From contig DASTLR010000003.1 of NCBI GenBank assembly GCA_035714745.1, positions 161-64,160 of the forward strand: 64,000 nucleotides of DNA. The letters are read 5' to 3'. Below are positions 1 to 64,000 of the stretch, one piece after another. The stretch comes from Minisyncoccota bacterium. Its GTDB lineage: Bacteria > Patescibacteriota > Minisyncoccia > Phycocordibacterales > UBA6065. Below the pieces are notes generated by a model. That model did no database searches, was not told the DNA's origin, and saw nothing but the letters and a program-made list of their open reading frames with translations. How positions within the stretch are numbered: position 1 is the first letter of the stretch; the number at the start of each line of letters is the position of its first letter. The position numbers and the translations under genes are program-made.

Positions 1-3000
1 TTAACCTCTTCTGTTGGAGATGGTATCCGAATAAAGGGTACGGGGAGCAATTCACCGAGTGTCCTCCTGACTGGTCCTAGCGGAGACAATGGTGCAATTG
101 GACTTGCTCTGGGCTCCAATCATTTTGTTACAGGATCAGCAGCAAACGATCTTGTGATACGAGCTAATGCAGGCAAGATGCATTTTGCATATAGCGACGC
201 TGCTATAGGTATGACGTTGAATACGAACGGCAACGTCGGCGTCGGGACCTCGACGCCTACGAGCAAGCTCTCTGTCGAAGGCGACTTCACAAGCTCTGGC
301 ACGCAGGCCTTCGAGATGACACGCACGGGCGTAGCGAGGACGGCTGCTCGCTTCAGCATATCGAACGCGACGAACTCGGCGGGCGTATTCCTGCCGGTGT
401 TCACGGGCGTCTCAAACTACGACAGCAGCGGAACCGCGATAGGCATGTACTTCACTGGCCAGCCGGTCGCTGACAACAGCTCTGACGACGTCGCTCTGAG
501 GTTCGACGGCCGCACGCAGTCCGCGACCGCCATGACCACTGGCGCCATCGCGGAGTTCACCAACCTCAACACGCCTCTCCTGAGGATCATGGCGAGCGGG
601 AAGATAGGTATCGGCACCACTTCGCCTTCTCAGTTGCTCTCCGTCCAAGGAAATGGCCTATTCTCAGGAAACCTGTTTGTCGGCGGTTCAATTACCTCGA
701 CCAGTACTCTCTATATAAACAAAACAAGCGCGGCATCGACCAGAGAGTCTCTCGGGAAGCTTTCCGTCTCGGACGCGGGCAATGACGCGTTCTATTTCGG
801 CAACGGCACGTCGGCCGACGGGTCATATTCCCCGAGCTTCTCGGCCTATGTCGACTCGAGCCTCGGCGGTCTCGTCCTTGACGGCATTACTTCGAGCGCG
901 AAGGATAACGCGGCGAACGCCCTTGTGACGGTAAGGGGCATGATCACGAACAACGCCTCGGACCCATTGAACGGAAGCCTGTCTAACCCGACGACGCGAG
1001 GCATCTTTATGGTGACGAACAAGGACGCCTTCGGGACCAGCCCATACTTCTATGTGGGGGCGGCTGGCAACGTCGGCATCGGGACGACGAGTCCGGTTGC
1101 GCCTTTGTCAATCGAAAGAAACGGAAGCAGTGCGGTAATTTCTCTTAGAGACACTTACGATTCGACAAGTCGGGAATACAGATTTGGGTCAATAACCGCT
1201 GGTTCTCCTTTAGGTAATCAAGGTGATTTCACCTTTAGTGAATATAATTCGGGTTCGTTTGTCGGAACAAGACTGGTTATCCAAAAAACGACCGGCAACG
1301 TCGGCATCGGCACTACGTCGCCGTATGCAAGGCTCGCCGTGGCGGGACAGACCGTTTCCGCGTACTTCACCGCCACGACGACGACAGCCTCGACCTTCCC
1401 GTACGCCTCGTCTACCGCCTCGACCTTTACCACCGGCTACTCGTCGAAGATATACGCTCCGATCATCACGGCGGCGGATTCTGGCAATACTAATTTGAAC
1501 CTCAGGAGCAATGGCAACGGCTCTATCATCTTCGCTTCGGGCGACGGCAACACCGAGATGGGCAGGTTCCTGGGCTCGAACAACAGCTTCGGCGTCGGCA
1601 CCTCGTCGCCGTCCGCAAAGCTGTCGATCACAAGCTCCGGCACCGGCACGGGCAGGGCGTTCGTTGTGGCGAACTCCTCGAACGCCGAGAAGTTCACCAT
1701 CCTCGACAACGGCAACGTCGGCATCGGCTCGACCTCGCCGTTCGCGAAGCTCTCCGTAGTGGGAGGGGGTCAAGTCATCTACGGCGGCTCGATCGACCTC
1801 GCTACGACCACTCCGACGATCTGCTCGAGCGTGAGCCGAGTATACGTATACGGCAAGACGCTCTATCAGGGATCGGGCGACAACTGCCCAAGCCTGCTCG
1901 CCGCTATCGACGTATCCAATCCGCGGGCGCCGCGCACGAACGGCTACATCACGAGCGTCGGCGCCGGGGGACCTGTGGCGGTGGCGGGCAAATACGCATA
2001 TACCATCGGCTCGGATTTCTCGGTCATCGACGTCTCGAATCCCTCGACCCCTCTCCTTGTCGGCAAGATCCCGTTCCTGGGCATCTTTACAGGCGCCTCG
2101 GACAGCCGCGCCATAGGTATCTCCGGCAGGTATGTCTATATCGCTCGCGGGGACTCGGGTTTCGTCATCGTCGACGTCGCGGATCCCGCGAATCCTAGCG
2201 TGGCCGGTTCGTATGATACGCCGGGGAGCGCCAAAAGCGTCGACGTGAAGGGCAAGTATCTCTATGTGGCAGACGACACGTCCGGTCTCGAGATATTCGA
2301 CGTCTCTGATCCTACCTCTCCTCTCCTTGTCGGGTCCTATAACACGAGCGGCAACTCGCTGGCTGTGAAAGTGCAGGACCGCTACGCGTACGTGGCAGAC
2401 AGCGGGGGACAGCTTGCCGTGATCGACGTCTCTAATCCGGCCTCGCCCGCTCTCATGACGACCGGCGGATATCAGGGCTATTCCGTTTACGACGTCCAGC
2501 TCTCGGGCAAGTACGCCTTCATAGCGACAGGCGGCGGGATCGCCATGATGGATATCAGCGACCCTGCGAGCATCGTCTCGGTCGCCGTAGAGACGCTGAC
2601 CGGAGCCAATATCAGCCAGATATCAGTTTCAGGCAATTACGTTTATGGTTCGGATTCGAGTCACAACACCATCTATATCTTTAGCACCGGCGGCCTCGAC
2701 GTGCCTTCGCTTCAGGCTGGTTCCGCGGAAGTAAGCTCGCTCATCTCGAGGGGGGACATTTTGGGCGATGGGAATCTGTTCATATCGGGGGCGTTCAGCG
2801 CAGGCATAGCGGGCATCCATTCTCGCGGCACGATATCTGCATACGTCGCCACGACCACGGGCAATCCGGTCGCCGCCACGTTCATGGGAGGCAAGGTGGG
2901 CGTCGGCACGACCTCGCCCGCGTCGCTCTTTACCGTCATGGGCGGCGGGGCCTGCTTCTCGGGCAGCTCTGCGACTCTGGCCTGCGGCAACGCGGCCGGC

Positions 3001-4620
3001 AACCTGTACTACCGCACGGCTAACACGGGAACCTACGACGTGGCCGAGAACTACGCCGCTTCGGACGCGTCGATCGAGGCCGCCGACATCGTAGCCTTGG
3101 ACGAGGCGAACCCTCTGCGCATCGTCAAGGCTACCCGCGGCTCGCACATCCTGGGCGCCATCTCGACCGATCCCGGACTGGTCCTGGGAGGAGCCGACGC
3201 TACGGCAGACGCTTCGTCTACCCGCCCTGTGGCCCTGTCGGGCCGCGTGCCGGTCAAGGTCAACGGCGAGGCGGGCAACATAGCCATCGGCGACAAGATC
3301 TCGATCTCGTCTACCGCAGGCGTGGGCAAGAAGGCCGTCGGCTCCGAGGAATCCATCGGCGTGGCCCTGGAGGCATGGACGGGCACGGCCCTGGACCAGG
3401 GCATCGTCAAGGTCTTTGTGACCGCCAAGCAGCAGGTCGACCAGGACAAGTTCACCGTCATGGGCTCGGGCAACGTCGGCATCGGCACCACCTCGCCGGA
3501 CTACAAGCTGCAGGTCGCGGGAGACATCGCGGCCACCGCTTTCGTCAACGTCTCGACCCGCGCCGCCAAAAAGGATATCGCCTATGTCGACGACGCCGCG
3601 CGCGCATCGATGTTCGCCAAGCTGCGCACCGTCGGCGTCGCGACCTACCGCTACAACGAGGAGAGCGAGAACCAGCCGCTGCGCATGGGCCTCATCGCCG
3701 AGGAGGCTCCTGCCGAGGTGCTCGCCGACACTGGCAAGGGCGTCGACGTCTACAAGCTCTCGACCTTCATCCTGGCTGGCGTCCAGGAGATGGCGGCCAG
3801 GATGGACGCGCTGGACGGCCGCGTCAAGCGCAATGCCGACGACATCGCTTCGCTCCAGGCCTCGCTCGCCGACACGGTCGCCCAATTGACCGACCTGCGG
3901 GCCCAGGTGGCGGCAGGCCAGCTCGCCGCGGCTTCTGCTTCGACCAGCGCCACGACGGCGAGCACGACCGTCACCTGGTCCGACGGCTTTGGGGCGTCGG
4001 TCCTGGCCTTCTTCCAGACCATCGGTCTGAAGCTCGAGAACGGCATCGCCTATATCGCCAACGCCGTCGTCGAGACGTTCAGCGCCAATATCGCATATAT
4101 CAAGAGCGCGACGATCGAGTCGGCCTCGGTCGAGGCTCTGACCGTCGGTTCGGCCGAGAAGCGCTCGGGCATCACCCTCTACGACGAGCTGACCGGCCAG
4201 CCATATTGTTTGACCATCGCCGGCGGCCAGACGAAGAACGCGGCAGGGGAGTGCCCAAGGATCACCGCCTCGTCGACCGCGCCGATGGCTGCTCCGGCGC
4301 CGGGAGTCTCGGGCAGCTTCGTGTCGCCGGCGAGCGACGCGGCCGCGGCGGGCGCTCCGCAGGCCGTCCAGCCGTCCTCGACGAACGAGGGCACGACCAC
4401 GGTCAGCGTGGAGCCGGCGCCAGCGCCTATAGCGGCTCCGGTCCAGGAGGCGCCCGTGGCGACGTCGACCGCGCCTGCAGCGGACCAGCCTGCGGCCACC
4501 TCCACCCCTGCCGCGGCGGTGACGGCGGCGACCTCCACGCCGGCAGACTCGTCGCCGGTGACGGTCACGGCCGAGACGGCCGCATCGTCTTCGCCAGAGC
4601 TCGGCATGGCGGCTCAGTAG
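1..4620 (+). CDS. Giant cell-surface protein, 5' partial. It has about 8 tail-fibre-type Gly-rich repeats (GNVGIGTTSPxAKLSV), about 7 LVIVD beta-propeller repeats (xVIDVSNPxxP), a C-terminal peptidase-S74-like intramolecular chaperone autoprocessing domain, and an Ala/Pro/Thr/Ser-rich tail.
   Basis: Frame 1 is open from nt 1, so the start lies upstream of the window. The tail-fibre motif recurs at aa ~30, 150, 300, 375, 470, 520, 920 and 1105. The LVIVD-type repeats are AAIDVSNPRAP, SVIDVSNPSTP, VIVDVADPANP, EIFDVSDPTSP, AVIDVSNPASP and MMDISDPASI. The S74 domain reads STRAAKKDIAYVDD...YRYNEESENQPLRMGLIAEEAPAEV. The tail is a low-complexity APTS stretch of ~170 aa. Confidence 0.8.
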   Translation, partial: LTSSVGDGIRIKGTGSNSPSVLLTGPSGDNGAIGLALGSNHFVTGSAANDLVIRANAGKMHFAYSDAAIGMTLNTNGNVGVGTSTPTSKLSVEGDFTSSGTQAFEMTRTGVARTAARFSISNATNSAGVFLPVFTGVSNYDSSGTAIGMYFTGQPVADNSSDDVALRFDGRTQSATAMTTGAIAEFTNLNTPLLRIMASGKIGIGTTSPSQLLSVQGNGLFSGNLFVGGSITSTSTLYINKTSAASTRESLGKLSVSDAGNDAFYFGNGTSADGSYSPSFSAYVDSSLGGLVLDGITSSAKDNAANALVTVRGMITNNASDPLNGSLSNPTTRGIFMVTNKDAFGTSPYFYVGAAGNVGIGTTSPVAPLSIERNGSSAVISLRDTYDSTSREYRFGSITAGSPLGNQGDFTFSEYNSGSFVGTRLVIQKTTGNVGIGTTSPYARLAVAGQTVSAYFTATTTTASTFPYASSTASTFTTGYSSKIYAPIITAADSGNTNLNLRSNGNGSIIFASGDGNTEMGRFLGSNNSFGVGTSSPSAKLSITSSGTGTGRAFVVANSSNAEKFTILDNGNVGIGSTSPFAKLSVVGGGQVIYGGSIDLATTTPTICSSVSRVYVYGKTLYQGSGDNCPSLLAAIDVSNPRAPRTNGYITSVGAGGPVAVAGKYAYTIGSDFSVIDVSNPSTPLLVGKIPFLGIFTGASDSRAIGISGRYVYIARGDSGFVIVDVADPANPSVAGSYDTPGSAKSVDVKGKYLYVADDTSGLEIFDVSDPTSPLLVGSYNTSGNSLAVKVQDRYAYVADSGGQLAVIDVSNPASPALMTTGGYQGYSVYDVQLSGKYAFIATGGGIAMMDISDPASIVSVAVETLTGANISQISVSGNYVYGSDSSHNTIYIFSTGGLDVPSLQAGSAEVSSLISRGDILGDGNLFISGAFSAGIAGIHSRGTISAYVATTTGNPVAATFMGGKVGVGTTSPASLFTVMGGGACFSGSSATLACGNAAGNLYYRTANTGTYDVAENYAASDASIEAADIVALDEANPLRIVKATRGSHILGAISTDPGLVLGGADATADASSTRPVALSGRVPVKVNGEAGNIAIGDKISISSTAGVGKKAVGSEESIGVALEAWTGTALDQGIVKVFVTAKQQVDQDKFTVMGSGNVGIGTTSPDYKLQVAGDIAATAFVNVSTRAAKKDIAYVDDAARASMFAKLRTVGVATYRYNEESENQPLRMGLIAEEAPAEVLADTGKGVDVYKLSTFILAGVQEMAARMDALDGRVKRNADDIASLQASLADTVAQLTDLRAQVAAGQLAAASASTSATTASTTVTWSDGFGASVLAFFQTIGLKLENGIAYIANAVVETFSANIAYIKSATIESASVEALTVGSAEKRSGITLYDELTGQPYCLTIAGGQTKNAAGECPRITASSTAPMAAPAPGVSGSFVSPASDAAAAGAPQAVQPSSTNEGTTTVSVEPAPAPIAAPVQEAPVATSTAPAADQPAATSTPAAAVTAATSTPADSSPVTVTAETAASSSPELGMAAQ

Positions 4621-4648
4621 GGTATACTAATGGCATAACTTTCACATC

Positions 4649-5683
4649 ATGTTCGCAAAGAAAAAGATACGAGTAGCGATAAACGGCTTCGGCAGGATCG
4701 GCAGGGCGTTCCTGAAGGTGGCCCGCGAGAGGGACGAGATCGAGGTGGTGGCGGTCAACGACCTGGGCGATATCAACAATATGGCCTATCTTTTGCGATA
4801 CGACACCGTCTATCGCGCCGCGTCGTTCCCGGTCGAGGCGGTCGAGGGCAGCGACCCATATCTCCTGGTTGACGGCAGGAAAGTGCTCTTCGTCAGCCAA
4901 AAGGACCCGGCGCAATTGCCGTGGAAGAAGCTGAATATCGACGTGGTGGTGGAGTCGACGGGGCTTTTCACAGCTTTCGAAAAGGCCAAAGTGCATCTGG
5001 ACGCGGGCGCTCGCCGCGTTGTTATCAGCGCTCCGGCTAAGGGTGACGGAAGCTTCCAGGGCGAGACCGTGCTCATGGGCGTGAATGAGGACAGGCTCAA
5101 GGCCTGCGCCGTCAGCTCGAACGCCTCGTGCACGACGAACGCCGGGTCGCCGCTTCTCGCCATCCTCGACGAGGCCATCGGCATCGAAAAGGCCGTGCTC
5201 AATACCGTCCACGGCTACACGGCCAGCCAGGGCATCGTCGACGGGCCGAACAAGAAGGATTGGCGCGAGGGCAGGGCGGCGGCCATGAACATCGTGCCGT
5301 CATCGACCGGCGCGGCCATCGCCACGACAAAGGCCCTGACGCAATTGACCGGCAAATTCGACGGCATCTCCATCCGCGTGCCGGTGGTTGCCGGCTCGAT
5401 CGCCGACATTACCTTTATCGCCAAGCGCGACACTACCGCCGAGGAGGTCAACCTGGCCCTCAAGCGAGCCGCGAGGAGCGAGCGCTGGAAGGGCATATTC
5501 GCCGCCACCGAGGAGGAGCTGGTCTCGAGCGACATCCTGGGCGAGTCGCATGCCTCTATCGCCGACCTCAAGATGACGCGCGTGGTCGGGGGCAATCTGG
5601 TGAAGGTGTTGGCGTGGTATGACAACGAGATGGGGTATACGCATACCTTGGTCGATCACGTCATAAAAGCTGGGCAGGTTTAA
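4649..5683 (+). CDS. gap: Glyceraldehyde-3-phosphate dehydrogenase, type I
   Basis: The N-terminal Rossmann motif is KIRVAINGFGRIGR. The active-site signature is SNASCTTN. Full length is 344 aa. Confidence 0.95.
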   Translation: MFAKKKIRVAINGFGRIGRAFLKVARERDEIEVVAVNDLGDINNMAYLLRYDTVYRAASFPVEAVEGSDPYLLVDGRKVLFVSQKDPAQLPWKKLNIDVVVESTGLFTAFEKAKVHLDAGARRVVISAPAKGDGSFQGETVLMGVNEDRLKACAVSSNASCTTNAGSPLLAILDEAIGIEKAVLNTVHGYTASQGIVDGPNKKDWREGRAAAMNIVPSSTGAAIATTKALTQLTGKFDGISIRVPVVAGSIADITFIAKRDTTAEEVNLALKRAARSERWKGIFAATEEELVSSDILGESHASIADLKMTRVVGGNLVKVLAWYDNEMGYTHTLVDHVIKAGQV

Positions 5684-5714
5684 AACAAGTGACGATTGAC
5701 AGCCGAGCGATAAT

Positions 5715-5736
5715 GGCGCCTAAACGGCGCTTTTTT
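5715..5736 (+). terminator. Rho-independent terminator of gap
   Basis: The sequence GGCGCC-taaac-GGCGC is followed by TTTTTT, 30 nt after the gap stop codon. Confidence 0.65.
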
Positions 5737-5796
5737 CGTGATTTTTATAATTCCTTGAGCTCCTAGGTGTTAGTCTGGAGCGCGAGGTGGTTGATC

Positions 5797-5815
5797 TGTC
5801 TTAAAAAATAAGACA
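5797..5815. promoter_or_regulatory. Operator-like palindrome 1 (TGTCTTA-N5-TAAGACA)
   Basis: Perfect 7-bp inverted-repeat arms with an AAAAA spacer, 67-85 nt upstream of the HTH ORF at 5882. Confidence 0.55.
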
Positions 5816-5838
5816 GTCGTCTGGACTATCAAGACTTC

Positions 5839-5857
5839 TGTCTTAAAAATTAAGACA
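5839..5857. promoter_or_regulatory. Operator-like palindrome 2 (TGTCTTA-N5-TAAGACA)
   Basis: A second copy of the same inverted repeat, centred 42 bp (about 4 helical turns) from palindrome 1 and 25 nt upstream of the HTH ORF. Confidence 0.55.
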
Positions 5858-5881
5858 AGGAACCTACCCGTCGAAAATACT

Positions 5882-6328
5882 ATGCTCGACCGCCAACAAA
5901 TTATCAGATTTCCCGAGAATCCCGAAGATAAGCTATACGAAAAACGAAACGGCATCTTTTGGGAGGTCGATATTCAGGATATTTACGAGAAGGATCTTTT
6001 AAAAGAATTCGAGCGGCATGTTCCGACCTTCAATCCGCATCGGAAGCTTGATGAGAACAAGCTGCGGGCCATCAGCTTAACCATGGGCCTATCAAAAGCC
6101 GAATCGAAGATAATCGCCGCGACTTGGTCACGGGGCTTTTCCATGGCTTCGATCCATCGAGCCACCGGCATACCGAAGGGCTCCCTTACATACGCGCTTG
6201 ATCGCCTCTGCGAACGCCGGCTTTTGACCAGGCTGTCGCCGAAGCCCGCTGATGACGAAAAAAGGCCGCGGTGGAAATCCCGCCTTCCGGACGCTATCCG
6301 AGAGCTCTGGACGGCCATGGTATACTAG
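5882..6328 (+). CDS. Small helix-turn-helix DNA-binding protein (winged-helix-like). A putative autoregulated transcription factor immediately upstream of the rpiB-rpe-tkt genes.
   Basis: 148 aa. The HTH-like segment is GFSMASIHRATGIPKGSLTYALDRLCERRLLTR. GC is moderate to low. Two upstream palindromic operators are present. The stop codon lies 4 nt before the rpiB ATG. Confidence 0.55.
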   Translation: MLDRQQIIRFPENPEDKLYEKRNGIFWEVDIQDIYEKDLLKEFERHVPTFNPHRKLDENKLRAISLTMGLSKAESKIIAATWSRGFSMASIHRATGIPKGSLTYALDRLCERRLLTRLSPKPADDEKRPRWKSRLPDAIRELWTAMVY

Positions 6329-6332
6329 TCTC

Positions 6333-6794
6333 ATGAAAATTTTCCTTGCCTCGGACCATGCGGGCTTCGAGCTGAAGCGCTTCCTCCTGGAGCGGCTGTC
6401 GCTCGCGGGGCACGAGGCGCGCGACTTGGGCGCCCGCGAGTTCGCGCCTGACGACGACTATCCGGACTATGTCTCGCTCGCGGCCCGCGAGATCTCGCGC
6501 GACCCTTCGGCTGCCCGGGCCATCGTCATCGGCGGCTCGGGGCAGGGCGAGGCTATCTGCGCCAACAAGTTCTACGGCGTGCGCGCCGCGGTCTATTACG
6601 GCGGCAATACGGACACCGTCAAGCTCTCGCGCGAGCACAACGACGCGAACGTCCTCTCGCTCGGGGCGCGCTTTCTCTCGCCCCGGGACGCTCTGAACGC
6701 CGTGAACCTCTGGCTCGCCACGCCATTCTCGGGCGACGAGCGCCACAAGCGCCGCAACCAGAAGCTGTATACGATGGGGAAGCAGGAGCAGTAG
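6333..6794 (+). CDS. rpiB: Ribose-5-phosphate isomerase B (RpiB/LacAB family)
   Basis: The protein begins MKIFLASDHAGFELK and contains IVIGGSGQGEAICANK. The track ORF starts at 6252 but the conserved N-terminus begins at the ATG at 6333. Confidence 0.85.
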   Translation: MKIFLASDHAGFELKRFLLERLSLAGHEARDLGAREFAPDDDYPDYVSLAAREISRDPSAARAIVIGGSGQGEAICANKFYGVRAAVYYGGNTDTVKLSREHNDANVLSLGARFLSPRDALNAVNLWLATPFSGDERHKRRNQKLYTMGKQEQ

Positions 6795-6822
6795 GGAAGA
6801 ATTTTCAATATCCAATTTTCAC

Positions 6823-7541
6823 ATGATAGAGATCACTCCAGCTATATTGCCAGAATCGTACCGCGAGCTCGTCGACAAGCTCGATATCGCCGCCGGCCAC
6901 GCCCGGGCCGTACAGGTCGACATCTGCGACGGCGGCTATGTGCCGAGCAGGACATGGCCGTACCTGAAGGGGCCCAACGCCGAAGATATGATCTTTGAAG
7001 AGATCAAAAGCCAGGAGCAGGCCCTGCCGCACTGGGACATCGTCGACTTCGAGTTCGACCTGATGGTCCGCGACGCGCATGCGAAGATCCCCGACTTCAT
7101 CGCCGTGGGCGCGAGCCGTATCGTCGTCCACCAGGCCAGCATGATGAGGGCGAGCTCGAGAGCGTCGTGCGCGACTACGGCAGACAGTCTGACGATCTGG
7201 GCCCCTTTGACGTCGAGCTGGGCGTCGCCCTTTTGCCGACCGACGACCCCGAAGCCGTAGCGGCGTCGATCGCGCCAGTGGCTGCCGGCATCCACTTCGT
7301 CCAGGTCATGGGCATCCAGAATATCGGCTACCAGGGCCAGGATTTCGACCCTCGGGCCGTGGAGCTGGTCCGCGCCCTCCGCGCGGCCTATCCCGACATG
7401 CCGATCGCCGTCGACGGGGGAGTGGACGTGGATAACGGTCGCGAGCTGGTCAACGCCGGGGCCACTCGATTGGTCGTCGGCTCGGCTCTCTTCGAGAGCG
7501 TCGACTTCGCCGGCACCCTCAAGGAATTCCAAGCATTGTGA
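6823..7541 (+). pseudogene. rpe: Ribulose-phosphate 3-epimerase interrupted by an apparent frameshift near nt ~7140 (a true pseudogene or a sequencing/assembly error)
   Basis: The N-terminal half is in frame 1 (IEITPAILPES...VDICDGGYVP...IVVHQAS). The C-terminal half is in frame 3 (HDEGELESVV...IHFVQVMGIQNIGYQGQDF...IAVDGGVD...GSALF). The two halves are collinear with full-length Rpe. The junction ...cag gcc agc at gat gag ggc... lacks 1 nt. Confidence 0.7.
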
Positions 7542-8452
7542 TCGAACCCTCTACGCGCATGTCACTCACCCAAGAACAGATAAAGAGCATAGAGAGCAAG
7601 GCGAACGACATCCGCCAGTCCATTATCTCTATGCTCGTCGAGGCCGGCTCGGGACACACCGCCGGGCCGCTCGGCATGGCGGACGTATTCGCAACCCTCT
7701 ATTTCGCTGGCCCGCAATCGGGCCTCAGGCACGACCCGCTGCGCCCTGATTGGCCGGAGCGCGACCGCCTGGTCCTTTCGAACGGCCACATCGCCCCGGT
7801 GCTCTATGCGACCATGGCCCATGCAGGCTATTTCCCGGTGGAGGAGCTGCGCACCCTGCGCAAGTTCGGCTCGCGCCTGCAGGGACACCCGCATCGGGAC
7901 TTCTTGCCCATGCTCGAGACCTCGTCCGGACCGCTGGGCAGCGGCTTGTCCCAGGCTGTGGGCATGGCTCTGGCAGATCGCATCGATCATGGGGGCGCCG
8001 TGGCGGGCAAATCGTCGCCGCGCCGCATCTACTGCCTGATGTCCGACGGAGAGCATGACGAAGGCAATACCTGGGAAGCGATTCTCCTGGCCGGCAGGGA
8101 GAAGCTGAACAACCTGGTCGCCGTCATCGACAGGAACAATATCCAGATCGACGGCTATACCGAGGACGTCATGCCTCTCGAGCCCTTTGCCGACAAATAC
8201 CTGACCTTTAACTGGCACGTCATCGAGGTCGATGGCAACGACGTCCGCGAGATCGCGGCCGCCTTTGAGACCGCAAAGACCATCTTCGAGAAGCCGGTGG
8301 TCGTCATCGCTCACACCATTCCCGGCAGGGGCGTGGCCGAATTCGAGCGCAAATACGAATGGCACGGCAAGGCGCCGAGCAGGGAAGAGGGGCGGATGGC
8401 CTTGAAAGAGCTGCGGACCCTCGGCGGCAAGATCCGCAGCGAACACGAATAA
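7538..8452 (+). CDS. tkt: Transketolase, N-terminal (thiamine-diphosphate-binding) subunit of a split transketolase
   Basis: The TPP-binding motif is GHTAGPLGMADVFATLYF. Length is 304 aa. It directly precedes the C-terminal subunit. Confidence 0.9.
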   Translation: MIEPSTRMSLTQEQIKSIESKANDIRQSIISMLVEAGSGHTAGPLGMADVFATLYFAGPQSGLRHDPLRPDWPERDRLVLSNGHIAPVLYATMAHAGYFPVEELRTLRKFGSRLQGHPHRDFLPMLETSSGPLGSGLSQAVGMALADRIDHGGAVAGKSSPRRIYCLMSDGEHDEGNTWEAILLAGREKLNNLVAVIDRNNIQIDGYTEDVMPLEPFADKYLTFNWHVIEVDGNDVREIAAAFETAKTIFEKPVVVIAHTIPGRGVAEFERKYEWHGKAPSREEGRMALKELRTLGGKIRSEHE

Positions 8453-8458
8453 CGAGCT

Positions 8459-9475
8459 ATGATCGTACCATCACAAAAACTCAATCCAAAGCTCTTCGAC
8501 AAGGATATCGAAGAGGTGCCGATCCGCAAGGGCTTCGGCCAGGGATTGCTCGCGGCGGGGGAGCGCGACCAGAGGGTCGTCGGACTCTGCGCCGACCTCA
8601 CTGAGTCGACGCAGATGCACCTCTTCAGGGAGAAATTCCCTGAGAGGTTCGTCGAGATCGGCGTGGCCGAGCAGAACCTGGTGACGGTGGCCTCCGGCAT
8701 GGCGGCCATGGGCAAGATACCGTTCGTCAGCTCGTACGCCATGTTCTCTCCGGGCAGGAATTGGGAGCAGATCCGCACGACCATCGCCTATAACGGCCAG
8801 CCGGTCGTCATCGTCGGCTCGCACGCCGGCGTCTCCGTCGGCCCTGACGGCGGCACCCATCAGGCCACCGAGGATATCGCCCTCATGCGGTCTATGCCGA
8901 ACATGGTCGTGGTCTCGCCCTGCGACGCTATCGAGGCGAGAAAGGCCACGTTGGCCCTGGCAGAGCTGGCCCGAAAGGAGGGTAAGCCCTCCTATATGCG
9001 CCTTATACGCGATAAAACGCCCGTTATGACCACGGAAGCCACGCCGTTCGAGCTCGGCAAGGCCCGGGTCTTTTTCGAGCCTATAGCGGGTTCTCCCGAG
9101 GTCGCCATCATCGCCACCGGGGCCCTGGTGCACAAGGCTCTGACGGCTGCCCGCGAGCTCGAAAAGGAAAAGATAGGCGTCACGGTCCTGAACCTGGCCA
9201 CCATAAAGCCTCTCGACGAATCGGCCATCGTCCGCGCGGCCAAAGCCGCCGGGGCCGTCGTCACCGTCGAGGAGCACCAGGTCATGGGCGGCATGGGCTC
9301 GGCCGTGGCAGAGCTGCTGGCCGCCAAGCATCCGACGCCGATCGAATTCATCGGCGTCCAGGACCGCTTCGGCCAGTCGGGCACTCCCGAGGAGCTCGTC
9401 GAGCGCTACGGCATGGGGGTCAGGGATATCAAGGAGGCGGCGCTTCGGGTGTTAAAGAGAAAAAGGGAAAGATAG
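8459..9475 (+). CDS. tkt: Transketolase, C-terminal (pyrimidine-binding and C-terminal domain) subunit
   Basis: Contains FVEIGVAEQNLVTVASGMAAMGKIPFVSSYAMF and GSHAGVSVGPDGGTHQATEDIA. Length is 338 aa. Confidence 0.9.
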   Translation: MIVPSQKLNPKLFDKDIEEVPIRKGFGQGLLAAGERDQRVVGLCADLTESTQMHLFREKFPERFVEIGVAEQNLVTVASGMAAMGKIPFVSSYAMFSPGRNWEQIRTTIAYNGQPVVIVGSHAGVSVGPDGGTHQATEDIALMRSMPNMVVVSPCDAIEARKATLALAELARKEGKPSYMRLIRDKTPVMTTEATPFELGKARVFFEPIAGSPEVAIIATGALVHKALTAARELEKEKIGVTVLNLATIKPLDESAIVRAAKAAGAVVTVEEHQVMGGMGSAVAELLAAKHPTPIEFIGVQDRFGQSGTPEELVERYGMGVRDIKEAALRVLKRKRER

Positions 9476-9477
9476 AG

Positions 9478-9578
9478 AACGAAGATCACTCCGGACACTC
9501 AGAGCACAAAAGAACACCAGAAGGGGATTCCCTCTGGTGTTCTTTTGTGATCCCCGTGTTCCCTGGTGATCTTCGTTT
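9478..9578. repeat. Copy A of a ~100-nt nested-palindromic intergenic repeat. Its inner hairpin acts as a bidirectional intrinsic terminator between the convergent tkt and recR genes.
   Basis: The outer stem is AACGAAGATCAC paired with GTGATCTTCGTT. The inner stem is 14-17 bp: AAAAGAACACCAGAAGG paired with CCTCTGGTGTTCTTTT. A T-run follows on both strands. About 75 nt are near-identical to 16423-16493. Confidence 0.8.
9508..9546. terminator. Bidirectional rho-independent terminator (inner hairpin of repeat copy A)
   Basis: Perfect 14-bp stem, an 11-nt loop that can pair further, and TTTTGTG downstream on both strands. Confidence 0.8.
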
Positions 9579-9581
9579 CCC

Positions 9582-10217
9582 CTACAACACTGTTTCCTGC
9601 TTGCGGCTCATCAGGGCGTTCCTGATGGTCTCGGAGTCGGAGTATTCGAGCTCGGTGCCGGTAGAGAGGCCGCGGCCCAGGATGGTCACTTTCAGGCCAT
9701 GTATTTTTATGAGAGGCGCGATGTAGCCCTCGACGAACTCGCGGGTGTGCTCGCCCTCGCTGTTAAGCGACAGGGCGAGGATGATTTCCTTGAGGCCGTT
9801 CTTTGCGCGGCGCTCGATTGCCTGGACCAGCTCCCGGGTGCGGATCTTCGATTCAGGGTCCTTTTCCACGAGCGATAGGGAGTTGCCCAGGACGAAGTAA
9901 TAGCCTCCGTAGACCTTGCTCTTTTCGACGGCGTCCAGGTCGACGTCCTTGGCCACGATCATAAGCGACTCGCGGTCGCGGCCGGCGTCGCGGCAGACAG
10001 GGCAGAGGTCGCCCGAGGCAGGGGCCCTCTTTTCGAAATAGCGATAGCAGCCGGAACAGACCGTCACGCGGGCGGCCAGCTGGACGATCTCGTCAGCCAG
10101 GGAGGCACGGAAGCCGTCGTTGGCGCCCAGCAGGAAATAGACGAATCGCTTGGCCTGGCGAGGGCCGATGCCGGGGAATTGCTTAAAAAGGTCGTGGAGG
10201 CGGTTCAGGTGGTCCAT
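9582..10217 (-). CDS. recR: Recombination protein RecR
   Basis: The HhH motif is FPGIGPRQAKRF. A C4 zinc finger (CSGCYRY...CPVC) and a Toprim domain are present. Length is 211 aa. Confidence 0.9.
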   Translation of the reverse strand: MDHLNRLHDLFKQFPGIGPRQAKRFVYFLLGANDGFRASLADEIVQLAARVTVCSGCYRYFEKRAPASGDLCPVCRDAGRDRESLMIVAKDVDLDAVEKSKVYGGYYFVLGNSLSLVEKDPESKIRTRELVQAIERRAKNGLKEIILALSLNSEGEHTREFVEGYIAPLIKIHGLKVTILGRGLSTGTELEYSDSETIRNALMSRKQETVL

Positions 10218-10236
10218 GCGCCTATTGTATCAGAGG

Positions 10237-11619
10237 CTAGAAGCTGCCTTCGATGGCCGGGGCGAACTCGCCGAAGTCGGCCTTCTCGACGGAGAGGAAG
10301 GTGGACTTGTCGGCGTCGAAGACCAGCTGGACCTCGCCGGTCGGGCCGTTTCGGTGCTTCTCGATGAGGATGGTGGCCTCGCGGGAGCGGGCCTGCTCGC
10401 CGGATTCGTCCTTTTCGCGGTGGATGAACATGACCACGTCCGCGTCCTGCTCGATGGAACCGGAATCGCGCAGGTCCGAGAGACGGGGTTTGCCGCCGCG
10501 GGACTCCACGGCGCGGGACAGCTGGGAGAGGGCGATGACCGGCACGTCCAGGTCGCGGGCCAGGTTCTTGAGCGAGCGGGAGATCTCGGTGACCTGCTGG
10601 ACGACGTTGTCGGTCTTGATCGACTGGACCGGCGTCATGAGCTGGAGGTAGTCGACGATGACCAGGCCCAGGGACTTTTCGGCCTTCAGGCGGCGGGCGA
10701 TGGCGCGCATCTTCAAGATATTGTTGCCTGGCTGGTCGTCGATATAGATAGGGGCCTTGGAAAGCTTCTCCATGGCGTCGCGGATGCGGCTGAAGTCGTG
10801 CTCGATAGAGAGGTTCTTGCCGGTGCGGAGCTTCCAGGCGTCGACGCGGGCCTCGGCGGCCAGCATGCGGTCGACGAGCTGCTGCGAGGACATTTCCAGG
10901 GAGAAGATGCCGACAGGGATGTTGTGCTCGACGGCGGCCTTGCGTGCGATGTCGAGGGCCAGTGACGTCTTACCCATAGATGGGCGAGCGGCTAGGATGA
11001 TGAGGTCCGATTTCTGGAAGCCGGAGAGCTTGTTGTCCAGGGCCTTGAAGCCGGTCGGCACGCCGCGCAGCTCGTGCTGGGAGTTATGGAGGCGGTCCAG
11101 GCGCTCCCAGGCCTCGCCCAGGGTGTCCTTGAGGGCGATGAACTTGTGCGAGCCGACGGAATTGGTGACGTCGAAGAGGCGCTTCTCGGCGTTGTCGATG
11201 ATCTCCTCGAGCTCGCCCTGCTCCTGGAACGACATGGACGAGATGTGCTCGCCGGCCTCGATGAGGCGGCGCATCATGCTCTTCTTCTGGACGATGGTGG
11301 CGTAGTGGCGGACGTTCGAGGCCGAGGGCACCAGGGCGACCAGCTCCGAGAGGTAGGTGGCGCCGCCGACGCGCTCCAGTTCGCCGCGGTCCTTGAGCTT
11401 TGACGAGAGGGAGAGGAGGTCGATCGGCTCGGCCTTGCTCATGAGCTCGAGCATGGCGCGCCAGACGATGCGGTGCTTGTCGGAATAGAAATCCTCCTCT
11501 TTTACGACGTCGGTGATCTCGTGGATGGCCTCGGGACGGAGGCAGATCGAGCCCAGCAGGGCCTGCTCGGCCTCGAGGGACTGCGGCGGGATGCGGATGT
11601 GGTCTCCGGTCTTTCTCAT
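10237..11619 (-). CDS. dnaB: Replicative DNA helicase DnaB
   Basis: The N-terminal primase-interaction region is PPQSLEAEQALLGS. Walker A is ARPSMGKTSLAL. The RecA-like core is present. Length is 460 aa. Confidence 0.95.
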   Translation of the reverse strand: MRKTGDHIRIPPQSLEAEQALLGSICLRPEAIHEITDVVKEEDFYSDKHRIVWRAMLELMSKAEPIDLLSLSSKLKDRGELERVGGATYLSELVALVPSASNVRHYATIVQKKSMMRRLIEAGEHISSMSFQEQGELEEIIDNAEKRLFDVTNSVGSHKFIALKDTLGEAWERLDRLHNSQHELRGVPTGFKALDNKLSGFQKSDLIILAARPSMGKTSLALDIARKAAVEHNIPVGIFSLEMSSQQLVDRMLAAEARVDAWKLRTGKNLSIEHDFSRIRDAMEKLSKAPIYIDDQPGNNILKMRAIARRLKAEKSLGLVIVDYLQLMTPVQSIKTDNVVQQVTEISRSLKNLARDLDVPVIALSQLSRAVESRGGKPRLSDLRDSGSIEQDADVVMFIHREKDESGEQARSREATILIEKHRNGPTGEVQLVFDADKSTFLSVEKADFGEFAPAIEGSF

Positions 11620-11721
11620 GCGACTATTCTACCACCGCCGCCGGCGCGCGGCACTGGCGGAAACGCCGCGGATGCGGTAAAAAGCGTCAAAACAGGGTAC
11701 AAGCGGGGGATATGCTGTGGC

Positions 11722-12090
11722 TTACGGCTCGAAGGCCGGTAGCGTCAGCGCGTGCATGCGCGCCGTGGCTCTGCGAAGGTCCGAAGCCCAATAAGGCGCC
11801 TTCGTCGGCACCAGGCGCATGCGATTATCATAACGAAGGTTTCCTACTTGCTGGACGAGGCCTCGGTCATGCAGGTTCGCGAGGGCAGTTTTGATCCTGT
11901 GGCGCGGTTCTCTGAGCATCCTGGCAAGAGAGGCTGTCGAATGAGGTCCAGAGGCGGTGGCGAGGATAACCTTTCTCTCTGTTTTGTTCAAGCTGAGCAT
12001 GTCGAACAATGTCTCGATATTGTGCCGAGAGGCGCCCCGCAATGTGCCGCTTAGCAAGGACGACTCCTCTATCATTTCAATGTCGCTCAT
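11722..12090 (-). CDS. Small winged-helix transcription regulator (MarR/ArsR-like), hypothetical
   Basis: 122 aa. The HTH segment is STASLARMLREPRHRIKTALANLHDRGLVQQV. It lies between cysS and dnaB on the same strand. The upstream region is AT-rich with several short hairpins. Confidence 0.5.
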   Translation of the reverse strand: MSDIEMIEESSLLSGTLRGASRHNIETLFDMLSLNKTERKVILATASGPHSTASLARMLREPRHRIKTALANLHDRGLVQQVGNLRYDNRMRLVPTKAPYWASDLRRATARMHALTLPAFEP

Positions 12091-12268
12091 CAGCCAAGTG
12101 TACGCCCAGTCGCATCTTGAGTTCTATAGTCCTCTCGTGTCGAAAAAGAGCCTTTCGTCAAAATGGAGTTTCAAATGTCCATTTTAACGAAAGTCGTTTT
12201 TGCGAGACCGTCGAGGGCCCAATAGAATAAAAAGCTTACAAAAAATTCCGCAGATTCCTCGCCGCCTG

Positions 12269-13684
12269 CTACCTTTTGGTTATTTTTTGACCCTCCGGGG
12301 TGTCTTTGACGTCGTAGCCGAGAGCGGCGATCTGGTCGCGCAGATCGTCCGAGAGCTTCCAATTCTTGGCGTTGCGGGCCTCGGCGCGCGCGGCCGCCAG
12401 CTCCAAGATTTTTTCTGGTAAAGTATCGCCGTTCTTTTGGGCCGCGGGCAGCTCCTTTATCAATCCCAAGAGCCTATCAAGCTCTAAAAGCGTGGCTTTT
12501 TTATCCGCTGCCGACAGCGCTTCTGATTTGACGACCTCCCAAGCCATTGCGAGCGCCTTGGGCGTGTCGAGATCGTCTGCGACGTATGACAGCGCCTTCT
12601 GAAACAGCTCACCGTCAGCCGTGCCGCCGTCCGGTAGCTCGGTCACCGCGGCAACGTATCTATTGTAGGCCGTGGCGGCCGCCTCGAGCGCCTCCCAGGT
12701 GAAGTTGAGCGGCGTGGAATAGCGGGCGCCCAGCAGGTAGTAGCGATAGGCAAGCGGGTCGTAGCCCTTCTCCTTGAGCGAGCCAAGGGTGAGGAAATTT
12801 CCCTCGGATTTGGCCATCTTGCCGCCCTCTACGTTCAAAAAAGCCGAATGAAGCCAATACCTGACGAACTGGCGCCCTTCCGCCGCTTCTGACTGGGCAA
12901 TCTCGTTGTTGTGGTGGACGGGGATATGGTCGATGCCCCCGGTGTGTATGTCGACGGGCAGGCCCAGGAGCGCCTCGGACATGGCTGAGCACTCTATGTG
13001 CCAGCCCGGGAAGCCTTTGCCCCACGGCGAGTCCCACTCCATCTCGCGCCGCTCGCCGGCGGGGGAGAACTTCCAGAGGACGAAATCGGTGGCGTTCTTT
13101 TTTTCCTCGTTCACGCCGATGCGCTGGCCTTCGCGGATGCCTTTCAGGTCGATCTTCCCGAGCTTGCCGTATTCCGGGAATAGGGCCGTATCAAAGTATA
13201 TGCCGTCCGACGTCCGGTAAGCAAAGCCCTTCTTCTCGAGCTTCTTGACGATGGCGATCTGCTCGTCGATATAGTCTGTGGCGCGAGGGAACCGAGTGCC
13301 GTCCGTGTCGACGTTCAGGCCGCGTAGGTCTTCGAAGAAAGCCTCCGTATAGTGCCGGGCGATGTCCCAAGCGGATTTGCGCTCGCGACGGCGAGCCGTC
13401 TCCATCTTGTCCTCGCCGGTATCGGCGTCGCTCGTTAGGTGGCCGACGTCGGTGATGTTGATGACCTGGTGGACCCGGTATCCCGAGGCCTTCATCAGCC
13501 TCTTGAGGGTGTCGGCAAAGACGTAGGCGCGAAGGTTCCCGATATGGGCGAAGTTATAGACCGTCGGGCCGCAGTGGTACATGCCGACGCGCGGCTTGCC
13601 GATGAAGCCCAGGAAGCGTCCCAGGAGGGGCTTGAACTCCTCTTTGCGGCCGCTCAGGGTGTTGTGCAGGTAGATCGGTACCAT
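12269..13684 (-). CDS. cysS: Cysteinyl-tRNA synthetase
   Basis: The HIGH region is MYHCGPTVYNFAHIGNLRAY. The zinc-ligand region is HIECS. The KMSKS-type motif is KMAKSEGN. Confidence 0.95.
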   Translation of the reverse strand: MVPIYLHNTLSGRKEEFKPLLGRFLGFIGKPRVGMYHCGPTVYNFAHIGNLRAYVFADTLKRLMKASGYRVHQVINITDVGHLTSDADTGEDKMETARRRERKSAWDIARHYTEAFFEDLRGLNVDTDGTRFPRATDYIDEQIAIVKKLEKKGFAYRTSDGIYFDTALFPEYGKLGKIDLKGIREGQRIGVNEEKKNATDFVLWKFSPAGERREMEWDSPWGKGFPGWHIECSAMSEALLGLPVDIHTGGIDHIPVHHNNEIAQSEAAEGRQFVRYWLHSAFLNVEGGKMAKSEGNFLTLGSLKEKGYDPLAYRYYLLGARYSTPLNFTWEALEAAATAYNRYVAAVTELPDGGTADGELFQKALSYVADDLDTPKALAMAWEVVKSEALSAADKKATLLELDRLLGLIKELPAAQKNGDTLPEKILELAAARAEARNAKNWKLSDDLRDQIAALGYDVKDTPEGQKITKR

Positions 13685-13694
13685 AGGCGTCAGG

Positions 13695-14609
13695 CTAGAA
13701 CCATTTTCGGGCGCGCATGATGCCGGCGATGACCAGTCCCGTGGCGAGCATGATCAGGCCGGCCATCCAGAACTCGTGGGGCTTGCCATGGATAGGGCTG
13801 TCGGGCGACTCGATGAGGAACCACGAGGCCATGATGTTCACGAAGGACGAGACGATGGTCACGGCCGTAAAGGTCATCATGATCTTGTTCTGCTTGGTCT
13901 CCAGGAGGGAGTTGTTCGTCTCGCGCAGCTCGTGGAGCGACTCGTTCAGGCCCTGGACGGTCTTGTGGACCTTCATGTACTCGCCGATCAGGGCGTCGAT
14001 ATAATGGCCGTAATCGGCGCCGAAATGGCCCCTTGCGGCCTCCCTGAACGATTCCAGGACCTCCTGGTGGAGCGAGATGGCGTGCTTGAAGGCCAAGAGC
14101 TCGCGCGAGGTGTTCGAGATCTCGTAGACCATGTCGCGCTCGGCGCCGGCGAATATCTTCTTCTCGATCTCGTCCAGGCCGTCGCGCACCGCCTCCAGCT
14201 CGTCGCTGAGCGAGCGGTATACCTCGCGCATCAGGTAGTAGAAGGTGTATCCGGCGTTCTCGCCGAGGAGGCCGTTGTGGTCCAGGACGGCGTTGACCTC
14301 CATCATCTTTGAGAACTTGTGGAGGGGGTCGATGGTGTCGTAGCGAGCGGTGATGAGGAAGTCCTTGCCGACGATGACGTCCAGCTCTTGGGTAGTGTCC
14401 TTGTGCGAGTGCTTCCAGGCGGGGAGGTGGAGGATCAGGTAGACGAAGCCGTCATAGCGGTCGACCTTTGACCGGCTGGTGGGCAGGAGCAGCTCCTCGG
14501 CGGCCAGGGGGTGGAGGTCGTACTTCTCCATGAGCCCCCGGACCTCGTCCCTGGTCGGGCACTCCAGGTCTACCCACGCGACCTTCTTGTACGTATAGGT
14601 ATGTATCAT
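13695..14609 (-). CDS. CorA-family divalent-cation transporter homolog with an atypical pore motif (ASW in place of GMN)
   Basis: 304 aa. A soluble N-terminal domain is followed by two C-terminal TM helices and a KWF-type C-terminus. The segment NKIMMTFTAVTIVSSFVNIMASWF aligns to the CorA ...GIYGMNF segment. Confidence 0.55.
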   Translation of the reverse strand: MIHTYTYKKVAWVDLECPTRDEVRGLMEKYDLHPLAAEELLLPTSRSKVDRYDGFVYLILHLPAWKHSHKDTTQELDVIVGKDFLITARYDTIDPLHKFSKMMEVNAVLDHNGLLGENAGYTFYYLMREVYRSLSDELEAVRDGLDEIEKKIFAGAERDMVYEISNTSRELLAFKHAISLHQEVLESFREAARGHFGADYGHYIDALIGEYMKVHKTVQGLNESLHELRETNNSLLETKQNKIMMTFTAVTIVSSFVNIMASWFLIESPDSPIHGKPHEFWMAGLIMLATGLVIAGIMRARKWF

Positions 14610-14641
14610 GGGGATAATGATAGCATGATATAATCTCGCCT

Positions 14642-15904
14642 ATGCATCAATCGAACAAAGCCTCCGTCGCCGTCATCGCCCTGGCAGCCGTGGCGGTCTC
14701 TTTCGTCCTGGGCTTCCGGTCGGGCGCCACGTCGGCCGCCCAGCAGAGCTTGGCCGCGACCGTCGCCAACCAGGCGGCGGGCAAGCCCTCCTCTGTGGAC
14801 TTCGCGCCTTTTTGGAAGGCCTGGAACATCATCAACGAGAAATACGCGGGCACCAGCACGTCCGACCAGGACAAGGTCTACGGCGCCATCGAGGGCATGA
14901 CCGCCTCGCTCGGCGACCCGTATACCGTATTCTTCCCGCCGGCCGAGTCGAAGATGTTCGCCAGCGAGATCGCCGGCAACTTCGAGGGCGTGGGCATGGA
15001 GATCGGCATCAAGGACGGCCGCCTGGTCGTCGTCTCGCCGATCAAGGGCTCGCCGGCCGAGGCCGCGGGCGTCAAGGCGGGCGACGCCATAGCCAGGATC
15101 GACGAAACGGACGCGGCCGGCCTCTCGACCGACCAGGCCGTACAGCTGATCCGCGGCAAATCAGGGACGAAAGTCCGCCTGGGCCTGGCGCGCGACGGCA
15201 AGCCTTTTTCCGTGACCATCGTCCGGGCAAAGATCGACCTGCCGACCGTCCGCACGGCCGTCAAGCAGGAGGCGAGCTCAGCGGGCTCCACGACCGCCGA
15301 TTCCGGCACCGGCCTGCGCAAGGACGGCATCTTCGTCATATCCCTCTTCAGCTTCAGCGAGAATTCGGCCAACCTCTTCCGCGAGGCTCTGCGCGAGTTC
15401 GTCAAATCGGGCTCCCACAAGCTGGTCATCGACCTGCGCGGCAATCCAGGGGGCTATCTCGAGGCGGCGGTCGACATGGCCTCGTGGTTCCTGCCCGACG
15501 GCGCCATCGTGGTCCATGAATCCTTTGGCAAGGGCGTGCCCGAGCAGGTCTATCGCAGCAAGGGCTATAACATATTCACCGACAAGCTGAAGCTGGTCGT
15601 GCTCGTGGACGGCGGCTCGGCTTCGGCCTCCGAGATCCTGGCCGGAGCCCTCTCCGAGAATGGCCGGGCCATCCTGGTCGGCGCAAAGACCTTTGGCAAG
15701 GGGTCGGTCCAGGAGCTGGTCAACCTGACGCCGGACACCTCGCTCAAGGTCACCATCGCCAAGTGGCTGACGCCAAAGGGCAACTCCATCTCCAAGCAAG
15801 GCATCACCCCCGACTACATGGTGCCGATGACCGAGGCAGACGCCCGGGCGGAGCGCGATCCCCAGATGGACAAGGCCGTGGAATTGCTTTCAAAGCTGCC
15901 ATAG
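14642..15904 (+). CDS. ctpA: Carboxyl-terminal processing protease (peptidase S41) with PDZ domain
   Basis: It has an N-terminal TM/signal region, a PDZ domain (GDAIARIDETDAAGLSTDQAVQLIRGKSGTKV), and an S41 core (LVIDLRGNPGGYL, GGSASASEILAGAL, K in AKTFGKGS). Confidence 0.9.
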   Translation: MHQSNKASVAVIALAAVAVSFVLGFRSGATSAAQQSLAATVANQAAGKPSSVDFAPFWKAWNIINEKYAGTSTSDQDKVYGAIEGMTASLGDPYTVFFPPAESKMFASEIAGNFEGVGMEIGIKDGRLVVVSPIKGSPAEAAGVKAGDAIARIDETDAAGLSTDQAVQLIRGKSGTKVRLGLARDGKPFSVTIVRAKIDLPTVRTAVKQEASSAGSTTADSGTGLRKDGIFVISLFSFSENSANLFREALREFVKSGSHKLVIDLRGNPGGYLEAAVDMASWFLPDGAIVVHESFGKGVPEQVYRSKGYNIFTDKLKLVVLVDGGSASASEILAGALSENGRAILVGAKTFGKGSVQELVNLTPDTSLKVTIAKWLTPKGNSISKQGITPDYMVPMTEADARAERDPQMDKAVELLSKLP

Positions 15905-15937
15905 GCTAGTATCAAGACCTAACCAGATCGAACAACC

Positions 15938-16384
15938 ATGAAGATCGTATTGACCAAGGACGTGAAAGGAGTGGGAAAGAAGCACGACATCAAGACCGTA
16001 GCCGACGGATTCGCCTTGAACAGCCTGATCCCTCAGGGCTTGGCAGAGGTAGCCACCGCCGCGGCCCTGGCCCGCGTCGAGAAGGTCCGCAAGGCCGAAG
16101 AGGCCGAGAGGAAGGTCAAGGAGGACCTCCTGTCCAAGAACCTCAAGTCCATCCACGACGCCGTGGTCGAGGTGGCGGTCGGCGCCAACGAGAAAGGCCA
16201 CCTCTTCGCCGGCCTCCACGCCGCCGAGATCGCGCCCCTGGTCAAGGAGCAGACCCGCATCGACGTCCTGCCGGAATTCATCGTCCTCGAGAAGCCTATA
16301 AAGGAAGTAGGGGAGCACAAGATCGACGTCAAAGTCCAGGGCAAAAGCGCCACGTTCACGCTGAACGTCACGGCAAAGAAGTAG
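15938..16384 (+). CDS. rplI: 50S ribosomal protein L9
   Basis: The protein begins MKIVLTKDVKGVGKKHDIKTVADGFALNSLIPQGLA. Length is 148 aa. Confidence 0.9.
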   Translation: MKIVLTKDVKGVGKKHDIKTVADGFALNSLIPQGLAEVATAAALARVEKVRKAEEAERKVKEDLLSKNLKSIHDAVVEVAVGANEKGHLFAGLHAAEIAPLVKEQTRIDVLPEFIVLEKPIKEVGEHKIDVKVQGKSATFTLNVTAKK

Positions 16385-16399
16385 GGAAGAGACGAGAGA

Positions 16400-16493
16400 A
16401 CACGAAGATCACTAAAGAATACAAAAGAACACCAGAGGGGAATCTCCTCTGGTGTTCTTTTGTGATCCCCGTGTTCCCTGGTGATCTTCGTGT
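16400..16493. repeat. Copy B of the nested-palindromic intergenic repeat. Its inner hairpin is a bidirectional terminator between the convergent rplI and rpmA genes.
   Basis: The outer stem is ACACGAAGATCAC paired with GTGATCTTCGTGT, a compensatory change relative to copy A. The inner stem is AAAAGAACACCAGAGG paired with CCTCTGGTGTTCTTTT. The 3' ~75 nt are near-identical to copy A. Confidence 0.8.
16423..16461. terminator. Bidirectional rho-independent terminator (inner hairpin of repeat copy B)
   Basis: 15-16-bp stem followed by TTTTGTG. Confidence 0.8.
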
Positions 16494-16508
16494 CCTTCCG
16501 TATCCTCC

Positions 16509-16781
16509 TTACGCCACATTCACCACATTCTTCACCTTCGCCTTGCCGTTGAAGCCTATCTTTCGCTTGGTCGAGTTGCTGACGGTGCCCTCGGCGGTGG
16601 CGTAGATCGTGTAGTCCTTGCCCAGGGCCGTGTTCTTGCCTGGCAGGGTATTGAGGCCCTCCTGACGGACGATGATAGAGCCTACCTTGGCCCTTTCGCC
16701 GGCGTAGAGCTTGATGCCCAGGTATCGTGGGTTAGAATCTCGTCCGTTCTTCGTCGTTCCGGCTGATTTTTTTGTTGCCAT
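16509..16781 (-). CDS. rpmA: 50S ribosomal protein L27
   Basis: The protein begins MATKKSAGTTKNGRDSNPRYLGIKLYAGE...GSIIVRQEG. Length is 90 aa. Confidence 0.95.
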   Translation of the reverse strand: MATKKSAGTTKNGRDSNPRYLGIKLYAGERAKVGSIIVRQEGLNTLPGKNTALGKDYTIYATAEGTVSNSTKRKIGFNGKAKVKNVVNVA

Positions 16782-16801
16782 GGCGTGTTATTTGAGGCAT
16801 T

Positions 16802-16830
16802 CACTATAGCCTATAGGGTGTAACAAATCA
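16802..16830 (-). promoter_or_regulatory. Sigma70-type promoter for rpmA (-35 TTGATT, 17-nt spacer, -10 TATAGT)
   Basis: The minus-strand reading is TTGATT tgttacaccctataggc TATAGT. The -10 ends about 20 nt upstream of the rpmA ATG. Confidence 0.6.
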
Positions 16831-16912
16831 AGCCGGGGGCAGGGAAGGGAATAAATATGGCTCAGTATGGCCATATATCAGGTTGACAAGCGCTCATTCG
16901 CCTGGTCTCCTA

Positions 16913-16941
16913 TTGACAAATATAATCAGGGGTGCTATAAT
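16913..16941 (+). promoter_or_regulatory. Consensus sigma70 promoter (TTGACA-N17-TATAAT) driving the transglycosylase gene
   Basis: Exact TTGACA at 16913-16918, a 17-nt spacer, and exact TATAAT at 16936-16941. The ATG follows at 16984. Confidence 0.7.
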
Positions 16942-16983
16942 AGGACTACATCAGAGATTTTCTCTGGTGATTTTAATTTCACT

Positions 16984-17433
16984 ATGATTTTCGAGCTTAC
17001 GACCGGAATCCTGATGCTCGCATCGGCCCTGACGGGGTCGACGAGCCCTGCGACTGCGGCGACCGCAAGCCAAGGCATATCGAGCGACCAGCCGCTCTCT
17101 ACCGTCTCGACGGAAGCGTACGTCCGCGATTACTTCAAGGACATCCCGCTCCTCGCCGAGATCTCCCGCTGCGAATCGACCTTTAGGCAGTTCGACAAAG
17201 ACGGCAAGCCTATCGTCGGCAAGGTGAACAAGTCCGACATCGGCGTCATGCAGATCAACACCTATTACCATGGCGAGAGCGCGGCCAAGCTGGGCTTCGA
17301 CCTGACCACCATCGACGGCAACCTCGGCTACGCCCGATACCTCTACGGCAAGTACGGCTCGGACCCTTGGTCCAGCTCGTCCAAGTGCTGGGGCACGTAC
17401 GAGAAGCCCGCCAAGGACCTCGCCCGCACGTAA
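16984..17433 (+). CDS. Secreted or membrane-anchored lytic transglycosylase, IagB/IpgF/EtgA-like (GH23 lysozyme-like fold)
   Basis: The N-terminal hydrophobic anchor is MIFELTTGILMLASALTG. The catalytic region CESTFRQFDKDGKPIVGKVNKSDIGVMQIN matches the ES...D.G(L/V)MQIN motif of the IagB family. The track ORF starts at 16867, but the promoter and the hydrophobic N-terminus favour the ATG at 16984. Confidence 0.65.
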   Translation: MIFELTTGILMLASALTGSTSPATAATASQGISSDQPLSTVSTEAYVRDYFKDIPLLAEISRCESTFRQFDKDGKPIVGKVNKSDIGVMQINTYYHGESAAKLGFDLTTIDGNLGYARYLYGKYGSDPWSSSSKCWGTYEKPAKDLART

Positions 17434-17463
17434 TCCGCGCAGAGAAAGAAGGATATAGGCAAA

Positions 17464-17490
17464 GGCCGCCCCCAAAGGCGGCTTTTGCTT
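17464..17490 (+). terminator. Rho-independent terminator after the transglycosylase gene
   Basis: GGCCGCC-cccaaa-GGCGGC followed by TTTTGCTT. Confidence 0.6.
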
Positions 17491-17526
17491 GCCGGCGGAG
17501 CGTCGGTGGGGTAGTATCCTGCCCAG

Positions 17527-18030
17527 ATGAACATCCTTACATCGCAGGGCTTGCACGCGCGCCTGGTAGCGCACGACATCGACACCGAAGGCTGGGGCAT
17601 CGGCTCCCATCGGTCGTTCGACGACCTTTTGGCCGAGCTTGCCTCGGGAGAGGCCAGTCTTATCGACCAGGAAGGCCGTCTGGTCTATTGGAGCCGGCGG
17701 ACCGAGGTCCGGGTGATCGGCGCCTTTGGCGACGAGATACACGTGTTGGCGCGGCCGATCAAAGGCAGGGTAGCAAAAGGCGACGCCGGTCCCGCCGAAG
17801 CCGCCGAGCGGTCTGTCCGTCAGGCGCTCCAGATCCCGTCAGGGGCCGAGGTCGCGCTGTTCCAGGACCGTCTTCGGGAGCCGCCTGCGGACGGGCCGTC
17901 AAGAGACTATCCCGGGCTGTGGTCGGCGGGGGAGCACCACCTGTTCCTTTGCTTCATCTCGCGGGCGCTCTTCGAAAGCCTGCGACCCCACCATGCGTGG
18001 GAGGCTATCTCCGTCTCGGCCGCAGGATGA
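17527..18030 (+). CDS. Hypothetical protein
   Basis: 167-aa ORF in high-GC DNA with balanced composition and no recognised motif. An overlapping Arg-rich + ORF (17367..18074) and a - ORF (16951..17742) look spurious. Confidence 0.35.
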   Translation: MNILTSQGLHARLVAHDIDTEGWGIGSHRSFDDLLAELASGEASLIDQEGRLVYWSRRTEVRVIGAFGDEIHVLARPIKGRVAKGDAGPAEAAERSVRQALQIPSGAEVALFQDRLREPPADGPSRDYPGLWSAGEHHLFLCFISRALFESLRPHHAWEAISVSAAG

Positions 18031-18057
18031 CCTGCGGCCTTTTTCATGGGCCAAAGG

Positions 18058-19035
18058 CTACTTGCCGTCCCTGATGTCCTTGCCGCCATGGAATTTCTCG
18101 TGGATGTCGCGCAGGCGCTTGTTGGTGACGTGGGTGTAGACCTGGGTGGTCGAGACGTTCTTGTGGCCCAGGAGCTCCTGGACGCTGCGCAGGTCCGCGC
18201 CGCGGGAGAGGAGGTCGGTGGCATAGGTGTGGCGCAGGGTATGGGGCGTGACGCGCTTCGAGATGCCGGCCACCAGGGCGCAGCGCGAGATCATCAGCTG
18301 GATGTAGCGATTGGTCAGCCGGTTGTGGTCCGGATCCTTCGAACGATGGTTGATGAAGAGGGGCTTGGACATGTCCTTGCGCGCGGCCAGGTATCTGCGC
18401 ACCCATTCGGCGGCGTGAGGGGAGATGAAGATGGTGCGGATATGCTTGCCCTTGCCGACGATCGAGAGCTCGTAGGTGCGGTCCTTGGACTTGTCCCGGA
18501 GTATGGACATCTGGTCGGCGTTCAAGGCCGCCAATTCCGAGATGCGCATCCCCGAGGAAAAGAACAGCTCCATGATGGCCCGGTCGCGCAGGCCCGAGTC
18601 GGTCTTGGTATCCGGCACGTCGAGCATCTTCTGGATATCGGACACTTCCAGAAAGGAGATCGTCTCCTCGCTCTTCTGCTTGGCCAGCTTGATCTTTGAG
18701 GAGGGCAGGGACTCGATATCCCGGTCGGCTAGGAAGGCCAAGAGAGCCCGGAGGGCGATCAGGTAGTAGTTCTGGGACTTCTTGCTCAGGTATTCGCCGC
18801 CGGGGGTCTTGTACTCGCGGGCCATGTACAGGCGGTAGTCCCATATGTGCTCGGCGGTCAGCTCGTGCGGCTTCAGGCGCTCCTGGCCGGTCTCTTTGAG
18901 CCAGCGGACGAAGAGGGAGAGATACTGATTGTAATTCCTCTGCGTGTTGTTCGACAACCCTTTCTCGATCTCGCAGTAGTCCAGGAACGGCAGGACGTAG
19001 TCCTTGAGGGGAGTGGAGCTTTGCTTGGCTTTCAT
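18058..19035 (-). CDS. xerC: Tyrosine recombinase XerC/XerD
   Basis: An N-terminal SAM-like domain is present. The catalytic residues are ...R...HTLRHTYATDLLSRGADLRSVQELLGH...Y, and the C-terminal tyrosine is in TQVYTHV. Length is 325 aa. Confidence 0.9.
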   Translation of the reverse strand: MKAKQSSTPLKDYVLPFLDYCEIEKGLSNNTQRNYNQYLSLFVRWLKETGQERLKPHELTAEHIWDYRLYMAREYKTPGGEYLSKKSQNYYLIALRALLAFLADRDIESLPSSKIKLAKQKSEETISFLEVSDIQKMLDVPDTKTDSGLRDRAIMELFFSSGMRISELAALNADQMSILRDKSKDRTYELSIVGKGKHIRTIFISPHAAEWVRRYLAARKDMSKPLFINHRSKDPDHNRLTNRYIQLMISRCALVAGISKRVTPHTLRHTYATDLLSRGADLRSVQELLGHKNVSTTQVYTHVTNKRLRDIHEKFHGGKDIRDGK

Positions 19036-19106
19036 AGTCCTATTTTAACCGATATACATCCTTCGCACAATATATGTAAAACGAAGGATATTTGGCCTTG
19101 AGACGT

Positions 19107-19421
19107 TTATTGCCCCAGCGGCGTATAGCCGGTCTCGCCGATGTTCTTGAGCCGGGTGGCGGCGTTCTCGAGCTCGGTGGGCGCGCCTGCGTCGATGCGT
19201 CCCAGGTTATGGATGAAGGCCTTCCAGAGGATGCCGATGAAGATCTTGTCATAGAAATAGATGATCGGGCCTTTGACGGCGTTCCAGACCGTCTCTATTC
19301 CTCCATAGGCGTAGTGGAGGTTGCTCTGGGTCTGGGGGGCCTCGATGATGGCGCGCAGGTCGTAGCCGAAGAACGACAGGACGATGATGGCGACCAGGGC
19401 CAGGATGATGTATTTGACCAT
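19107..19421 (-). CDS. Small hydrophobic membrane protein, hypothetical
   Basis: The protein begins MVKYIILALVAIIVLSFFGY with an N-terminal TM helix. About 105 aa from the internal ATG; the track ORF extends to 19466. Confidence 0.4.
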   Translation of the reverse strand: MVKYIILALVAIIVLSFFGYDLRAIIEAPQTQSNLHYAYGGIETVWNAVKGPIIYFYDKIFIGILWKAFIHNLGRIDAGAPTELENAATRLKNIGETGYTPLGQ

Positions 19422-19483
19422 GGGTAAAGTATAGCAGAAGAGTAAGTGGAAGAATGCACAGATCATCTACGCTCCGTGCTTTT

Positions 19484-20749
19484 CTAAAGCGCCGGCAGAT
19501 ACGCCATCGGATCCAGATAGCCCGAGGCCGGCGAGGCCACGGTCTTTATGCCCGCGCAGGCCTTGGAGCCGAGGGCCGACGAGTCGACTATCTGGATGCC
19601 GGCGGTGACGTAGAGGCCGAAATGGAGGTGCGGGCCGGTGGCATAGCCCGTGTCGCCGCTGTAGCCGATCAGGTCGCCAGTCACCACCGCCTCCCCAGGC
19701 TTCGCCCTGACCACGGACATGTGCCCGTAGATGGTCGAGAGGCCGTTCGGATGCTTGATGAGGACGTATTTGCCGTACTGGCAGCCGCTGCGGGCCTTGG
19801 TCGGCTCGGTATCCGTCACTACGCCCGACATGGCCGCGTAGATAGGCGTGCCGATCGGAGCGCGGAAGTCCACGCCATTGTGAGTGCCGGTGGTCTTGTA
19901 GAGCGTGCGCGCGGCCGCCGTCTTGCCGAAGTATTGGGTGATGCCGATGTCCGTCAAAGGCCAGGCCAGGACGCTGTGCTTTGCTCCCGGCACGGCGCTG
20001 GCGCTGACGCTCTTGAGCTTTGCCTCGTATTCGGCCAGCTCCTTCTCGTAGGCCGCGCGCTGGGCGATCTTGTCCGCCAGGAGCTTCTTGTAGGCCGCTT
20101 CCCTGCTGCTCGTCTCGGCCAGGAGCTGGTCCTTCTCCTGCTTGCTCACCGCCACCAGCTTGGTCTGGTCCGCCAGGTTCCTCTTGTAGGACTCGAGCTT
20201 GGCCTTTTCCGCGGCGGCCTTTTCCCTCTTGTCGCTCAGGTCGTCCTGGAGGTCGCGCAGCTCGTCGAAGCGCGTCTTTACCCGGGCCTGGACCGAGCGC
20301 AGGGCGTTCACGTAATCCCACATGTCGGAGAGGCTCCTGTCCTTGAAGAACTCCTCGACCGCCGACTGCGACTCGGCCATGGCCATCTGGCGCATGCCCT
20401 CGGCGATCGCCGCCGACGCTCCGTCCACGCGGGCCTCGGTCTCGCCGATCTGGTCGTCCAGCTGCTCCAGGGTCAGGCCGGTCTTTGATATCTGCTTCGT
20501 CGTCAGGCTCAGGTCGGTCTGCAGCTTCTTTTGCGTCAGGTCGAGGGTCTTGACCGCGTTAGAGAGGGTCTGCGCCTGCTGGGAGGCGGAATTGAGCAGC
20601 GTCGAGTATTGGTCGATGAGCTTCTGGGTCTCGACGATCTTTTGGTTCAGGTCGGACGCGGTGTCGCCAAAAGCCCCGGCGGGCATGAGCGCCAGGGAGA
20701 GCGCGAGAGCCGCACCGGCTATGTATGTCCTATAGTTTGATTGAAGCAA
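19484..20749 (-). CDS. M23 family metallopeptidase with N-terminal signal and long coiled-coil (EnvC/murein hydrolase activator-like)
   Basis: A coiled-coil spans aa ~35-240. The M23 motifs are HNGVDFRAPIGTPIYAAMSGVV and GYSGDTGYATGPHLHFGLY. Confidence 0.9.
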   Translation of the reverse strand: MLQSNYRTYIAGAALALSLALMPAGAFGDTASDLNQKIVETQKLIDQYSTLLNSASQQAQTLSNAVKTLDLTQKKLQTDLSLTTKQISKTGLTLEQLDDQIGETEARVDGASAAIAEGMRQMAMAESQSAVEEFFKDRSLSDMWDYVNALRSVQARVKTRFDELRDLQDDLSDKREKAAAEKAKLESYKRNLADQTKLVAVSKQEKDQLLAETSSREAAYKKLLADKIAQRAAYEKELAEYEAKLKSVSASAVPGAKHSVLAWPLTDIGITQYFGKTAAARTLYKTTGTHNGVDFRAPIGTPIYAAMSGVVTDTEPTKARSGCQYGKYVLIKHPNGLSTIYGHMSVVRAKPGEAVVTGDLIGYSGDTGYATGPHLHFGLYVTAGIQIVDSSALGSKACAGIKTVASPASGYLDPMAYLPAL

Positions 20750-22130
20750 TGGCTTTCTCGATCCTTTTGAGGGTTGTCTCTTTGCCCAGTATGGCGCTCA
20801 GGGTGAACGGGTTAGGCGATCTATCCTTGCCCGAGAGGGCGAAGCGGAACGGCCAGAGCACGTTGCCGCGCCCGTTCTGGTCGGCATAGGGCCAGACGGC
20901 GGCTTTGATCTTGTCCTCCTGCCAATCTGAGGGCGCGATGCCGCGCAGCATCTCCCCTACTTCTTCGAGGTGCTTTTTCGCCGGGCCCAAGTCGGCCTCG
21001 TCCTTCCATTTCAACGACAGGGCGTCGTAGGCGGGCTCCATGAAGTAGTAGTCCAGGTCCTGGGATTCTACGAGCCGCGAGATGTCGCCGTAGGTGTTGA
21101 TGCGCTCGATAAGGACGGGCATGAGCCGGGTCAGCATGTCGTCCGATACGTCCCAGCGCAGGTCAGCGGCGCGCGACATCGAGAGGATGCGCCGGCGGGC
21201 CTCCTTGATGAAATCGGCCTTCGGGGCCTTTTTCAGATGCTCCTTATTGATCCAGCGCAGCTTCTCCTCGTTGAAGATGGCGCCGCCCTTCTGCGCCTTT
21301 GACAGGTCGAAGGCTTTGACCAGGCCGTCCAGGTCAAAGATCTCCTGTTCCGTTCCCGGGTTCCAGCCCAGCAAGGCCATGTAGTTCAGGAGAGCGTCGG
21401 GCAGATAGCCCGCGTCGCGGTAATAGGTCATCGATTGTGCGCCGTGGCGCTTGGACAGCTTTGAGCGGTCGTGGGCCAGGACGAGCGGCAGGTGGGCGTA
21501 GGTCGGCGTCGGGGCGCCCAGGGCCTCCTGGATGAGGATCTGCCGCGGGGTATTCGAGATGTGGTCCTCGCCGCGGATGACATGGGTGATGCCCATCAGG
21601 TAGTCGTCCAGGACGACGGCGAAGTGGAAGATCGGCTCGGTGACGCTTTTGGCGATGACGAAGTCGCCCAGCTCGGCGGTGTCGAACTCGATCTCGCCGC
21701 GGATCATGTCGCGGAACCTCACCCGCTTGTTCGGGTTCTTGAAGCGGATGACCTCTCCCCTCTTGCCCGTTCCCTGGCCGTCCCCTTCCTTGTTCTCTTC
21801 CTTCGATATGAAAGCCTTGCCCTCGTCCAGGAGCCGCTGCAGGTGCTCGCGGTACAGCTCGCCGCGCTCGGACTGGCGGTGCATCTCGTCGTACGGCAGG
21901 CCCAGCCATTCCAGGCTCTCCAGGATGTTGTCTTCGTACTCCTTTTTCGAGCGGGCCGCGTCAGTGTCCTCGATGCGCAGGACGAATTTTCCGCGATTCT
22001 GCTTGGAAAAGAGGTACGAGAAGACCGCCGTGCGGTAGTTGCCGGCGTGGAGGAAGCCCGTCGGAGAGGGCGCGAAGCGGGTCACCACGCGGCCGCGGCC
22101 GCCAAAAAAGGCTTTGATCGCTGATATCAT
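20730..22130 (-). CDS. gltX: Glutamyl-tRNA synthetase
   Basis: The HIGH region is FAPSPTGFLHAGNYRTAVF, followed by LRIEDTD. The KMSKS-type motif is KLSKRHG. The track ORF begins at a TTG at 22157 that abuts a terminator hairpin. The first ATG (MISAIKAFF...) at 22130 is the more likely start. Confidence 0.9.
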   Translation of the reverse strand: MISAIKAFFGGRGRVVTRFAPSPTGFLHAGNYRTAVFSYLFSKQNRGKFVLRIEDTDAARSKKEYEDNILESLEWLGLPYDEMHRQSERGELYREHLQRLLDEGKAFISKEENKEGDGQGTGKRGEVIRFKNPNKRVRFRDMIRGEIEFDTAELGDFVIAKSVTEPIFHFAVVLDDYLMGITHVIRGEDHISNTPRQILIQEALGAPTPTYAHLPLVLAHDRSKLSKRHGAQSMTYYRDAGYLPDALLNYMALLGWNPGTEQEIFDLDGLVKAFDLSKAQKGGAIFNEEKLRWINKEHLKKAPKADFIKEARRRILSMSRAADLRWDVSDDMLTRLMPVLIERINTYGDISRLVESQDLDYYFMEPAYDALSLKWKDEADLGPAKKHLEEVGEMLRGIAPSDWQEDKIKAAVWPYADQNGRGNVLWPFRFALSGKDRSPNPFTLSAILGKETTLKRIEKAIASIKL

Positions 22131-22162
22131 GGGTACAGTATACACTCTTCTACCCAAAGCAA

Positions 22163-22184
22163 AAACCGCGTTTTCGCGCGGTTT
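22163..22184 (-). terminator. Rho-independent terminator just upstream of gltX (ends the tRNA-like unit)
   Basis: On the minus strand the sequence is AAACCGCG-cgaaaa-CGCGGUUU followed by UUGCUUUG. Confidence 0.55.
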
Positions 22185-22238
22185 CGGCTCTTGTCAATAT
22201 CCAAAGTATATACTTTTTGAATATTGGGTCAAGCTGCA

Positions 22239-22312
22239 TGGAGGCGACGGGAATCGAACCCGCTCGAACTAATTGACAAGAAGAGTCCGCAGAACCATCT
22301 TGCGCCCCCAAG
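22239..22312 (-). pseudogene. Degenerate tRNA-like element. It has a canonical T-arm and acceptor stem, an Asp-like anticodon loop TTGTCAA, but no pairable anticodon or D stems.
   Basis: The minus-strand sequence is GGGGGCGCAAGATGGTTCTGCGGACTCTTCTTGTCAATTAGTTCGAGCGGGTTCGATTCCCGTCGCCTCCA. The 5' GGGGGCG pairs with CGCCTCC (one G-U). The T stem-loop GCGGG-TTCGATT-CCCGT is canonical. No 5-bp anticodon stem can be formed. CCA is not encoded. Confidence 0.4.
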
Positions 22313-22430
22313 GCAGAGGTTAGTCATGCCCCACCAAAGAGCATCATACGCTAGAGAGATAAAATCCAGATAAAAATCGAGCGGCGTTTTGAGTTAGAGA
22401 ATGAAAAAAGATTTAGTACATGAAAACCTC

Positions 22431-23558
22431 CTACTTAGTGTGCTCCAAGGCTATCTTCAGTATTTCCCGGGCGATCTTGTCGGCGGCGTCCTTGTGAGCA
22501 AAGGCCTGGGCGCCCTTCCTCATGGCCGCGGCCACCTCGGGCTTCTCGATGAGGCGATCGATCTCGGCTGCCAGGACATGGGGCGTCAGATTGACCTCCT
22601 CGATGACCGAGCAGCCCCCGGCCGCAGCGTAGGCGTAGGCGTTCGAGGTCTGGTCGTGGCTGATCTCCTCGGGGATCGGAATGACGATTGACGGCACCTG
22701 CCAGAGGGCGATTTCGAAGATCGTCGAGCCGGCTCGGGAGATGATCACCGAGGCCGCGCCCGCCGCCATGCGCAGGGCCAGGACGTTCAGATAGGCGAAC
22801 GGCTTGTATCTGTCGCGGTGGATGCTCTGGTTCAGGATGACCGCCGCGGTGTTGGTCATCTCGTCGATATTGTCCTTGCCGGTCTGATGGATGACGTAGT
22901 ATTTCTTGACCAATTCAGGCAGGATGCCGATGATGGCCTCGTTGATCTTCTTTGAGCCCTGCGAGCCGCCCAGGATGACGACGACGGGGATCTGGTCGTC
23001 GAGCTTCAGGTAATCGCGAGCGCCCTTCTTGATCGGCTCCATGACCTCCTTGCGCACGGGATTGCCGGTAAAGGCCACTTTGCTCGCCGGGAAATAGGCG
23101 CCGGCCTCGCGGTACGAGACGGCCACCCTCTGGGCGAACCTGCCCGCCCAGAGGTTCACGCGGCCCGGATGCGAGTCGGACTCATGGATGACCACCGGGA
23201 TGCCCAGGAGCCGCGCCGCGAACAGGACCGGGAACGAGACGTAGCCGCCCTTGCCGAATACCACGTCGGGATAGATGTTCCAGACATCGATGACCGCGTT
23301 CATGACGCCAAAGGCGGTCTTGAAGAGGTCGGTGACGTTGCGCAGCGAGAAATAGCGGCGCACCTTGCCGGCGTAGGACGGCTTGTAGACGATGCCGTAT
23401 TCAAAGAGCGCGCGCTCGTCGTAGGGCGACGGCGCCATGTAGTAGAGAGCGGCGTCCAGGAGCTTCTCCTCCTTGGCGATCTTCCTGATCGATTCCGCCA
23501 CCGCCACGATCGGATAGAAATGCCCGCCGGTGCCGCCGCCTGTTAGAAGTATCTTCAT
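22431..23558 (-). CDS. murG: UDP-N-acetylglucosamine--N-acetylmuramyl-(pentapeptide)-pyrophosphoryl-undecaprenol GlcNAc transferase
   Basis: The protein begins MKILLTGGGTGGHFYP. A GT28 C-terminal domain is present. Length is 375 aa. Confidence 0.9.
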   Translation of the reverse strand: MKILLTGGGTGGHFYPIVAVAESIRKIAKEEKLLDAALYYMAPSPYDERALFEYGIVYKPSYAGKVRRYFSLRNVTDLFKTAFGVMNAVIDVWNIYPDVVFGKGGYVSFPVLFAARLLGIPVVIHESDSHPGRVNLWAGRFAQRVAVSYREAGAYFPASKVAFTGNPVRKEVMEPIKKGARDYLKLDDQIPVVVILGGSQGSKKINEAIIGILPELVKKYYVIHQTGKDNIDEMTNTAAVILNQSIHRDRYKPFAYLNVLALRMAAGAASVIISRAGSTIFEIALWQVPSIVIPIPEEISHDQTSNAYAYAAAGGCSVIEEVNLTPHVLAAEIDRLIEKPEVAAAMRKGAQAFAHKDAADKIAREILKIALEHTK

Positions 23559-23573
23559 GGTGATCTTGAGCCG

Positions 23574-24677
23574 CTATTTTCGGAGCCGCGCCGTGCGCGA
23601 TATATTGAGAAGTATACCAGATTCCGCCAGGACGAAGAGCAGGGCCGTGCCCCCCTGCGAGACGTAGAGGAGCGGGATGCCGGAAAGCGGCAGGACGCCC
23701 ACCATGGCCCCGATGTTGGTGAACGACTGGACGATGATGAAGGAGACGATGCCCACCGAGAGCAGGGTGCCGAACTGCGTGTAGGCGGTGACCGCCACTT
23801 TCAGCGAGCGCAGGGCGAAATAGACGAAGAGGCCCAGCAGGGCCAGGGCCCCGATGAAGCCGAACTCCTCTGCCGCCACGGCGAATATCGAGTCGCCGAC
23901 GGGCTCGGGCAGGTACTTGAACTTCTGGATGCTCTGGCCGAATCCCCTGCCCGTCAGCCCGCCCGAGCCGATGGCGATGAGCGACTGCTTGATCTGATAG
24001 CTGGATGCCTGGCTGGCCTCTGACGGGTTCAGGAAGGTCTGGATGCGGGCCATGACGTACGGCCGGGTAAAGGCCAGAAGAGCGAGCCCCAAAAAGCCGA
24101 CCAGGACCAGCGAGCCGATATGCTTCCATCGGCCGCCTGCCGCGATGAACATCGCCGCCAATGCAGCGGCGATGACGATAAATGTGTCGGTGTCAGGCTG
24201 GGCCAGGCAGAGCGCGCCAGTGATGGCGAGCATGACCAGGAGCGGCACGAAGCCCTTTTTGAAGTCGCTGGCCTTGTCCTTGACGAACGATAGCCAGGCG
24301 GCGAAATAGATGATGGCCGCGATCTTCAGCACCTCGGAGGTCTGAAAGGTAAAGGAGCCGATCAAGAGCCAGCGCACCGCTCCGCCATGGTGCAAGCCCA
24401 GGCCAGGGATGAAGATGAGGAGGTTCAGAAAGACAGAGAACACGAAGAATACGAAAGAATACCTGCGCCACTGCAGGTAGTCGATGCGCGAGAAGAGATA
24501 CATGGCCAGGAGGCCGGGCACCAGGCCGAAAAAGATCTGCTTGAAGGCGATCGAGCCGAAATGCACCGAGTCGCGGGCCAAGAGCCCCAGCGAGGCCGAG
24601 AGGAATATGAGAAAGCCCGCCACCACGAGCGAGACGATCGAGACCAAGAGGCGGGTGTCCATCCGTTCCCTGCGCAT
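23574..24677 (-). CDS. ftsW: Peptidoglycan glycosyltransferase, SEDS family (FtsW/RodA)
   Basis: 367 aa, about 10 TM helices, and SEDS conserved segments. It lies immediately upstream of murG on the same strand. Confidence 0.85.
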   Translation of the reverse strand: MRRERMDTRLLVSIVSLVVAGFLIFLSASLGLLARDSVHFGSIAFKQIFFGLVPGLLAMYLFSRIDYLQWRRYSFVFFVFSVFLNLLIFIPGLGLHHGGAVRWLLIGSFTFQTSEVLKIAAIIYFAAWLSFVKDKASDFKKGFVPLLVMLAITGALCLAQPDTDTFIVIAAALAAMFIAAGGRWKHIGSLVLVGFLGLALLAFTRPYVMARIQTFLNPSEASQASSYQIKQSLIAIGSGGLTGRGFGQSIQKFKYLPEPVGDSIFAVAAEEFGFIGALALLGLFVYFALRSLKVAVTAYTQFGTLLSVGIVSFIIVQSFTNIGAMVGVLPLSGIPLLYVSQGGTALLFVLAESGILLNISRTARLRK

Positions 24678-24710
24678 GGGTATAAATATATCATGCCGGG
24701 CAAAGCAAAA

Positions 24711-24737
24711 GGCCGCGACGACGAATCGTGCGGCCTA
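24711..24737. terminator. Stable GC hairpin with U-tracts on both strands, about 35 nt upstream of the ftsW start. A candidate attenuator or terminator.
   Basis: AGGCCGC-(13-nt loop)-GCGGCCT. It is followed by TTTTTT on the plus strand and by UUUGCUUUG on the minus strand. Confidence 0.5.
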
Positions 24738-24950
24738 AGTTTTTTAAGAAGCGAAAGAAGCGCGCTTCGGGGAAAACTGAGAGGGGACGGTGTCCATGCT
24801 CTCCAAAAACCCATCAGGACCTTGTATCTGGCAGGAGGAGACTGGCGTCATATTCGGGACAAACATCGGATCCGCTACGCTTTTGGCGTACAGTCCGGAA
24901 TAGAGCTTCCAATCTGCGACTCGCCGAATCAAAGATCTACTGACATAGAT

Positions 24951-24979
24951 AGTATAGCAGACCCCGTTCCTATTGTCAA
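24951..24979 (-). promoter_or_regulatory. Strong sigma70-type promoter (TTGACA-N17-TATACT) on the minus strand, opening a ~265-nt leader ahead of ftsW-murG
   Basis: The minus strand reads TTGACA ataggaacggggtctgc TATACT. It lies in the dacA-ftsW intergenic region, which contains no credible ORF. Confidence 0.6.
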
Positions 24980-24984
24980 GCACA

Positions 24985-25983
24985 TTAGTACGGCTTAACA
25001 GAGCCGCTATTTTGGGCCAGATAGGCCAGGGTCGACCGGGCCAAGGCTTCCAAATCGGCGAATCTGCCCTCATAGGAAGAGCCTAAAACGGCGATGATCA
25101 AGGGGTGGTCGAGGCCGGCGTTAAAGGCTACGACCACGTTCCCGCCCGACAGGTCGGTGTAGCCGGTCTTTGAGGCGAGGACGTTCGGTATCTCCCCTAT
25201 CGCTTTGTTGGTGTTGCTGGCGGCGTGCACCGCGTTCTTTGACGTCAGGCTGATCTGGCCGTATGAAGTGGCCTCCAGGAGGTGCGGCTTGTGCTTCAAT
25301 ATGAAATCGACGAGCAGTGCCACCTCTCGGGCGCTGCCGTAGCCGCCCGAGACGGTCTGCGAGACGTCCAAGCCCGACTGGTTGTAGAAATAGGCCGTGC
25401 GCAGGCCAATCTCGCGGGCCAGCGAATTCATCTTCTCCACGAAGAGGGCCTGAGGGTCGGTCGAGGTGCTCGAGATGATGGAGCCCCCGGTGGCGGCCAC
25501 CGCCCGGATGCCGTCGTTCGAGGAGGTGATCAGGCTGAAATCGACCAGGTTGCCGATATTCCACTGCTCGCCGATGAGGAGGCCGGTATCCCCTTCCTCG
25601 CGGATGTCGTCGGCGGTCACGCGCACGAGCAGGTAGTCCGGCGCCAGGATCGAGACCGTCAGGGCCGACATCAGCTTGGTCAGCGAGGCCAGCGGGCGGA
25701 CCGCGTCGGCGTCCTTTTCAAACAGGGTCTTGCCCGTCACGGCGTCGTAGACGATGGCCGAGCGAGCCTCGATGGGCGTCAGGGGAAAGGTCGGCAGCTG
25801 GCGGGTGGTCGTGCTGACGGCCACCAGCGGCACGCGGGGCGCCTCGGCCCTGCCGCCCTGGTGAGACCACCACAAAAACAGCGCTATCGCGAGCGCCAGG
25901 AGCGATACTTCGATCTGGGCGATGCGCTTAGGCGACAGGGGGCTGTTCATCGGGTTTCGGTTGCTCGGCGTCTGCCGCGGCAA
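24985..25983 (-). CDS. dacA: D-alanyl-D-alanine carboxypeptidase (serine-type, peptidase S11/PBP5 family)
   Basis: It has a signal/TM N-terminus. The S11 motifs are the SxxK active site in PLASLTKLMSA, SSNDG (SxN), and KTGYT (KTG). Confidence 0.85.
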   Translation of the reverse strand: MPRQTPSNRNPMNSPLSPKRIAQIEVSLLALAIALFLWWSHQGGRAEAPRVPLVAVSTTTRQLPTFPLTPIEARSAIVYDAVTGKTLFEKDADAVRPLASLTKLMSALTVSILAPDYLLVRVTADDIREEGDTGLLIGEQWNIGNLVDFSLITSSNDGIRAVAATGGSIISSTSTDPQALFVEKMNSLAREIGLRTAYFYNQSGLDVSQTVSGGYGSAREVALLVDFILKHKPHLLEATSYGQISLTSKNAVHAASNTNKAIGEIPNVLASKTGYTDLSGGNVVVAFNAGLDHPLIIAVLGSSYEGRFADLEALARSTLAYLAQNSGSVKPY

Positions 25984-26509
25984 AGGCTTCCAGCTCGGCT
26001 TTGACCTTGGCGTAGTCCGGCAGCTCCTCGGCCCGGGTCGCGCCTAGGTGGGCCAAGAGGTCGACGGTCGGGGCGTAGGAGAATCCCCTGCCCTCGCCTT
26101 CGCGGAGGCTCGATCGCTCGACCAGGCCGCGGATCAGCAGGTTGCGCAGGATGAACGACGAATTGACGCCGCGGATATAGTCGATGTCGGCGCGCTTGAT
26201 CGGGCCTTTGTAGAGGATGATGGAGAGGGTCTCGAGGCCGGCCTTGCCCAGGTCGCGGACGAGCTCGTCCTTGGTCAGCTGAGTTATCAGGTCTGAGGCC
26301 TCGGACGCCGTGCGCATCTCGATCTCGGCGTCGGGCCCCTCTCCCAGGCGCATGACGCGCAGGCCGCGGCTCTGGAGGGCGGTTTCGAGAGCCGAAAGGG
26401 CTGCCCGGAGCTCCTCAGCCGTGCAGCCCAGGGCCGCCTGAGCCTTCTTCAGACTGATCGGCTCTCCCTTCCAGAACAGCAGGGCCTCAAGCTTGGTCTC
26501 TAGGGTCAT
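25928..26509 (-). CDS. scpB: Segregation and condensation protein B
   Basis: 193 aa with tandem winged-helix domains (LEALLFWKGEPISL...). The C-terminus is acidic. Confidence 0.8.
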   Translation of the reverse strand: MTLETKLEALLFWKGEPISLKKAQAALGCTAEELRAALSALETALQSRGLRVMRLGEGPDAEIEMRTASEASDLITQLTKDELVRDLGKAGLETLSIILYKGPIKRADIDYIRGVNSSFILRNLLIRGLVERSSLREGEGRGFSYAPTVDLLAHLGATRAEELPDYAKVKAELEAFAAADAEQPKPDEQPPVA

Positions 26510-26522
26510 GGTCTGAGTATAG

Positions 26523-27272
26523 CTAATATTTCGGGACGCCGACAGTCTCGGTCTCCATCTGGATGTCGTCGAAATGGCGCTCCTGACTGACGTTGATGAC
26601 GCCCTGCTTGACCAGCTCGAGCATTGCTAGGAAGGAGACGATGATGTTGACCTTTTCGGCGGGCGCGGCGCTCCCTGCCTGTCCTGCCCCGCCTACGGCG
26701 CCGGCGAACTGGCGGAAGCTCATGCGCAGGTTCTCGGAGACGCGCTGGGTCAGGTTCGTGATCATCTCCTCCAGGCTGATGACCTTGTCGACGACGACCT
26801 TTGGCAGGAACTCGCGCTTGGGCAGGCTGGCCAGGACGCGCCCGGCGGCGGCCAGGAAGTTCTCGGCCGTCATGTCCGCGTCGGGCGAGAATACCGGTTC
26901 CAGGCGGCGCTCGCCGCGGGCAAAGAGGATCCGGGCGCCAAAGAGCGGCTTGATCCTGAGCGACAGCTCGCGCATGCGCTCGTATATGCGCAGCCTGCGA
27001 TTCAGGTCGTCGATCGAGGCCTGCTCCTCGACGGTCAGGTCAAGGGTGGGCAAAAGCGACTTGGATTTGATGAGCAGGAGCGTCGACGCGGTGAGGATGA
27101 ACTGAGCGCTGTCGGCCACGGGAAAATCCGCCAGGTTCTTCACATAGGCGATATAGTCGTCGGCAACTTTGGCGAGCGAGACGTCGCTCACGAAAAGCTT
27201 CCTCTTCTCGATGAGGTCGAGGAGAAGGTCCAGCGGCCCTTCGAAATGCTCCTGTTTGACGGTGAATGCCAT
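26523..27272 (-). CDS. scpA: Segregation and condensation protein A (kleisin)
   Basis: The N-terminal motif is FEGPLDLLLDLIEKRKL. Length is 249 aa. It is adjacent to scpB. Confidence 0.85.
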   Translation of the reverse strand: MAFTVKQEHFEGPLDLLLDLIEKRKLFVSDVSLAKVADDYIAYVKNLADFPVADSAQFILTASTLLLIKSKSLLPTLDLTVEEQASIDDLNRRLRIYERMRELSLRIKPLFGARILFARGERRLEPVFSPDADMTAENFLAAAGRVLASLPKREFLPKVVVDKVISLEEMITNLTQRVSENLRMSFRQFAGAVGGAGQAGSAAPAEKVNIIVSFLAMLELVKQGVINVSQERHFDDIQMETETVGVPKY

Positions 27273-27425
27273 GGGAATAAGCCTATTTTAGCAGGTTAGA
27301 CGCCAATAGACACGGGTGGATACTGCTAGCTACTTGTGCCCTAGGCGGCATGAATTGTAAATGGAGCTTTCTATGAAAGAAAAAGCGGCCAGAACGATAG
27401 TTTCTGGCCGCTGGAGGCCTCTCCC

Positions 27426-28730
27426 TTATGGGACGAGGCGTGTGGGACCGCGATACAGGTAGGTAACCTCACGGACATTCTTGCGATCCAGGAGGATCAT
27501 CAGAAGCCGCGTCAGGCCGAGGCCGAATCCGCCATGCGGAGGGCATCCGTAGCGGAAGAAGTCGATGTAGTGCTTGATCGACTCAAGGGGGATTCCCTTC
27601 TCGGCCGCTTGCGCCGACAGGACGTCGACGCGATGCTCGCGCTGGGCGCCGGTGGTCACTTCCAGGCCGTGCCAGAGGAGATCGAAGCTCTTGGTGAGCG
27701 TTGGGTCATCCTCATGGCGACGGTGATAGAAGGGTCGCACCTCGACTGGATAGTCCGTCACGAACACGAACTCGTGGCCAGTCTTCTCCTTGATGTATTC
27801 GGCGAGCATGCGCTCACCGGGTGGGTCGAGGTCTTCCTTGTGGGCGATCGCGTGGCCGCGCTCGGCCAGGATGGCCCGGGCTTCGGCGAGCGGGATACGC
27901 GGGAACGGCAGCATCGGAACGACGACGTCGATCCCGGTGAGCCGCTTTATCTCGTCTCCGCATTCCTTCTGGACGTAGCCGAGCGCGTAAGCGATCAGGC
28001 GCTCTTCGAGCGCCATCACGTCTTCGTGCGACTCGATCCAGGACATCTCCACGTCGACGGAGGTGAACTCCGTGTCGTGGCGGGCTGTGAACGAAGGATT
28101 AGCGCGGAAGACCGGGCCGATCTCGAAGATACGGTCGAGCCCTGCTGCCATCGCCATCTGCTTGTAGAACTGCGGCGATTGGGCGAGCGTGGCTTTGCCG
28201 CCGAAGTAGTCGAGCTGGAACAGCTCGGCCCCTGATTCGCTTGCCGTGCCCATGAGCTTCGGCGAGTGGATCTCCATGAAGCCGTTCTGCAGCCAGAACT
28301 GCCGCATCCCCTGCTCCAGAGCTGTCTGGACCTTGAAGATGAGGGTGTTCTCGGGACGGCGGATGCTAAGCGCCCGCCAGTCGAGCTGGAGGTCGAGACC
28401 GGATTCGGCTGTGATCGGGAGCAATTGCTCCGCGGGGCCGACATCCTCGATCGAATCGAGCACGATCTCCACGCCCCCGAGCTTAGCGCTCGGATTGGCG
28501 ACGACCTTGCCCGAGGCGATGATGGCGGATTCCTGCGTCAGCGCGCTGATAGCAGCGCCGAGCGGGTCTCCTTCCTTCTTCTCGTGGCAGAGCTGGATCA
28601 TGCCGGTATGGTCCCGGAGGACCACGAACTGCATGCGCTTCTGGTCGCGGATCGCGTGTGCGAAACCCGCAACTGTGACGATCGAGCCCGAGAGCGCTGA
28701 CACATCCCTGGTCAATGTTCGATTAATCAT
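27426..28730 (-). CDS. aspS: Aspartyl-tRNA synthetase, archaeal/short type (possibly non-discriminating)
   Basis: An N-terminal OB fold is followed by a class II core with motifs 1-3 (FRANPSFTARHDTEFT, QSPQFYKQ, FFRYGCPPHGGFGLGLTRL). The probable start is the ATG at 28730 (MINRTL...); the track ORF extends to 28805. Confidence 0.85.
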   Translation of the reverse strand: MINRTLTRDVSALSGSIVTVAGFAHAIRDQKRMQFVVLRDHTGMIQLCHEKKEGDPLGAAISALTQESAIIASGKVVANPSAKLGGVEIVLDSIEDVGPAEQLLPITAESGLDLQLDWRALSIRRPENTLIFKVQTALEQGMRQFWLQNGFMEIHSPKLMGTASESGAELFQLDYFGGKATLAQSPQFYKQMAMAAGLDRIFEIGPVFRANPSFTARHDTEFTSVDVEMSWIESHEDVMALEERLIAYALGYVQKECGDEIKRLTGIDVVVPMLPFPRIPLAEARAILAERGHAIAHKEDLDPPGERMLAEYIKEKTGHEFVFVTDYPVEVRPFYHRRHEDDPTLTKSFDLLWHGLEVTTGAQREHRVDVLSAQAAEKGIPLESIKHYIDFFRYGCPPHGGFGLGLTRLLMILLDRKNVREVTYLYRGPTRLVP

Positions 28731-28749
28731 GATTTGCCTTGCTTTATTT

Positions 28750-30069
28750 TTACGGCGAGATTTTACGCCGGAAAATGCGTGGGAACGGAATGGCGTCGCG
28801 CACATGCGGGATGTTGAGCATCCAGCGGATCATGCGTTCGACCCCCATGCCGAAAGCCGCGTGAGGAACGCAGCCGAGTTGGTGGACGTCACGGACGAAT
28901 TCGAAGCGCGGATCACCATGCTTGCCCTTATCCTTGAGCCGCTCGTCGAGTTCGCGGAGTTGATGGATTTTCTCGGCGGTGCCGAGGAGCTCGCCGTAGC
29001 CATTGCTCGCGATCAGGTCGGCGACGCGAGTGATTCGCGTGTCGGCCGGATCGATGCAATACGGGAACGGTTCGATAGTCCGGGGTATCCCAGTGATCCA
29101 GAACGGGCGACCAGGAAAGAGCTTGGAGAGCAAGGTTTCCTCTTCGGAGCCGAGGCTCTTGCCAAACTCATGTTGCATGCCGAGCGACGAAAGGTGCTTG
29201 ACCGCCTCTTCGTAGCTGATGCGGGGATATGGAACGGACATGCCGTCGGTGCAGAGCGTCGTGCCGAGCACCTGGAGCTCTTCCGAGAGCTCCTTCTGGC
29301 ATTTCTTGGTGAGGAAACAGATGATGTCCTCAACCATCTTGATGATGCAGTCGAGGTCGCACCAAGCCACCTCGGCCTTGATATGCCAGTATTCCATGAG
29401 GTGCCGTTTGCTGCGGCCCTCTTCCCCGCGGAAGCTCGGTCCCATATTGTAGACGCGCTCGAAGGCGTGGACCGCCGCTTCGAGGTAGTATCCGACGCAT
29501 TGCGTCAAGAATACATCCTCGTCATGGACGGTCAGCTTCATGGCCGTGCCGTCTTCGTAGAGCGGCACCGGCGTGAGTATCGGCGCGTCGATCGATGTGA
29601 ACCGGTTGTCTCGGAACCACTGCCGCATGTGATGCATCAGGCTGTCCCGATATTTCAAGATGGCCATTACCTTCGGGTTGCGGAGGTAGATATGGCGGTT
29701 GGCGAGCAGATGGGGCGTCATGCCTTCTGCGAAGATGTCGAAGTCGGAGCGCGGGTGCGGATCGAATCCGCGGGTGACCCCGCCGACGAGCGTGATGTCA
29801 TGCGCGGCGATTTCGAGGCGGCCTTTAGGCGTCCTCGAAACGACTCCTTTGACGACGATGCCTGATTCGACAGGGATATCCCTGGCGATCTCAGACGCTC
29901 CGTTCGAGCCATGCTCGGCGGAGACGACGACTTGGATCTTGCCCGTGCTGTCGGACACATCCAAGAACGTGATGCGGCCCTGGTCCCGCTTGGAGGAGAC
30001 CCAGCCTGACAAGTCGACCTGGTCTCCGGGTTGAGCCCGGAGGAGGTCGGCTACGAATACAGTCTTCAT
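28750..30069 (-). CDS. asnS: Asparaginyl-tRNA synthetase
   Basis: Class II motifs are MGPSFRGEEGRSKRHLMEYWHIKAEVAW and GCVPHAAFGMGVERMIRW. An N-terminal OB fold is present. Length is 439 aa. Confidence 0.8.
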   Translation of the reverse strand: MKTVFVADLLRAQPGDQVDLSGWVSSKRDQGRITFLDVSDSTGKIQVVVSAEHGSNGASEIARDIPVESGIVVKGVVSRTPKGRLEIAAHDITLVGGVTRGFDPHPRSDFDIFAEGMTPHLLANRHIYLRNPKVMAILKYRDSLMHHMRQWFRDNRFTSIDAPILTPVPLYEDGTAMKLTVHDEDVFLTQCVGYYLEAAVHAFERVYNMGPSFRGEEGRSKRHLMEYWHIKAEVAWCDLDCIIKMVEDIICFLTKKCQKELSEELQVLGTTLCTDGMSVPYPRISYEEAVKHLSSLGMQHEFGKSLGSEEETLLSKLFPGRPFWITGIPRTIEPFPYCIDPADTRITRVADLIASNGYGELLGTAEKIHQLRELDERLKDKGKHGDPRFEFVRDVHQLGCVPHAAFGMGVERMIRWMLNIPHVRDAIPFPRIFRRKISP

Positions 30070-30176
30070 AGTCTGACCCTTCCTTGGTTGGTTATTGTAT
30101 CGGTTTCGAGGAACTTCGGTCTGTGCCGGAGTCTTGTTTCACATTAATGAAAAAAGCAAACTGTGTCAATACCTAC

Positions 30177-31236
30177 TTAGAATTCGATGGATATGGTTCG
30201 GGCGGCCGGGTCGATTCGCACCTTTCTACCATACGGTATGGGTATCTGAGGATGTGTGTGCCCAAAATCAAGATTTTGTATTACTGGCGCCTTTGGATTG
30301 TATCGACGGAATTCTGCGAGCACATGTTCCCGCTGTTCGCGCCTGTAAGCAGCTTTAGCAGATGACCCTTTCGGGTCCGAAAAGTTCCACGCTTTTGGAC
30401 GGCCCACAAGGAGGCCTTTGGCAGCTCCTAAGATTTTCTTTCTTCCGAGCTTCCTTAGTATCGAAGCGACTTTTCGAGCAGATGGCACTTCTTCTGAGGT
30501 CTCAATGAGCAGAACCGCGTCCTTGAATTGATCAAGTGTCGGCATATCATTTCCCGAATCAAGCATTGCATTGATTGACTCAAGACAACCACCCCATGTT
30601 ATTCCCTCCACTATCAAGTCTCCGTCCCAGAACCAACCCTCATTTGGTTCGAAACATCGCTCCTGCTTAAGCGACTCTGGATTACTCCAGTCGACGTCGA
30701 CATCAGAGTATACGCTACTCGACATGAGGTCCACCCGGCCCTTCCTGAAGAGCGCCTGATTGATAAAACGATCTGTGAACTTATCAGGTCCTTCCTTGTG
30801 GGCGAATTGGGTGAAGAGTGCCGCGCCGTAATACGAAGGCACGCCAAGGAGCCAGAGGAAACTCATGAAATGGGTATTGTCGCTGAAGCCAAAAAAAGGC
30901 TTAGGGTTTAATGCGAACGGTTTCCGAGGCAAGAGCTTCATATATGTTGCCTGATCATCGCCACCAAGAGTGGTCACTACCCCTTTGATTTCCGAGTCAG
31001 AGAAGGCTGCAACTAGATCATTGATACGCTCGTCGACTGACGCGCCGAGTTTTCCTGTTGAGGGATATTCTACGGGGATAAGCCCGAGCTTACGGATTTG
31101 CTTCAAGCCAAGCTCATATACATGAGGCCACTTCCCCGGCGCGGCAAATGAAGGTGATAATATTGCCACCTTGTCACCTCTTTGGAGTTTTCGGAGTCTC
31201 TTGAATCTCACAAGATAATCATACGATATAAACATA
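30177..31236 (-). CDS. LD-carboxypeptidase, peptidase family S66 (LdcA/MccF family), in a low-GC island
   Basis: GDKVAILSPSF marks the family's N-terminal conserved segment, and the nucleophile Ser is in GFSDNTHF. The ATG at 31236 (MFISYDYLV...) sits just after a perfect terminator. The longer track ORF to 31490 reads through that terminator. Confidence 0.8.
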
Positions 31237-31258
31237 AAAAGGGCGCCGTAAGGCGCCC
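31236..31258 (-). terminator. Rho-independent terminator after the amidohydrolase gene
   Basis: On the minus strand the sequence is GGGCGCC-UUAC-GGCGCCC followed by UUUUUAUGUUU. Confidence 0.75.
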
Positions 31259-31263
31259 ATCTC

Positions 31264-32298
31264 TCAAAACCCAAAAAAAGCTTCGGCGTTCTTGCGAAAG
31301 ATCCGTTGCTTTGCCTGGTCTCGCATCTCGAGAGGCAAACTCTCGATAGCATTCCGAAGAGCGGTAAGGCAGAGCCAATGGCTATGCTCAGCCCCTTTAG
31401 CCAAGTGTCCATAGACCTTGTGCTCTTCCGGATCGGTCCAATGATACTGATACGATGTGACGATCCGCTGGCCCTTTTCCGGGTGAACATAGGGCCGCGA
31501 CCTGATTAGGTTAAGAGGTTCGTCGCTCCCATACATGATACGGCTGATACCGAAAGATTCGATAGCGAGCTTCATAACCTCTTCCGACGGGTTAAGCGAT
31601 GTATCCATGCTCACGTTCGGAGCTTCAGCGATTCGGCGATAGGCTTCGGCTAAGCCAGATACAACGAATTTCGTCGAACCGAGGTGGGCGATTGATATTC
31701 GTAAGGCTGGGAAATCCGTAACGACCTTCATCAGATCATCCTGGCTTTCCACAATCATCCGGGGTAGATGAAGGATAATCGGGATACCAAATCGCTCAGC
31801 CGCCACAAGGATCTCTGGAGGAAAACATTGATAGATCTCTTTGGCTGTTGGCTCGACATACGAATAATACATTTTGAGTGCCGAAACACGTGGGTGGAGC
31901 AACATCCGAATCGTATACTCGGGATCCTCTGGCAGGCCAAATAAGGCGACCCGATCATTTGGCGGGCTATCAGAGAGCAGATACTGGTTCACTTTGCGAT
32001 GGTCTATGCCCCGGAAAGTTTTAGCGAATCGGAGCGACCTGATCGATTTACCAGGGTGAAAAACCTCTCTTACCTTTTCCGACTCCTCGATCGAAAAGCA
32101 AGGGAAAGTCGAGAGCATATGACGAAAGGTCTTTTCGCCCATATCTCGGATATGCTCAGGAAGTGTTGCATGGGCATGACAATCGACGATATCGCTTGGC
32201 AGCCAACGAGTGAATGACTCGATGGATGTTTTCTCTCGGTCAGAGAGCGCCATGGCATGCGCGAGATACGCATCTCTGTTTATAGTTGTTGCGAGCAT
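31264..32298 (-). CDS. Metal-dependent amidohydrolase (amidohydrolase-2/TIM-barrel hydrolase family)
   Basis: 344 aa. The N-terminal metal-binding motif is IVDCHAH, and later segments are ISIAHLG and MYGSDEP. GC is ~45%. Confidence 0.6.
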   Translation of the reverse strand: MLATTINRDAYLAHAMALSDREKTSIESFTRWLPSDIVDCHAHATLPEHIRDMGEKTFRHMLSTFPCFSIEESEKVREVFHPGKSIRSLRFAKTFRGIDHRKVNQYLLSDSPPNDRVALFGLPEDPEYTIRMLLHPRVSALKMYYSYVEPTAKEIYQCFPPEILVAAERFGIPIILHLPRMIVESQDDLMKVVTDFPALRISIAHLGSTKFVVSGLAEAYRRIAEAPNVSMDTSLNPSEEVMKLAIESFGISRIMYGSDEPLNLIRSRPYVHPEKGQRIVTSYQYHWTDPEEHKVYGHLAKGAEHSHWLCLTALRNAIESLPLEMRDQAKQRIFRKNAEAFFGF

Positions 32299-32370
32299 GT
32301 GTTGTCTATTTGAGTGTTCATCTCTTAATAGAGCCTACATGCCGCAGATCGAGCAGTCAACCTGTGTACT

Positions 32371-33768
32371 CTACGGCGTCAAACGCTTAACACCTCGATA
32401 AAGATACGTCACATCTCTCACGTTCGAGATGCCGAACACTTTCATTAGCATGCGTGTTGGGCCCGGAGCGAATCCTCCATGTGGGGGACAGCCGTACCTG
32501 AAGAAATCGATATAGGTCTTGAATGAAGCGAGGTTGAGACCTTGCTCCTCGATCTGTTTCGATAATCTCTCAACACGATGCTCCCTTTGGGCTCCGCTCG
32601 TTATCTCGACCCCATTCCATAGGAGGTCAAAGCTTTTGGTGATTGTCGGGTCCTTTTCATCTCGCATGCTGTAGAATGCTCTTACTTCAGTCGGGAAATC
32701 ATGGATAAATACGAATTCATGGCCGAATTTCTCTTTGACATACTCGCATATAGCCCGCTCTTCTTCTGGGCTCATGTCGCCGCCACGCTCATTCGGAATG
32801 CCTCTAGCGGCAAGTATTTTTTTTACTTCACGGATCGATATTCTTGGGAACGGAAGAGCGGGCACAGGCAAATCTCTGCCGTATATCTTAAGAATTTCGT
32901 CGCCGTGCTTTTTTTTGACGGCGGCTATCATCGCCGTCACCATTTTTTCTTCTTGATCCATTAGGTCATGATGTGACGATATATATGACATTTCGATATC
33001 ATACATAGTGAACTCGGTGTCATGTCGGGAAGTGAAAGAAGGATTCGCTCTGAATACAGGACCTACTTCGAAGACACGCTCGAATCCCGCCGCCATCGCC
33101 ATTTGCTTGTACAGCTGAGGAGATTGGGCGAGCTTGGCCGTCTCGTCGAAATATTTCACTTCGAACAGCTCGGCGCCTGACTCTGACGCAGTTGATATGA
33201 GCTTTGGCGAATGAATCTCTATGAAATCGTTTTCGATACAGTACGTTCTAAAGGCCTGCTCCATTGTCGTCCAGACCTTGAATATAAGAGCATTCTCAGG
33301 TTTACGGAGATCGATCCACCTCCAGTCAAGACGTATCTGCTGATCAGTTTCTTCGTTTCCCTTCTTTACGACTACGGGTATAGGCAGCTCTGGATCTGCG
33401 ACAGAGAGTATTTCGAGCCGCGTTATCTCTATCTCTACCCCTCCAGGGGCTTGATCGGCTTTTTTTGCCTTACCTGCGAGTGCGATGACGGATTCGAGCG
33501 AAAGCGTCTTTAATTTTTCGAACTCGGGATTGTCTTTAGTGGCGAGCGCTTGAACCGTGCCTGTTATATCGCGAAGCACTACGAAGATAATCTTGCTCTG
33601 TACTCGCAGGGCATGCACGAATCCCCTAACGACTATTTCTTCTCCCACATGGGCTGCGACTTCCTTGGCGTGGATCATATAATGATATTTGTATCGGAGA
33701 AATAAAAGACCCTCCGAACTCATAGGCTTGTAATGAATTCGCAGGGGCGATTTAGATCGCGGTGCCAC
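32371..33768 (-). CDS. Second aspartyl-tRNA synthetase paralog (archaeal type) encoded in low-GC DNA
   Basis: About 70% aa identity to the 27426..28730 protein across the core (for example HSPKLISTASESGAELFEVKYFDETAKLAQSPQLYKQMAMAAGFERVFEVGPVFRANPSFTSRHDTEFT). All three class II motifs are intact. GC is ~46% versus ~60% for the native copy. The start is uncertain (M1 at 33768, M16, or M31 at 33678). Confidence 0.85.
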   Translation of the reverse strand: MAPRSKSPLRIHYKPMSSEGLLFLRYKYHYMIHAKEVAAHVGEEIVVRGFVHALRVQSKIIFVVLRDITGTVQALATKDNPEFEKLKTLSLESVIALAGKAKKADQAPGGVEIEITRLEILSVADPELPIPVVVKKGNEETDQQIRLDWRWIDLRKPENALIFKVWTTMEQAFRTYCIENDFIEIHSPKLISTASESGAELFEVKYFDETAKLAQSPQLYKQMAMAAGFERVFEVGPVFRANPSFTSRHDTEFTMYDIEMSYISSHHDLMDQEEKMVTAMIAAVKKKHGDEILKIYGRDLPVPALPFPRISIREVKKILAARGIPNERGGDMSPEEERAICEYVKEKFGHEFVFIHDFPTEVRAFYSMRDEKDPTITKSFDLLWNGVEITSGAQREHRVERLSKQIEEQGLNLASFKTYIDFFRYGCPPHGGFAPGPTRMLMKVFGISNVRDVTYLYRGVKRLTP

Positions 33769-33894
33769 CCTGTCTTATAACTCTGTGCCGCGTGCGTGCG
33801 GCGCCCGGAGGCCATCCTCTTCCTCGCCGGTCGTTACTCGGGTCGTCGGAGTCGTATATATGCTATAGCTTTTGGGCGGCTTTTGCAACCGCTC

Positions 33895-35643
33895 TCAGGA
33901 AAGCGCCTGCAGGTCGTGGAGCTTCTTGAATTCGCCGCCCCGTTTGACCAGCTCGTCGTATGTCCCGGCTTCGACGATCTTGCCATCCTTGAACATCAGG
34001 ATGGTGTCGGCCTTGCGGACGGTCGAAAGCCTGTGGGCGATGATGATGGTCGTCCTGCCCTTCATGATCTCGTCGAGGGACTGCACGATATGGCGCTCGC
34101 TGGCCGCGTCGAGGGCGGATGTAGGCTCGTCGAGGATGAGGATCTTTGGATCGCGCAGGAAGGCCCGGGCGATGGCGATGCGCTGCTTCTGGCCGACGGA
34201 GAGCTTCAGTCCGCGCTCGCCGACTTTCTGCTGCCACTGCTCGGGCAAGCGCTCGATGAAGTCGCACTTGGCGAGCCGTGCGGCGCGCTTGACCTCGTCG
34301 TCGGTCGCTTCTGGCTTGCCGTAGCGGATATTGTCCAAGATGGTGCTATTAAAGAGGGTGATCTCCTGCGACACCACGGCGATAGTGGAGCGGAGCGATT
34401 TCAGGTCTACCCTGCGCGTGTCGACGCCGCCGACTTCGACCGCTCCCGACTGCGGCAGATAATACGCCGAGATCAGGTCGATGATGCTCGACTTCCCCAC
34501 GCCCGATTCGCCGACCAGGGCGACCACTTTGCCTTCAGGGACTTGGAACGAGAGCCCTTCGAGCACGGGGCCGCCGTTGTCGTACGAGAACGATACGTCC
34601 TTAAAGGCAATGTCATGGCGGTCGGGCGCCAGAGGCAAGCCCTGGTACGCTTCTTCCTTCTCTATGAGGATCTTGTCAGAGTCCTCCAGGGCGATCAGGC
34701 TGTTCTGGATGCTGCGCCACTGCCTAAAGAATTGCTGGAGCGGCCCAAAGAACTGGCTGGCGTACGAGACCATGGCGCTAAAGACTCCGATGGTCAGGTG
34801 GCCGTCGCGGATGCCCATATATGCGACCCACAGGCCCAGAGCCCGGGCCGTGTTGCCCACGATGCTCTGGAGCAGGGCCATATTCCTCTGCTGGTTATAG
34901 AGCTTGGTGCGGGCCGAGAGCGACTCGTCGAACCATGCCGCGCGCATGCGCTCGCCCTCGGAAGCCTCAAGAGCGGCCTCCTTTACCATGCGCACGTTAA
35001 AGAGCGCGTCGTTGGCGATGCCGCGGGCCTTGGAGTACGAGTCGTTCACTTCGCGCTGGAGTCGGGCGAACTTCTGCAGGGTCGATATGGATATCGCCGA
35101 ATAGACGATCCCCGCCGCGAGCAGGATCCACCCGACTTCCCTCTGGGCCCTAAAGATAAAGACCAGGGCGAAGGCCACATAGACGAGCAACGGCAAAAGG
35201 TTGAAGACGTACTCAGACCAGAACATCGGTATGGCGCTGACGCCGCGCTGGACCTTTTCGGATACCTCTCCCTGGCGGTTCGTCTTGTGAAAGGATATCG
35301 GCAGGCGCAAGAGGCGCATATAGATGCGGTGCAGGTAGGTCAGGCGCATGCTCTCGTCCACGAATTGGGAGAGCCGTCCCTGGTAGTTGGCCACAAAGCT
35401 CGTGCCAAAGGTGATGGCCACCAGGAGGGCGATCATCTGGAGCGTCTGGGTCTCTGCCTTGCCGCTGACGATCGAGTCGATGACCCGCCCAAGGACTAAC
35501 GGAAAGGCGGCGTTGAGCAAGCCCAGGCCAAGGATGAGGACGAGTACGACAGATAGCCGCCCGCGGAAGCCCTTGGTAGTCTCGAACATCACGCCCAGCC
35601 CCTTCATGGCGTCAGAGAAGGTGTATGACTTTTCCTTTTTCAT
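33895..35643 (-). CDS. ABC exporter, fused permease-ATPase (MsbA/multidrug type)
   Basis: A six-TM N-terminal domain is followed by an NBD with Walker A (GESGVGKSS), the signature LSVGQKQRIAIARA, and Walker B (ILILDE). Its start abuts the trpS stop. Confidence 0.9.
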   Translation of the reverse strand: MKKEKSYTFSDAMKGLGVMFETTKGFRGRLSVVLVLILGLGLLNAAFPLVLGRVIDSIVSGKAETQTLQMIALLVAITFGTSFVANYQGRLSQFVDESMRLTYLHRIYMRLLRLPISFHKTNRQGEVSEKVQRGVSAIPMFWSEYVFNLLPLLVYVAFALVFIFRAQREVGWILLAAGIVYSAISISTLQKFARLQREVNDSYSKARGIANDALFNVRMVKEAALEASEGERMRAAWFDESLSARTKLYNQQRNMALLQSIVGNTARALGLWVAYMGIRDGHLTIGVFSAMVSYASQFFGPLQQFFRQWRSIQNSLIALEDSDKILIEKEEAYQGLPLAPDRHDIAFKDVSFSYDNGGPVLEGLSFQVPEGKVVALVGESGVGKSSIIDLISAYYLPQSGAVEVGGVDTRRVDLKSLRSTIAVVSQEITLFNSTILDNIRYGKPEATDDEVKRAARLAKCDFIERLPEQWQQKVGERGLKLSVGQKQRIAIARAFLRDPKILILDEPTSALDAASERHIVQSLDEIMKGRTTIIIAHRLSTVRKADTILMFKDGKIVEAGTYDELVKRGGEFKKLHDLQALS

Positions 35644-36618
35644 TTAAAGCGTCACGCCGATGTTCTGTTTAACCTCCTTCATGGTGGCGTTGGCCCTTTT
35701 AGCGGCGCGCTTGGCGCCTTTTTCGAGCATCTTTACGACTTTGGCGCGGTTCTGGGCGATCTTCTCGCGGCGCTCGCGCAGAGGGCGGATAAAGTCCTGG
35801 AGGTCTTTGACCAGGGCCTCCTTGAGGATCTTGTACTTGCCCCTGTTCTCGGTATAGAGCCTGTCCAGATATTCCTTGTCGCGGATCAGCTCGTGGATGG
35901 CATAGACATTTGTAGGGATGCCCAGACTCCCCGCCCCGCCCGAGTCGGTGACGATGCCCATGCAGAACGTGCGGATCTCCTCATCCGGAGCGAAGAGCCC
36001 CAGGTCGTTGCCGTAGCTCTTCGACATCTTGCGGCCGTCCTGGCCAGGAACCACTTTGACGTCGTCCATGATGAACGGTTCGGGCAATTTGAAGGTCGGG
36101 CCAAAGAGGGCGTTGAATTTCTGGGCGGTGTCGCGCGCGTACTCGATGTGCTGCTTCTGGTCCTGCCCTACCGGCACGGCGTCGGCGCCATAGAGGAGGA
36201 TGTCCGCCGCCATAAGCATGGGATAGTTGAAGGTGCCGACGGAGATCTCCTTGTCCTTGGCCTCGGCGTCCTTGTAGGCGTGAGCGCGCATCAGGTACGG
36301 CATGGTGGTGATGGTGTCGAAGATCCATGCTAATTCGGTGTGGGCCGGGACGTCGGACTGCTTGAAGATGACCGCCTTGCGCGGGTCCAAGCCGATAGCC
36401 AGGTAGTCGATGGCCAGGTCGACGATGTTCTCGCGCATAGCCGCTCCGTTCTGGACGAAGTTCAGGGCGTGATAGTCGGCGATCATGAAGTAGCACTCGT
36501 ACTTGCCGCTCTGGAAGAGGCTGACGAACTGGCGCATGGCGCCGAAATAGTTGCCGATATGAGGGCGGCCGGTCGGCTTGACGCCCGAGAGGAGGGTCTT
36601 GCGAGGGGTTATTGCCAT
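35644..36618 (-). CDS. trpS: Tryptophanyl-tRNA synthetase
   Basis: The HIGH region is GVKPTGRPHIGNY and the KMSKS motif is in DGRKMSKSYGN. Length is 324 aa. Confidence 0.95.
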   Translation of the reverse strand: MAITPRKTLLSGVKPTGRPHIGNYFGAMRQFVSLFQSGKYECYFMIADYHALNFVQNGAAMRENIVDLAIDYLAIGLDPRKAVIFKQSDVPAHTELAWIFDTITTMPYLMRAHAYKDAEAKDKEISVGTFNYPMLMAADILLYGADAVPVGQDQKQHIEYARDTAQKFNALFGPTFKLPEPFIMDDVKVVPGQDGRKMSKSYGNDLGLFAPDEEIRTFCMGIVTDSGGAGSLGIPTNVYAIHELIRDKEYLDRLYTENRGKYKILKEALVKDLQDFIRPLRERREKIAQNRAKVVKMLEKGAKRAAKRANATMKEVKQNIGVTL

Positions 36619-36662
36619 GCGGAAATGATAGCAGATTATGGCCGCGTTTTCACGCTTTGGAG

Positions 36663-36953
36663 CTATTCCATCCAGGAGCGGTTGATGACTATCTTTTTCA
36701 CATCGACCTCCCTCTGCAAGTATCGTTCAAGCTCGCCGAGAGAGACAAAATACGCCTGGCCAGCTCTGTCTGCGCGCAAACCGCCCTGTTTGACCCATTT
36801 GAGGACGGCCGCACGGCTGACTCCCATATAGTCGGCGATTTCCTTTAGAGAGAAAAAGAACGAATCATAGGGCGCTTTGTTGCGAGTGACGAAGCGCTCG
36901 TTCGAGAACGCTCCTTCGCCGTGGTCGAACATCTTCTGCAGGGATTTTTCCAT
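36663..36953 (-). CDS. Small HTH_17/excisionase-family DNA-binding protein
   Basis: 96 aa. The MerR/Xis-type HTH is LKEIADYMGVSRAAVLKWVKQGGL. Confidence 0.55.
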   Translation of the reverse strand: MEKSLQKMFDHGEGAFSNERFVTRNKAPYDSFFFSLKEIADYMGVSRAAVLKWVKQGGLRADRAGQAYFVSLGELERYLQREVDVKKIVINRSWME

Positions 36954-37041
36954 AGACTAGACTGATTACGCCTTTACTGCTAAAGCGGGGCGAGAGATCA
37001 AAGGCGAATCTCCGCTGGTGGTCGGCATAAGCAAAAGGCAA

Positions 37042-37057
37042 GTTAGCAATTGCTAAC
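37042..37057. promoter_or_regulatory. Perfect 16-bp palindrome GTTAGCAATTGCTAAC, about 90 nt upstream of the excisionase-family HTH gene. A candidate operator.
   Basis: Exact inverted repeat. A second weaker palindrome, TGATCacgcGATCA, lies at ~37168. Confidence 0.45.
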
Positions 37058-37185
37058 CAGCTGATTCCTATATTCCTAGCTATTTTTCGCAGTCAGCAGT
37101 TGCCAACTTTGAATTTGAAACACGTCTTCCCTCTGCCCTTCACCTTCTTCAATGTAGCGAGCAAATGATCACGCGATCATATCAC

Positions 37186-37842
37186 TTATTTGATCTCGAT
37201 CCAATTCCCTTCGCTGACGACCTCGACCTTTTCGTCTGCAACTTTGATGGCTGAAGCATCGTCGAGAGCGTACGTCTTTCGTCCGGTTCCCTCTACGGCT
37301 TTACGGATATTCTTCTCTCGCAACAGCGGGAACCATTTGGAATCGAGGTGAGGCAGCACATAAAAATCTACGAAACCAAGGCCCGGCATGTCTTCCTTTC
37401 GATCAAAGTCTTCTTCATAGACGATTTGAGATATCTTGAGCGACAGGTCGGGATTAGTGACCATGGTGCCCGCGCTGATGCCAGCATAGAGACGCGTCTC
37501 GAGCAATCGCGGCAATTCCGCGGCAAGGCCTGATTTATTCAACCATTCCATAAGGTGATAAGTATTGCCGCCGCCGACAAAGATCACGTCGGCCGCTTCC
37601 AATCGCGGCAGCCACTGCTTTTTCTCGAGCGCTGATATGTCTACGATATCGACAGACTTAAGGCCGAGCCTCTGTATCTGCGCCAGATTGTCGAGAAGCC
37701 ACCCTTTGTCGCCTGGCTCGACGTTCGCTGCCGTGGGTATGAAAGCAAGCGAAATCCGGCTCGCTTTCTTTCCTGCGAGCTCGAAAAAAGCCCCTTCTAT
37801 AGCCTTATTCGTTATTCCTGCCGATGTAAGAAGTAATTTCAT
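37186..37842 (-). CDS. Peptidase E (S51 family dipeptidase/cyanophycinase-like)
   Basis: The protein begins MKLLLTSAG and contains VGGGNT and the catalytic Ser region AGISAGT. Length is 218 aa. Confidence 0.75.
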   Translation of the reverse strand: MKLLLTSAGITNKAIEGAFFELAGKKASRISLAFIPTAANVEPGDKGWLLDNLAQIQRLGLKSVDIVDISALEKKQWLPRLEAADVIFVGGGNTYHLMEWLNKSGLAAELPRLLETRLYAGISAGTMVTNPDLSLKISQIVYEEDFDRKEDMPGLGFVDFYVLPHLDSKWFPLLREKNIRKAVEGTGRKTYALDDASAIKVADEKVEVVSEGNWIEIK

Positions 37843-39121
37843 TTAAGCGCATGGTCTCCTGCGTCCCCCTCTCCATGTCTTTGACCACGACCTTGCCTTC
37901 TTTGGCCTCGTTGGGGCCGTAGATGAGGGCGTACGGGATGCCCTTGTCGCTCGCGTAGCCGAGCTGCTTCTTCATGTCGCCCGGCTCGAAATAGAGGATG
38001 GCGTTCACCCCGGCCGCGCGCAGGTCGCTCGCGAGCTCAAGGTAGTCGTCGGTCAGGCTCTCGTCCAGGTTGACGATGAGCGCGCGAGCGGTAGAACGAG
38101 CAGGAGCGATCAGGCCGAGCTCCTCGAGAGCGGCATAAAGCCTGTCTAGGCCAATGCTGGCCCCTACTGCCGGCACCTGCCTGCCCGAGAACATGCCGAC
38201 GAGGCCGTCATAGCGGCCGCCCGAGAGCACGCTGCCGAAGGCGGGCAGAGCGGTCAGGTTCGTCTCGAAGATCAGTCCCGTGTAATAGTCTAGGCCGCGA
38301 GCGATGGAGAAGTCGATGACGAAGCGCGCTTCCGCCAGCTCGTACGCCATCTCGACGATAGCGACCAGTCTCTTCAGGGGCACTCTGACGCTCGGGAAGG
38401 CCTGGGCTACCTCTTCGAGCTCGGCCACGTTCTCTATCCCGTCGATGGACGTCTCGGCAAAAGCGGCGACTTGCTCGACCAGGGCCGGCTTGATGCCTGC
38501 CTTGGCAAGCTCCTCGGCCACACCCTCCTTGCCTATCTTGTCGATCTTGTCTACGGCGCGAATGGCCGCGACCTTCTCTTCAGCGCTCAAACCGAGCGAG
38601 TCATAGAACGCGCTGATGATCTCCCGCGAATTGACGCGCACCACGAAATCGGACGCCTTGACGCCCAGCTTCTGCAGGGTGCCGGCGGCCAGGGCCAGGA
38701 TCTCGGCATCGGCCAGGGGCGACGTCGAGCCGACGATGTCCGCGTCGCACTGGTAGAACTCGCGGAAGCGGCCCTTTTGGGTGTTCTCGGCGCGCCAGAC
38801 CGGCGAGACCTGGTAGCGCTTGAAGGGCTTCTTGAGGTCGCCGTTCATGGCCACTACGCGAGCCAGAGGGATGGTCAGGTCGTAGCGCAGGGCCACGTCG
38901 CGGTCGCCGTTGTCGCGGAAGCGGTACATGAGCTTGTCGCCCTCGTCGCCGTACTTGCCGGTGAGCACTTCCGCGTACTCCAAAGCCGGCGTCTCGAGCG
39001 GCTCGAAGCCGAACGTCCTGTACGACGACTTGATGGCCTCGATCATGCGCTCGCGAGCGATCTGCCGCTCCGGCAGGAAATCGCGGAAGCCCTTGAGGAT
39101 CTTTGGTTCTATCTGTGGCAT
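37805..39121 (-). CDS. hisS: Histidyl-tRNA synthetase (copy 1, ~60% GC)
   Basis: Contains KGFRDFLP, RYDLTIPLARVVA, FREFYQCDADIVG and GGRYDGLV, plus a C-terminal anticodon-binding domain. Length is 438 aa. Confidence 0.9.
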   Translation of the reverse strand: MPQIEPKILKGFRDFLPERQIARERMIEAIKSSYRTFGFEPLETPALEYAEVLTGKYGDEGDKLMYRFRDNGDRDVALRYDLTIPLARVVAMNGDLKKPFKRYQVSPVWRAENTQKGRFREFYQCDADIVGSTSPLADAEILALAAGTLQKLGVKASDFVVRVNSREIISAFYDSLGLSAEEKVAAIRAVDKIDKIGKEGVAEELAKAGIKPALVEQVAAFAETSIDGIENVAELEEVAQAFPSVRVPLKRLVAIVEMAYELAEARFVIDFSIARGLDYYTGLIFETNLTALPAFGSVLSGGRYDGLVGMFSGRQVPAVGASIGLDRLYAALEELGLIAPARSTARALIVNLDESLTDDYLELASDLRAAGVNAILYFEPGDMKKQLGYASDKGIPYALIYGPNEAKEGKVVVKDMERGTQETMRLNEITSYIGRNNE

Positions 39122-39232
39122 AGATATAGCTTAGCAGAAGCGTGGTCTAATCACCAGAATCTTGGACTAGCGGCAAACGAAATCCCCCTTTCGGGGAAAA
39201 TCTCGGAGGCAGAAGCCATTATTTGCTGACAG

Positions 39233-39733
39233 CTAAAGTATAGTTTTATTCTCCAGGATGTCAGATATCCTCTTCATGATATGGTCTTGTACTTCTCCCC
39301 AATCAAAGTATTCTTTGTAATCTTTTGGATTGATTAGTTTTATCTCGGTGATGTCTCCGTCAGGGTCGGCGATGAATGGTCCATATGGCTCAACGATGCA
39401 AAGAGTGCGGCTTTGATTAACCGTACGCCCCGGCATAAGAATATTTTGATAGCCAAGCGGTATCTGGCGAAGCACTCGCATGTTGGATTCTTCTTTAACT
39501 TCCCTCTCCGTCGCTTCGGCAAGCGATTCGCCTGCTTCTATCCTTCCTCCGATCGGTGTCCACCTCTCACGGCTCTTGTCATAGACAAGTACCATCTTGC
39601 CATTGCAGATGCAGACGGCGCCAATGCTCTCGAAGGGCAGATGTTTGACTTCATCGTATGATTCGATATCTCGGTATGTCACGTCGACTAGTCCTTCCGT
39701 ACGGCTTTGGATCTTAATCTTTATTTCCATCAC
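39233..39733 (-). CDS. NUDIX hydrolase
   Basis: The Nudix box is GGRIEAGESLAEATEREVKEESN. Length is 166 aa. GC is low. Confidence 0.8.
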   Translation of the reverse strand: MMEIKIKIQSRTEGLVDVTYRDIESYDEVKHLPFESIGAVCICNGKMVLVYDKSRERWTPIGGRIEAGESLAEATEREVKEESNMRVLRQIPLGYQNILMPGRTVNQSRTLCIVEPYGPFIADPDGDITEIKLINPKDYKEYFDWGEVQDHIMKRISDILENKTIL

Positions 39734-40002
39734 GAAAGTATATCACTTGCTTTTTATAAAGATATTCAATAGAGTTTTGAGGCTATGACCGCATATCACA
39801 GCCACACGAATACGAATCTCATCAAGTCCTGCATGCGCGGAGCCGCCCAGGCGACCTTCGTCATGGATTCGAGCATTCTATTGCGTATAGCCGATATGCG
39901 TTAAACCTCTCCTCACCGCAGAATTGACCCATCCCGGCTGGACGCAAGCCGGGATTTCTTTTGCCCGCGCCCTATCCAGCATTAATCGTTAGTTCCTTAG
40001 AT

Positions 40003-40605
40003 ATGACCATGAAAGCACAAGACAAAAGCGCTCGGCACGTCGTATTCCTCCGCGGCAAGAAGACCTTCTTGCGACCGCTTGAAGAAGGCGACCTGCCGCT
40101 CTTGACCAGGTGGATCAATGACCCAGAAGTGACCAGGTATCTGACGGCCTATCTGCCTCAGAGCCTGGAGAGCGAGAAGGAATGGTTCGCCAAGCTGAAA
40201 AGCAACAAGAACGAGGTCACCCTGGGGATCTGCACGCTCGACGGCACCCTGATCGGCGTGATGGGCACCCATCACATCAATTGGAAGGATGGCACGACTA
40301 CGACCGGAGCCTTCATCGGAGAGAAGAAGCTCTGGGGCAAGGGCTACGGGACCGATGCCAAGATGCAGCTCCTTAACTATTGCTTCAACGAGCTCGGCCT
40401 CCGCAAGATCATGTCTCGGGTCATCGCCTTTAACGGCCGCAGCCTAGCATACAGCAAGCACTGCGGCTACGTAGTCGAGGGCACATCCCGTCTCGAGGTC
40501 TTCAAGGGAGGCCAGTATTGGGACGTCATCGATCTTGGCCTCTTCAAGGAGGAATGGCTCCCCTATTGGCAGAAGTATCAGAGAGGCCTGAAAAAGGCAC
40601 GCTAG
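40003..40605 (+). CDS. GNAT N-acetyltransferase, RimJ/RimL (Acetyltransf_3) family
   Basis: The N-terminal segment LRPLEEGDLPLLTRWINDPEVTRYL is typical of RimL/RimJ. The acetyl-CoA region is LWGKGYGT. The start is taken at the ATG at 40003. Confidence 0.75.
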   Translation: MTMKAQDKSARHVVFLRGKKTFLRPLEEGDLPLLTRWINDPEVTRYLTAYLPQSLESEKEWFAKLKSNKNEVTLGICTLDGTLIGVMGTHHINWKDGTTTTGAFIGEKKLWGKGYGTDAKMQLLNYCFNELGLRKIMSRVIAFNGRSLAYSKHCGYVVEGTSRLEVFKGGQYWDVIDLGLFKEEWLPYWQKYQRGLKKAR

Positions 40606-40611
40606 CGACAA

Positions 40612-40636
40612 GCCCGGCACAGCGCCGGGCTTTTTT
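40612..40636 (+). terminator. Rho-independent terminator after the GNAT gene
   Basis: GCCCGGC-acagc-GCCGGGC followed by TTTTTT. Confidence 0.8.
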
Positions 40637-41111
40637 ATGCCGTAGCTGACATCCCGAGCATTCTCTCGAATTCCTTTCGATACTTCTCGAGAGTGTGCGC
40701 GAACCCCGTATGGAGCGGCTGGGGCAAAGCGTCGAGGGCGAACCAGCTGATCTCTGCCATTTTTTCAGGCTCGCAGATGCTGACGCGGGCAGGATCGACC
40801 CTTACAAAGAACGGCGCGGCGATCCAGTGCGTCATAACGCCGTTCTGCTCCCGAAAGATGTCATGCGCGGGCAGAGAGCCGATGATCTCTCCCTCGGCGC
40901 CGTATTCCTCTCTGACCTCCTGGAGCGCGTTCTCCTCGAGCGAGAGGTCGAATTCGAGCTTTCCCGAGCCTGGGTCCCAGCGCCCGTGCTCGTCGCGACA
41001 GTTCTCCGTCCTCTTGTGCATGAGGAGTCGTCCCTTCCCGTCTGTGCAGTAGAAGGGCGTCGTGACGCCCACGAAATCGATGCCGATCTTCATAGTGTTT
41101 CTCTTATGCAC
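40635..41111 (-). CDS. NUDIX hydrolase
   Basis: The Nudix box is GSGKLEFDLSLEENALQEVREEYG. Length is 158 aa. Confidence 0.75.
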   Translation of the reverse strand: MHKRNTMKIGIDFVGVTTPFYCTDGKGRLLMHKRTENCRDEHGRWDPGSGKLEFDLSLEENALQEVREEYGAEGEIIGSLPAHDIFREQNGVMTHWIAAPFFVRVDPARVSICEPEKMAEISWFALDALPQPLHTGFAHTLEKYRKEFERMLGMSATA

Positions 41112-41179
41112 TGTATTGTACCAAAATAAAAAACCACTTATCCCGAAGGAAGAGTGGTGAGAAAGCGCGGGGGCGCGAT

Positions 41180-41251
41180 GGGACTCGAACCCACAACCGT
41201 AGGTTCCACAAACCTGCGCTCTACCATTGAGCTACGCGCCCACACTGCAAA
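41180..41251 (-). tRNA. tRNA-His (anticodon GTG). Canonical cloverleaf with C73 discriminator, but the genomic -1 position is T, not G.
   Basis: The sequence is GGGCGCGTAGCTCAATGGTAGAGCGCAGGTTTGTGGAACCTACGGTTGTGGGTTCGAGTCCCATCGCGCCCC. The acceptor stem is 7/7. The D stem is GCTC/GAGC. The anticodon loop is TTGTGGA. The T loop is TTCGAGT. CCA is not encoded. The 5' flank is ...GTGT. Confidence 0.85.
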
Positions 41252-41274
41252 AGAGCTGACAAACGATATATTAC

Positions 41275-42624
41275 TTATTGCGCCGAGGCTGTCAATATCC
41301 GGTTCGTCACAAAGACGATATTCTCGGCTGCCACCTCCGACTGCTTCTTCAGCCTCGTATCTTTTACCTGGGCTAACCCTTTGGCCATTTCGTTGCCGCC
41401 GGCGATTACGATCACGGGGATTCCACGACGAAGCGCATAAGCGAGCTGGGCTTTCAGGTTAGTTTCCTTTCCTAGATAGAGCTCGGCTCGGATCATACCT
41501 TTACGAAGGATACCCGTGATCGACTGGCAGTAGCTCTCGGCATCGGGATCGAAGTTGAGGACGATGGCTTGAACTGTCGTTCCCTCCTTCTTTACCAGGC
41601 CGAGCGATTCCATGGCCGCAAACAGGCGGTCGACTCCGACCGAAGCACCCGTAGCAGGAATGCTCTGGCTTCCGAAGCGCGACACGAGGTCGTCGTAACG
41701 TCCTCCCGAAAAAACGCTGCCGATCGAGGGAAGGTCGAGCAGCGTCGTCTCGAAGACAGGCCCCGTGTAGTAACCGAGGCCGCGCGCAACCGAGAGATCG
41801 ACCTTCCATGCCGACCTCGGCACTCCGAGGGAATCGACCCCTTTCACGATGGCGCGGAGCTCGTCGATGCCTTCGAGCGCGACAACCGATTCTTTCATCA
41901 GGTCAGCCAATCCGTCGAGCGTCGCGTCGATGGTGTCGCCCTGGGTGCCCAAGAATGTGCTCAGTTTGGCGATCTGAGCCTTGGTAAGCTCTTTTTGAGC
42001 GAGCTCGTCCGATACCCCCTGCCAGCCTATCTTGTCGATCTTGTCGAGGATGCGCAGGATGTCAGGATTGAGGGTGCCGTCATACTCAACGAATGCAGGC
42101 AGGCCGTTCAGGACCTTCCTGTTGTTGACGCGGATCTGGAAGCGTTCCAGCCCCAAAGCCTTCATCGTCTCATACATGAGCGAGACGATCTCTGCGTCGG
42201 CGCTAGTCCGGGCCGATCCGACGATATCCGCGTCGAATTGCACGAACTCGCGGAACCTGCCCGCTTGCGCCTTTTCGCCGCGCCAGACCTTTCCCGTGTG
42301 ATAGCGCTTGAACGGCAAGTCGAGCTTGTCCGAATAGAGCGATACCACGCGAGCGAGCGGCACGGTCAGATCGAAGCGGAGAGCCAGGCCCTCGTTGTTC
42401 CCCTTCAGCCCCGTCTTAAAGATCTGCATGCCGAAGTTGGAATCGCCACCTGTCAAGATAGCCTCCCTTTCGATACCGGGGGTATCGATCGGGGCAAATC
42501 CGAACCGCTCGAAAACGGCCCTGATCGTGTCGAACATCTTCTGCCGGGGGATCATATCCTCGGGCAGGTAGTCTTTAAAGCCTGAAGCGAGTTCAGGGCT
42601 GATCCGTATGTCAGAGTTCATCAT
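41275..42624 (-). CDS. Histidyl-tRNA synthetase paralog (copy 2)
   Basis: Contains SGFKDYLP, RFDLTVPLARVV, FREFVQFDADIVG and GGRYDDLV, plus a C-terminal anticodon-binding-like domain (VIVIAGGNE). About 50-55% identity to copy 1. Length is 449 aa. Confidence 0.85.
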   Translation of the reverse strand: MMNSDIRISPELASGFKDYLPEDMIPRQKMFDTIRAVFERFGFAPIDTPGIEREAILTGGDSNFGMQIFKTGLKGNNEGLALRFDLTVPLARVVSLYSDKLDLPFKRYHTGKVWRGEKAQAGRFREFVQFDADIVGSARTSADAEIVSLMYETMKALGLERFQIRVNNRKVLNGLPAFVEYDGTLNPDILRILDKIDKIGWQGVSDELAQKELTKAQIAKLSTFLGTQGDTIDATLDGLADLMKESVVALEGIDELRAIVKGVDSLGVPRSAWKVDLSVARGLGYYTGPVFETTLLDLPSIGSVFSGGRYDDLVSRFGSQSIPATGASVGVDRLFAAMESLGLVKKEGTTVQAIVLNFDPDAESYCQSITGILRKGMIRAELYLGKETNLKAQLAYALRRGIPVIVIAGGNEMAKGLAQVKDTRLKKQSEVAAENIVFVTNRILTASAQ

Positions 42625-42728
42625 TAGCCTCCAATTTTGTGTTTCTGCCTCTGATCACAAACTACTGTAAAAAACGAAAAAGTCAATCACTGCGACAGAA
42701 AAAAGCCTTCCACCTGGAAGGCTTGATA

Positions 42729-43547
42729 CTAAGACATCGCCGCGAGGACTTCGATGACACCAGACGTCACTTCGCCCCTTGCCGTATAGGCGCACTTAGA
42801 TTTGAATTCGGGTGAAGCGTTGGCAACGGCGCAGTGGACGACCCCCTCTTTTGGATGGTAATCGGTCATGCTGTCTCCGACGACTATCACTTGGCGGCCG
42901 GGATATTTCGCCTCAACCCATGGAATCGCCTGCGCTTTCATGGTGCCAAAGTGATGGATAATGCAGATGCCGTAGTCATCGTTCATATCGACATCGAAGG
43001 CACACTCCTGCTTACCCGAGCGAGCAAGGAATTCACCGCATAGCTTCCTCATCAATCCGGCGCTCCGAGCCCATCGCCCTTGCGATTTTTCGAGCGCGTA
43101 GAAGCTCAGACTGGCCCTGCGAAGACTATTAACGAGAACGGCGCGCGAAGCGCTCGACGGAGCCTCCATACCCGGCAACTGTCGGGACAGGTTGTTCACA
43201 TCATGACAAGACACAAGCGCACCGATAGCCAAGGAATAATCGATGATACGCTTCCACGCCCCATCAAATACGTCTGATCGGTCTCCCAGTATTGCCGCCG
43301 GCTCCGCGCCATAACTCTCCCCAGCGATCGCGCAAGCCCCTTTTTCAGCGATTATCGGTCCCGTATGGGACCATTGGTCCATATAAGCCTTTATCGTCTC
43401 TATCGCCGAATCAGAGCTGACGCCGACGATATGTCCTGCAGCGACCGTCCTCCCAATCGCCACGCGAAGCTCCTCAACCGCAGTCGTCGGGCGATAATTC
43501 TTACCGATGACTGTATTGTCCAGGTCCAAAAGAAATATCTTTTTCAT
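42729..43547 (-). CDS. HAD-superfamily phosphatase (Cof/HAD-IIB-like)
   Basis: Motif I is LLDLDNTV and motif IV is VGDSMTD. Length is 272 aa. Confidence 0.7.
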   Translation of the reverse strand: MKKIFLLDLDNTVIGKNYRPTTAVEELRVAIGRTVAAGHIVGVSSDSAIETIKAYMDQWSHTGPIIAEKGACAIAGESYGAEPAAILGDRSDVFDGAWKRIIDYSLAIGALVSCHDVNNLSRQLPGMEAPSSASRAVLVNSLRRASLSFYALEKSQGRWARSAGLMRKLCGEFLARSGKQECAFDVDMNDDYGICIIHHFGTMKAQAIPWVEAKYPGRQVIVVGDSMTDYHPKEGVVHCAVANASPEFKSKCAYTARGEVTSGVIEVLAAMS

Positions 43548-43653
43548 AGTTCTCTCCTGCCCTGAACCTTATAGCAATTCCTTGCAATGTCAATAGAAAT
43601 CACCGCCACGGAGGTTCTTGACTAGTTCATCTGCTGATATAGTATGCAAGTAG

Positions 43654-44526
43654 TTGATCCTTAACCTAACGAATATGCAAAAAGAAATTGTCGGACTCAC
43701 GACTTTTCACGGTTCTGAACCCGGGAAAACAGTCGCTATCATGGCCGGTGTTCACGGAGATGAGCCCTGCGGCCTCCGTGCGCTCGAAGCCCTTGCCAAG
43801 GATTTGATCGTCAAGCGGGGAACGGTCCATTTCCTCATCGGTAATCCAGAGGCCATCAAGCTAAATAGGCGCCAGTTCGAGTGGAATCTCAATCGAGCGT
43901 TTAGGCCGGACATCGTAGAAAATTCTCTTACGTCGTATCAACGGAAAAGCTATGAGCGCAAGCGAGCACTCGAGATAATGGAGGTGCTAAAAGAATGCGA
44001 TGCGCTACTGGATATCCATTCGTCGATGTCGATAGAAAGCACGCCGTTCATCATCTGTGAGAAGTCCGCTTTCCCGATAGCCCGTCGCCTTCCCTTTTCT
44101 ATCCTTTCCTTTGGATGGGACGAAATCGAGCCCGGAGGCACTGATTATTTCATGAGCGCTCATGGCAAGATCGGCATATGCATAGAATGCGGATGTCACC
44201 TAGATTCAAGCGCGCCCGCGATCGCCGAAAAGTCTGCAAGGACGTTCTTGACGCTCATGGGTTCGATTGACGGAGATATCCCGCCCGTGACAAAGAAGAG
44301 GCTCATTGATGCGTATAGGGTCTATCATCCCTCAGGGGACTTTGTCCCAGCGAAGGAATTTGCTGATTTTGCCCCGCTCAGCACAGGAGAACTCATTGGA
44401 ATGGACGGGCGAATCCCTATTTACGCAGGCAAGGACGAGGTGATTATTTTTTGCAGAAAGTGCAATAAGCCGGATGATGAGGCGTTTATCCTTGGCCGTG
44501 AGATATTCGGATATTTGCGAGACTGA
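43654..44526 (+). CDS. Succinylglutamate desuccinylase/aspartoacylase (AstE/AspA) family zinc hydrolase
   Basis: The zinc-binding segment is GVHGDEPCG, followed by a later His/Glu segment. Length is 290 aa. GC is low. Confidence 0.6.
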   Translation: MILNLTNMQKEIVGLTTFHGSEPGKTVAIMAGVHGDEPCGLRALEALAKDLIVKRGTVHFLIGNPEAIKLNRRQFEWNLNRAFRPDIVENSLTSYQRKSYERKRALEIMEVLKECDALLDIHSSMSIESTPFIICEKSAFPIARRLPFSILSFGWDEIEPGGTDYFMSAHGKIGICIECGCHLDSSAPAIAEKSARTFLTLMGSIDGDIPPVTKKRLIDAYRVYHPSGDFVPAKEFADFAPLSTGELIGMDGRIPIYAGKDEVIIFCRKCNKPDDEAFILGREIFGYLRD

Positions 44527-44576
44527 TCACTAATCGATAGCACGTGAATGCTATCGAATTTTATTTTCGAATCTAA

Positions 44577-45464
44577 TTATTCGAGCAGCGAAAAAAAAGC
44601 CTTGTTAAATTTATCCGCGCTTATGTCAAACGCTACCCTGGCCGCATACTTCCCCCCCGAGAATACTTCGCCTTCCCTTAATCCCGAGACGTGTATACCT
44701 ACCATATCTTCTTTAAAAGACAGGTATTCACCCGTAACCGCCGCAGCTAGAGTCAGCGGGTCATATAACTCGAATGATCGTTTTTTGGGGTAGCCAAAGA
44801 AGCGATACCAATTCTCGACCGCCTCACTGACGAAGCGAATCACGGCGCCTTGGCCTAAATTCTTGAGAGAGCTGTCCGAGACGAGGCAACGGTTCGTGAC
44901 ATCTAGAGGTACTATATAAACGTCTTTTGCGTTTTGCAGGATCGTTTCCACCGCCTTCGGGTCTTGGAAAAAATTATATTCTGCATATTCTGTCTGATTT
45001 CCCGGCACGTTGAAAGCGCCGCCCATGAGATATATCTTCTCTATGTTCTCTGCAACCTTCGGATTCTTAGCTATCGCCCTGGCTATGTTGGTAGGAGCCG
45101 CCAGGCATATGATATTAACTTTTCTTTCGCGGGCCATTCTTGCTATGAAATCGCTCGCCTCTTCGTTAGCCTTTGACCCAGTCGGCGCAGGTAGCGAGAC
45201 GTCGCATATACCGTTTGTTCCGTGGTAATCATATGCATGTACGAACTCGCTACCGGTGATCGATTTAGACGCCCCTGCATATACGGGTACATTCCAGCCG
45301 ATGAGTCCCGCGATCCTTAGCGTGTTCTCCGTCGCCTCCTCGAGCTTTACATTGCCACCACAAACGGTTATGCCAAGAACGTCTTCCTTACAGAGCTTAG
45401 CGGCCAATATGATGGCTAGGGCGTCATCTATTCCGGTATCGACATCTATGATTATATTTTTCAT
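44577..45464 (-). CDS. Nucleoside hydrolase (inosine-uridine preferring IUNH family)
   Basis: The signature IIDVDTGIDDALAI (DxDxxxDD) is present. The internal ATG start gives MKNIIIDVD. GC is low. Confidence 0.85.
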   Translation of the reverse strand: MKNIIIDVDTGIDDALAIILAAKLCKEDVLGITVCGGNVKLEEATENTLRIAGLIGWNVPVYAGASKSITGSEFVHAYDYHGTNGICDVSLPAPTGSKANEEASDFIARMARERKVNIICLAAPTNIARAIAKNPKVAENIEKIYLMGGAFNVPGNQTEYAEYNFFQDPKAVETILQNAKDVYIVPLDVTNRCLVSDSSLKNLGQGAVIRFVSEAVENWYRFFGYPKKRSFELYDPLTLAAAVTGEYLSFKEDMVGIHVSGLREGEVFSGGKYAARVAFDISADKFNKAFFSLLE

Positions 45465-45789
45465 TTTGATGATTAAGCGGACATACCCGATAAACCGAAA
45501 CACCTCCACAATCGAGAGGTGTTTTAGCTAAATTTTAAATTATCGCTCCAAACACCCTACGAAATGATTCCGTGATGGTGGGAGTTATAGACGATGCTAC
45601 CTGTGTGCGCAACCATATTAGTAATGCAAATAATACACTTTGCTTACCAAAAAAGTAGTTGACAAATGTATAAATTGTATCCGGATTATTGACAAGCGGT
45701 ACGGGTATTCTATCCTTAAGGCAGAAATGGCTTCGCCTAACTGCGAGGCCGTGCGTTAGTTAACATGTTACAGACCATGCAGGTGATAC

Positions 45790-46791
45790 ATGAACTCCAT
45801 CCGACATTGCAACGGTCAGACATACATCATCACCCACGACCTGGGTGAACGGATTCAGTCCCTCCAATCAATCGGCCTCAGAACCCCGGCGGCGAGCGAC
45901 GATTTCTTTCTGGGATTCAACCACGGACTCAAAAGTCTCATTTCCGAAGCGCTTCCGGGTGTTGAGGTCATCGACTACGACATGAAGGGTCTGGCCAGCG
46001 AAGTCTGGGCAGAATCGACGAGAATGCTTGAGTCCATCACGGATTCCGTATTCGTCAGCACGTGCGCGGAGGTCGCTTCCTTGCGACGCGGTCAGACCAT
46101 CGAGGTCAACCGTATCGTCGACGAGACCGGCAAAATTATCGGGCTTGGGCCACGCCCCGGCAATCCCCGGCTCGGCGAGCAGATCGCTCGGATCGTGGCA
46201 TATGCCGACGGTCGTCCGATTATCCTGACGGAAGACGGAGCCTTCTCCGGCTATACCGTCGAGTATATCCTCAAGCTCCTGCGGGCACGAGGGGCTAGGG
46301 TGGCTGCCGTGGTGCTCGGCCTATGCTTTCCGGGAGCGAAGGAACTCTTTTCGAAGTCGTTCGAAGGCGAGCTCGTAATAGTCGAGAAGGTCGACCATCC
46401 GTTCGAGTGGATGCCCGACCATGACTTCGTCCCGTTCGTCCCGAACTGCGGCCGCGTCTATGGTGGGCGTTTCGGCAAGGATGTTCTGCCATATTACTCG
46501 CATGACGGGCACGCATTCTCGTTTCCGTATGTGCGGCCTTACGGTGACCCCGTGGACTGGGCCAGCATCCCGCAGGAACACGCGGCAGAACTCTCGAGGT
46601 TCTGCCTGCAGACGTCGCACATGCTCTATGAAATCCTCGACAAGCTCAATGGCCGGTCGATCATGATGCATGACCTGTTGGCCAGCAAGCCACGAGTCTG
46701 CGTGCCCATGAGTATGGGCGGGAACGACCTTCCGCAGACCGACTTCTGTGTATCAGAATATCTCAGCGAGGTCTGCCAGGAGCTCGCTTAA
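45790..46791 (+). CDS. Hypothetical protein with phosphoribosyltransferase-like (PRTase type I) nucleotide-binding segment
   Basis: 333 aa. The segment IILTEDGAFSGYTVEYILKLLRARGARVAAVVLG resembles the PRPP-binding loop. GC is higher (~58%). Confidence 0.45.
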   Translation: MNSIRHCNGQTYIITHDLGERIQSLQSIGLRTPAASDDFFLGFNHGLKSLISEALPGVEVIDYDMKGLASEVWAESTRMLESITDSVFVSTCAEVASLRRGQTIEVNRIVDETGKIIGLGPRPGNPRLGEQIARIVAYADGRPIILTEDGAFSGYTVEYILKLLRARGARVAAVVLGLCFPGAKELFSKSFEGELVIVEKVDHPFEWMPDHDFVPFVPNCGRVYGGRFGKDVLPYYSHDGHAFSFPYVRPYGDPVDWASIPQEHAAELSRFCLQTSHMLYEILDKLNGRSIMMHDLLASKPRVCVPMSMGGNDLPQTDFCVSEYLSEVCQELA

Positions 46792-46867
46792 ATTACGACT
46801 CCGTGCTGCAACGCACGGAGTTTTTTATTCAAGAAACATTCCTCAATTTAGCCGCTCAGGCTCTCGG

Positions 46868-48499
46868 CTACACCACCGGCACCTCCACATAGAACTGGCT
46901 GCCCTGGCCCTCGCCGGCGGATTCGGCCCAGACGCGGCCGCCGTGGGCGGTGACGATCTCGCGGGCGATGAAGAGGCCCAGGCCCGTGCCGTGGATGTTG
47001 GCCTCGCTCGCCTTGGGCGCGCGGGAGAACTTCTGGAAGAGCTTCGGCATGACGTCGGCGCGGATGCCCACGCCGGTGTCTTTGACGGCGAAGAGCGCCT
47101 TGCCGTCCTTCCTGCGGAGGCTGATGGCGATCGAGCCCTCGGGCGTATATTTCACGGAGTTGTCGATGGTGTTCATGAGGACCTGCTTGAACTTGTCAGG
47201 GTCGGCCTTGATCTTGTACGGCTGGCTCTCGTCCACGTCGACCGACCACTTCAGGCCTTTCGCCTCGATGTTCGGCTGCTGCTCGCGGGCCACTTCCTTG
47301 ACCAGGTCCCTGAAGTCCATGTCGCGCAGGTCGTACTTCATCGTCCCCAGCTCGATGCGCGAGACGTTCAGGTAGTCCTCGACGATGTTGATCATGGTCC
47401 TGATCGAGGTGTAGATGGTCTGGACGACGCCCTTGACGCCGTCAGAGACCGGACCGAAGTCCCCTTCCAGGATGAGCGACGCGTTGCCTTTCATGGCCGT
47501 CAGAGGGCTGCGCAGCTGATGCGTGGCAAAGGAGATGAATTCCGTCTTCTGCTTGTCCAGCTCGAGCAGGCGGGTGTTCTTGGTGTCGAGCTCGGCGGCG
47601 AGCTTTTCGATCTTCTCTCTCGCTTTTTCCTCGCTGTTTATATTCTTCAACAGGACAAAAGTCGCGCCAACAGCAAGAACCAAAGTTACACCAGTCAAGA
47701 CTTGGTTAGTCGTGTTCTCGAGAAAAAAGAATTGGGAACCGACAAGTATAAGGAGAGTGTAGGCGAGCAGCTGCGTACCAAAAGATCGTATCTTGAATAT
47801 TCGCAGGTTAGTGATCGAATATATAATCATGCCAAGGAACACAGGTAGGATGAAAAGGCTATAGAGATTTATCTCATAGACACCGGTAACACTGGCTACA
47901 TACTCTGTCACTGAAAATACCGTAAAGAATAACAACAATGCGAGTGCGACTATCGCTATTTGCCATTTCTTCTTCGCGTCAGATTTTCGTATCCCTCTGA
48001 TACCAAAGATCACAACATATACACACACGAACCATTCGATGCCAAGCTTATAGTTCGTCAGCAGCTCACCATTGAACGCCTCGCACTGCGGCTGGTTGAA
48101 TCCAGTTATCGAATGTCCGGTAATCGTCAATAGCCAAGCCGGGACCGAAAGACCTAGAAATGCGACTTTGACCCAATTAGATATCGGCTTTCCATCATTC
48201 AAAAGCACAGAGAAAAAATATGCGCCAGCCAGGAAGAAGATAACGTTGATGTAATCGAGCGGAGCCCAAACTGCGGTGACAAGATGATAGTCGCTCACGG
48301 TCCAATCAATCACGCTTCCGATCAACCATAAGCAGTATGTTCCGGCGAATAGTGAGAATACTTTAGACAAGAGAGAATACTTCGACTTGATGAGCGTGAA
48401 AAAGATCAGGAGCGCGCTTATTGAGACAGGGATCAAGTGCGAGTAATACGCGATAGTATGATAACTCTCTGTCGTCGCTATGCATGTATTTAAATCCAT
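46868..48499 (-). CDS. Sensor histidine kinase with multi-TM N-terminal sensor domain (orphan; no response regulator in the window)
   Basis: HisKA is FATHQLRSPLTAM. The HATPase_c domain contains DPDKFKQVLMNTIDNSVKYT and GTGLGLFIAREIV. The N-terminal ~290 aa form at least 7 TM helices. GC is ~40% in the sensor half and ~60% in the kinase half. Confidence 0.9.
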   Translation of the reverse strand: MDLNTCIATTESYHTIAYYSHLIPVSISALLIFFTLIKSKYSLLSKVFSLFAGTYCLWLIGSVIDWTVSDYHLVTAVWAPLDYINVIFFLAGAYFFSVLLNDGKPISNWVKVAFLGLSVPAWLLTITGHSITGFNQPQCEAFNGELLTNYKLGIEWFVCVYVVIFGIRGIRKSDAKKKWQIAIVALALLLFFTVFSVTEYVASVTGVYEINLYSLFILPVFLGMIIYSITNLRIFKIRSFGTQLLAYTLLILVGSQFFFLENTTNQVLTGVTLVLAVGATFVLLKNINSEEKAREKIEKLAAELDTKNTRLLELDKQKTEFISFATHQLRSPLTAMKGNASLILEGDFGPVSDGVKGVVQTIYTSIRTMINIVEDYLNVSRIELGTMKYDLRDMDFRDLVKEVAREQQPNIEAKGLKWSVDVDESQPYKIKADPDKFKQVLMNTIDNSVKYTPEGSIAISLRRKDGKALFAVKDTGVGIRADVMPKLFQKFSRAPKASEANIHGTGLGLFIAREIVTAHGGRVWAESAGEGQGSQFYVEVPVV

Positions 48500-48517
48500 A
48501 CGGATGCTATAAACGGA

Positions 48518-49045
48518 TTAGGCTCTCTTATCTTTCAGCGCAGCGATCTTGTCTTCCAGATACGGTTGAAAATATCCCTTATATTTCTCATGCAATCGCG
48601 GCAACTTCCAGTCATCATAGCTCAAGGTTCCCCTGCACGTCTTTTGTCCACAGAAACACTTTACAGGATAAGGAGGTATCTTCGCGGATAGGACCATGGC
48701 GTAATCGAAGCAGATCTCCTCTCCTGCAACGATATCTCGCATTGCCACAAGGAAAATCTGGCCTTTGAAGCCCACGTTCGGCTCACAGCTGTGATTAAAG
48801 AAATCTACTGGCTGGATTTGACTCTCATCCATTATCCCCATGACAAATTCATCGCTTATCTGGTGAGCGTAATCATTCATTCCGGGAGGAAGCTCCTGTT
48901 CTTCCTGTACTGTAAAGATATAGCCCCCGAAGACCGCTACCTTCTCTCCTTTTTTTATCGGTTCGCCCGTTTTGACACCTTTGCCTAATTCACCCTTATC
49001 TATGACCTGCAATTTAGGATTGATCCAAGAAAATATTCTAGACAT
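48518..49045 (-). CDS. SET-domain protein (putative protein-lysine methyltransferase)
   Basis: Contains NHSCEPN and EICFDY, with a post-SET Cys cluster CFCGQKTCRG. Length is 175 aa. GC is low. Confidence 0.8.
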   Translation of the reverse strand: MSRIFSWINPKLQVIDKGELGKGVKTGEPIKKGEKVAVFGGYIFTVQEEQELPPGMNDYAHQISDEFVMGIMDESQIQPVDFFNHSCEPNVGFKGQIFLVAMRDIVAGEEICFDYAMVLSAKIPPYPVKCFCGQKTCRGTLSYDDWKLPRLHEKYKGYFQPYLEDKIAALKDKRA

Positions 49046-49047
49046 AT

Positions 49048-49962
49048 CTATATATTACTCTTATTTTTTACGAAACCTATCGTGTTATGTGGATGACACA
49101 TCCAAAAAGAATCTCCCTCTATTTCTGTCGGCTCAAGAGCCACGATCAATGGTCTATATCCTGATTCTTTCATCACTTTGATGAATGCTGGCAAAAAGAC
49201 GTCTCTTGTGAATTCCTTTTCTTTCACATCGAGCATGAAGTTCTCAAAAAGAATGCCATGCTGAAGAAACAGTCTCAGAAAATGCACATAATAATCTTTG
49301 GCATTACCGCCACACTTCGAAAACCAACCCGAGGCGTCGTAAAAAGAAGTGTTATCGATATGAGAATATGTCTGGGTCAAGAATTCACGATGGAAATCTC
49401 CGAGTTTTTGACCCCAAACTGTGGTTATCTCTGAAAGCCTTTTTCCTTTGAACCTGTTGAAATCGACTATATTAACTCTGTCTATCTTTTGGCCGCCCTT
49501 TTTTCCAGTCCCCGCATAAAAGGACATCTTGCAAAGATTATATTTCCACTCGTTATTGTCAGTAAATTTATCTTCGAGATATTCGAAGAAAAGTGGCTTG
49601 AATGCATCACTTAGAACATCGGCGACGCTTATGAAGCGCCTTACCTCGTAGTTTGGCGTCGCGATCTGCCGAAACATGACTGCACAGCTTTTATCTTCAA
49701 AAGCATCCGGTACTCCAGCAACGAGGGATCTTTCGATATAGGAAAGCAGACCTCGATTCCTTTTTCTCTTCTCAAGCTCATTAACAGCCTCGAGAAGCGG
49801 CGTGTAGACGAACTCACTAAAAGCCTCTCGGTCACTTATCAGTCTATCTATGAGCTCTTTCGTCTCATCATCGACGTTTATCTTCAGGAGATCCGTTGTC
49901 TCGTACGTAGGCATAGGAGATTTAGATTGAGGCTGAGCAGACGTCTCCCGCAGATTCGTCAC
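49048..49962 (-). CDS. Hypothetical protein (304 aa), cotranscribed with the SET-domain gene
   Basis: Clean ORF in low-GC DNA, 2 nt upstream of the SET gene. No recognisable motif. Confidence 0.55.
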   Translation of the reverse strand: MTNLRETSAQPQSKSPMPTYETTDLLKINVDDETKELIDRLISDREAFSEFVYTPLLEAVNELEKRKRNRGLLSYIERSLVAGVPDAFEDKSCAVMFRQIATPNYEVRRFISVADVLSDAFKPLFFEYLEDKFTDNNEWKYNLCKMSFYAGTGKKGGQKIDRVNIVDFNRFKGKRLSEITTVWGQKLGDFHREFLTQTYSHIDNTSFYDASGWFSKCGGNAKDYYVHFLRLFLQHGILFENFMLDVKEKEFTRDVFLPAFIKVMKESGYRPLIVALEPTEIEGDSFWMCHPHNTIGFVKNKSNI

Positions 49963-50254
49963 AAGCGACTACTGCACATGATATTGAGCCGCTTTTGCAT
50001 TCAGATAAGCAAGAATTATCTTTACAGCCAGAAAAATCTGCGGCCTTTATCTTAAAGACCTGATATTCCGATAGATTGTTCGGGGGGCAACCGTCTGGTC
50101 CTTGGCAGTCACGGACATAGCATATCTGACTTGTTGGATCGCAAGGGGCTTCCACTAAAAAATCATAGCTCTTTTTATCGTAAAAAATATAGTAACTAGC
50201 CCCTAGCGCAGAGACGAACATCAGGGACAGGATAGTAAACAGCGCCTTATTCAT
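49922..50254 (-). CDS. Small secreted cysteine-rich protein
   Basis: The signal peptide is MNKALFTILSLMFVSALGA. Twelve Cys occur in ~90 mature residues. Confidence 0.5.
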   Translation of the reverse strand: MNKALFTILSLMFVSALGASYYIFYDKKSYDFLVEAPCDPTSQICYVRDCQGPDGCPPNNLSEYQVFKIKAADFSGCKDNSCLSECKSGSISCAVVACDESAGDVCSASI

Positions 50255-50313
50255 GGCAATAATTATACCACGGTAAAAGAAAGCGGGGTGAATGAATTCA
50301 CCCCGCCGTTAGA

Positions 50314-50868
50314 TTAGCCGTGGACGTATTTCCAGCCTACCTCAATGATCTTGACCAGGAGCCCGGTCCTGATGATCCAGTAGAGATTGCCGAAGAATAC
50401 CGATCCAAAGAGAATCTGCCAGTCTCGCTTCGATACTCCCGCGAAGTGCGCCTTCCGATAATGGACGGCGACGACGAACGGGTCTACGAATACGCTCATG
50501 GCGATGAAACCGAGTGCCTTGAGGAACCTTCCCGAGAAGGTCTGGTGCTCTTTCTTTACAGCCCAGACTATCGCCTTCTCAGCCCAGTTCTTCTCCTTTT
50601 TCTTCATGACGTCCTCCACGTAGGTGACGCCGACCCAGTCGATTCCCATCTTGTCGAAAACGACAAGGAGGACGCCGCACTGGATGAAGGAGAGAGAGGT
50701 CATGACCAGGCCGCCTTTGACAGCGCCAAGCCATGCGATCACCCCCATGTAGAGAGGGTAATTGAAGAGCCAGTTGAAGATCCCATACAAAGTCATACCG
50801 GTTCCAATCTCTGCAATCTTTTTACGGTGGTGCAGAAACCACCCTTTTAACGAACATCCAGTATGCAC
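50314..50868 (-). CDS. Hypothetical integral membrane protein
   Basis: 184 aa with 3-4 predicted TM helices. GC is low. Confidence 0.5.
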   Translation of the reverse strand: MHTGCSLKGWFLHHRKKIAEIGTGMTLYGIFNWLFNYPLYMGVIAWLGAVKGGLVMTSLSFIQCGVLLVVFDKMGIDWVGVTYVEDVMKKKEKNWAEKAIVWAVKKEHQTFSGRFLKALGFIAMSVFVDPFVVAVHYRKAHFAGVSKRDWQILFGSVFFGNLYWIIRTGLLVKIIEVGWKYVHG

Positions 50869-51007
50869 GGTGCATACCTCCTTTCAGGTTATATTATAGC
50901 ATATGCATACATAATCTGTCAATACTTATAGATATTTGGGCTTAAAATCGGCATTCGAACATCCAAAAGACATTGCTATTCCCAGCGGCCCATGGAAAAG
51001 TGTAAGG

Positions 51008-51613
51008 ATGAAGAAGACACTGTATCTGATCCCAGGCTTTGGAGAGACCTCCTCTGATCCGGCATACGTTCGCATCTCCAGGGTAGCTAAAGAAGCTGGA
51101 TACCACGTAGTTCCATTCGATCCTACATGGGATAGAAGCGCCGCCACGCGATGGGTCGCCGACTTCTCCCGAATCGTCGAGAGGGACGGCGCCAAAAACG
51201 CGAGCGTCATTGGTTTCTCCTTTGGCGCCTATATCGCCGTGCTTGCGGCAAAGAAGTACGATTTCAACAGGCTCTATCTGTGCTCTCTTTCGCCATACTT
51301 CAAGGACGACCTCCCACATATCCCCGATGCTGCCTGGAAGGCGCTTGGATCGAGAAGGAAAGCTGATTTTTCCAGCCATTCTTTCCCTGAAGATATCGGC
51401 GCGAGCGCGGTCTTCTTTGTCGGCGAACATGAGATTCGCTATGAGCTACAGGCGGTCGAAAAGCGATATCGGGCTTGGAAGGGAGAGAAAAAATACATAG
51501 TCGTGCCTGATGCGGACCATGACCTTGAATCGGGCGAGTACTTGGACTCGCTATTATCGGAAATAAAAGTTCTTCATGAAGCAGCCGTTGCGGAAAAAGA
51601 CATTAGCTTCTAA
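51008..51613 (+). CDS. Alpha/beta-fold hydrolase (esterase/lipase type)
   Basis: The nucleophile elbow is GFSFGA. An Asp/His region follows (VVPDADHD). Start is taken at MKKTLYLIPGFGE. Confidence 0.65.
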   Translation: MKKTLYLIPGFGETSSDPAYVRISRVAKEAGYHVVPFDPTWDRSAATRWVADFSRIVERDGAKNASVIGFSFGAYIAVLAAKKYDFNRLYLCSLSPYFKDDLPHIPDAAWKALGSRRKADFSSHSFPEDIGASAVFFVGEHEIRYELQAVEKRYRAWKGEKKYIVVPDADHDLESGEYLDSLLSEIKVLHEAAVAEKDISF

Positions 51614-52742
51614 GAACTTCATGTCTGATCTCAGACAATATATCAGAGAGTTTTTTTGCATTCTTCTCCCATGCAACATGTTTGGCAATAAATTCTTTAG
51701 CACGTGCCCCTAGCTTCATACGCTTTTCATCATCGCTAATTAAATCCAAAACTGCTTTTTTCAGATCAAGAATATCGGCGGGCTTTATCAGAATCCCATT
51801 TTCCCCATGTATGATCACATCCTCATTACCATTATTAATAGTCGTGATCACCGGCTTTCCTGCGGACATGGATTCAAGAACCGTGCCCATCAATCCATCC
51901 CCCTGATGAGAAGGAAAGACGCAAATGTCTGCCATAGAGAAATAATCATACGGATTACTTACCAAGCCAATCACTGATACCTTTTCCGTAATACCAAAAT
52001 CTCTGATTTTTTGCTCGATATGTTGTTTGAGTTCGCCGTCTCCGAGTATCCATAAATGGACATTGTCCTGTTCCGCTAGAATTTCTTTAAAGGCATGAAT
52101 AAGAGTAATGATTCCCTTTCTCTCAATCAATCTTCCAGCAAAGACAAGATTGCATCCGGCCTTTGGCGGTATCGTATTTTGAATTACCAGAGGATAATCA
52201 ACACCTGTGCCTAGTAAATACCTTAGGTGGATATCCTTTATATACGCAGACCATTTTTCAGAAACTACAGAACTGATCGAAATGGTAGCGCTGCAAAATC
52301 TAATGAATGACCTATACAAAGGGATGTGCTCGGAAGAATATCCAGATATATACAACACATTTGGTATACCTATCGGCTTAAAAAGGCAATCTGGTAGATA
52401 GTACGACAAAATAATGTCAGGCCTGTTTAGGATCAACGCCTCATGAATTTTCTCATCAAAAGCGAGTGATTCGATGGTCCACCTCACATGATCAATGTCG
52501 GGTTTTTGTTCGTAGAGCCCAAGAATCGAGTTGCTTATATCAAACCTAAGTATATTTACATTCTCCAACGCTTTTTCAGTAAATTCTCGAAACAAAAAAC
52601 TCTCATTGAGCCTAGCCGATATGGAAGTATATAAATCTACGACGTGCCCCATCCTGGAAAGATACTCCGCATGCTTTAGGGAGACCTTCTCGGACCCTGC
52701 TATATGATAGGATGTCCTAGGCTGAACAATCGCGATTCTCAT
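51603..52742 (-). CDS. Glycosyltransferase family 4 (GT-B, RfaG-like)
   Basis: The C-terminal GT4 core is CVFPSHQGDGLMGTVLESMSAGKPVI (EX7E-type). Length is 379 aa. Confidence 0.8.
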   Translation of the reverse strand: MRIAIVQPRTSYHIAGSEKVSLKHAEYLSRMGHVVDLYTSISARLNESFLFREFTEKALENVNILRFDISNSILGLYEQKPDIDHVRWTIESLAFDEKIHEALILNRPDIILSYYLPDCLFKPIGIPNVLYISGYSSEHIPLYRSFIRFCSATISISSVVSEKWSAYIKDIHLRYLLGTGVDYPLVIQNTIPPKAGCNLVFAGRLIERKGIITLIHAFKEILAEQDNVHLWILGDGELKQHIEQKIRDFGITEKVSVIGLVSNPYDYFSMADICVFPSHQGDGLMGTVLESMSAGKPVITTINNGNEDVIIHGENGILIKPADILDLKKAVLDLISDDEKRMKLGARAKEFIAKHVAWEKNAKKLSDILSEIRHEVLRS

Positions 52743-53263
52743 AGCTCGATTTTCTCTTCTATGTAGTCGCAGTACATATCATATTGGATCTTGCCACTGG
52801 TGTACTTATTAATAAATCCGATATATTCAGGCAGATCCTTATAATATACAAAAATTCTTTGTTCTGTTTCGTTATCTTTAAGCGGTAAAAAATGATCAAG
52901 CGATCCAATTTTACACACGAATCTCACCTGTAGATTATGCTTCTGGATCTCCTCCTCAGCGCTAGGATTAATGACCTCCAATGACCCAAGCAGCTTAATG
53001 TCCTCAGGTATAAATTGGGCCTCCTCCATAAATTCCCTACGCAAAGTCTCAAGCGCGGTCTCTCCCTCCTCAGCCCCGCCTCCTGGAGGTGTAAATCTTT
53101 CGTCACCTTTTTCTCTAACAAGAGCCACTAGATTATCCTTAGTGTTACAAAAACCGTACACCTGCTGAACTGGAATATCCTTGGGAATGATTCCCGGATG
53201 CCAGATATAAGTGATCGTATAATTGCCCTTATCCTTTATTTCAGTGAGTTTATATTTTTCCAT
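52739..53263 (-). CDS. NUDIX hydrolase
   Basis: The Nudix box is PGGGAEEGETALETLRREFMEEAQ. Length is 174 aa. It overlaps the GT4 start by 4 nt. Confidence 0.8.
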   Translation of the reverse strand: MEKYKLTEIKDKGNYTITYIWHPGIIPKDIPVQQVYGFCNTKDNLVALVREKGDERFTPPGGGAEEGETALETLRREFMEEAQFIPEDIKLLGSLEVINPSAEEEIQKHNLQVRFVCKIGSLDHFLPLKDNETEQRIFVYYKDLPEYIGFINKYTSGKIQYDMYCDYIEEKIEL

Positions 53264-53309
53264 AGTATTCGAAAAATTATAGCAAAAAGGACCCCGCTTT
53301 CACAGGATC

Positions 53310-54176
53310 CTAAACGATGCTCTCAAGGTATCTGATTTCCTTTTCGAGAATCGGAATGATTCGTCCCCGGTCTGGTTTCCTTAGGACAACTCCGCATGCG
53401 TGATCAACCGAAACTCTTGAACCCCTCTTCTCAAGAAATCTCACAAAATTTCCGGGCTGAAAATCATCAGCGCTAGTTATTTGCAAGGCCGCACTAATAA
53501 TTCTTTGTATTCTTGAGCAAGACGCCTGATGTCCGACGATAACCTGTAAGTCATCGCCTAACGATTCAAAAACCTCTCTTAGCATTCGATAGAGCCGTAA
53601 GGAGAAATCCCCCTGATGCTCTCCAAATTTCGTAAACCAGCCTATAAGTTCTGGGAACTCCGCTTTCCCGGAGCTATCGATGAGCGGGTCTCCAAAGCGA
53701 TAGAGCAATTCGCACGCATCAAGCTTTTTTTGCCACGCATTCCATGCGTCAACCAGGGGCCTATACCCCATACCTACGACATGATCCTTGATTATGAAAT
53801 CGCCTTGGTATATCTCTCTTACGCCAGAGGTTTCCATAATCTCTATCGGCATATCTATAGCAAATAGCTCTTCTGCTAGGATTGAGGCTGTTTGAATGGC
53901 CCTAAGCCGATTGCTATGCCGCAAGATAATTCGTTTAGTATTATTGCTTCCACAAAACTTGATCAACTGCTTACTTAGAGTTTTGATATCAGACTTAGTC
54001 TCTTCGATAAGAGGTTGATTTAAGTCCTGTGAAAGAATTGGGACGTCTACGCCGTGCCTTATTAAGACCATGAGGCTACCAGGGGTAGAACTCTGAATGT
54101 TTGACCTTTCGATGAGTCTCATGCAAAGACCCTCCTTTCTGCCGGATATAGTACAATAGATATTGAAAACTATCAA
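53310..54176 (-). CDS. Histidine phosphatase superfamily (phosphoglycerate-mutase-like) protein
   Basis: The RHG motif is LIRHG. The start is uncertain (possibly MRLIERS at ~54122). Confidence 0.6.
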   Translation of the reverse strand: MIVFNIYCTISGRKEGLCMRLIERSNIQSSTPGSLMVLIRHGVDVPILSQDLNQPLIEETKSDIKTLSKQLIKFCGSNNTKRIILRHSNRLRAIQTASILAEELFAIDMPIEIMETSGVREIYQGDFIIKDHVVGMGYRPLVDAWNAWQKKLDACELLYRFGDPLIDSSGKAEFPELIGWFTKFGEHQGDFSLRLYRMLREVFESLGDDLQVIVGHQASCSRIQRIISAALQITSADDFQPGNFVRFLEKRGSRVSVDHACGVVLRKPDRGRIIPILEKEIRYLESIV

Positions 54177-54214
54177 GAAATTTGGTACCGTTTCTATATA
54201 TTAATCTGCTGATT

Positions 54215-55522
54215 ATGCTGACAAAACCCATCATCTCAATCGTGCTCGGAAGCTACAACAGAAGACCCTTCTTGAAAAAAGCCATCCGCACCATTAGAGA
54301 AAACGGGATAACCGCTCCTTATGAGATAGTCGTCATAGACGGAGGCTCGTCTGACGGCAGCATCAGATACCTTTGTTCCCAAAAGGATATCATCACAATC
54401 GTCCAGCATAATAATCGCTATGCGAATGACAAAAAAAGCTGGGGTTATTATATGAACATTGCGCTTCGCTCATGTCATGGCACATACATCGTGATGATAT
54501 CGGATGATTGTCTCTTAATCCCCGGTTCGATCATGAATGCTTTTAATCTTTTTGAAAAAGAATTGGCAGATGGAAATAGAATCGGCGGCATAGCCTTTTA
54601 TTGGAGAAATCTGCCGTATGAAAAGATGTACTACGTCAGACAGACGCTGGGACACAAGCTCTCCACAAATCATGGCATGTACTTAAGAAGCGCATTGGAG
54701 GAGGTCGGATACTGCGAGGAAGATAAGTATCCATTTTATTATGGCGATGGAGATTTATCGCTTAAGCTATGGAAATCCGGATATTCAATCATTGACTGCA
54801 AAACTGCCCTTGTCGAACATTTCCATTTTGCCACCATGTCAATCCGCAAAAGGAACAACGAAGCAAAGGAGCTCCATAAAAAGGTATATATGGATTCTTG
54901 GAAGGGTAGTTTTTATGACAAAGATATTGATAACCAAAGCGGGAAAATATTTCTCAACTATTCTGACCCACGCAAAACCTATAAATATTTTAAAAGAACT
55001 CTGAGATATTATATCGGCATCCTGCAATCAAGATTTGGCTCTTACTATGGCTACGAGCGTAATCGCCCAAATAGACTTCCAAGTGTCGAAATGCTTGCTA
55101 ATCCATTGAATATAAAATATCTCCTTTCAAAGTTCAGGGTCGCTCCAGAACAATTGTGTATTTTTGCGCTCATTCGAAAAGATGGGAAAATTTTGATGGG
55201 ACTCAGGGAATATGTTAAAGGAAGGCCTGTTTGGACTTATCCAGGAGGGCGTGGACGGGTAAATGAAACCCTGATCGAAACCTTAAAAAGAGAAGTGGCG
55301 GAAGAAATCGGCGTCTTCGATATTACTCTTGTGAGGGTAGTCGGTCAAAAAGACGGCGTAAAGATCGGAGATAGGGTGTATTTCGTGGAGTGCGAGATTT
55401 CTAGTGACCCAAGACTTATAGAACCTGATAAGTTCAAAGAGTGGAAATGGTTTCCGATTGACGAATTGCCGAATAACATTATTGATAGTGAAGATATTAA
55501 GTTTTTAAAACGATTAAGGTAA
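54215..55522 (+). CDS. Fusion protein: N-terminal GT2 glycosyltransferase domain plus C-terminal NUDIX hydrolase domain
   Basis: The GT2 motifs are ISIVLGSYNRRPFL and VVIDGGSSDGS (DxD-like). The C-terminal Nudix box is YPGGRGRVNETLIETLKREVAEEIGV. The track ORF starts at 54182. Confidence 0.8.
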   Translation: MLTKPIISIVLGSYNRRPFLKKAIRTIRENGITAPYEIVVIDGGSSDGSIRYLCSQKDIITIVQHNNRYANDKKSWGYYMNIALRSCHGTYIVMISDDCLLIPGSIMNAFNLFEKELADGNRIGGIAFYWRNLPYEKMYYVRQTLGHKLSTNHGMYLRSALEEVGYCEEDKYPFYYGDGDLSLKLWKSGYSIIDCKTALVEHFHFATMSIRKRNNEAKELHKKVYMDSWKGSFYDKDIDNQSGKIFLNYSDPRKTYKYFKRTLRYYIGILQSRFGSYYGYERNRPNRLPSVEMLANPLNIKYLLSKFRVAPEQLCIFALIRKDGKILMGLREYVKGRPVWTYPGGRGRVNETLIETLKREVAEEIGVFDITLVRVVGQKDGVKIGDRVYFVECEISSDPRLIEPDKFKEWKWFPIDELPNNIIDSEDIKFLKRLR

Positions 55523-55605
55523 CTTAATCGCTACCAATCGAATAGAAAAGAGGCCCTCCATAGGGCCCCTGGTTAATCTCAGACCGTTGCTAGCACTCTG
55601 CAAAG

Positions 55606-57516
55606 CTATGCTGCCGCCGCTTCGGCCACGGGCGACTTCGTTCCTGAATCCTGACCCGCCGGAGGCTCTTCCGCTTCGGACGTGACGTCCTGGAGCCTGG
55701 AGCTGAACGACTCCAGCAAGGCCAGCTTGGCGTAGAGCTTGCAGCCGTCGAGCAGCTCCAGATGGCTGCCCTGCCCTGCCAGCCTGCCCTTTTCCAGGAC
55801 GATCACTCGGTCCGCCTTTGACGCGGTGACCAAGCGATGGGCGATGACGATGACCGTATACTTCTTTCTGCCGTCCGCGTCCCTTTGGGAAGCCAGGTCG
55901 AGGATGGAGAAGAGGATCAGGGCCTCGCTCTCGTTGTCCAGGCCGCTGGTCGCCTCGTCGAAGAGGAGCACCGACGGCGAGCCGATCAGGGCTCGGGCGA
56001 TGGCCACCCGCTGGCGCTCGCCTCCCGACAGGCGGCAGCCGTTCTCTCCGACCGGCTGGTGCATGCGGGCCCTGTCGCCCCCGTCGCCCCAGAAGTCCTC
56101 GTAGAGCCTGGCCGCCTTCATCACCTCCTCCAAGCGTTGGCGAGGGATGCCGACGCGGCCGTAGAGGATGTTCTCCACCACGCTCATATGGCCCCAGAGC
56201 TTCAGCTTCTGCCCTTGCGGGACATAGCCGATCTGGCCCCACCACCAGTGAGGGTCGACGCGCTTGACCGGGATGCCGTTGACCATCACCCGGGCGGGAG
56301 TGTCGAGGTCGCCGCCCAGGAGCAGGTTGAAGGCCGTAGACTTGCCGGAGCCCGAGGGTCCGACCAGCGCCACGAATTCTCCCCTCCTGATCCTGAAGTC
56401 GACGTCCTCGAGCGCCCATGTGACGGGCCTCAAGGGATTTTTCGGGTCAGGATAGCCGTAATAGACGTGGTCGAACCATATCTCCTCGAACCTGTCCGGA
56501 GTATGCAGGCCGACCTTTGAATCGAGCGGCTGCTGGTCGCCCGCCAGGAAATCCAGGTGCTTCTCTATCGGTCCCCAGCTCTCCATCAGGTCCCTTTGCA
56601 GCGAGGTCATCGATTCGATGGAGGCAAAGACTGCCCACGTCCACCAGATGGCCGCAAAGAACCTGCCCATGGACATCTGCCCGGCCAGCACGAGCTTCGC
56701 CGATACCGCCATGATGCCTATGAAACACGCCGCGGATATGACCGACTGGACCAGGACCATCCAGGCCAGATAGCGCTTCCACAAGAGCCTGCTGGATTCG
56801 CTGCGGCGCTCATGGCTCTGGCCATATCCGAGGATCTCTTTGCCTTGCTGGTTCATCAGGATGACCAGGCCCATGTTGCGGATCCTGGCTCGAAAGGACG
56901 AGTCGACCTTTCCCCATTCACGGGTATCCTCGCGGATCCAGGGCAAGAACCTGAGGTTGACCCAGACGCTCGCCGCCAAGAAGAGGACGATGCCCGCCGT
57001 AGCGATAGCCGACAGCCAGCCGTTCAGGAGAGACAGGCCGATGGCCGCGACCAGTATGGCCGCCGCCGTCTTCATGATCCTGAATATCACCATCGAGAGC
57101 GCCGAATCGATCTTGGACAGGCCATTCTCGACGACCTCTCCTGTTTCAACGGCCATATCGAATGCCCTGGCCAGCGAGAGGCTGGAAGCCCTCTCGAGCG
57201 ACCGGAGCTTGCCCATCTTGGAGATGGGGATGAGGATGTATCTGCACGCGGCGTTCCAGAGCACGATGCTGTTCAGCGCCATCCCTGTGACATATACCGC
57301 CGCTATCGTCGCGATGCAGAGCGAGACGTCCAGCCATGACCTATTCCCAAAGCCCACTTCCATGCGGCCGATCAGATACGGCACGGCGAAGTCGAGCAGC
57401 TTGACCAACAGCGTCAAAGCCCCGAAAAGGGCCATGAGGCGAAAGAGCGGAAACTTGTCCAGGAGATGCTCCCGGACGCGCTTCAACTGGATAAAGACAA
57501 TTCGTACCGCGTTCAA
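55606..57516 (-). CDS. ABC exporter fused permease/ATPase, subunit 1 of a heterodimeric pair
   Basis: A TM domain is followed by an NBD with Walker A (GPSGSGKST), the signature LSGGERQRVAIARAL, and Walker B (LLFDEATS). Length is 636 aa. Confidence 0.9.
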   Translation of the reverse strand: MNAVRIVFIQLKRVREHLLDKFPLFRLMALFGALTLLVKLLDFAVPYLIGRMEVGFGNRSWLDVSLCIATIAAVYVTGMALNSIVLWNAACRYILIPISKMGKLRSLERASSLSLARAFDMAVETGEVVENGLSKIDSALSMVIFRIMKTAAAILVAAIGLSLLNGWLSAIATAGIVLFLAASVWVNLRFLPWIREDTREWGKVDSSFRARIRNMGLVILMNQQGKEILGYGQSHERRSESSRLLWKRYLAWMVLVQSVISAACFIGIMAVSAKLVLAGQMSMGRFFAAIWWTWAVFASIESMTSLQRDLMESWGPIEKHLDFLAGDQQPLDSKVGLHTPDRFEEIWFDHVYYGYPDPKNPLRPVTWALEDVDFRIRRGEFVALVGPSGSGKSTAFNLLLGGDLDTPARVMVNGIPVKRVDPHWWWGQIGYVPQGQKLKLWGHMSVVENILYGRVGIPRQRLEEVMKAARLYEDFWGDGGDRARMHQPVGENGCRLSGGERQRVAIARALIGSPSVLLFDEATSGLDNESEALILFSILDLASQRDADGRKKYTVIVIAHRLVTASKADRVIVLEKGRLAGQGSHLELLDGCKLYAKLALLESFSSRLQDVTSEAEEPPAGQDSGTKSPVAEAAAA

Positions 57517-57706
57517 ATCGGACCTTTCGTTGAAGTTGAACTGACGTTGCTCGGAAAATCAAACATGTAAAGAGCAAAATACGCGCGTCAGGCGCACGTA
57601 TTCCCGGAAATACTACGCCGCAGGCGGGACAATTGTTTCCTCCCCGCCAGCAGTGCCGTCTGCATTAAAAAAGAGCCCCTTGCGAGGCTCTTGTGATCCC
57701 TAACTC

Positions 57707-59605
57707 TCAGACGAACATGCTTACCTCCCTATTCACCAGGTTGCGGTATTCCATGCAGGACCTCATCAGTTCCGCATGATTGCCGATGCCGGCGATGCCG
57801 CCCTTCCTGAAGACGATGATCTGGTCCGCATGACGGATGGTCGACAGCCGATGGGCGATGACGATGCTCGTCCTGCCCTTCATCGCTTCGCGCATGGCTT
57901 GATGGACCAACGCTTCGTTCTCCGGGTCCAACGCGTTGGTCGCTTCGTCCAGGATGACGAGGCTAGGGTTCTTCATGAGCGCCCTACCTATAGCGATCCG
58001 TTGGCGTTGACCGCCGGATAGCTGGACGCCGTTCTCGCCGATGAGCGTCTCGAATCGCTTAGCCCCGAGGCGCGGATAGAATTCGTCGATGCGAGCGATC
58101 CTGGCGATCCGCTCGAGATCCGCCTCCGTTACGTCCTGCGAAAGGCCGTTAAGGCCATATGTCAGGTTGTAACGGACGGTCTCGTCCCACAGCTTCGGAT
58201 CCTGCTCGACCGTTCCCACTGAATTCCTCCAGTGGTGCAGGTCGAGCAGCTTCAAGTCATGACCGTCGACGAGGATCTGACCCCTGTCCGGGTCATACCC
58301 GCGCAGGGCGAGGTTGATGGCGGTGGTCTTACCAGAGCCGGAAGGCCCGACAAAGGCGCAGACCGATCCGGCAGGGATCCTGAACGACAGATCCTCTACT
58401 GCGATCGATTGCTTTCCTTTCTCTTTGTCTGGGTCTTCGTCATCATCGTCCTCCTGCTCGAGCTGGTGCTCGGGATAGCGGAACGAGACGTTCCGGAACT
58501 CGATCTCGCCGCGGAACTCTTTCGGCCGGACGGGATTCTCGACGATCGTGACAGCCGGAGGCATATCCACGAGGTCGAAATATCGTCCGATCTGGGCGTT
58601 GTTCTTGGTGATCTGCCGCTGAAGCGAACCGACCATCGACAGGGCGCTAAAGGCATGGTTAGACCAGCCTAGAGCGATGACGACGGCGCCGACGCTGACC
58701 TTGCCCTGCGAGGCTAACGACGCCCCGACGAACATGACGCCGACCTGGCCCAGATGCTGGAAGGGCTCGCGCAGGAAATGGATGAGCCCGACATAGCGCA
58801 CCCACAGGGCGCGCCCGAAGTCGTTGCATTCCTTTTCCTTGGCGGCGAATTCGCGCTTGAGGCGTTCCTCCTGGCCGCAGACCATGACCAATCGCAGGTT
58901 CTTGATCCGCTCCCAATAGGATGTCCCGAGCTTGTTCTCCATCTTGGCGTGCCGTTTGACGTCCGACCGCAGATGCTTGTTGATGACATAGCTCGAAGCG
59001 ACATACAGGGCGACCGCGGCGATCGTCACCAGGCCCATCAGAGGACTGATGAACAATAGCGCGATAGCCGCGATCAGGACCCGCAGGACAGACGAGATGA
59101 CCTGAATGAGGAACAGGTCTATCGTCTGGGCGAGGGCCGTTTCTCCTTTCTTGATGATGTCGTGCTTGTAGCCAGAATTCTGATTGGTTATCTGGCCGAT
59201 CGAGAGCCGGCTGATGCCTGTGAGCGTAGTCTGCGACGCGACCTCTCCGTTATCGAAAGCCACCTTTTTCAGGTATTGCTTGTCGAGGAAGAAGTAGATC
59301 AGGCCGCGGACCTGCATTGCGCCGAATGTTGCCACGATGAGCCACTTCAGCTCTGACATGGGCCGATGGTTCACTATCCTGTCGATGAGAAGGCCTGTGA
59401 GGAACGGCCAGGCGAGCGATACCGCCTGATTGACCGAATCCCATATGACCGCGGTCCGGAGGGCCGGATGAAGAGGCCTGTAAGCCTCGTAGATGCGCCT
59501 GATGCGACTCCTTGTGCTTGTTTTCACCGATATTCCTTTCGTTGAGGTTAGAGTAAAAGAGCATTTGCCCGGCGGAGCCGAAGCAAAACACCGTGCGCGT
59601 GGCAC
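57707..59605 (-). CDS. ABC exporter fused permease/ATPase, subunit 2 of a heterodimeric pair
   Basis: Walker A is GPSGSGKTT, the signature is LSGGQRQRIAIGRAL, and Walker B is ILDEATNALD. An acidic insert EQEDDDDEDPDKEKG precedes the NBD. The true start is uncertain (no ATG near the ORF 5' end). Confidence 0.85.
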   Translation of the reverse strand: MPRARCFASAPPGKCSFTLTSTKGISVKTSTRSRIRRIYEAYRPLHPALRTAVIWDSVNQAVSLAWPFLTGLLIDRIVNHRPMSELKWLIVATFGAMQVRGLIYFFLDKQYLKKVAFDNGEVASQTTLTGISRLSIGQITNQNSGYKHDIIKKGETALAQTIDLFLIQVISSVLRVLIAAIALLFISPLMGLVTIAAVALYVASSYVINKHLRSDVKRHAKMENKLGTSYWERIKNLRLVMVCGQEERLKREFAAKEKECNDFGRALWVRYVGLIHFLREPFQHLGQVGVMFVGASLASQGKVSVGAVVIALGWSNHAFSALSMVGSLQRQITKNNAQIGRYFDLVDMPPAVTIVENPVRPKEFRGEIEFRNVSFRYPEHQLEQEDDDDEDPDKEKGKQSIAVEDLSFRIPAGSVCAFVGPSGSGKTTAINLALRGYDPDRGQILVDGHDLKLLDLHHWRNSVGTVEQDPKLWDETVRYNLTYGLNGLSQDVTEADLERIARIARIDEFYPRLGAKRFETLIGENGVQLSGGQRQRIAIGRALMKNPSLVILDEATNALDPENEALVHQAMREAMKGRTSIVIAHRLSTIRHADQIIVFRKGGIAGIGNHAELMRSCMEYRNLVNREVSMFV

Positions 59606-59783
59606 GATGTTTCAAATATTCGACGAGGGTCGAATGCTTACGACATAGTGCCACAGCCAACAGGATCAGGCGCATCGTATCCGATGCGCGAGATATATAT
59701 TCGGTTGTTGGCTTTGGTAATCATTGCCGAATGACCATACCATGGCGTATGGGAATATGCAAGCTTTAAGCCGTAACGTTTCC

Positions 59784-60890
59784 CTACAACCCCTCGTTCC
59801 TGAGGCTCTCTATGGCCTTCCTGGCCTCCTTAGAGAGCTTGCGCGGCATGGCGACGTTGATGGTGACGAGCAGGTCGCCGCGGTGGCCGTCGCGGCCGCG
59901 CGGAGTAGTCGGCACGCCCCTGCCCCGCAGGCGGAGGATCTCGCCCTGGTTGGTGCCCTCGGGGACCTTGAGGGCCACGTCGCCGTCCAGGGTTTTGAGC
60001 GTCAAGCTAGTGCCCAGGAGCGCCTCGGAGAGCTTGATGGTGGCCTCGGCGACCAGGTTATGGCCGGACTTGGTATAGAGCGGGTGCTCTTTGACGTGGA
60101 CGCGCAGGTAGAGGTCGCCTGGCTGTCCGCCGGCGATGGCCTCGCCCGCGCCCGTGAGCCTGACCATCTCGCCCTCCTCGATGCCGGACGGTACCTTGAC
60201 CTTGATCTCCTGGTTGCGCTTGTGGACGCCCGTGCCGTGGCAGACCGGGCATTTCTCCTCGGGCTCCTTGCCCGTGCCGTGGCAGGTCTCGCAGGTCCTG
60301 GTCGTCTGGAAGCTGCCCATGATCGAGCGGCGCACCTCGGTGACGCGGCCCTTGCCCGCGCAGGTATGGCAGGTCTTCATCCTGGAGCCCTTTTTGGCGC
60401 CGCTGCCCGCGCACTCGGCGCAGACCGAGACCTTGTTCAGGGTGATCTCCTTTTCCATGCCAAAGATCGACTCCTCGAACGACAGATCGATGTCCGCCTG
60501 GATGTCAGAGCCGCGCTTCGGGCGCTGGGCGCCGCGGCCGCCGCCGAAGAAATCGCCCAGGATGTCGCCTAAGTCGAATTCGACTCCGCCGTTCTGGCCA
60601 AATCCCCCCTGCTGGAAGCCCGAGAAATCGAAGCCGAAGTCGTTCGGGTTGAAGCCGGCGCCGCCAAAGCCCGCCCCGCCAGGCCCTGCAGAGCCGAACT
60701 GGTCGTACTGGGCGCGCTTCTTCTCGTCGCCGAGGACGCTGTACGCCTCGTTCGCTTCCTTGAATTTAGCGTCGTCCCCGCCCTTCTTGTCCGGGTGATG
60801 CTCGTGCGCCAGCCTTCGAAACGCGCGCTTAATCTCGTCTTGCGACGCGTTCTTTTGGACGCCGAGGATCTTGTAATAATCTTTTGACAT
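59784..60890 (-). CDS. dnaJ: Chaperone DnaJ
   Basis: The J domain contains HPD (YYKILGV...HHPDKK). A G/F region, four CxxCxGxG zinc motifs and a C-terminal domain are present. Confidence 0.95.
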   Translation of the reverse strand: MSKDYYKILGVQKNASQDEIKRAFRRLAHEHHPDKKGGDDAKFKEANEAYSVLGDEKKRAQYDQFGSAGPGGAGFGGAGFNPNDFGFDFSGFQQGGFGQNGGVEFDLGDILGDFFGGGRGAQRPKRGSDIQADIDLSFEESIFGMEKEITLNKVSVCAECAGSGAKKGSRMKTCHTCAGKGRVTEVRRSIMGSFQTTRTCETCHGTGKEPEEKCPVCHGTGVHKRNQEIKVKVPSGIEEGEMVRLTGAGEAIAGGQPGDLYLRVHVKEHPLYTKSGHNLVAEATIKLSEALLGTSLTLKTLDGDVALKVPEGTNQGEILRLRGRGVPTTPRGRDGHRGDLLVTINVAMPRKLSKEARKAIESLRNEGL

Positions 60891-61208
60891 ATCAAGCTAA
60901 TATATGGTACTTTACCGATGAATTCAACCAAAGTAGATCTTTATGGAAACTAATGATACAGCGTCGAGCGATGTTACGAACGAACGGCTATATATTTTTA
61001 ATCTGGCCTTTGAAAGAGGCTTTATCTCGGGTTTGCTCGTCGGCATCCTTCTGATGCTCGTCGGGCTAGCCTTCAGACTGTAATGTTATTTCCATTTAAA
61101 GCAGACACCCTCTCCCCCACGACTTCTTGCGAGGTCACGGGAGATGGGCTGTCTGCTTTTTTCATTTTCTCTAAAATGGAGCTTTAAATCTCCATCTTGG
61201 AGAATCGA

Positions 61209-63122
<1,914 letters not shown>

Positions 63123-63166
63123 GTTGCGTTAGATAATGCTAGTAAGCGCGCATGCGCGCAGGGGCA

Positions 63167-63463
63167 CTATCGAACGCTCGGAGCGCGGGCAGGTTGGCTC
63201 GTCAAAAAGTCGAGAGCAGAGAACGGAGAGACGGCCTCGAAAGAGGATGGTATGAAAATGTCGCCATAGGATGCTATGGAACGCGGCGCGGTGAGAGCCA
63301 GCACCGGCGACGAAGTCTCGCTCTCGAGCGGCTTGAAGCCCAAGAATCTGACCTCGCGCAGGCCCTCGGCCTCGATGACGGCGAAAAAGGCGCGCACAAG
63401 CTCGCCCGTGGCCAGGGCGACCTCTCGGCTGACGATATGGACTTGTGGCTTCTTGATCAGCAT
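63167..63463 (-). CDS. Hypothetical small protein between grpE and dnaK
   Basis: 98-aa ORF with balanced composition and a GGGG SD-like sequence 10 nt upstream. The overlapping + ORF is Arg-rich and spurious. Confidence 0.3.
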   Translation of the reverse strand: MLIKKPQVHIVSREVALATGELVRAFFAVIEAEGLREVRFLGFKPLESETSSPVLALTAPRSIASYGDIFIPSSFEAVSPFSALDFLTSQPARAPSVR

Positions 63464-63479
63464 GATGTTGGTTCCCCGC

Positions 63480-63803
63480 TCAGGCTATCTTGAGCTCTAT
63501 ATCTGATACGCGGCCGACCAGCCTGTCGTGTTCAGCATACGATACCTTGTCTTTGTCCAACTTGTCAATTTCGCTAAATCCGCGCCTGATCGCCTCTGAA
63601 AGGTCCGCGATCTCTCTCGAGACCTTCGTATCGATCTTGGTCTCGAGAGCATCGATCTTTGCATCGAGAGAGTCGATCCTGCCGTCCAGCTTGTTGTGGC
63701 TCATCTCGATCGCTTCGGCGACATTCTTGAATTCGAGATCCATTGCCTGAAATTTCGAATCGAGCTTTGCATCAAGGCTCTCGAGAGTTACTTTTGCTTC
63801 CAT
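63480..63803 (-). CDS. Small coiled-coil protein, hypothetical
   Basis: 107 aa. Heptad-rich and charged (KLD...IDSLDAKIDALETKIDTK). GC is low. Confidence 0.45.
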   Translation of the reverse strand: MEAKVTLESLDAKLDSKFQAMDLEFKNVAEAIEMSHNKLDGRIDSLDAKIDALETKIDTKVSREIADLSEAIRRGFSEIDKLDKDKVSYAEHDRLVGRVSDIELKIA

Positions 63804-63869
63804 ATTCTTAATCGGATTAATTAATATTCTGGAATCCTAGCAAAAGCGGGATAAAGGAAAGATACAGAT

Positions 63870-64000
63870 TCAGTCTTTGCTGTGGATAGCTTCCGCGACG
63901 ACCACTTTGGCCGGCCGGATGAGCTTGTTGCCCAGCTTATACCCCTTCTCGACGACGGCCAAGATTGCGTGATCTTTTTTAGCGTCTTCTATTTTCTCGT
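63870..64000 (-). CDS. grpE: GrpE nucleotide-exchange factor, 3' end only (gene continues beyond the window)
   Basis: The minus-strand translation ends ...EKIEDAKKDHAILAVVEKGYKLGNKLIRPAKVVVAEAIHSKD*, matching the GrpE C-terminal beta-domain consensus. Confidence 0.7.
   Translation of the reverse strand, partial: EKIEDAKKDHAILAVVEKGYKLGNKLIRPAKVVVAEAIHSKD

Follow-up and report, generated by a model that had tools for sequence, protein, structure and literature searches.

At the start of a 64,000-nucleotide stretch of contig DASTLR010000003.1 from a Minisyncoccota bacterium (the window in what follows), a long open frame just ahead of gap encodes a protein that combines parts known from phage tail fibers with a β-propeller. 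Does this gene belong to a cell or to a phage, how would its product mature, and what would it bind? How the ultrasmall CPR bacteria (Patescibacteria) recognize and grip their hosts is largely unknown except in the Saccharibacteria, in which type IV pili as well as unnamed "adhesins" have been implicated (PMC11665869).

An Incomplete Giant Gene of the Cell

The two genes with which the window begins are the following:
1–4620, forward strand: giant fiber gene, 3′ part (open frame 1; same sequence in contigs from 5 samples)
4649–5683, forward strand: gap (glyceraldehyde-3-phosphate dehydrogenase), downstream neighbor (Pfam Gp_dh_N and Gp_dh_C)

In an ORF scan, frame 1 is free of stop codons from window base 1 to a TAG at 4618–4620, which amounts to 1539 codons. 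Two public contigs (L001 and L002) stop 74 and 49 nt upstream of window base 1, respectively, within another GNVGIGTTSP-coding repeat and with the frame still open, hence the gene is truly 5′-truncated, as had been claimed in an earlier note on this DNA for a protein of more than 1500 residues. Of this giant chromosomal gene the window holds at most the 3′ two-thirds, and a 1469-aa gene call in databases is spurious, as it starts at an internal ATG. The true N-terminus was sought in contigs with an identical gap gene and was not recovered, L001 having the furthest reach. At all five places found in the databases the sequence agrees fully with the window except for a 1-nt difference at position 7144, and no strain variation between samples was seen in the fiber gene (contigs from 5 samples). 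Within the window the gene has no paralog and its cap motif (described below) is confined to it, a DNA pattern for this motif giving one weak match elsewhere, at 27901, at the maximum of 3 mismatches. Targeting by a diversity-generating retroelement was considered and dropped, as neither a near-identical template/variable repeat pair nor, among the scanned ORFs, a reverse transcriptase was seen.

The start of gap lies 28 nt past the fiber stop codon, and a terminator scan detected no terminator-like site between the two. The downstream ORFs sampled, namely those of the first 15 kb and another 20 located between 17 and 56 kb, are housekeeping genes, with no phage structural gene among them. Related giant fiber genes lie upstream of the same gap–rpiB cluster in two other Parcubacteria assemblies: in one (L008) gap is 73% and rpiB 78% identical and the fiber gene also extends beyond the end of the locus, and in the other (L019) gap is 63% identical and SecA, Obg and GatB are encoded on the upstream side of the fiber gene. 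A further relative (P0003) sits among truB, bipA and adk.

A phage or tailocin tail-fiber gene, residing in a prophage or phage-derived element with its other genes upstream outside the window, would fit the observation that the characterized homologs of the shaft and of the S74 and G2-like modules (see below) are all found in phage tail fibers or appendages. The two public contigs stop within the gene, so that the upstream flank of the window copy is not covered, and a tyrosine recombinase gene is present at 18058–19035. The latter, however, is surrounded by aaRS, M23 peptidase, murG and ftsW genes, as expected of a chromosomal Xer-type recombinase, and the recurring gap–rpiB position, once with housekeeping genes upstream, and the lack of phage structural genes in the downstream scan likewise speak for a cellular gene. 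In addition, at least two fiber paralogs occur on different contigs of one MAG, the GC3 of the fiber gene (0.77) is near that of six neighboring genes (0.79–0.92), and phage records show remote, domain-level matches only (27–38% identity, ≤33% of the protein covered). A virion fiber is not expected to have an N-terminal signal or membrane anchor, as the relatives do. A scan of IMG/VR for the C-terminal cassette, which used only six exact 8-residue peptide patterns and hence had low sensitivity, found no close relative. A phage gene is considered extremely improbable; the fiber gene belongs to the cell and not to a prophage, in agreement with what the earlier note had concluded from the position beside gap. 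The closest genome match is a Candidatus Parcubacteria MAG, which is consistent with the guess made there of a reduced-genome, possibly episymbiotic bacterium.

A Phage-Like Shaft and an In-Line Propeller

Up to aa 1012, the encoded part of the protein consists of a repetitive shaft, a β-propeller and a return segment, listed here together with all eight cap motifs (all on the forward strand):
1–1794, forward strand: fiber shaft, aa 1–598, Gly/Ser/Thr-rich β-helix-type repeats, each ending in a cap motif
229–276, forward strand: cap motif 1, GNVGVGTSTPTSKLSV (aa 77)
598–645, forward strand: cap motif 2, GKIGIGTTSPSQLLSV (aa 200)
1066–1113, forward strand: cap motif 3, GNVGIGTTSPVAPLSI (aa 356)
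1294–1341, forward strand: cap motif 4, GNVGIGTTSPYARLAV (aa 432)
1585–1629, forward strand: cap motif 5, degenerate, SFGVGTSSPSAKLSI (aa 529)
1711–1758, forward strand: cap motif 6, GNVGIGSTSPFAKLSV (aa 571), directly ahead of the propeller
1795–2685, forward strand: seven-bladed LVIVD β-propeller, aa ~599–895 (Pfam, AlphaFold2 and Foldseek)
2686–3036, forward strand: post-propeller return segment, aa 896–1012, with cap motif 7 and Cys985/Cys995, last residue Y1012
2890–2937, forward strand: cap motif 7, GKVGVGTTSPASLFTV (aa 964), inside the return segment
3469–3552, forward strand: cap motif 8 and strand into the S74 site, aa 1157–1184, GNVGIGTTSPDYKLQVAGDIAATAFVNV

The eight copies of GNVGIGTTSP that had been counted before are found again as seven strict cap motifs and a degenerate one (aa 529), and a degenerate DNA pattern for the motif has 7 matches in the gene against a mean of 0.00 over 100 shuffles. 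The shaft matches the PHROG tail-fiber family phrog_9942 (E = 3.9e-21, aa 259–543) and the sequence of PDB 8OND (Bd2133; E = 9e-6, alignment over aa 69–223 and 326–484), one of the "mosaic adhesive trimeric" (MAT) fibers of Bdellovibrio, so that the suspected relationship to phage fibers is upheld by both tail-fiber families and MAT-fiber structures. Pfam LVIVD (PF08309), a family of tandem repeats of ~42 residues, is matched in 5 stretches with E = 3e-52 and a score of 174 bits (cutoff, 20.2). Six blades of the form xxIDVSNPxxP are clear (aa 635–849) and a seventh is degenerate, and the AlphaFold2 model of the propeller (m3d8ab6806b84) has 28 strands in 7 four-stranded blades at pLDDT 85–97, which confirms the previous estimate of about seven blades.

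The return segment is kept after the propeller in homologs (consensus of alignment A3). In one relative (P0248) about 950 residues separate the propeller from the C-terminal cassette that follows, hence a placement of the propeller at the distal tip is not general. We know of no ligand for any LVIVD propeller. The repeat has been described in archaeal and bacterial cell-surface proteins and was predicted to form a β-propeller (PMC2447325); the window protein shares this repeat family but, unlike those proteins, carries the propeller as a cassette between fiber cap motifs in a protein of the trimeric-fiber type.

Searched with Foldseek, the propeller model finds generic 7-bladed propellers (E about 1e-12), which are WD40-like scaffolds at 9–15% identity and without a catalytic signature. 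This bears on whether the fiber could chiefly be an enzyme carrier, similar to tailspike depolymerases, with the propeller or the shaft degrading an envelope polymer of a partner cell. Many S74-capped phage proteins are indeed depolymerases, for example the endosialidases (PMC4690869), propeller folds include hydrolases, one of the Foldseek matches is a propeller phosphotriesterase (5hrm), and CPR bacteria must scavenge from hosts. Yet, besides the generic nature of the propeller matches, no enzyme family was found in the protein with Pfam or NCBIfam, and the MAT tips that have been characterized structurally are binding domains (PMC10769870), which makes a mainly enzymatic fiber very unlikely.

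Two Chaperone-Type Modules in Series

Behind the return segment, the protein ends in three modules and a tail (all on the forward strand):
3037–3450, forward strand: module A, aa 1013–1150, chaperone-type β-barrel like phi29 gp12/Peptidase G2
3037–3039 and 3046–3048, forward strand: D1013 and E1016, putative cleavage motif of module A
3553–3915, forward strand: module B, aa 1185–1305, Peptidase S74 intramolecular chaperone, with a long helix at aa 1250–1304
3553–3555 and 3568–3570, forward strand: S1185 and K1190 of module B
3988–4254, forward strand: module C, aa ~1330–1418, core GITLYDxxTGxPYC...GxC (aa 1388–1418, Cys1403/Cys1418)
4255–4617, forward strand: low-complexity Ala/Pro/Thr/Ser tail, aa 1419–1539

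Module B is recognized by Pfam Peptidase_S74 (PF13884) at aa 1187–1244 with a score of 24.2 bits (cutoff, 22; E = 4.3e-5), and the alignment covers profile positions 3–56 of 58. The mechanism of S74 domains, which uses a Ser and a Lys five residues on, has been described for T5 pb1 (PMC4690869). In the window protein the motif is S1185-T-R-A-A-K1190, with Thr where the canonical SDxxxK has Asp. The Ser...Lys dyad is kept in 79 of the 83 sequence-anchored S74 instances among relatives, most of which are of the STxxxK type and only 4 SDxxxK. By tblastn, module B is 37.6% identical to the tail fiber of Bacillus phage Stahl (aa 1176–1290, E = 3e-9), and the family profile matches the ICA domain of MyRF (7DC3) across the junction of cap motif 8 and the S74 domain (E = 1.3e-4). 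The AlphaFold2 model has a 55-residue helix after the S74 domain (segment residues 307–361) and the cap motif and a strand before it.

The S74 module proposed in the earlier note is thus real, while its placement at the C-terminus is not, since about 235 residues follow, made up of the long helix, the conserved two-cysteine module C and the low-complexity tail; furthermore, the chaperone architecture given there lacked module A. To our knowledge, no characterized S74 protein has about 235 residues past the S74 domain.

Module A is a second intramolecular-chaperone-type module, homologous to the self-cleaved C-terminal domain of phi29 gp12. Foldseek aligns it with 3GQH and 3SUC (E = 5e-5 to 6.6e-5, probability 1.0, TM 0.59 on target) over gp12 residues 692–854, and with viral "preneck appendage" models (E = 2.6e-11, 27% identity). 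In the AlphaFold2 model (pLDDT 85–94) the first strand begins at D1013, after a low-confidence linker, and the family profile, which matches the gp12 sequence (6QZ9) with E = 1.5e-4, puts D1013 and E1016 of DvAE on D692-F-A-E695. The gp12 chain of 3GQH starts at D692, and the "pre-mature" entry 3SUC has Q in place of the E695 of other gp12 entries. Among relatives, DxAE was found by pattern in 59 of 64 module A instances and on inspection in 4 of the 5 exceptions. Pfam Peptidase_G2 (PF11962) remains below its cutoff of 25, scoring 14.4 bits when the whole protein is searched and 19 bits when module A is searched by itself, and is matched at E ≤ 0.01 by 9 of 21 module A sequences from relatives (best 1.1e-5); 9 of the 21 also match non-cleaving phage capsid cement families, hence the fold alone is no proof of proteolysis. 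Judged from its sequence, module A probably cuts at Y1012|D1013 by means of the Asp1013/Glu1016 motif. The gp12 domain (Peptidase G2; 3GQH, 3SUC, and 6QZ9) and module A have in common the β-barrel fold, D-x-A-E at the first residue and a position C-terminal to a β-helix, which is trimeric in gp12. Module A differs in being internal, with the S74 cassette after it, in its sub-threshold Pfam score and in the residue ahead of the Asp, which is Ser in gp12 but Tyr here and variable among relatives. The gp12 domain is reportedly ATP-dependent.

Module C, which comes after module A or B in relatives, has no Pfam match. In alignment A1 its G, T, P and two Cys hardly vary, and its core is modeled by AlphaFold2 as a hairpin (pLDDT 75–85). 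All six cysteines of the protein lie in three nearby pairs, which was counted toward a surface location. A, P, T, and S make up 70% of the last 121 residues, as the earlier description of an APTS-rich tail implied, and every architectural element named in that description passes the profile searches suggested along with it (S74, LVIVD, and tail fiber).

A Large Family with a Conserved C-Terminus

The C-terminal cassette, consisting of an ST-type S74 domain, the long helix, the two-cysteine module and a Pro/Thr-rich tail, was used as a profile and retrieved 7,072 protein-cluster representatives at E ≤ 1e-30. Named family members are almost all from Patescibacteria, and the cassette scores highest in giant proteins, the longest having about 7,900 aa; relatives range from 2,000 to 7,900 aa. 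Where the N-terminus of a relative is complete, the protein in most cases starts with a signal or membrane anchor, or with a weak HTH-like domain ahead of a membrane segment, and most such relatives have an N-terminal hydrophobic segment; an NYQGKLT domain is a further N-terminal type among relatives. An assignment of the HTH to HTH_17 in some relatives was discarded as sub-threshold (Pfam, 19.5 bits against a cutoff of 27). In relatives such as P0140 an apparent S74 domain is followed by another in tandem. A literature search on CPR bacteria found no description of this family, which is very large and experimentally unstudied, nor did it find one of two different intramolecular chaperones arranged in tandem.

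No part of the family is as well conserved as the cassette, whereas the shaft and head vary in mosaic fashion from one relative to another; a polymorphic-toxin reading was rejected, as the C-terminus would then be the most variable part. Such conservation is also expected if the cassette touches a conserved cell component, as in a permanent envelope or S-layer-associated protein with uncleaved chaperone-like modules and a cassette that ties it to the cell wall. To this can be added that the fold of module A also occurs in non-cleaving capsid cement proteins, that the S74 motif is ST instead of the canonical SD, and that the cassette runs 235 residues past the S74 domain into a Pro/Thr/Ala/Ser-rich end, stretches of this kind often spanning cell walls. 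The first LVIVD repeats to be described, too, came from archaeal cell-surface proteins (PMC2447325). The putative catalytic pairs D/E and S/K, however, are almost invariant in relatives, which is not expected of decayed structural domains, and the relatives are anchored at the N-terminus; no C-terminal membrane segment is present in the window protein or, with one exception, in the relatives scanned, and no known wall-anchor family was detected with Pfam or NCBIfam. An auto-chaperone can be retained, as in the P22 tailspike (PMC3357383), yet the S74 and G2 domains characterized so far are cleaved, and hence a permanently uncleaved envelope protein is regarded as unlikely.

Comparison with Known Fibers

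A close parallel in cells is provided by the MAT fibers of Bdellovibrio bacteriovorus, such as Bd3182 (S74 type) and Bd2133, which are surface trimers for which S74 cleavage was shown and of which one tip binds prey glycans (PDB 8OND, 8OJN, 8OL4, and 8OML; PMC10769870). The family profile matches these structures with E-values of 7e-9, 2.6e-7, 3.3e-6, and 6.5e-6, respectively. Like the window protein, MAT fibers are encoded by the cell and not by a phage, have a phage-like β-helix shaft in which the capping-loop motif VG-I-G/N-xxxP-xxxL recurs, show a mosaic make-up and may carry an S74 chaperone at the end. In contrast, the window protein comes from another phylum with another envelope, is far larger, has its seven-bladed propeller in line within the shaft where MAT fibers have a terminal tip domain, carries a G2-type module before S74 and the helix, two-cysteine module and low-complexity tail after it, and has an ST instead of an SD motif. 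MAT N-termini consist of a signal peptide and a conserved β-rich domain of ~130 aa, whereas the relatives of the window protein have other N-terminal types.

With the S74 phage fibers (K1F endosialidase, T5 pb1, and GA-1 gp12) the window protein shares a PF13884 match above cutoff, the Ser with a Lys five residues on and, as far as predicted, a cap-motif β-helix ahead of S74 and a long helix behind it. It differs from them in its cellular context, in the Thr for Asp after the Ser and in the non-terminal S74 domain, and identity to the phage examples is ≤38% over about 115 residues. The eukaryotic MyRF ICA domain and module B share the S74-type domain and the cap and β-helix upstream, but the former is cytosolic and frees a transcription factor upon cleavage, whereas module B sits at the distant end of a fiber that is presumably extracellular.

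Proposed Maturation and Role

The reading preferred here, and considered likely, is that of a phage-tail-fiber-like surface fiber of Parcubacteria, anchored at its N-terminus, with a propeller head and with C-terminal modules that template folding and are then cleaved off. We infer trimerization, self-cleavage and an adhesin role for this fiber; export, anchoring and total length are estimated from the relatives. The missing N-terminus would export the protein and hold it at the cell membrane. The C-terminal modules would then fold and trimerize first and template an in-register triple β-helix shaft from the C-terminus toward the N-terminus, an order proposed because of the homology to K1F endosialidase, T5 pb1, phi29 gp12, and the Bdellovibrio MAT fibers. 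Subsequently, the pro-region is predicted to cut itself at S1185 by means of the conserved S74-type Ser1185/Lys1190 dyad, and probably a second time at Y1012|D1013 by means of Asp1013/Glu1016, as in the phi29 gp12/G2 type, which would yield fragments of 17.2 kDa (aa 1013–1184) and 35.6 kDa (aa 1185–1539). The mature trimer would display three seven-bladed LVIVD propellers as a ligand-binding head, about 117 residues from the new C-terminus if the G2-type cut happens, and the fiber may thereby bind a molecule on the surface of a host or partner cell.

A more speculative proposal, possible but rather doubtful, is that two mechanistically unrelated self-cleaving modules, one of the Asp/Glu gp12 type and one of the Ser/Lys S74 type, act in series, and that the cassette is a Patescibacteria-specific device for assembly or export. 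If so, maturation would occur in two steps and free a discrete 17-kDa β-barrel piece as well as a 36-kDa piece. The cassette is found even behind fibers with a complete chaperone, namely G2 in the window protein and what resembles S74 in relatives such as P0140, hence it could have a role beyond folding, for example by holding the pro-fiber at the wall until release.

Experimental handles are offered by the two predicted cleavage sites, by the propeller head, which is separable, and by the conserved cassette, usable as a search profile, and the tandem of two chaperones bears on how very long trimeric fibers fold outside a virion. The giant fiber family probably mediates attachment to other cells. 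In the window and in two other Parcubacteria assemblies it occupies a conserved place in the chromosome while its middle domains are exchanged, as expected of a host-range determinant.

Extent and sequence features of the fibre gene

Forward-strand frame 1 contains no stop codon between the first base of the window and a TAG at 4618-4620 (1539 codons). Two public sequences, an 85.9-kb scaffold from an ENA metagenome (L001) and a Logan contig (L002), also carry the fibre gene and end 74 and 49 nt, respectively, beyond the 5' edge of the window. The additional bases of both contigs prolong the reading frame and encode a further ...SGNVGIGTTSPDLKLSI... unit, and because the frame is still open at both contig ends, the gene is truly 5'-truncated; the database gene call of 1469 aa begins at an internal ATG. 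A core of about 20 nt (GGCAACGTCGGCATCGGCAC) is repeated through the gene and probably accounts for the assembly breaks inside it. Among contigs from five samples carrying the region, the gene shows zero differences.

All elements of an earlier note, which had described a giant fibre-like surface protein with eight cap motifs (GNVGIGTTSP), an LVIVD propeller, an S74 domain and an APTS-rich tail, were upheld. The protein is organised as follows (residues counted from window base 1, + strand):

aa 77, 200, 356, 432, 571, 964 and 1157: seven strict cap motifs, with one degenerate motif at aa 529
aa ~599-895: propeller
aa 1013-1150: module A, a G2-like barrel
aa 1185-1305: S74 domain of module B, which also takes in the preceding cap
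Cys1403 and Cys1418: module C, a two-cysteine module
aa 1419-1539: low-complexity tail, 70% A, P, T or S

A degenerate DNA pattern for the cap motif matched seven times in the gene, against a mean of 0.00 in shuffles. Pfam identified the LVIVD repeats (E 3e-52) and Peptidase_S74 (24.2 bits vs a cutoff of 22, E 4.3e-5), and the likeness to tail fibres is reflected in PHROG phrog_9942 (E 3.9e-21). The top match among sequences of solved structures is Bd2133 (8OND), a Bdellovibrio MAT fibre, with the alignment lying on the cap repeats.

A family of giant Patescibacteria proteins

A search with the full protein returned 2,024 relatives; of those with a named source, nearly all come from Patescibacteria (Parcubacteria, Paceibacterota, Kaiserbacteria, Taylorbacteria and others) and are giant, at 1.2-2.7 kaa, and many carry the annotation 'tail fiber domain-containing'. 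Conservation is highest in the C-terminal ~480 residues (50-66% identity), and the shaft and propeller are mosaic among relatives. Three separable modules make up the C-terminal region; by sequence patterns they occur as ABC, AB, BC, AC or A alone and never change order, and some relatives apparently have a tandem pair of S74 modules. When a profile of this conserved cassette was run in an exhaustive HMM search, 141,330 cluster representatives matched at E<=1e-3, of which 7,072 passed E<=1e-30; the host proteins of the best 150 are up to 7,920 aa long, and in most of them the matched module is near the C-terminus.

In one relative, P0140, the segment aa 253-620 contains a canonical-looking S74 (SSIRFKENV...GFIAEE), then a Patescibacteria-type S74 (STRDAKKDI...GLIAEEAP), then module C. 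Pattern counts suggest this arrangement in at least 14 of 240 fetched proteins, and tandem chaperone modules therefore seem recurrent rather than unique to the fibre protein.

Among relatives with complete N-termini, most have a signal or membrane anchor at the start, and in many of these an 'NYQGKLT' domain comes next; others have a weak HTH_17-like N-terminal domain and then a membrane segment at about residue 110-250. A C-terminal membrane segment is found in almost no relative. Six relatives (P0003, P0017, P0023, P0024, P0027 and P0317) carry one or two copies of an N-terminal motif, KxAAxxxGYTxDYIGQLxRxGKI, which matches HTH_17 weakly (19.5 bits, cutoff 27). If the motif marks a cytoplasmic DNA-binding domain, its presence on a giant surface fibre is odd and bears a faint resemblance to MyRF.

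Two chaperone-type modules at the C-terminus

A model of aa 944-1440, built on an alignment of 25 sequences, contains a confident beta-barrel at aa ~1013-1143 (pLDDT 85-94), which in the PDB most closely resembles the C-terminal auto-chaperone fragment of phi29 gp12 (3SUC, E 5e-5; 3GQH, E 6.6e-5; probability 1.0; TM 0.59 on the 163-residue 3GQH target with Foldseek), followed by phage capsid cement proteins. Among predicted viral structures the barrel best matches 'preneck appendage' proteins (E 2.6e-11, 27% identity), and a module-A-only profile recovers the gp12 sequence (E 1.5e-4). The family motif D-v-A-E-n-Y lines up exactly with D692-F-A-E695 of gp12, an alignment that is meaningful because the 3GQH chain has D692 as its first residue and the 'pre-mature' entry 3SUC reads DFAQ at the motif, with Gln replacing E695. 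The fibre protein has D1013 and E1016 at these positions, and the first modelled strand of the module starts at D1013, after a low-confidence linker. D-x-A-E occurs in 59 of 64 module A instances in the relatives fetched and, on inspection, also in four of the five exceptions. The barrel is thus a second chaperone-type module, homologous to the gp12 domain, and probably works like it; Pfam Peptidase_G2 scores under its cutoff for the fibre protein (14.4 and 19 bits vs 25), and module A is therefore not treated as a curated family member.

The S74 motif of module B reads S1185-T-R-A-A-K1190, and the Ser...Lys dyad is kept in 79 of 83 sequence-anchored S74 instances of relatives, most as STxxxK and only four as SDxxxK. 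The same pair is present in T5 pb1, where Ser and the Lys five residues on form the catalytic pair (PMC4690869). The family profile matches the ICA domain of MyRF (7DC3, E 1.3e-4), and Bacillus phage tail fibres reach at most 37.6% identity to aa 1176-1290. In the model, the S74 region includes a 55-residue helix (aa 1250-1304), which is followed by the conserved module C, GITLYDxxTGxPYC...GxC, with a small confident hairpin (aa 1388-1418), and then by the low-complexity tail. The S74 domain of the fibre protein is hence non-terminal, in contrast to the characterised S74 proteins known to us, in which it is terminal.

The extra 235 residues past S74, the cement-protein-like fold of the barrel and an ST motif would fit a permanent wall or S-layer protein, in which the modules stay uncleaved and the C-terminus serves as a wall tether, but both putative catalytic pairs are near-invariant, and this reading is considered unlikely.

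The propeller is a cassette

A second model (aa 570-1012, alignment of 19 sequences) shows 28 strands forming seven four-stranded blades (pLDDT 85-97), for which Foldseek returned generic seven-bladed propellers. The propeller is preceded by a cap motif and followed by a conserved 'return' segment and another cap motif, and the consensus of relatives has the same flanks. Two relatives, P0248 (3,788 aa) and P0277 (3,182 aa), have the propeller together with modules A, B and C, with ~950 residues between propeller and downstream cassette in P0248. The propeller is a cassette. A spike that carries an enzyme is an improbable alternative, as the searches turned up neither a catalytic family nor a catalytic signature.

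A cellular gene at a conserved chromosomal site

The gap gene starts 28 nt past the fibre stop codon and is followed by a 148-aa ORF without a Pfam match, rpiB, rpe, a split transketolase, recR, dnaB, cysS, corA and ctpB. The other window ORFs scanned encode aminoacyl-tRNA synthetases, murG, ftsW, a Xer-type recombinase, ABC transporters and glycosyltransferases, and phage structural genes were not among them. The downstream housekeeping ORFs and synteny in two other Parcubacteria assemblies bear out the proposal that the gene adjoins gap and does not lie in a prophage.

The best genome match is the 'Candidatus Parcubacteria bacterium' MAG GCA_039796155.1, in which a giant ORF of >3,885 aa has a cassette 66% identical to that of the fibre protein and lacks the propeller; downstream lie LamG-like genes, then gap (73% identical), rpiB (78%), rpe, tktN and tktC, in the order of the window. 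Both giant fibre genes of this MAG are directly followed by LamG/Laminin_G_3-type lectin-fold genes (L006 15740-17803 and L008 12063-16340, in the two loci); the window has none, as gap is the immediate downstream neighbour of its fibre gene. The MAG's second paralog, P0003, is neighboured by truB, bipA, adk and ftsJ. Another assembly has the P0011 gene between SecA, Obg and GatB on the upstream side and gap-rpiB, about 6 kb away, on the downstream side; its product comprises a signal peptide, an NYQGKLT domain, a shaft, LVIVD repeats, a canonical SDERLK S74, module C and an acidic tail. These loci indicate that the gene keeps its place in the chromosome while lineages swap the middle part of the protein.

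The GC3 of the fibre gene is 0.77, vs 0.79-0.92 in six neighbouring genes; a scan of IMG/VR with six exact 8-residue peptide patterns from the protein found no close relative, and phage genomes gave remote, domain-level matches only. Taken together, synteny, gene content, composition and the viral-database results point to a cellular gene at a conserved chromosomal site. A prophage or tailocin fibre is contradicted by the synteny, the anchors in relatives and the downstream gene content, and is very improbable.

Further features of the window

The following were recorded elsewhere in the window:

6823-7541: rpe, lacking one G at 7144 relative to L001 and L004, another contig of the same population (GCATGGATGAGG; window GCATGATGAGG)
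7538-8452 and 8459-9475: N-terminal and pyrimidine-binding/C-terminal halves of transketolase, split likewise in related Parcubacteria loci
9501-9580 and 16416-16495: 80-nt intergenic element, 91% identity between copies
27426-28805, 28750-30069 and 32371-33768: three clustered class IIb (Asp/Asn/Lys-type) aminoacyl-tRNA synthetase genes
31191-31285 (-): 95-nt ARAGORN 'tRNA-???' with a two-base anticodon
37805-39121 and 41275-42624: two full-length histidyl-tRNA synthetase paralogs, 3.5 kb apart
~44000-56000: GC 42-48%, vs about 60% elsewhere

The deletion at 7144 breaks rpe, which is intact in L001 (239 aa), into ORFs 6823-7260 and 7167-7541, and could reflect either a genuine frameshift variant or an error in the assembly or consensus. 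Given its strong hairpin (AAAAGAACACCAGAnGGGnATTCCCTCTGGTGTTCTTTT), the 80-nt element may serve as a bidirectional terminator present in two copies, or may be a small mobile repeat. The third class IIb gene shares 71% DNA identity with the first over 300 nt and lies in a low-GC stretch (about 49% GC, 30-34 kb) with LD-carboxypeptidase and amidohydrolase genes. The 'tRNA-???' is probably a false positive, since Rfam does not confirm it and two Pfam-matched ORFs overlap it. The histidyl-tRNA synthetase paralogs share stretches of 73-77% DNA identity, with a tRNA-His (41169-41241) adjoining the second copy; such a duplicate is unexpected in a reduced genome. The ~44000-56000 region encodes a nucleoside hydrolase, GT1 and GT2-NUDIX glycosyltransferases and ORFs without a family match, and its low GC and gene content suggest that it may be an acquired surface-polysaccharide island.

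Proposed maturation and function

The analysis establishes directly the identities of the domains, the cellular setting of the gene and the conservation of the two putative catalytic pairs; by homology with K1F and T5 fibres, phi29 gp12 and Bdellovibrio MAT fibres, we infer export, trimer formation, cleavage, the choice of site and a ligand. The N-terminus would hold the exported protein, the modules at the C-terminus would trimerise and template the shaft, and the pro-region would be removed at S1185, with a second cut, at D1013, probable. The mature trimeric fibre would then display three propellers near its new distal end and may bind a surface molecule of a partner cell. The MAT fibres are experimentally studied surface trimers, with S74 cleavage shown for Bd3182 (S782A control) and glycan binding for the Bd2439 tip (PMC10769870). 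An anchored trimeric fibre with cleaved C-terminal modules that binds partner cells is, as a whole, a likely explanation; that both predicted cleavage sites are used is much less certain.

Both the building blocks and the general type (S74-capped trimeric fibres, phage-like but encoded by cells) are already known, and relatives had been labelled tail-fibre-domain proteins by automated annotation. A literature search found no description of the in-line LVIVD propeller cassette, the tandem of G2-type and S74-type chaperones, the conserved terminal cassette or the conserved gap-proximal locus in Parcubacteria. The fibre gene does not upset expectations, but it gives experimental work on host attachment by CPR bacteria a good starting point.

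Follow-up and report, generated by a model that had tools for sequence, protein, structure and literature searches.

A nested palindrome between two convergent gene pairs of a Patescibacteria scaffold: a candidate two-way terminator, probably copied to a second gene junction

REPs number in the tens to hundreds within a genome and are associated with a RAYT gene, which codes for a Y1 transposase. Bacterial MITEs occur in many copies, end in defined terminal inverted repeats, are flanked by a target-site duplication (TA in the case of Correia elements) and have a related autonomous IS; sometimes they provide stop codons or fuse to ORFs. Functionally, REPs have been reported as partial terminators and as stabilisers of mRNA 3' ends (bioRxiv 10.64898/2026.03.23.713779; review PMC3184786), and MITEs as elements near gene ends which affect termination and stability of transcripts (review PMC3184786). 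TIGR-Tas systems consist of tandem hairpins with box C/D-like motifs and dual spacers, adjoined by a gene for a Nop-domain Tas protein (PMC12045711).

We have analysed a window of 64,000 nucleotides from a 73-kb metagenome scaffold of Patescibacteria (Paceibacterota). It contains a nested hairpin of about 105-120 bases in two copies, each between a head-on gene pair. It is a small example, restricted to one lineage, of a well-known class of intergenic repeats in bacteria. With the REP/BIME elements of Enterobacteria and Pseudomonas and with REPINs it shares the character of a short, imperfect intergenic palindrome located 3' of stop codons, often between convergent genes, and its size is similar to that of REPINs, i.e., hairpins of about 100 nt with bubbles. 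Yet there is no sequence similarity, only two copies were seen on the 73 kb, and no RAYT gene is found among the checked genes of the scaffold. Further, each arm of a REPIN is a self-palindromic REP, whereas the arms in the window are direct runs of units of 9-10 nt which are not self-complementary. Correia/NEMIS from Neisseria, ERIC and RUP are also alike, with about 100-150 bp, inverted termini and long hairpins. In contrast to MITEs, neither a target-site duplication nor many copies were found on the 73-kb scaffold, nor a related IS among its checked genes, and the termini show covariation from one orthologous copy to another, contrary to the fixation expected under a shared transposase. 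The element is REP- or MITE-like in behaviour, yet within these 73 kb conforms to neither definition. Ordinary bidirectional terminators share with it the succession of A-tract, GC-containing hairpin and T-tract on both strands within the gap between convergent stop codons, and they are what relatives hold at the same two junctions. Unlike these, which are single-copy and mutually unrelated, the element is present twice, is about 100 nt long, has a second conserved stem around the first, and its stem base is sequence-invariant between genus-level relatives.

The features of both loci are the following (positions in the window).

8459 to 9475, plus strand: tktC, transketolase C-terminal subunit, the gene upstream of copy A (stop codon TAG at 9473-9475)
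9462 to 9590, no strand assigned: full extent of copy A, as matched by the covariance model
9478 to 9489, plus strand: left arm of the copy A outer stem, AACGAAGATCAC, partner of 9567-9578
9490 to 9504, plus strand: left internal units of copy A, TCCGGACAC and TCAGAGCAC
9505 to 9549, no strand assigned: inner hairpin of copy A, ACAAAAGAACACCAGA...TCTGGTGTTCTTTTGT, 17 bp, a one-base bulge and 3 bp
9537 to 9571, plus strand: right arm of copy A with four GTGWTC hexamers (starts at 9537, 9547, 9556 and 9566)
9567 to 9578, plus strand: right arm of the copy A outer stem, GTGATCTTCGTT, partner of 9478-9489
9582 to 10217, minus strand: recR, convergent partner of tktC at copy A (stop codon at 9582-9584)
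15938 to 16384, plus strand: rplI (L9), the gene upstream of copy B (stop codon TAG at 16382-16384)
16381 to 16512, no strand assigned: full palindrome of copy B, from the rplI stop to the rpmA stop
16400 to 16412, plus strand: left arm of the copy B outer stem, ACACGAAGATCAC, partner of 16481-16493
16421 to 16463, no strand assigned: inner hairpin of copy B, with 21-nt arms of 95% complementarity
16452 to 16486, plus strand: right arm of copy B with four GTGWTC hexamers (starts at 16452, 16462, 16471 and 16481)
16481 to 16493, plus strand: right arm of the copy B outer stem, GTGATCTTCGTGT, partner of 16400-16412
16509 to 16781, minus strand: rpmA (L27), convergent partner of rplI at copy B (stop codon at 16509-16511)

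The original prediction, a structured module repeated where convergent genes end, is borne out for both copies: copy A is located at 9478-9578 and copy B at 16400-16493, the flanking genes had been named correctly as those for the transketolase C-terminal subunit and RecR (copy A) and for L9 and L27 (copy B), and both pairs are convergent. The near-identical core, put at about 75 nt, is recovered by BLAST within the window, which aligns 9506-9576 to 16421-16491 (71 nt, 94.4% identity, E ~4e-27). The left outer arms 9479-9490 (A) and 16402-16413 (B) are identical, and at least the last 46 nt of the two copies are without any difference. The 29-mer GTGATCCCCGTGTTCCCTGGTGATCTTCG occurs exactly twice (chance expectation 0) and the 16-mer hairpin arm four times, i.e., in each arm of each copy (chance expectation about 0.25); one extra match with three mismatches is located at 52794-52809. 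The window contains these two copies only; they have the same orientation, are 6.9 kb apart and lie within one 7-kb neighbourhood of the scaffold. Copy A occupies the whole 106-nt gap from the tktC stop to the recR stop (9476-9581), copy B the entire rplI-rpmA gap (16385-16508) with outer arms of 42 nt which are 76% complementary.

Folded as a whole, the element reaches -61 to -69 kcal/mol, with z-scores of -8.5 to -10.4 against shuffled sequences on both strands; the inner hairpins of A and B by themselves give -31 to -34 kcal/mol on either strand. The inner stem GAACACCAGAGG/CCTCTGGTGTTC comprises 12-14 bp, contains GC, and is preceded by AAAA and followed by TTTTG on both strands. The predicted T-runs on both strands are real; they are 4 nt long and are paired with A4 at the base of the stem instead of being positioned outside of it. 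The outer arms of A and B pair perfectly over 12-13 bp and as such are terminal inverted repeats, a property common to MITEs and to any nested hairpin. Each outer arm consists of about five units of 9-10 nt with GWWCAC at the unit end, the closing stem being 12-14 bp; Tandem Repeats Finder does not score these units as an array. In copy A the GTGWTC hexamers are spaced by 10, 9 and 10 nt. Over the window as a whole the hexamer shows no enrichment (42 and 28 occurrences on the two strands, where 32 each would be expected); runs of three or more within 35 nt are confined to the two elements. The window also has long intergenic hairpins unrelated to these, at 12137-12208, 5797-5857 and 61098-61159.

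A genus-level relative, L040, whose proteins are about 80% identical to those of the window, carries a colinear element in the orthologous rplI-rpmA gap (109 bits with the covariance model). In its alignable parts it is about 76-84% identical to the copies in the window, and the unit structure is like that of the window arms. The left internal spacer of copy A (84% identity to the L040 copy over 37 nt) is of the ancestral type in 9490-9504; copy B lacks 8 nt which correspond to part of these units. The outer stems had been described as complementary yet different between the copies. This is correct for one pair, changed on both sides (A-T in A, C-G in B; alignment columns 21/120). From a single pair in two copies the proposed selection on structure would be too thinly founded; with L040 added, four outer-stem pairs are changed on both sides with pairing kept, which places the claim on a better footing. 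In the alignment of the three copies 94.5% of cells are paired, a value reached by none of 500 shuffles, and four double changes were reached by 48 of 500, the covariation comprising three sequences only. At its apex the inner hairpin of L040 differs from that of the window with pairing kept. The basal 16 bp show no variation across the three copies despite about 20% protein divergence, which points to a constraint on the sequence and not on the structure alone, with causes such as protein recognition or recent spread.

Judged by anatomy and context, it is reasonably probable that the element is a bidirectional intrinsic terminator set within a larger palindrome which was copied to a second gene junction. 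A GC hairpin with a direct U-tract and an upstream A-tract is present, sited between convergent genes just 3' of their stop codons, and because A4 precedes and TTTTG follows the inner stem the signal is legible on both strands. On the minus strand, a generic terminator scan lists the hairpin of copy B. Against this reading, the U-tract is short with 4 U, the outer stem is not trailed by a U-tract, and the stem base is invariant where ordinary terminators at rplI-rpmA differ completely between relatives. The inner hairpin would end transcripts arriving from either side, those of tktC or rplI from the left and those of recR or rpmA from the right, and such a two-way stop would spare the neighbouring gene antisense entry by convergent polymerases. 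The outer stem could be formed only in RNA which extends past the inner terminator, or in DNA. As terminated transcripts lack its 3' arm, simple termination does not explain its conservation. Speculatively, it may serve as a back-up clamp, i.e., read-through RNA would be trapped by folding into a hairpin (about -62 kcal/mol) and/or 3' exonucleases would be blocked, the latter in the manner of REP elements in E. coli.

The relatives are informative with respect to both junctions. 3' of rplI, seven of them (L039, L041/42, L043, L044/45, L047, L050 and L051/52) carry hairpins flanked by an A-tract and a T-tract with GC in the stem, mostly short ones, a long one in L047. These ordinary terminators at rplI-rpmA are completely different from relative to relative. 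Their presence at the same site argues that the site requires a two-way terminator. Several of them finish in CTTTTG as does the element in the window, which argues that a tract of 4 U followed by G is the local norm. At the other junction tktC and recR overlap by 29 nt in L040 with no intergenic DNA, thus copy A is a secondary gain; in L039 and L041 a kinase gene separates tktC from recR. The C-terminus of TktC reads KRKRER in the window, KRK(K/R) in L039 and L041, and KRKSLASY in L040, each followed by the stop, the tail in L040 overlapping recR. In the window the last tktC codons and the stop are supplied by the left edge of copy A, and they are homologous to the left flank of copy B. In the favored reading the element would be ancestral at the rplI-rpmA junction and a later copy would have been placed at tktC/recR, an event which would also have given tktC a new end and a stop codon without target-site duplication.

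Systematic searches for further copies gave the following picture. In a species-representative collection of 185,579 genomes, which evidently contains neither the source genome nor L040, the pattern AGAACACCAG-N9-17-CTGGTGTTCT yielded 30 matches in unrelated phyla and no further copy; since the similarity is confined to stem arms of 10-15 nt these matches are chance terminator hairpins. The 19-mer CTGGTGTTCTTTTGTGATC gave three chance matches in JGI metagenomes, a weak negative because so specific a pattern would miss the L040 copy. In viral contigs the 19-mer had no match and the hairpin pattern one, an unrelated simple terminator; blastn against phage and plasmid collections found no match. 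A concatenated peptide of 252 aa, made from the ORFs through the element with the aim of finding elements joined to the end of a gene or to an ORF at a contig edge, retrieved nothing at E <= 10 from 5.8 billion proteins. The three-copy covariance model, applied to the window and 13 loci (174 kb), detected only the three known copies at high score; weak structure-only matches of 8.6-15 bits are the relatives' terminators adjoining rplI or rpmA. The arm sequence CGAAGATCAC does not occur outside of the element in the available DNA.

Could the element be an active non-autonomous MITE, REP or REPIN? Then the outer arms would be terminal inverted repeats for a transposase encoded elsewhere, many more copies would exist, and termination would be a mere by-product of the hairpin. 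We consider this unlikely. Copy A was gained where the L040 junction has no intergenic DNA, and A equals B over at least 46 nt with the L040 orthologue down to about 76-84%. A recently mobile family would also give the observed pattern of an invariant inner stem where ordinary terminators turn over. Moreover, the element is present in L040 and absent from L039, which is as close to the window, and the inspected DNA amounts to about 7% of a genome of about 1 Mb, a size assumed from typical Patescibacteria. On the other hand, no direct repeat is located beside either copy: in A (…GATAGAG / TCCCCTAC…) as in B (…GAGAGA / CCTTCCG…) the flanking sequence prolongs the palindrome. Among the genes checked by precomputed Pfam lists and a separate scan of eight proteins, i.e., about 62 of the 73 kb, there is no convincing transposase or RAYT gene, and the only recombinase is of the XerC/D type (18058-19035). 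Both copies on 73 kb are from one 7-kb neighbourhood, and none was detected in the relatives' other 20-kb loci, in the genome collection (hairpin pattern) or in the JGI metagenomes (19-mer). Finally, compensated changes are not expected of terminal repeats in a static orthologous copy. Of the REP/MITE-like mobile terminator module in the original prediction, terminator anatomy and position have held up; for its mobility the gain of copy A is the sole basis, and neither a target-site duplication nor, in the checked genes, a convincing transposase was encountered.

Three further candidates were considered in this context and rejected. A link to IS110 was suggested by a weak precomputed Transposase_20 flag (L049:1-413, beyond the window end) which was not reproduced on the 136 readable residues. 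Nor do the copies bound an integrated element in the way of att sites, since the 6.9-kb interval carries recR, dnaB, cysS, corA, a protease gene and rplI, in a gene order as in the relatives. Logan contigs which end inside the element (L032, possibly L046) are no sign of high copy number; L048 likewise breaks at an unrelated, single-copy long hairpin, thus the palindrome itself probably breaks assembly.

A more elaborate proposal, for which we see quite a small chance, is a mobile two-way terminator cassette, restricted to a small clade of Patescibacteria, in which the arms would be helically phased GTGWTC sites for a DNA-binding or recombination protein and which would spread without target-site duplication. 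If true, it would enter convergent-gene junctions, even replacing overlapping gene ends as in tktC/recR, and would account for the invariant stem between genus-level relatives despite the turnover of ordinary terminators.

The hexamers also lend themselves to a purely DNA-level interpretation, an array on one helix face bound by an oligomeric protein such as a recombinase, nucleoid protein or partition protein. Four hexamers per right arm and two or three matching ones per left arm, spaced by 9-10 bp in mirrored arms, would be the binding sites, and palindromy would stem from symmetric binding or cruciform extrusion and not from RNA folding. The exclusive occurrence of GTGWTC runs in the two elements, the shared unit structure in L040, the inner-stem sequence without variation, and the XerC/D-type recombinase gene 1.5 kb from copy B in a segment variable between relatives are in agreement with it. 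Yet no candidate binding protein was found, the units are no array for Tandem Repeats Finder, and the hexamers differ by copy or genome (GATCAC, GAACAC, GAATAC, GATAAC, GAGCAC) with cross-arm pairing preserved. Considering the strict position at convergent 3' ends and the plain terminators in relatives, transcription is the simpler account, and we judge a binding array improbable.

Equally improbable is a functionless local duplication, in which an ordinary long terminator hairpin at rplI-rpmA would have been copied over 6.9 kb by ectopic recombination or template switching and palindromy would last since hairpins are copied and repaired as palindromes. The two known copies in the same orientation, with no hallmarks of mobility seen, would suit this, and the unrelated long hairpins elsewhere in the window indicate that such structures are common here. 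The original prediction had connected a chance duplication with a lack of conservation in relatives. At about 80% amino-acid identity, where neutral intergenic DNA should no longer align, L040 in fact keeps the element; the core is invariant and there are compensated changes. Further, both copies are positioned where a terminator is expected, thus a lack of function is unlikely even for a duplication that arose by accident.

A discrete small RNA or guide-RNA gene family, e.g., a box C/D-like TIGR stem-loop with its own transcription and processing, is highly improbable: the fold is very stable, the stems are conserved and hairpin-based TIGR stem-loop arrays were reported in Patescibacteria (PMC12045711), yet a promoter-like site is absent beside both copies, no Rfam family matches at the gathering threshold (in E-value mode solely eukaryotic miRNA-precursor hairpin models, which scored 15-31 bits where the thresholds are 55-211), and the TIGR or box C/D identity was dropped because by sequence reading box C (UGAUGA) is absent from both strands and there is no conserved box D (CUGA), each copy is a single unit outside of any tandem array, and no Nop-domain protein is among the checked scaffold genes.

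The candidate two-way terminator embedded in a nested palindrome establishes no new category, as other phyla are well known to have intergenic palindromes which are repeated and which terminate transcripts or stabilise them. If our reading is right, recruitment and copying of a two-way terminator as a finished module take place even in a Patescibacteria genome, which is very small and streamlined. The module would have been copied at least once, parting two genes which overlap tail-to-tail in a relative, and the insertion would have given a metabolic gene, tktC, a rewritten end. The element is a compact natural part which should insulate convergent transcription in both directions, and it offers a small test case for terminators which arise by copying, beside those of de novo origin.

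The palindromic repeat is present twice, at the coordinates which the original prediction had assigned to it. Each copy sits between two convergent genes:

8459-9475, plus strand: transketolase C-terminal subunit gene (tktC), stop at the left side of the copy A gap
9478-9578: copy A, reading AACGAAGATCAC-TCCGGACACTCAGAGC-ACAAAAGAACACCAGA-AGGGGATTCCC-TCTGGTGTTCTTTTGT-GATCCCCGTGTTCCCTG-GTGATCTTCGTT
9582-10217, minus strand: recR, stop at the right side of the copy A gap
15938-16384, plus strand: rplI, left of copy B
16400-16493: copy B, plan as in copy A, left spacer 8 nt shorter
16509-16781, minus strand: rpmA, right of copy B

The stop-to-stop gaps are 106 nt (tktC/recR) and 124 nt (rplI/rpmA) long and are filled by copies A and B, respectively. 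The palindrome of copy B spans from stop codon to stop codon, its outer arms of 42 nt being 76% complementary. Just downstream of rpmA a perfect sigma-70-type promoter match (16913-16941, plus strand; TTGACA, 17 nt, TATAAT, upstream TG; 12/12) points at the next plus-strand ORF. Three other long imperfect hairpins are located at 5797-5857, 12137-12208 and 61098-61159 (arms of 29-31 nt, 76-81% complementary). At least the second, before cysS, and the third, after dnaK, are intergenic, and all three are unrelated in sequence to the element. Thus, long hairpins at gene ends seem to be a general trait of this genome.

A BLAST inside the window aligned 71 nt of copies A and B with 94.4% identity (E ~4e-27). 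The left outer arms are identical to each other, and so are the right parts over at least 46 nt. A 29-mer from this shared right part occurs exactly twice in the window against 0 expected, the hairpin arm four times against 0.25 expected. A third copy was not found in the window, neither by short-word BLAST nor with a covariance model built from copies A and B and the copy of a relative, L040. The whole element folds with -61 to -69 kcal/mol on either strand (z -8.5 to -10.4), the inner hairpin alone with -31 to -34 kcal/mol.

Each arm consists of about five units of 9-10 nt which end in GWWCAC, or GTGWTC in the right arm. Four GTGWTC hexamers are present per right arm, spaced by 10, 9 and 10 nt in both copies alike. 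Counted window-wide, three or more of them within 35 nt are confined to the two elements, and the hexamer shows no overall enrichment. Tandem Repeats Finder did not score the units, which thus are a visual regularity with only the hexamer count behind it. Across the arms, pairing is perfect for the innermost unit and for the outermost clear one, which make up the base of the inner hairpin and the outer stem; an internal bubble arises where the two units in between pair poorly.

Pairs were counted on the three-sequence alignment of A, B and the L040 copy with a structure which we specified ourselves. Paired cells amount to 94.5%, a value which none of 500 shuffles attained (88.2% +/- 1.9); once the partner is shifted by 1-3 columns, pairing falls to 41-51%. 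The outer stem contains all four pairs that have changed on both sides and are still paired, three of them setting L040 apart from A and B. The pair which had been flagged originally is C-G in copy B and L040 and A-T in copy A; the shared C-G identifies the A-T as the derived state. The inner hairpin is invariant in its basal 16 bp; at the apex, L040 and the window have different sequences, but pairing is kept. Wobble cells, six G·U on the plus strand and three C·A, i.e., G·U on the minus strand, single out neither strand. Selection on structure, as originally argued, is likely in view of the four compensated pairs, yet with no more than three sequences the statistical backing is weak: 48 of 500 shuffles attained four double changes, and 2 of 500 attained the covariation score.

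The window belongs to an 85.9-kb metagenome scaffold (ERZ28572737, BAND20-1_SAMN13481442 scaffold_82). L9 homologues with organism names are from Patescibacteria (Paceibacterota, Parcubacteria, Taylorbacteria). By exact-protein look-up we retrieved the rplI neighbourhoods of nine relatives; gene order is kept in those with long contigs. Proteins of L040 (Logan DRR673955) and of L039 are about 80% identical to those of the window. The orthologous rplI-rpmA gap of L040 contains a colinear homologue of the element (10448-10552; 109 bits with the covariance model). Its left arm matches that of copy A with 84% over 37 nt, including the spacer absent from copy B. Judged from this likeness, copy A kept the older left-arm form and copy B lost one unit.

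Seven relatives (L039, L041/42, L043, L044/45, L047, L050 and L051/52) possess hairpins consisting of A-tract, GC-hairpin and T-tract just after rplI or before rpmA. The stem is different in each; most of these hairpins are short, that of L047 is long, and several end in CTTTTG, as does the element of the window. The L046 contig ends 18 nt past rplI in a sequence resembling the start of the L040 element, which is no more than suggestive. In L047 a different hairpin of about 90 nt occupies the rplI-rpmA gap (684-797); its base, ATACAAAAG…CTTTTGTAT, is that of copy B and its stem interior is unrelated, so that this hairpin may descend from the same element by remodelling. Logan contigs from three samples end at or inside a long hairpin after rplI (L032 at 5893, L046 at 1306, L048 at 1219). 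One of these hairpins, that of L047/L048, occurs as a single copy and is not related to the element. It seems to be the palindrome as such that interrupts the assembly, and contig ends should therefore not be taken as evidence for repeat copy number. Downstream of rpmA, L043 has two DNA methyltransferase genes and a terminase-like GpA_ATPase gene (5734-13226), which suggests an integrated phage-like segment beside the junction.

At the tktC/recR junction the element is a gain. In L040 no intergenic DNA separates the two genes, which overlap tail-to-tail by 29 nt; in L039 and L041 they are kept apart by a histidine-kinase gene. The RecR end is alike in the window and these three relatives. TktC terminates with KRKK* in L039, QRKR* in L041 and KRKRER* in the window; in L040 it has KRKSLASY*, a tail that runs into recR. 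The extra tktC codons and the stop of the window fall in a stretch which is homologous to copy B's left flank (AGGGAA.GA..GAGAAC). The missing gap in L040 together with this homology indicates that the module was copied into the junction and now supplies the tktC end. On the simplest account, the element was first at rplI-rpmA and reached tktC/recR by a single copying event.

Was it copied as a mobile element? Neither copy is flanked by a direct repeat, and no transposase domain is present in the gene lists of 5938-26384, 27805-64000 and 9.1 kb of scaffold past the window end (~62 of 73 kb), a stretch of which the last 9.1 kb contain no further copy. Two 468-aa proteins without assigned function are encoded about 7-9 kb past the window end (L049:1-413 and 2309-3715, L049 being the DNA past the window end). 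One of them, at the far end of L049, has a weak precomputed flag for Transposase_20 (IS110-type); an IS110 link was rejected, as the 136 C-terminal residues analysed did not reproduce the flag. A XerC/D-type tyrosine recombinase (18058-19035, minus strand; Phage_integrase and N-terminal SAM-like domain) is positioned 1.5 kb from copy B; its slot between rpmA and an M23 peptidase gene holds different genes in L039 and L040. Elsewhere, two full-length histidyl-tRNA synthetase paralogues (37805-39121 and 41275-42621; 438 and 448 aa) and three class-II Asp/Asn-type tRNA synthetase paralogues (32371-33678, 28750-30069 and ~27805-28730; 435, 439 and 434 aa), all on the minus strand, lie within 15 kb, an unusual redundancy for a small Patescibacteria genome.

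Searches for further copies were negative. The hairpin pattern gave 30 matches in 185,579 species-representative genomes, all stem-only chance. A 19-mer gave three chance matches in JGI metagenomes, a weak negative because this pattern would miss the L040 copy. Viral contigs contained nothing related, phage and plasmid collections no match, and peptides encoded by the element retrieved nothing from 5.8 billion proteins.

The simplest account is that the inner hairpin serves as a bidirectional intrinsic terminator wrapped in a second, selectively maintained stem. The terminator role is inferred from the anatomy, the exact place between convergent stops and the ordinary two-way terminators of relatives at the same junctions. 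The original interpretation finds partial support: a terminator module is upheld, structural selection is likely and mobility is unproven. Plain termination leaves two features unexplained. RNA that is released at the inner terminator cannot fold the outer stem; this stem may act as a back-up clamp or 3' stabiliser by analogy to REP elements, which are reported to be partial terminators and mRNA stabilisers and to go along with higher expression of convergent gene pairs (bioRxiv 10.64898/2026.03.23.713779). Further, the sequence at the base of the inner stem is invariant despite a protein divergence of about 20%, a distance over which the ordinary terminators of this site were wholly replaced. 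With this invariant core, two rival readings stay viable: a mobile family that spread recently, and an array of protein-binding sites. A small RNA gene family is unsupported: no promoter-like site adjoins either copy, and Rfam yielded no family at gathering score and in E-value mode only sub-threshold miRNA-hairpin models. A TIGR stem-loop unit was rejected, as the element lacks box C/D motifs and does not form an array, and none of the genes checked encodes a Nop-domain protein.

The element would work like REP/BIME elements and terminator-forming MITEs (Correia, ERIC, RUP; review PMC3184786), yet testable defining features of either class are missing: of MITEs, target-site duplication and a cognate transposase in the available DNA; of REP/REPIN, a RAYT gene among the genes checked and self-palindromic arms. 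Of modest interest, it is a lineage-restricted addition to a known kind of element.

Follow-up and report, generated by a model that had tools for sequence, protein, structure and literature searches.

A predicted structured non-coding RNA gene beside ftsW, candidate for a new RNA family in Paceibacterota

Stand-alone structured non-coding RNAs (ncRNAs) of bacteria, such as the raiA-motif, OLE, ROOL and 6S/Ms1-type RNAs, have their own promoter and their own intrinsic terminator. SAM-II and preQ1-II/III are H-type pseudoknot aptamers with major-groove triples. A large part of bacterial diversity belongs to the CPR/Patescibacteria, whose genomes of ~1 Mb have little intergenic space. To our knowledge, almost nothing is known about the ncRNAs of these bacteria, and a search of the literature on CPR ncRNAs and on CPR leaderless translation found no description of an RNA upstream of ftsW. 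The preQ1 family is covered by a review (PMC11625349), and triple-helix stability elements of the ENE/MALAT1 type are described in PMC6379651.

Here we analysed a stretch of 64,000 nucleotides (the window) in which positions 24701-24979 of the minus strand probably form a self-contained gene for a structured ncRNA of ~244 nt that is independent of ftsW. Judged from sequence comparisons, this gene is most likely a candidate for a new family, conserved among certain uncultivated CPR/Paceibacterota bacteria of ultra-small size. Like the raiA-motif, OLE, ROOL and 6S/Ms1-type RNAs, it is an independent unit of a few hundred nt with several helices and a pseudoknot, its structure outlasts its sequence and it is restricted to one bacterial lineage. 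Unlike these orphan ncRNAs, it matches no Rfam 15 model and has so far been seen only in a subclade of Paceibacterota, always beside ftsW, in a sample that is biased towards this position because ftsW neighbourhoods were the only regions fetched and all instances come from them. It also differs from 6S RNA in having no single long rod with a central bubble; its 5′ end pairs internally (helix P1) and its 3′ domain is separate.

Promoter, terminator and extent of the predicted RNA gene

All features described here lie on the minus strand. The −35 hexamer TTGACA (24974..24979) is followed by a 17-nt spacer and TATACT (24956-24951), and a TG at 24959-24958 completes an extended −10 element, TGCTATACT (24951..24959). 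With 11 of 12 consensus matches plus the extended −10, this is the top-scoring site within 20-30 kb, confirming the TTGACA-N17-TATACT promoter that the initial annotation had claimed at 24951-24979. When both strands of the window were scanned with the strict pattern TTGAC-N14-16-T[GA]nTAnAnT, only three occurrences were found. The other two full-consensus promoters of the window drive leadered protein genes, and promoter type alone is therefore no marker of an RNA gene. Among the 19 homologous cassettes described below, (C/A)TTGAC is invariant (19/19), and the TGnTAnAnT motif and 17-nt spacing are kept in nearly all. Their consensus is CTTGACA-17-TGCTATAMT, with the transcription start near AG. 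The L115 cassette has a shifted −10 variant, TCTGATACAAT.

Taking the seventh nt past the −10 as the 5′ end and the last nt of the U-tract as the 3′ end gives a predicted ncRNA of ~244 nt (24701..24944). It ends in an intrinsic terminator (24701..24736), whose hairpin has 11 bp, a UUCG loop and a single bulge (AGGCCGCACGA-UUCG-UCGUcGCGGCCU, 24736-24710, −17.2 kcal/mol) and is followed by the U-tract UUUGCUUUG (24709-24701). The GC-rich hairpin and U-tract that had been noted shortly before ftsW are thus present at 24736-24701, the hairpin ending 32 nt and the U-tract 23 nt before the ftsW ATG (24677). A terminator scan missed the hairpin only because its outer 7-bp stem encloses 13 nt. A hairpin followed by a U-tract is present in all 19 homologous RNAs, with hairpin energies of −14 to −30 kcal/mol, and 7/7 outer pairs of the terminator covary across lineages in an alignment fitted by hand. 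These features suggest that a near-consensus sigma-70 type promoter, made up of the −35 and the extended −10, would start transcription at ~24944, and that a strong and apparently constitutive terminator would end the RNA at ~24701-24705.

The initial annotation had described an ORF-less transcript of about 265 nt. The predicted length is 244 nt, and the RNA is overlapped by mechanical ORFs of 32 aa, of 109 aa (starting within the upstream gene) and of 129 aa (crossing the terminator and reaching into ftsW in a different frame); what stands of that description is that no ORF is conserved among the 19 RNAs. An all-vs-all BLASTP of the ORFs of at least 15 codons from the 19 RNAs gave matches only between the near-identical L066 and L071, plus one chance hit of 13 residues. 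Even between the L066 and L071 RNAs, which are 94% identical, the ORFs are interrupted or different, and several cross the terminator.

To place the RNA among known families, we used Rfam 15 (4227 models) and cmscan. None of three scans, on the local 1.1 kb at E<=10, on the whole window at the gathering score and on 10 related loci at E<=5, returned anything beyond terminator-like matches due to chance, and weak matches to RcsR1, mmgR, NsiR1 and ctRNA cover the terminator hairpin only. The models for 6S, RNase P RNA, SRP RNA and tmRNA had no match in the region (E<=10) or in the 10 homologous loci (E<=5), and ARAGORN detected no tmRNA. Likenesses to RNase P, SRP, 6S, tmRNA, T-box and preQ1 that had been seen by eye were rejected, as they lack Rfam support. 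The Rfam/Infernal check that the initial annotation had proposed for the leader was run, and it matched no riboswitch or other family.

Distribution of the cassette and fold of its RNA

The gene upstream of the RNA cassette encodes an S11 DD-carboxypeptidase (dac). When the 307-nt spacer was searched by BLASTN (word size 7) in 61 related loci, no match was significant; the homology of the cassettes became visible only on side-by-side reading of the spacers. The cassette directly precedes ftsW and is co-oriented with it in 19 Paceibacterota lineages (the window, L106, L121, L003, L045/L065, L062, L063, L009, L066, L071, L068, L008, L002, L109/110, L111/112, L115, L116, L117 and L118), with RNA lengths of 244-412 nt. 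It is absent from L105, L001, L107, L004-L007, L064 and L102, and the dac-ftsW spacer of relatives without the cassette is only 13-42 nt. FtsW identity is 85%, 83% and 82% for the cassette-less L105, L001 and L107, and 84% and 83% for the cassette-bearing L106 and L045; by this measure, relatives without the cassette appear as close as relatives that have it. The whole arrangement is beyond chance, since it recurs in 19 lineages with saturated synonymous sites. Of the checks on the leader that the initial annotation had named, conservation in relatives was found across these 19 lineages and covariation in alignments of 3 and 12 of the RNAs, and the lack of conservation that it had allowed for was not seen. 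In L121, the cassette comes after a Ham1-like gene that has a terminator of its own, indicating that the RNA is independent of transcription from dac.

The rate of change differs along and between the RNAs. The L066 and L071 RNAs are 94% identical compared to 72% identity at four-fold sites; this far slower change, over the full length of the RNA, indicates purifying selection on it. Between L062 and L063, FtsW is 95% identical and the RNAs are only ~52-65% identical, and the RNA body is fast-evolving, unlike the promoter, the core motifs and the terminator. A covariance model built from an excerpt alignment (R1) recovers only its compact training members (19-36 bits) and misses RNAs with long inserts and those of 'type 2'; its weak matches in L069, L085 and L020 are ordinary terminators. 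In the 64-kb window R1 matches once, and across ~650 kb of related loci it detects no copy at any other place. Scanning IMG/VR with a promoter plus AGTAG pattern returned two contigs, both unrelated, and a U-motif pattern returned at least 120 chance matches, none of which was confirmed by R1.

The RNA of the window has a folding z-score of −1.9, and its minimum free energy (MFE) fold includes P1, hairpin A, P3/P4 and the terminator. The 5′ strand of P1 (GUCAGUAGAUCUU, 24932..24944) pairs with 24823-24813, and no other segment of the RNA is a better partner for the 5′ end; the corresponding 3′ strand (AAGGUCCUGAU, 24813..24823) abuts a GGG motif. A helix equivalent to P1, with unrelated sequences, occurs in 12 of 16 homologues. 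The GGG and U-rich motif 1 (GGGUUUUUG, 24804..24812) recur as (G/A/U)GG-UUU... in 12 'type 1' RNAs, and GGGTT is present in 14 of 18 RNAs. They are followed by hairpin A (GAGAG...CUCUC with inner GGAC/GUCC, 24779..24803), which occupies the same place with another sequence in each lineage and has double changes in 5/5 outer pairs of the hand-fitted alignment. U-rich motif 2, AGUUUU, is the 5′ strand of P3 and is followed by CCC, a possible partner of the GGG (24770..24778; seen in the MFE fold and in RNAalifold of L009/L066/L071). Hairpin B, or P4 (GAAGCG...CGCUUC, 24748..24768), comes next in the MFE fold, with double changes in 4/4 outer pairs across lineages, again in the hand-fitted alignment. 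The A-rich tract AAAAAACU (24738..24745) contains AAAACU, the 3′ strand of P3, which pairs with AGUUUU in the MFE fold. This tract is separated by 0-5 nt from the terminator hairpin downstream and by ~35-45 nt from the predicted 3′ end, and CCAAAA or AAAAC is conserved before the terminator. The conserved core motifs are GGGUUU, CCUGG and AAAAC.

Covariation was examined on two kinds of alignment. RNAalifold on a plain MAFFT alignment of L009, L066 and L071 predicted 91 pairs. Compensatory changes affect 12 of these and extend to P3, in which AGUUUU:AAAACU is replaced by AGUUCU:AGAACU in L066 and L071. On full spacers or 3′ cores, MAFFT (auto, L-INS-i and E-INS-i) misaligned the helices and RNAalifold recovered only the terminator; for this reason an alignment of 12 RNAs was built by hand, excerpted, N-padded and fitted to the proposed helices. 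In it, 96% of cells pair and 19 of 25 pairs have double changes, counts that are biased upward because the alignment was fitted to the helices of the model. The seven 'type 2' RNAs are not confidently alignable to the core. Collectively, these comparisons point to a common fold that is kept while the sequence changes. In this fold, the 5′ end would pair ~120 nt downstream to form P1 and close a variable 5′ domain. P1 would abut the GGG, a U-rich strand, hairpin A, a second U-rich strand, CC(U/C) and then a further hairpin. The A-rich tract before the terminator would pair back on the second U-rich strand (P3) and, together with GGG:CCY, create a pseudoknot.

Relation of the RNA to ftsW

The identities of ftsW (SEDS family, 23574..24677) and murG were confirmed by Pfam. 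A second in-frame ATG, 15 nt downstream of 24677, is the start in the ENA gene call. The extended −10 promoter of ftsW itself, TGATATATT (24685..24693), lies 7 nt before the ATG and outside the RNA. It decides the interpretation and is a separate promoter motif between the terminator and the ATG. In the cassette-bearing loci the terminator is located 9-40 nt upstream of this −10, and all close relatives, with the cassette or without, retain an extended −10 (TGnTAnnnT) 6-9 nt ahead of the ftsW ATG. Of the 55 ORFs of the window, 19 have a TANNNT ending 6-7 nt before the ATG, compared to ~1 per other offset, which marks this signal as the probable general signature of leaderless gene starts in the window. 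Such mostly leaderless mRNAs would change the reading of every promoter-like site beside a start codon in this genome. These observations suggest that ftsW has a separate transcript, driven by the extended −10 in front of it. This mRNA probably begins at the ATG at 24677 or close to it and would have no leader, or almost none; the RNA would then be a neighbour of ftsW rather than its leader. The initial annotation had named transcription of ftsW only from a promoter inside the leader as a ground for refutation; the extended −10 at 24693-24685 comes close to this, as a sequence motif and not as transcript-level proof.

The initial annotation had favoured a riboswitch or attenuator that would put ftsW and murG under conditional read-through control. 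A cis-regulatory leader of this kind, sensing a ligand, protein or condition and setting read-through into ftsW-murG while the proximal promoter gives basal expression only, is in our view unlikely. The cassette has the layout of terminating riboswitch and attenuator leaders in that a promoter, a pseudoknotted RNA and an intrinsic terminator stand co-oriented 5′ of a biosynthetic operon. It is found immediately 5′ of ftsW in the same orientation in 19/19 lineages, even in L121, an adjacency that is subject to the ascertainment bias noted above. The structured pseudoknot domain abuts the terminator much as an aptamer does in a riboswitch, and a purine-rich sequence before the second ATG of ftsW could serve read-through transcripts. 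Unlike such leaders, however, the cassette has no antiterminator: across the 19 RNAs, the 5′ arm of the terminator gains no more energy with upstream RNA than shuffled arms do (in the window, −5.9 vs −4.8±1.6 kcal/mol for shuffled arms), and the hairpins have energies of −14 to −30 kcal/mol. A separate, conserved promoter of the leaderless type stands before the gene, and close relatives run ftsW from the same proximal promoter with no cassette at all. The cassette is thus patchy and dispensable, is very variable in length and body and belongs to no Rfam riboswitch class. We know of no metabolite riboswitch that resembles a 244-412-nt 'aptamer' with a highly variable body. SAM-II and preQ1-II/III likewise have a pseudoknot shortly before an expression signal, with a U- or A-rich strand lying along a helix. 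In contrast to these aptamers, the pseudoknot here is part of a far larger RNA with no Rfam match and no ligand-related gene context, and the terminator does not compete with it. A riboswitch or attenuator, and with it conditional read-through, is therefore unsupported, and the independent small RNA gene that had been offered as the alternative is favoured by the RNA's own promoter and terminator, the absence of a conserved ORF and the compensatory changes. For annotation, placing ftsW-murG under a riboswitch would be a tempting misreading that this locus does not appear to support.

A direct contact between the RNA and the ftsW mRNA was also considered. In the window, ATGGACACC is common to the loop of hairpin A and the start of ftsW. 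In other lineages, mimicry of the ftsW 5′ region or pairing with it was no better than in cross-lineage controls, and duplex energies of long sequences were uninformative.

It is highly unlikely that the cassette acts at the level of DNA or transcription, insulating ftsW or delivering polymerase to its promoter, with the RNA product being unimportant. The promoter and terminator are by far the best conserved parts, the body is largely variable and the terminator lies so close (9-40 nt) to the ftsW −10; a plain insulator, however, would not need 244-412 nt, nor would it account for P1, A, P3 and P4 being kept by compensatory changes, for the conserved GGGUUU, CCUGG and AAAAC or for the full-length constraint on the L066/L071 RNA relative to four-fold sites. 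We give hardly any credence to a small-protein gene or a mobile-element remnant or insertion: most copies contain mechanical ORFs of 30-78 codons and presence is patchy among close relatives, but no ORF is kept in position, frame or peptide, and the cassette is single-copy in the window, with no terminal inverted repeats, target-site duplication or flanking direct repeat in 24640-25020 and no adjacent transposase or reverse transcriptase, so that both a small protein and a MITE were rejected.

A possible triple helix and the significance of the RNA

For the independent RNA gene, we tentatively propose a further feature that is possible rather than probable. The 3′ domain may be an ENE-like clamp in which two U-rich strands around hairpin A, with GGG:CCY below, grip a genomically encoded A-tract; a short U•A-U major-groove triple helix (C+•G-C in some lineages) would lock the 3′ domain and stabilise the RNA. 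The order of elements is that of ENE/MALAT1 (PMC6379651), namely a basal helix (GGG:CCY), a 5′ U-rich strand, an apical hairpin, a 3′ U-rich strand, a linker and an A-rich tract. As in those elements, the 3′ U-rich strand and the A-tract are joined by Watson-Crick pairs (P3), and the G in the A-tract of L066 and L071 is matched by a C in both U-rich strands, as in a C+•G-C triple. In contrast to ENE/MALAT1, the RNA is bacterial, its A-tract lies within the RNA ahead of a terminator hairpin rather than being a 3′ end or poly(A) tail, its basal helix has just 3 bp with hardly any variation, and it could form 3-5 triples compared to ~9-10 in MALAT1.

The arrangement GGG-U3-5-hairpin A-(A)G-U3-5-CCY is found in 11-12 'type 1' RNAs. 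In the hand-made alignment the basal helix GGG:CCY is 94% paired and nearly invariant, so that its covariation is uninformative. P3 pairs in 90% of cells on alignment A2, with only 4 bp in L003, L045, L062 and L063. The three proposed triple layers are U/A in 9-12 of 12 RNAs; C/G takes its place at layer −3 in L066 and L071 and at layer −2 in L068. The triple-layer score is above shuffles and above all slid registers, on the hand-made alignment and with L066 and L071 counting as one event. The UCUCC of L068 can form a local hairpin instead, and the Hoogsteen contacts rest on one clear and one ambiguous substitution event. L008 and the seven 'type 2' RNAs do not have the U/A/U pattern.

The RNA would most likely be abundant and stable and act in trans or as part of an RNA-protein particle, with its compact 3′ domain protecting it from 3′-to-5′ decay. 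At this size, it lends itself to in vitro probing and structure determination, for which the organism need not be cultured. If the triple helix is real, a stability device of the MALAT1/PAN type, known from eukaryotic and viral lncRNAs, would extend to bacteria, in an RNA family of the CPR that has not been described before. That 250-400 nt and one of the strongest promoters of the region are spent on a structured RNA suggests that it is of value to the cell.

A probable RNA gene between dac and ftsW

Pfam matches on the minus strand identified scpA (26523-27272), scpB (25928-26509), an S11 D-Ala-D-Ala carboxypeptidase gene (dac, 24985-25983), ftsW (23574-24677), murG (22431-23558) and, after murG in this order, gltX. 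By its FtsW relatives, the window belongs to Paceibacterota/Parcubacteria, within CPR/Patescibacteria, and the identical locus is found in ENA ERZ28572737 (BAND20-1_SAMN13481442 scaffold_82, 85.9 kb). Farther upstream on this strand, two ORFs for class II aminoacyl-tRNA synthetases (27426-28805 and 28750-30069, Asp/Asn/Lys type) lie side by side with a slight overlap, and each has an OB anticodon-binding domain and tRNA-synt_2. The G+C content is 0.42-0.50 at 30001-34000 and 44001-56000 compared to ~0.60 elsewhere, and these segments may be foreign or recently acquired.

The dac-ftsW spacer of 307 nt contains, on the minus strand, a TTGACA -35 element (24979-24974) and, after a 17-nt spacer, the extended -10 TGcTATACT (24959-24951). 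This promoter agrees with the consensus at 11 of 12 positions, carries the extended -10 TG in addition, and is the top-scoring promoter-like site within 20-30 kb. A terminator hairpin, AGGCCGCACGA-UUCG-UCGUcGCGGCCU (24736-24710, -17.2 kcal/mol), is followed by the U-tract UUUGCUUUG (24709-24701), giving a predicted transcript of 244 nt (24944-24701). All coordinates of the spacer features were re-read from the window sequence. Since promoter, hairpin and U-tract are all found in the spacer, the initial annotation of a promoter and terminator-like hairpin before ftsW-murG was correct except for the length of the leader, which is 244 nt rather than 265 nt.

No known RNA family was matched, either in searches of the local region (Rfam 15, E<=10) or in those of ten homologous loci (Rfam 15, E<=5). 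At the gathering score, the whole window yielded a single tRNA and nothing else, and ARAGORN detected neither a tRNA nor a tmRNA in the spacer. ARAGORN also called a 95-nt 'tRNA-???' with a two-base anticodon at 31191-31285 (minus strand), overlapping predicted ORFs 30177-31490 and 31264-32298; it was not reported by the Rfam tRNA model at gathering score and is probably a false positive.

Recurrence of the cassette and a probable separate ftsW promoter

When the spacer was compared to related loci by BLASTN, no match was returned. Side-by-side comparison of dac-ftsW spacers nevertheless brought out the cassette in further genomes and in metagenomes, so that it recurs in relatives though invisible to BLASTN. 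We collected 19 distinct instances (the window and related ftsW loci L106, L121, L003, L045/L065, L062, L063, L009, L066, L071, L068, L008, L002, L109/110, L111/112, L115, L116, L117 and L118), with FtsW 65-85% identical to that of the window. The cassette begins with the promoter CTTGACA-17-TGCTATAMT; transcription would start near AG, 7 nt past the -10, and the body, 244-412 nt long, leads to a GC-rich terminator and U-tract. A second extended -10 lies directly 5' of the ftsW ATG. In the ~714 kb of sequence examined there are 32 matches to the strict full promoter; about 24 of these are the cassette, and the remainder include promoters before tRNA genes (L061, L114).

Two strict promoters in the window precede leadered protein genes. 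The first, TTGACA-N17-TGCTATAAT (16913-16941, plus strand), drives a ~40-nt leader with a small hairpin, CAGAGAUUUUCUCUG, ahead of ORF 16985-17434 (plus strand; ~150 aa, N-terminal hydrophobic segment), which is leadered, unlike the leaderless majority. The other (50922-50893, minus strand) precedes ORF 50314-50796 (minus strand, 160 aa) by a ~90-nt leader with two hairpins, GGUAUGCACCGUGCAUACUGG and GGGUGGUUUCUGCACCACC, which was not matched by Rfam at gathering score and may be a short leader with a cis-regulatory role. In L114, an IMG/VR 'viral' contig that may be a CPR genome fragment or CPR phage, the segment 11771-12150 (plus strand) has the same promoter type followed by AGUAGAG and a ~370-nt ORF-poor stretch with ACGGGUUUAG that was not matched by R1, our covariance model of the RNA; a tRNA gene lies behind a similar promoter at ~11411 (minus strand). 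Full-consensus promoters in L007 (~654, minus strand) and L076 (~885, minus strand) precede GC-rich ORF-poor sequence (e.g. AGUAUUACUCUGCCUUCGGGCUCCGAGAAACCCCCGC) that may represent other stable RNA genes.

The second extended -10 of the window, TGATATATT (24693-24685, minus strand), is followed by 7 nt and the ftsW ATG at 24677; the ENA gene call uses another in-frame ATG, which lies 15 nt farther downstream. TGnTAnnnT lies 6-9 nt upstream of the ftsW ATG in every close relative, whether the cassette is present or absent. Of the window's 55 long ORFs, 19 have a -10 hexamer TANNNT that stops exactly 6-7 nt upstream of the ATG, compared to about one ORF at any other offset. Many of these 19 also have the TG (TGnTAnnnT), and a Shine-Dalgarno sequence was found in none. 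Examples are 9582-10217, 10237-11619, 13695-14609, 14642-15904, 20730-22130, 25928-26509, 35644-36618 and 39233-39730. Most genes in the window thus appear leaderless from their sequence, and leaderless starting would be the normal gene-start mode of this genome; our literature search found no paper describing leaderless expression in CPR bacteria. Because ftsW has its own -10 before the ATG and the same signature is window-wide, its mRNA is most likely leaderless, with its promoter lying past the terminator.

These observations bear on whether the RNA is a riboswitch or attenuator leader of ftsW, a reading that we consider unlikely. The only points in its favour are the structure-plus-terminator layout and the constant adjacency to ftsW. 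In L121, a Ham1-like NTP pyrophosphatase gene with its own terminator (136-741 and 760-785) lies between dac and the cassette, which still adjoins ftsW. The adjacency argument is weakened, however, because only ftsW neighbourhoods were sampled. Against a leader stand the separate ftsW promoter and the terminator itself. All 19 terminator hairpins are strong (-14 to -30 kcal/mol), and pairing of their 5' arms with upstream RNA gained no more energy than shuffled arms in the 19 RNAs; no antiterminator is evident and the terminator looks constitutive. Moreover, the cassette is absent, with a dac-ftsW gap of 13-42 nt, from L105, L001 and L107 (85%, 83% and 82% FtsW identity) and from L004-L007, L064 and L102; relatives lacking it are just as close to the window as those bearing it. 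The proposal that ftsW-murG is under conditional read-through control was therefore not supported.

Structure and conservation of the RNA

Selection on the RNA is seen between L066 and L071: 28% of the four-fold degenerate sites in ftsW have diverged, compared to just 6% of the positions in the RNA. RNAalifold, applied to L009, L066 and L071 as aligned by plain MAFFT, predicted 91 pairs, 12 of which are preserved through changes on both sides in this unbiased alignment. The minimum free energy fold of the window RNA has the same architecture (z = -1.9 compared to shuffles). In the common plan (minus-strand coordinates), helix P1 joins the 5'-terminal 10-20 nt to a segment ending 0-1 nt before GGG (24944-24932 with 24823-24813); it was found in 12 of 16 RNAs, where its sequences are unrelated, and usually no other segment of the RNA pairs better with the 5' end. 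The core follows (24812-24770: GGG, U-rich strand, hairpin A, (A)G and U-rich strand, CC(U/C)), then hairpin B (P4, 24768-24748), an A-rich tract, CCAAAAC(U) (24745-24738), that pairs with the second U-rich strand as P3, and lastly the terminator. The window and L009 have AGUUUU:AAAACU as P3, whereas L066 and L071 have AGUUCU:AGAACU. Because GGG:CCY and P3 cross, the modelled fold is a pseudoknot.

In a hand-fitted excerpt alignment of 12 RNAs, 96% of cells pair, and double changes occur in 5/5 pairs of hairpin A, 4/4 of P4 and 7/7 of the terminator, far above shuffled or slid controls, though these counts are biased because helices were chosen sequence by sequence. Stated fairly, every lineage has a hairpin of its own in this position, flanked by conserved motifs. 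GGGTT is present in 14 of 18 RNAs (shuffled maximum 13) and GGGTTT in 10 of 18 (maximum 8); these k-mer counts indicate modest sequence conservation only. Seven RNAs (L002, L109, L116, L117, L118, L111 and L115) have divergent bodies and are not confidently alignable to the core. In some, a far larger central domain is closed by GGGUUNN pairing to NNAACCYG, and in L002, L109 and L117 an internal GAGGUU is able to pair with AACCUC before the terminator, which would give the same crossing topology. A 23-nt direct repeat (24782-24804 and 24647-24669, 74% identity, ATGGACACC exact) joins the hairpin A loop and the ftsW start region (second ATG, Met-Asp-Thr); it was not found in other lineages and is probably due to chance.

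The order of parts (basal helix, 5' U-rich strand, apical hairpin, 3' U-rich strand, linker, A-tract) is identical to that of the triple helix in MALAT1/ENE, in which the 3' U-rich strand forms Watson-Crick and the 5' U-rich strand Hoogsteen pairs, the triplex adjoins helices P1 and P2 and has one C+•G-C triple (PMC6379651). When the 5' U-rich strand (motif 1) is set alongside the A-tract in parallel, 9-12 of 12 RNAs show U/A/U in three layers; one layer is C/G/C in L066 and L071, a single evolutionary event, and the adjacent layer is C/G/C in L068, where UCUCC can alternatively pair with GGAGA as a local hairpin. The layer score beats shuffles and every slid register in this hand-made alignment. 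Only 3-5 triples are possible, L008 and the seven divergent RNAs fall outside the pattern, and the A-tract is internal rather than 3'-terminal. An ENE-type triple helix is thus a tentative, somewhat doubtful reading.

Nature of the RNA

That the cassette acts at the DNA level alone, as a promoter-terminator unit, is very improbable, as this would leave unexplained both the covarying helices and how slowly the entire L066/L071 RNA evolves. A small-protein gene or mobile element is hardly credible, since ORFs overlapping the spacer are not conserved among homologous RNAs, and the cassette is single-copy in the window and lacks terminal repeats. The evidence instead bears out the suggestion of an independent small RNA gene. 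We propose that the cassette encodes a structured non-coding RNA, a candidate new family in a subclade of Paceibacterota, which would most probably be a stable RNA working in trans.
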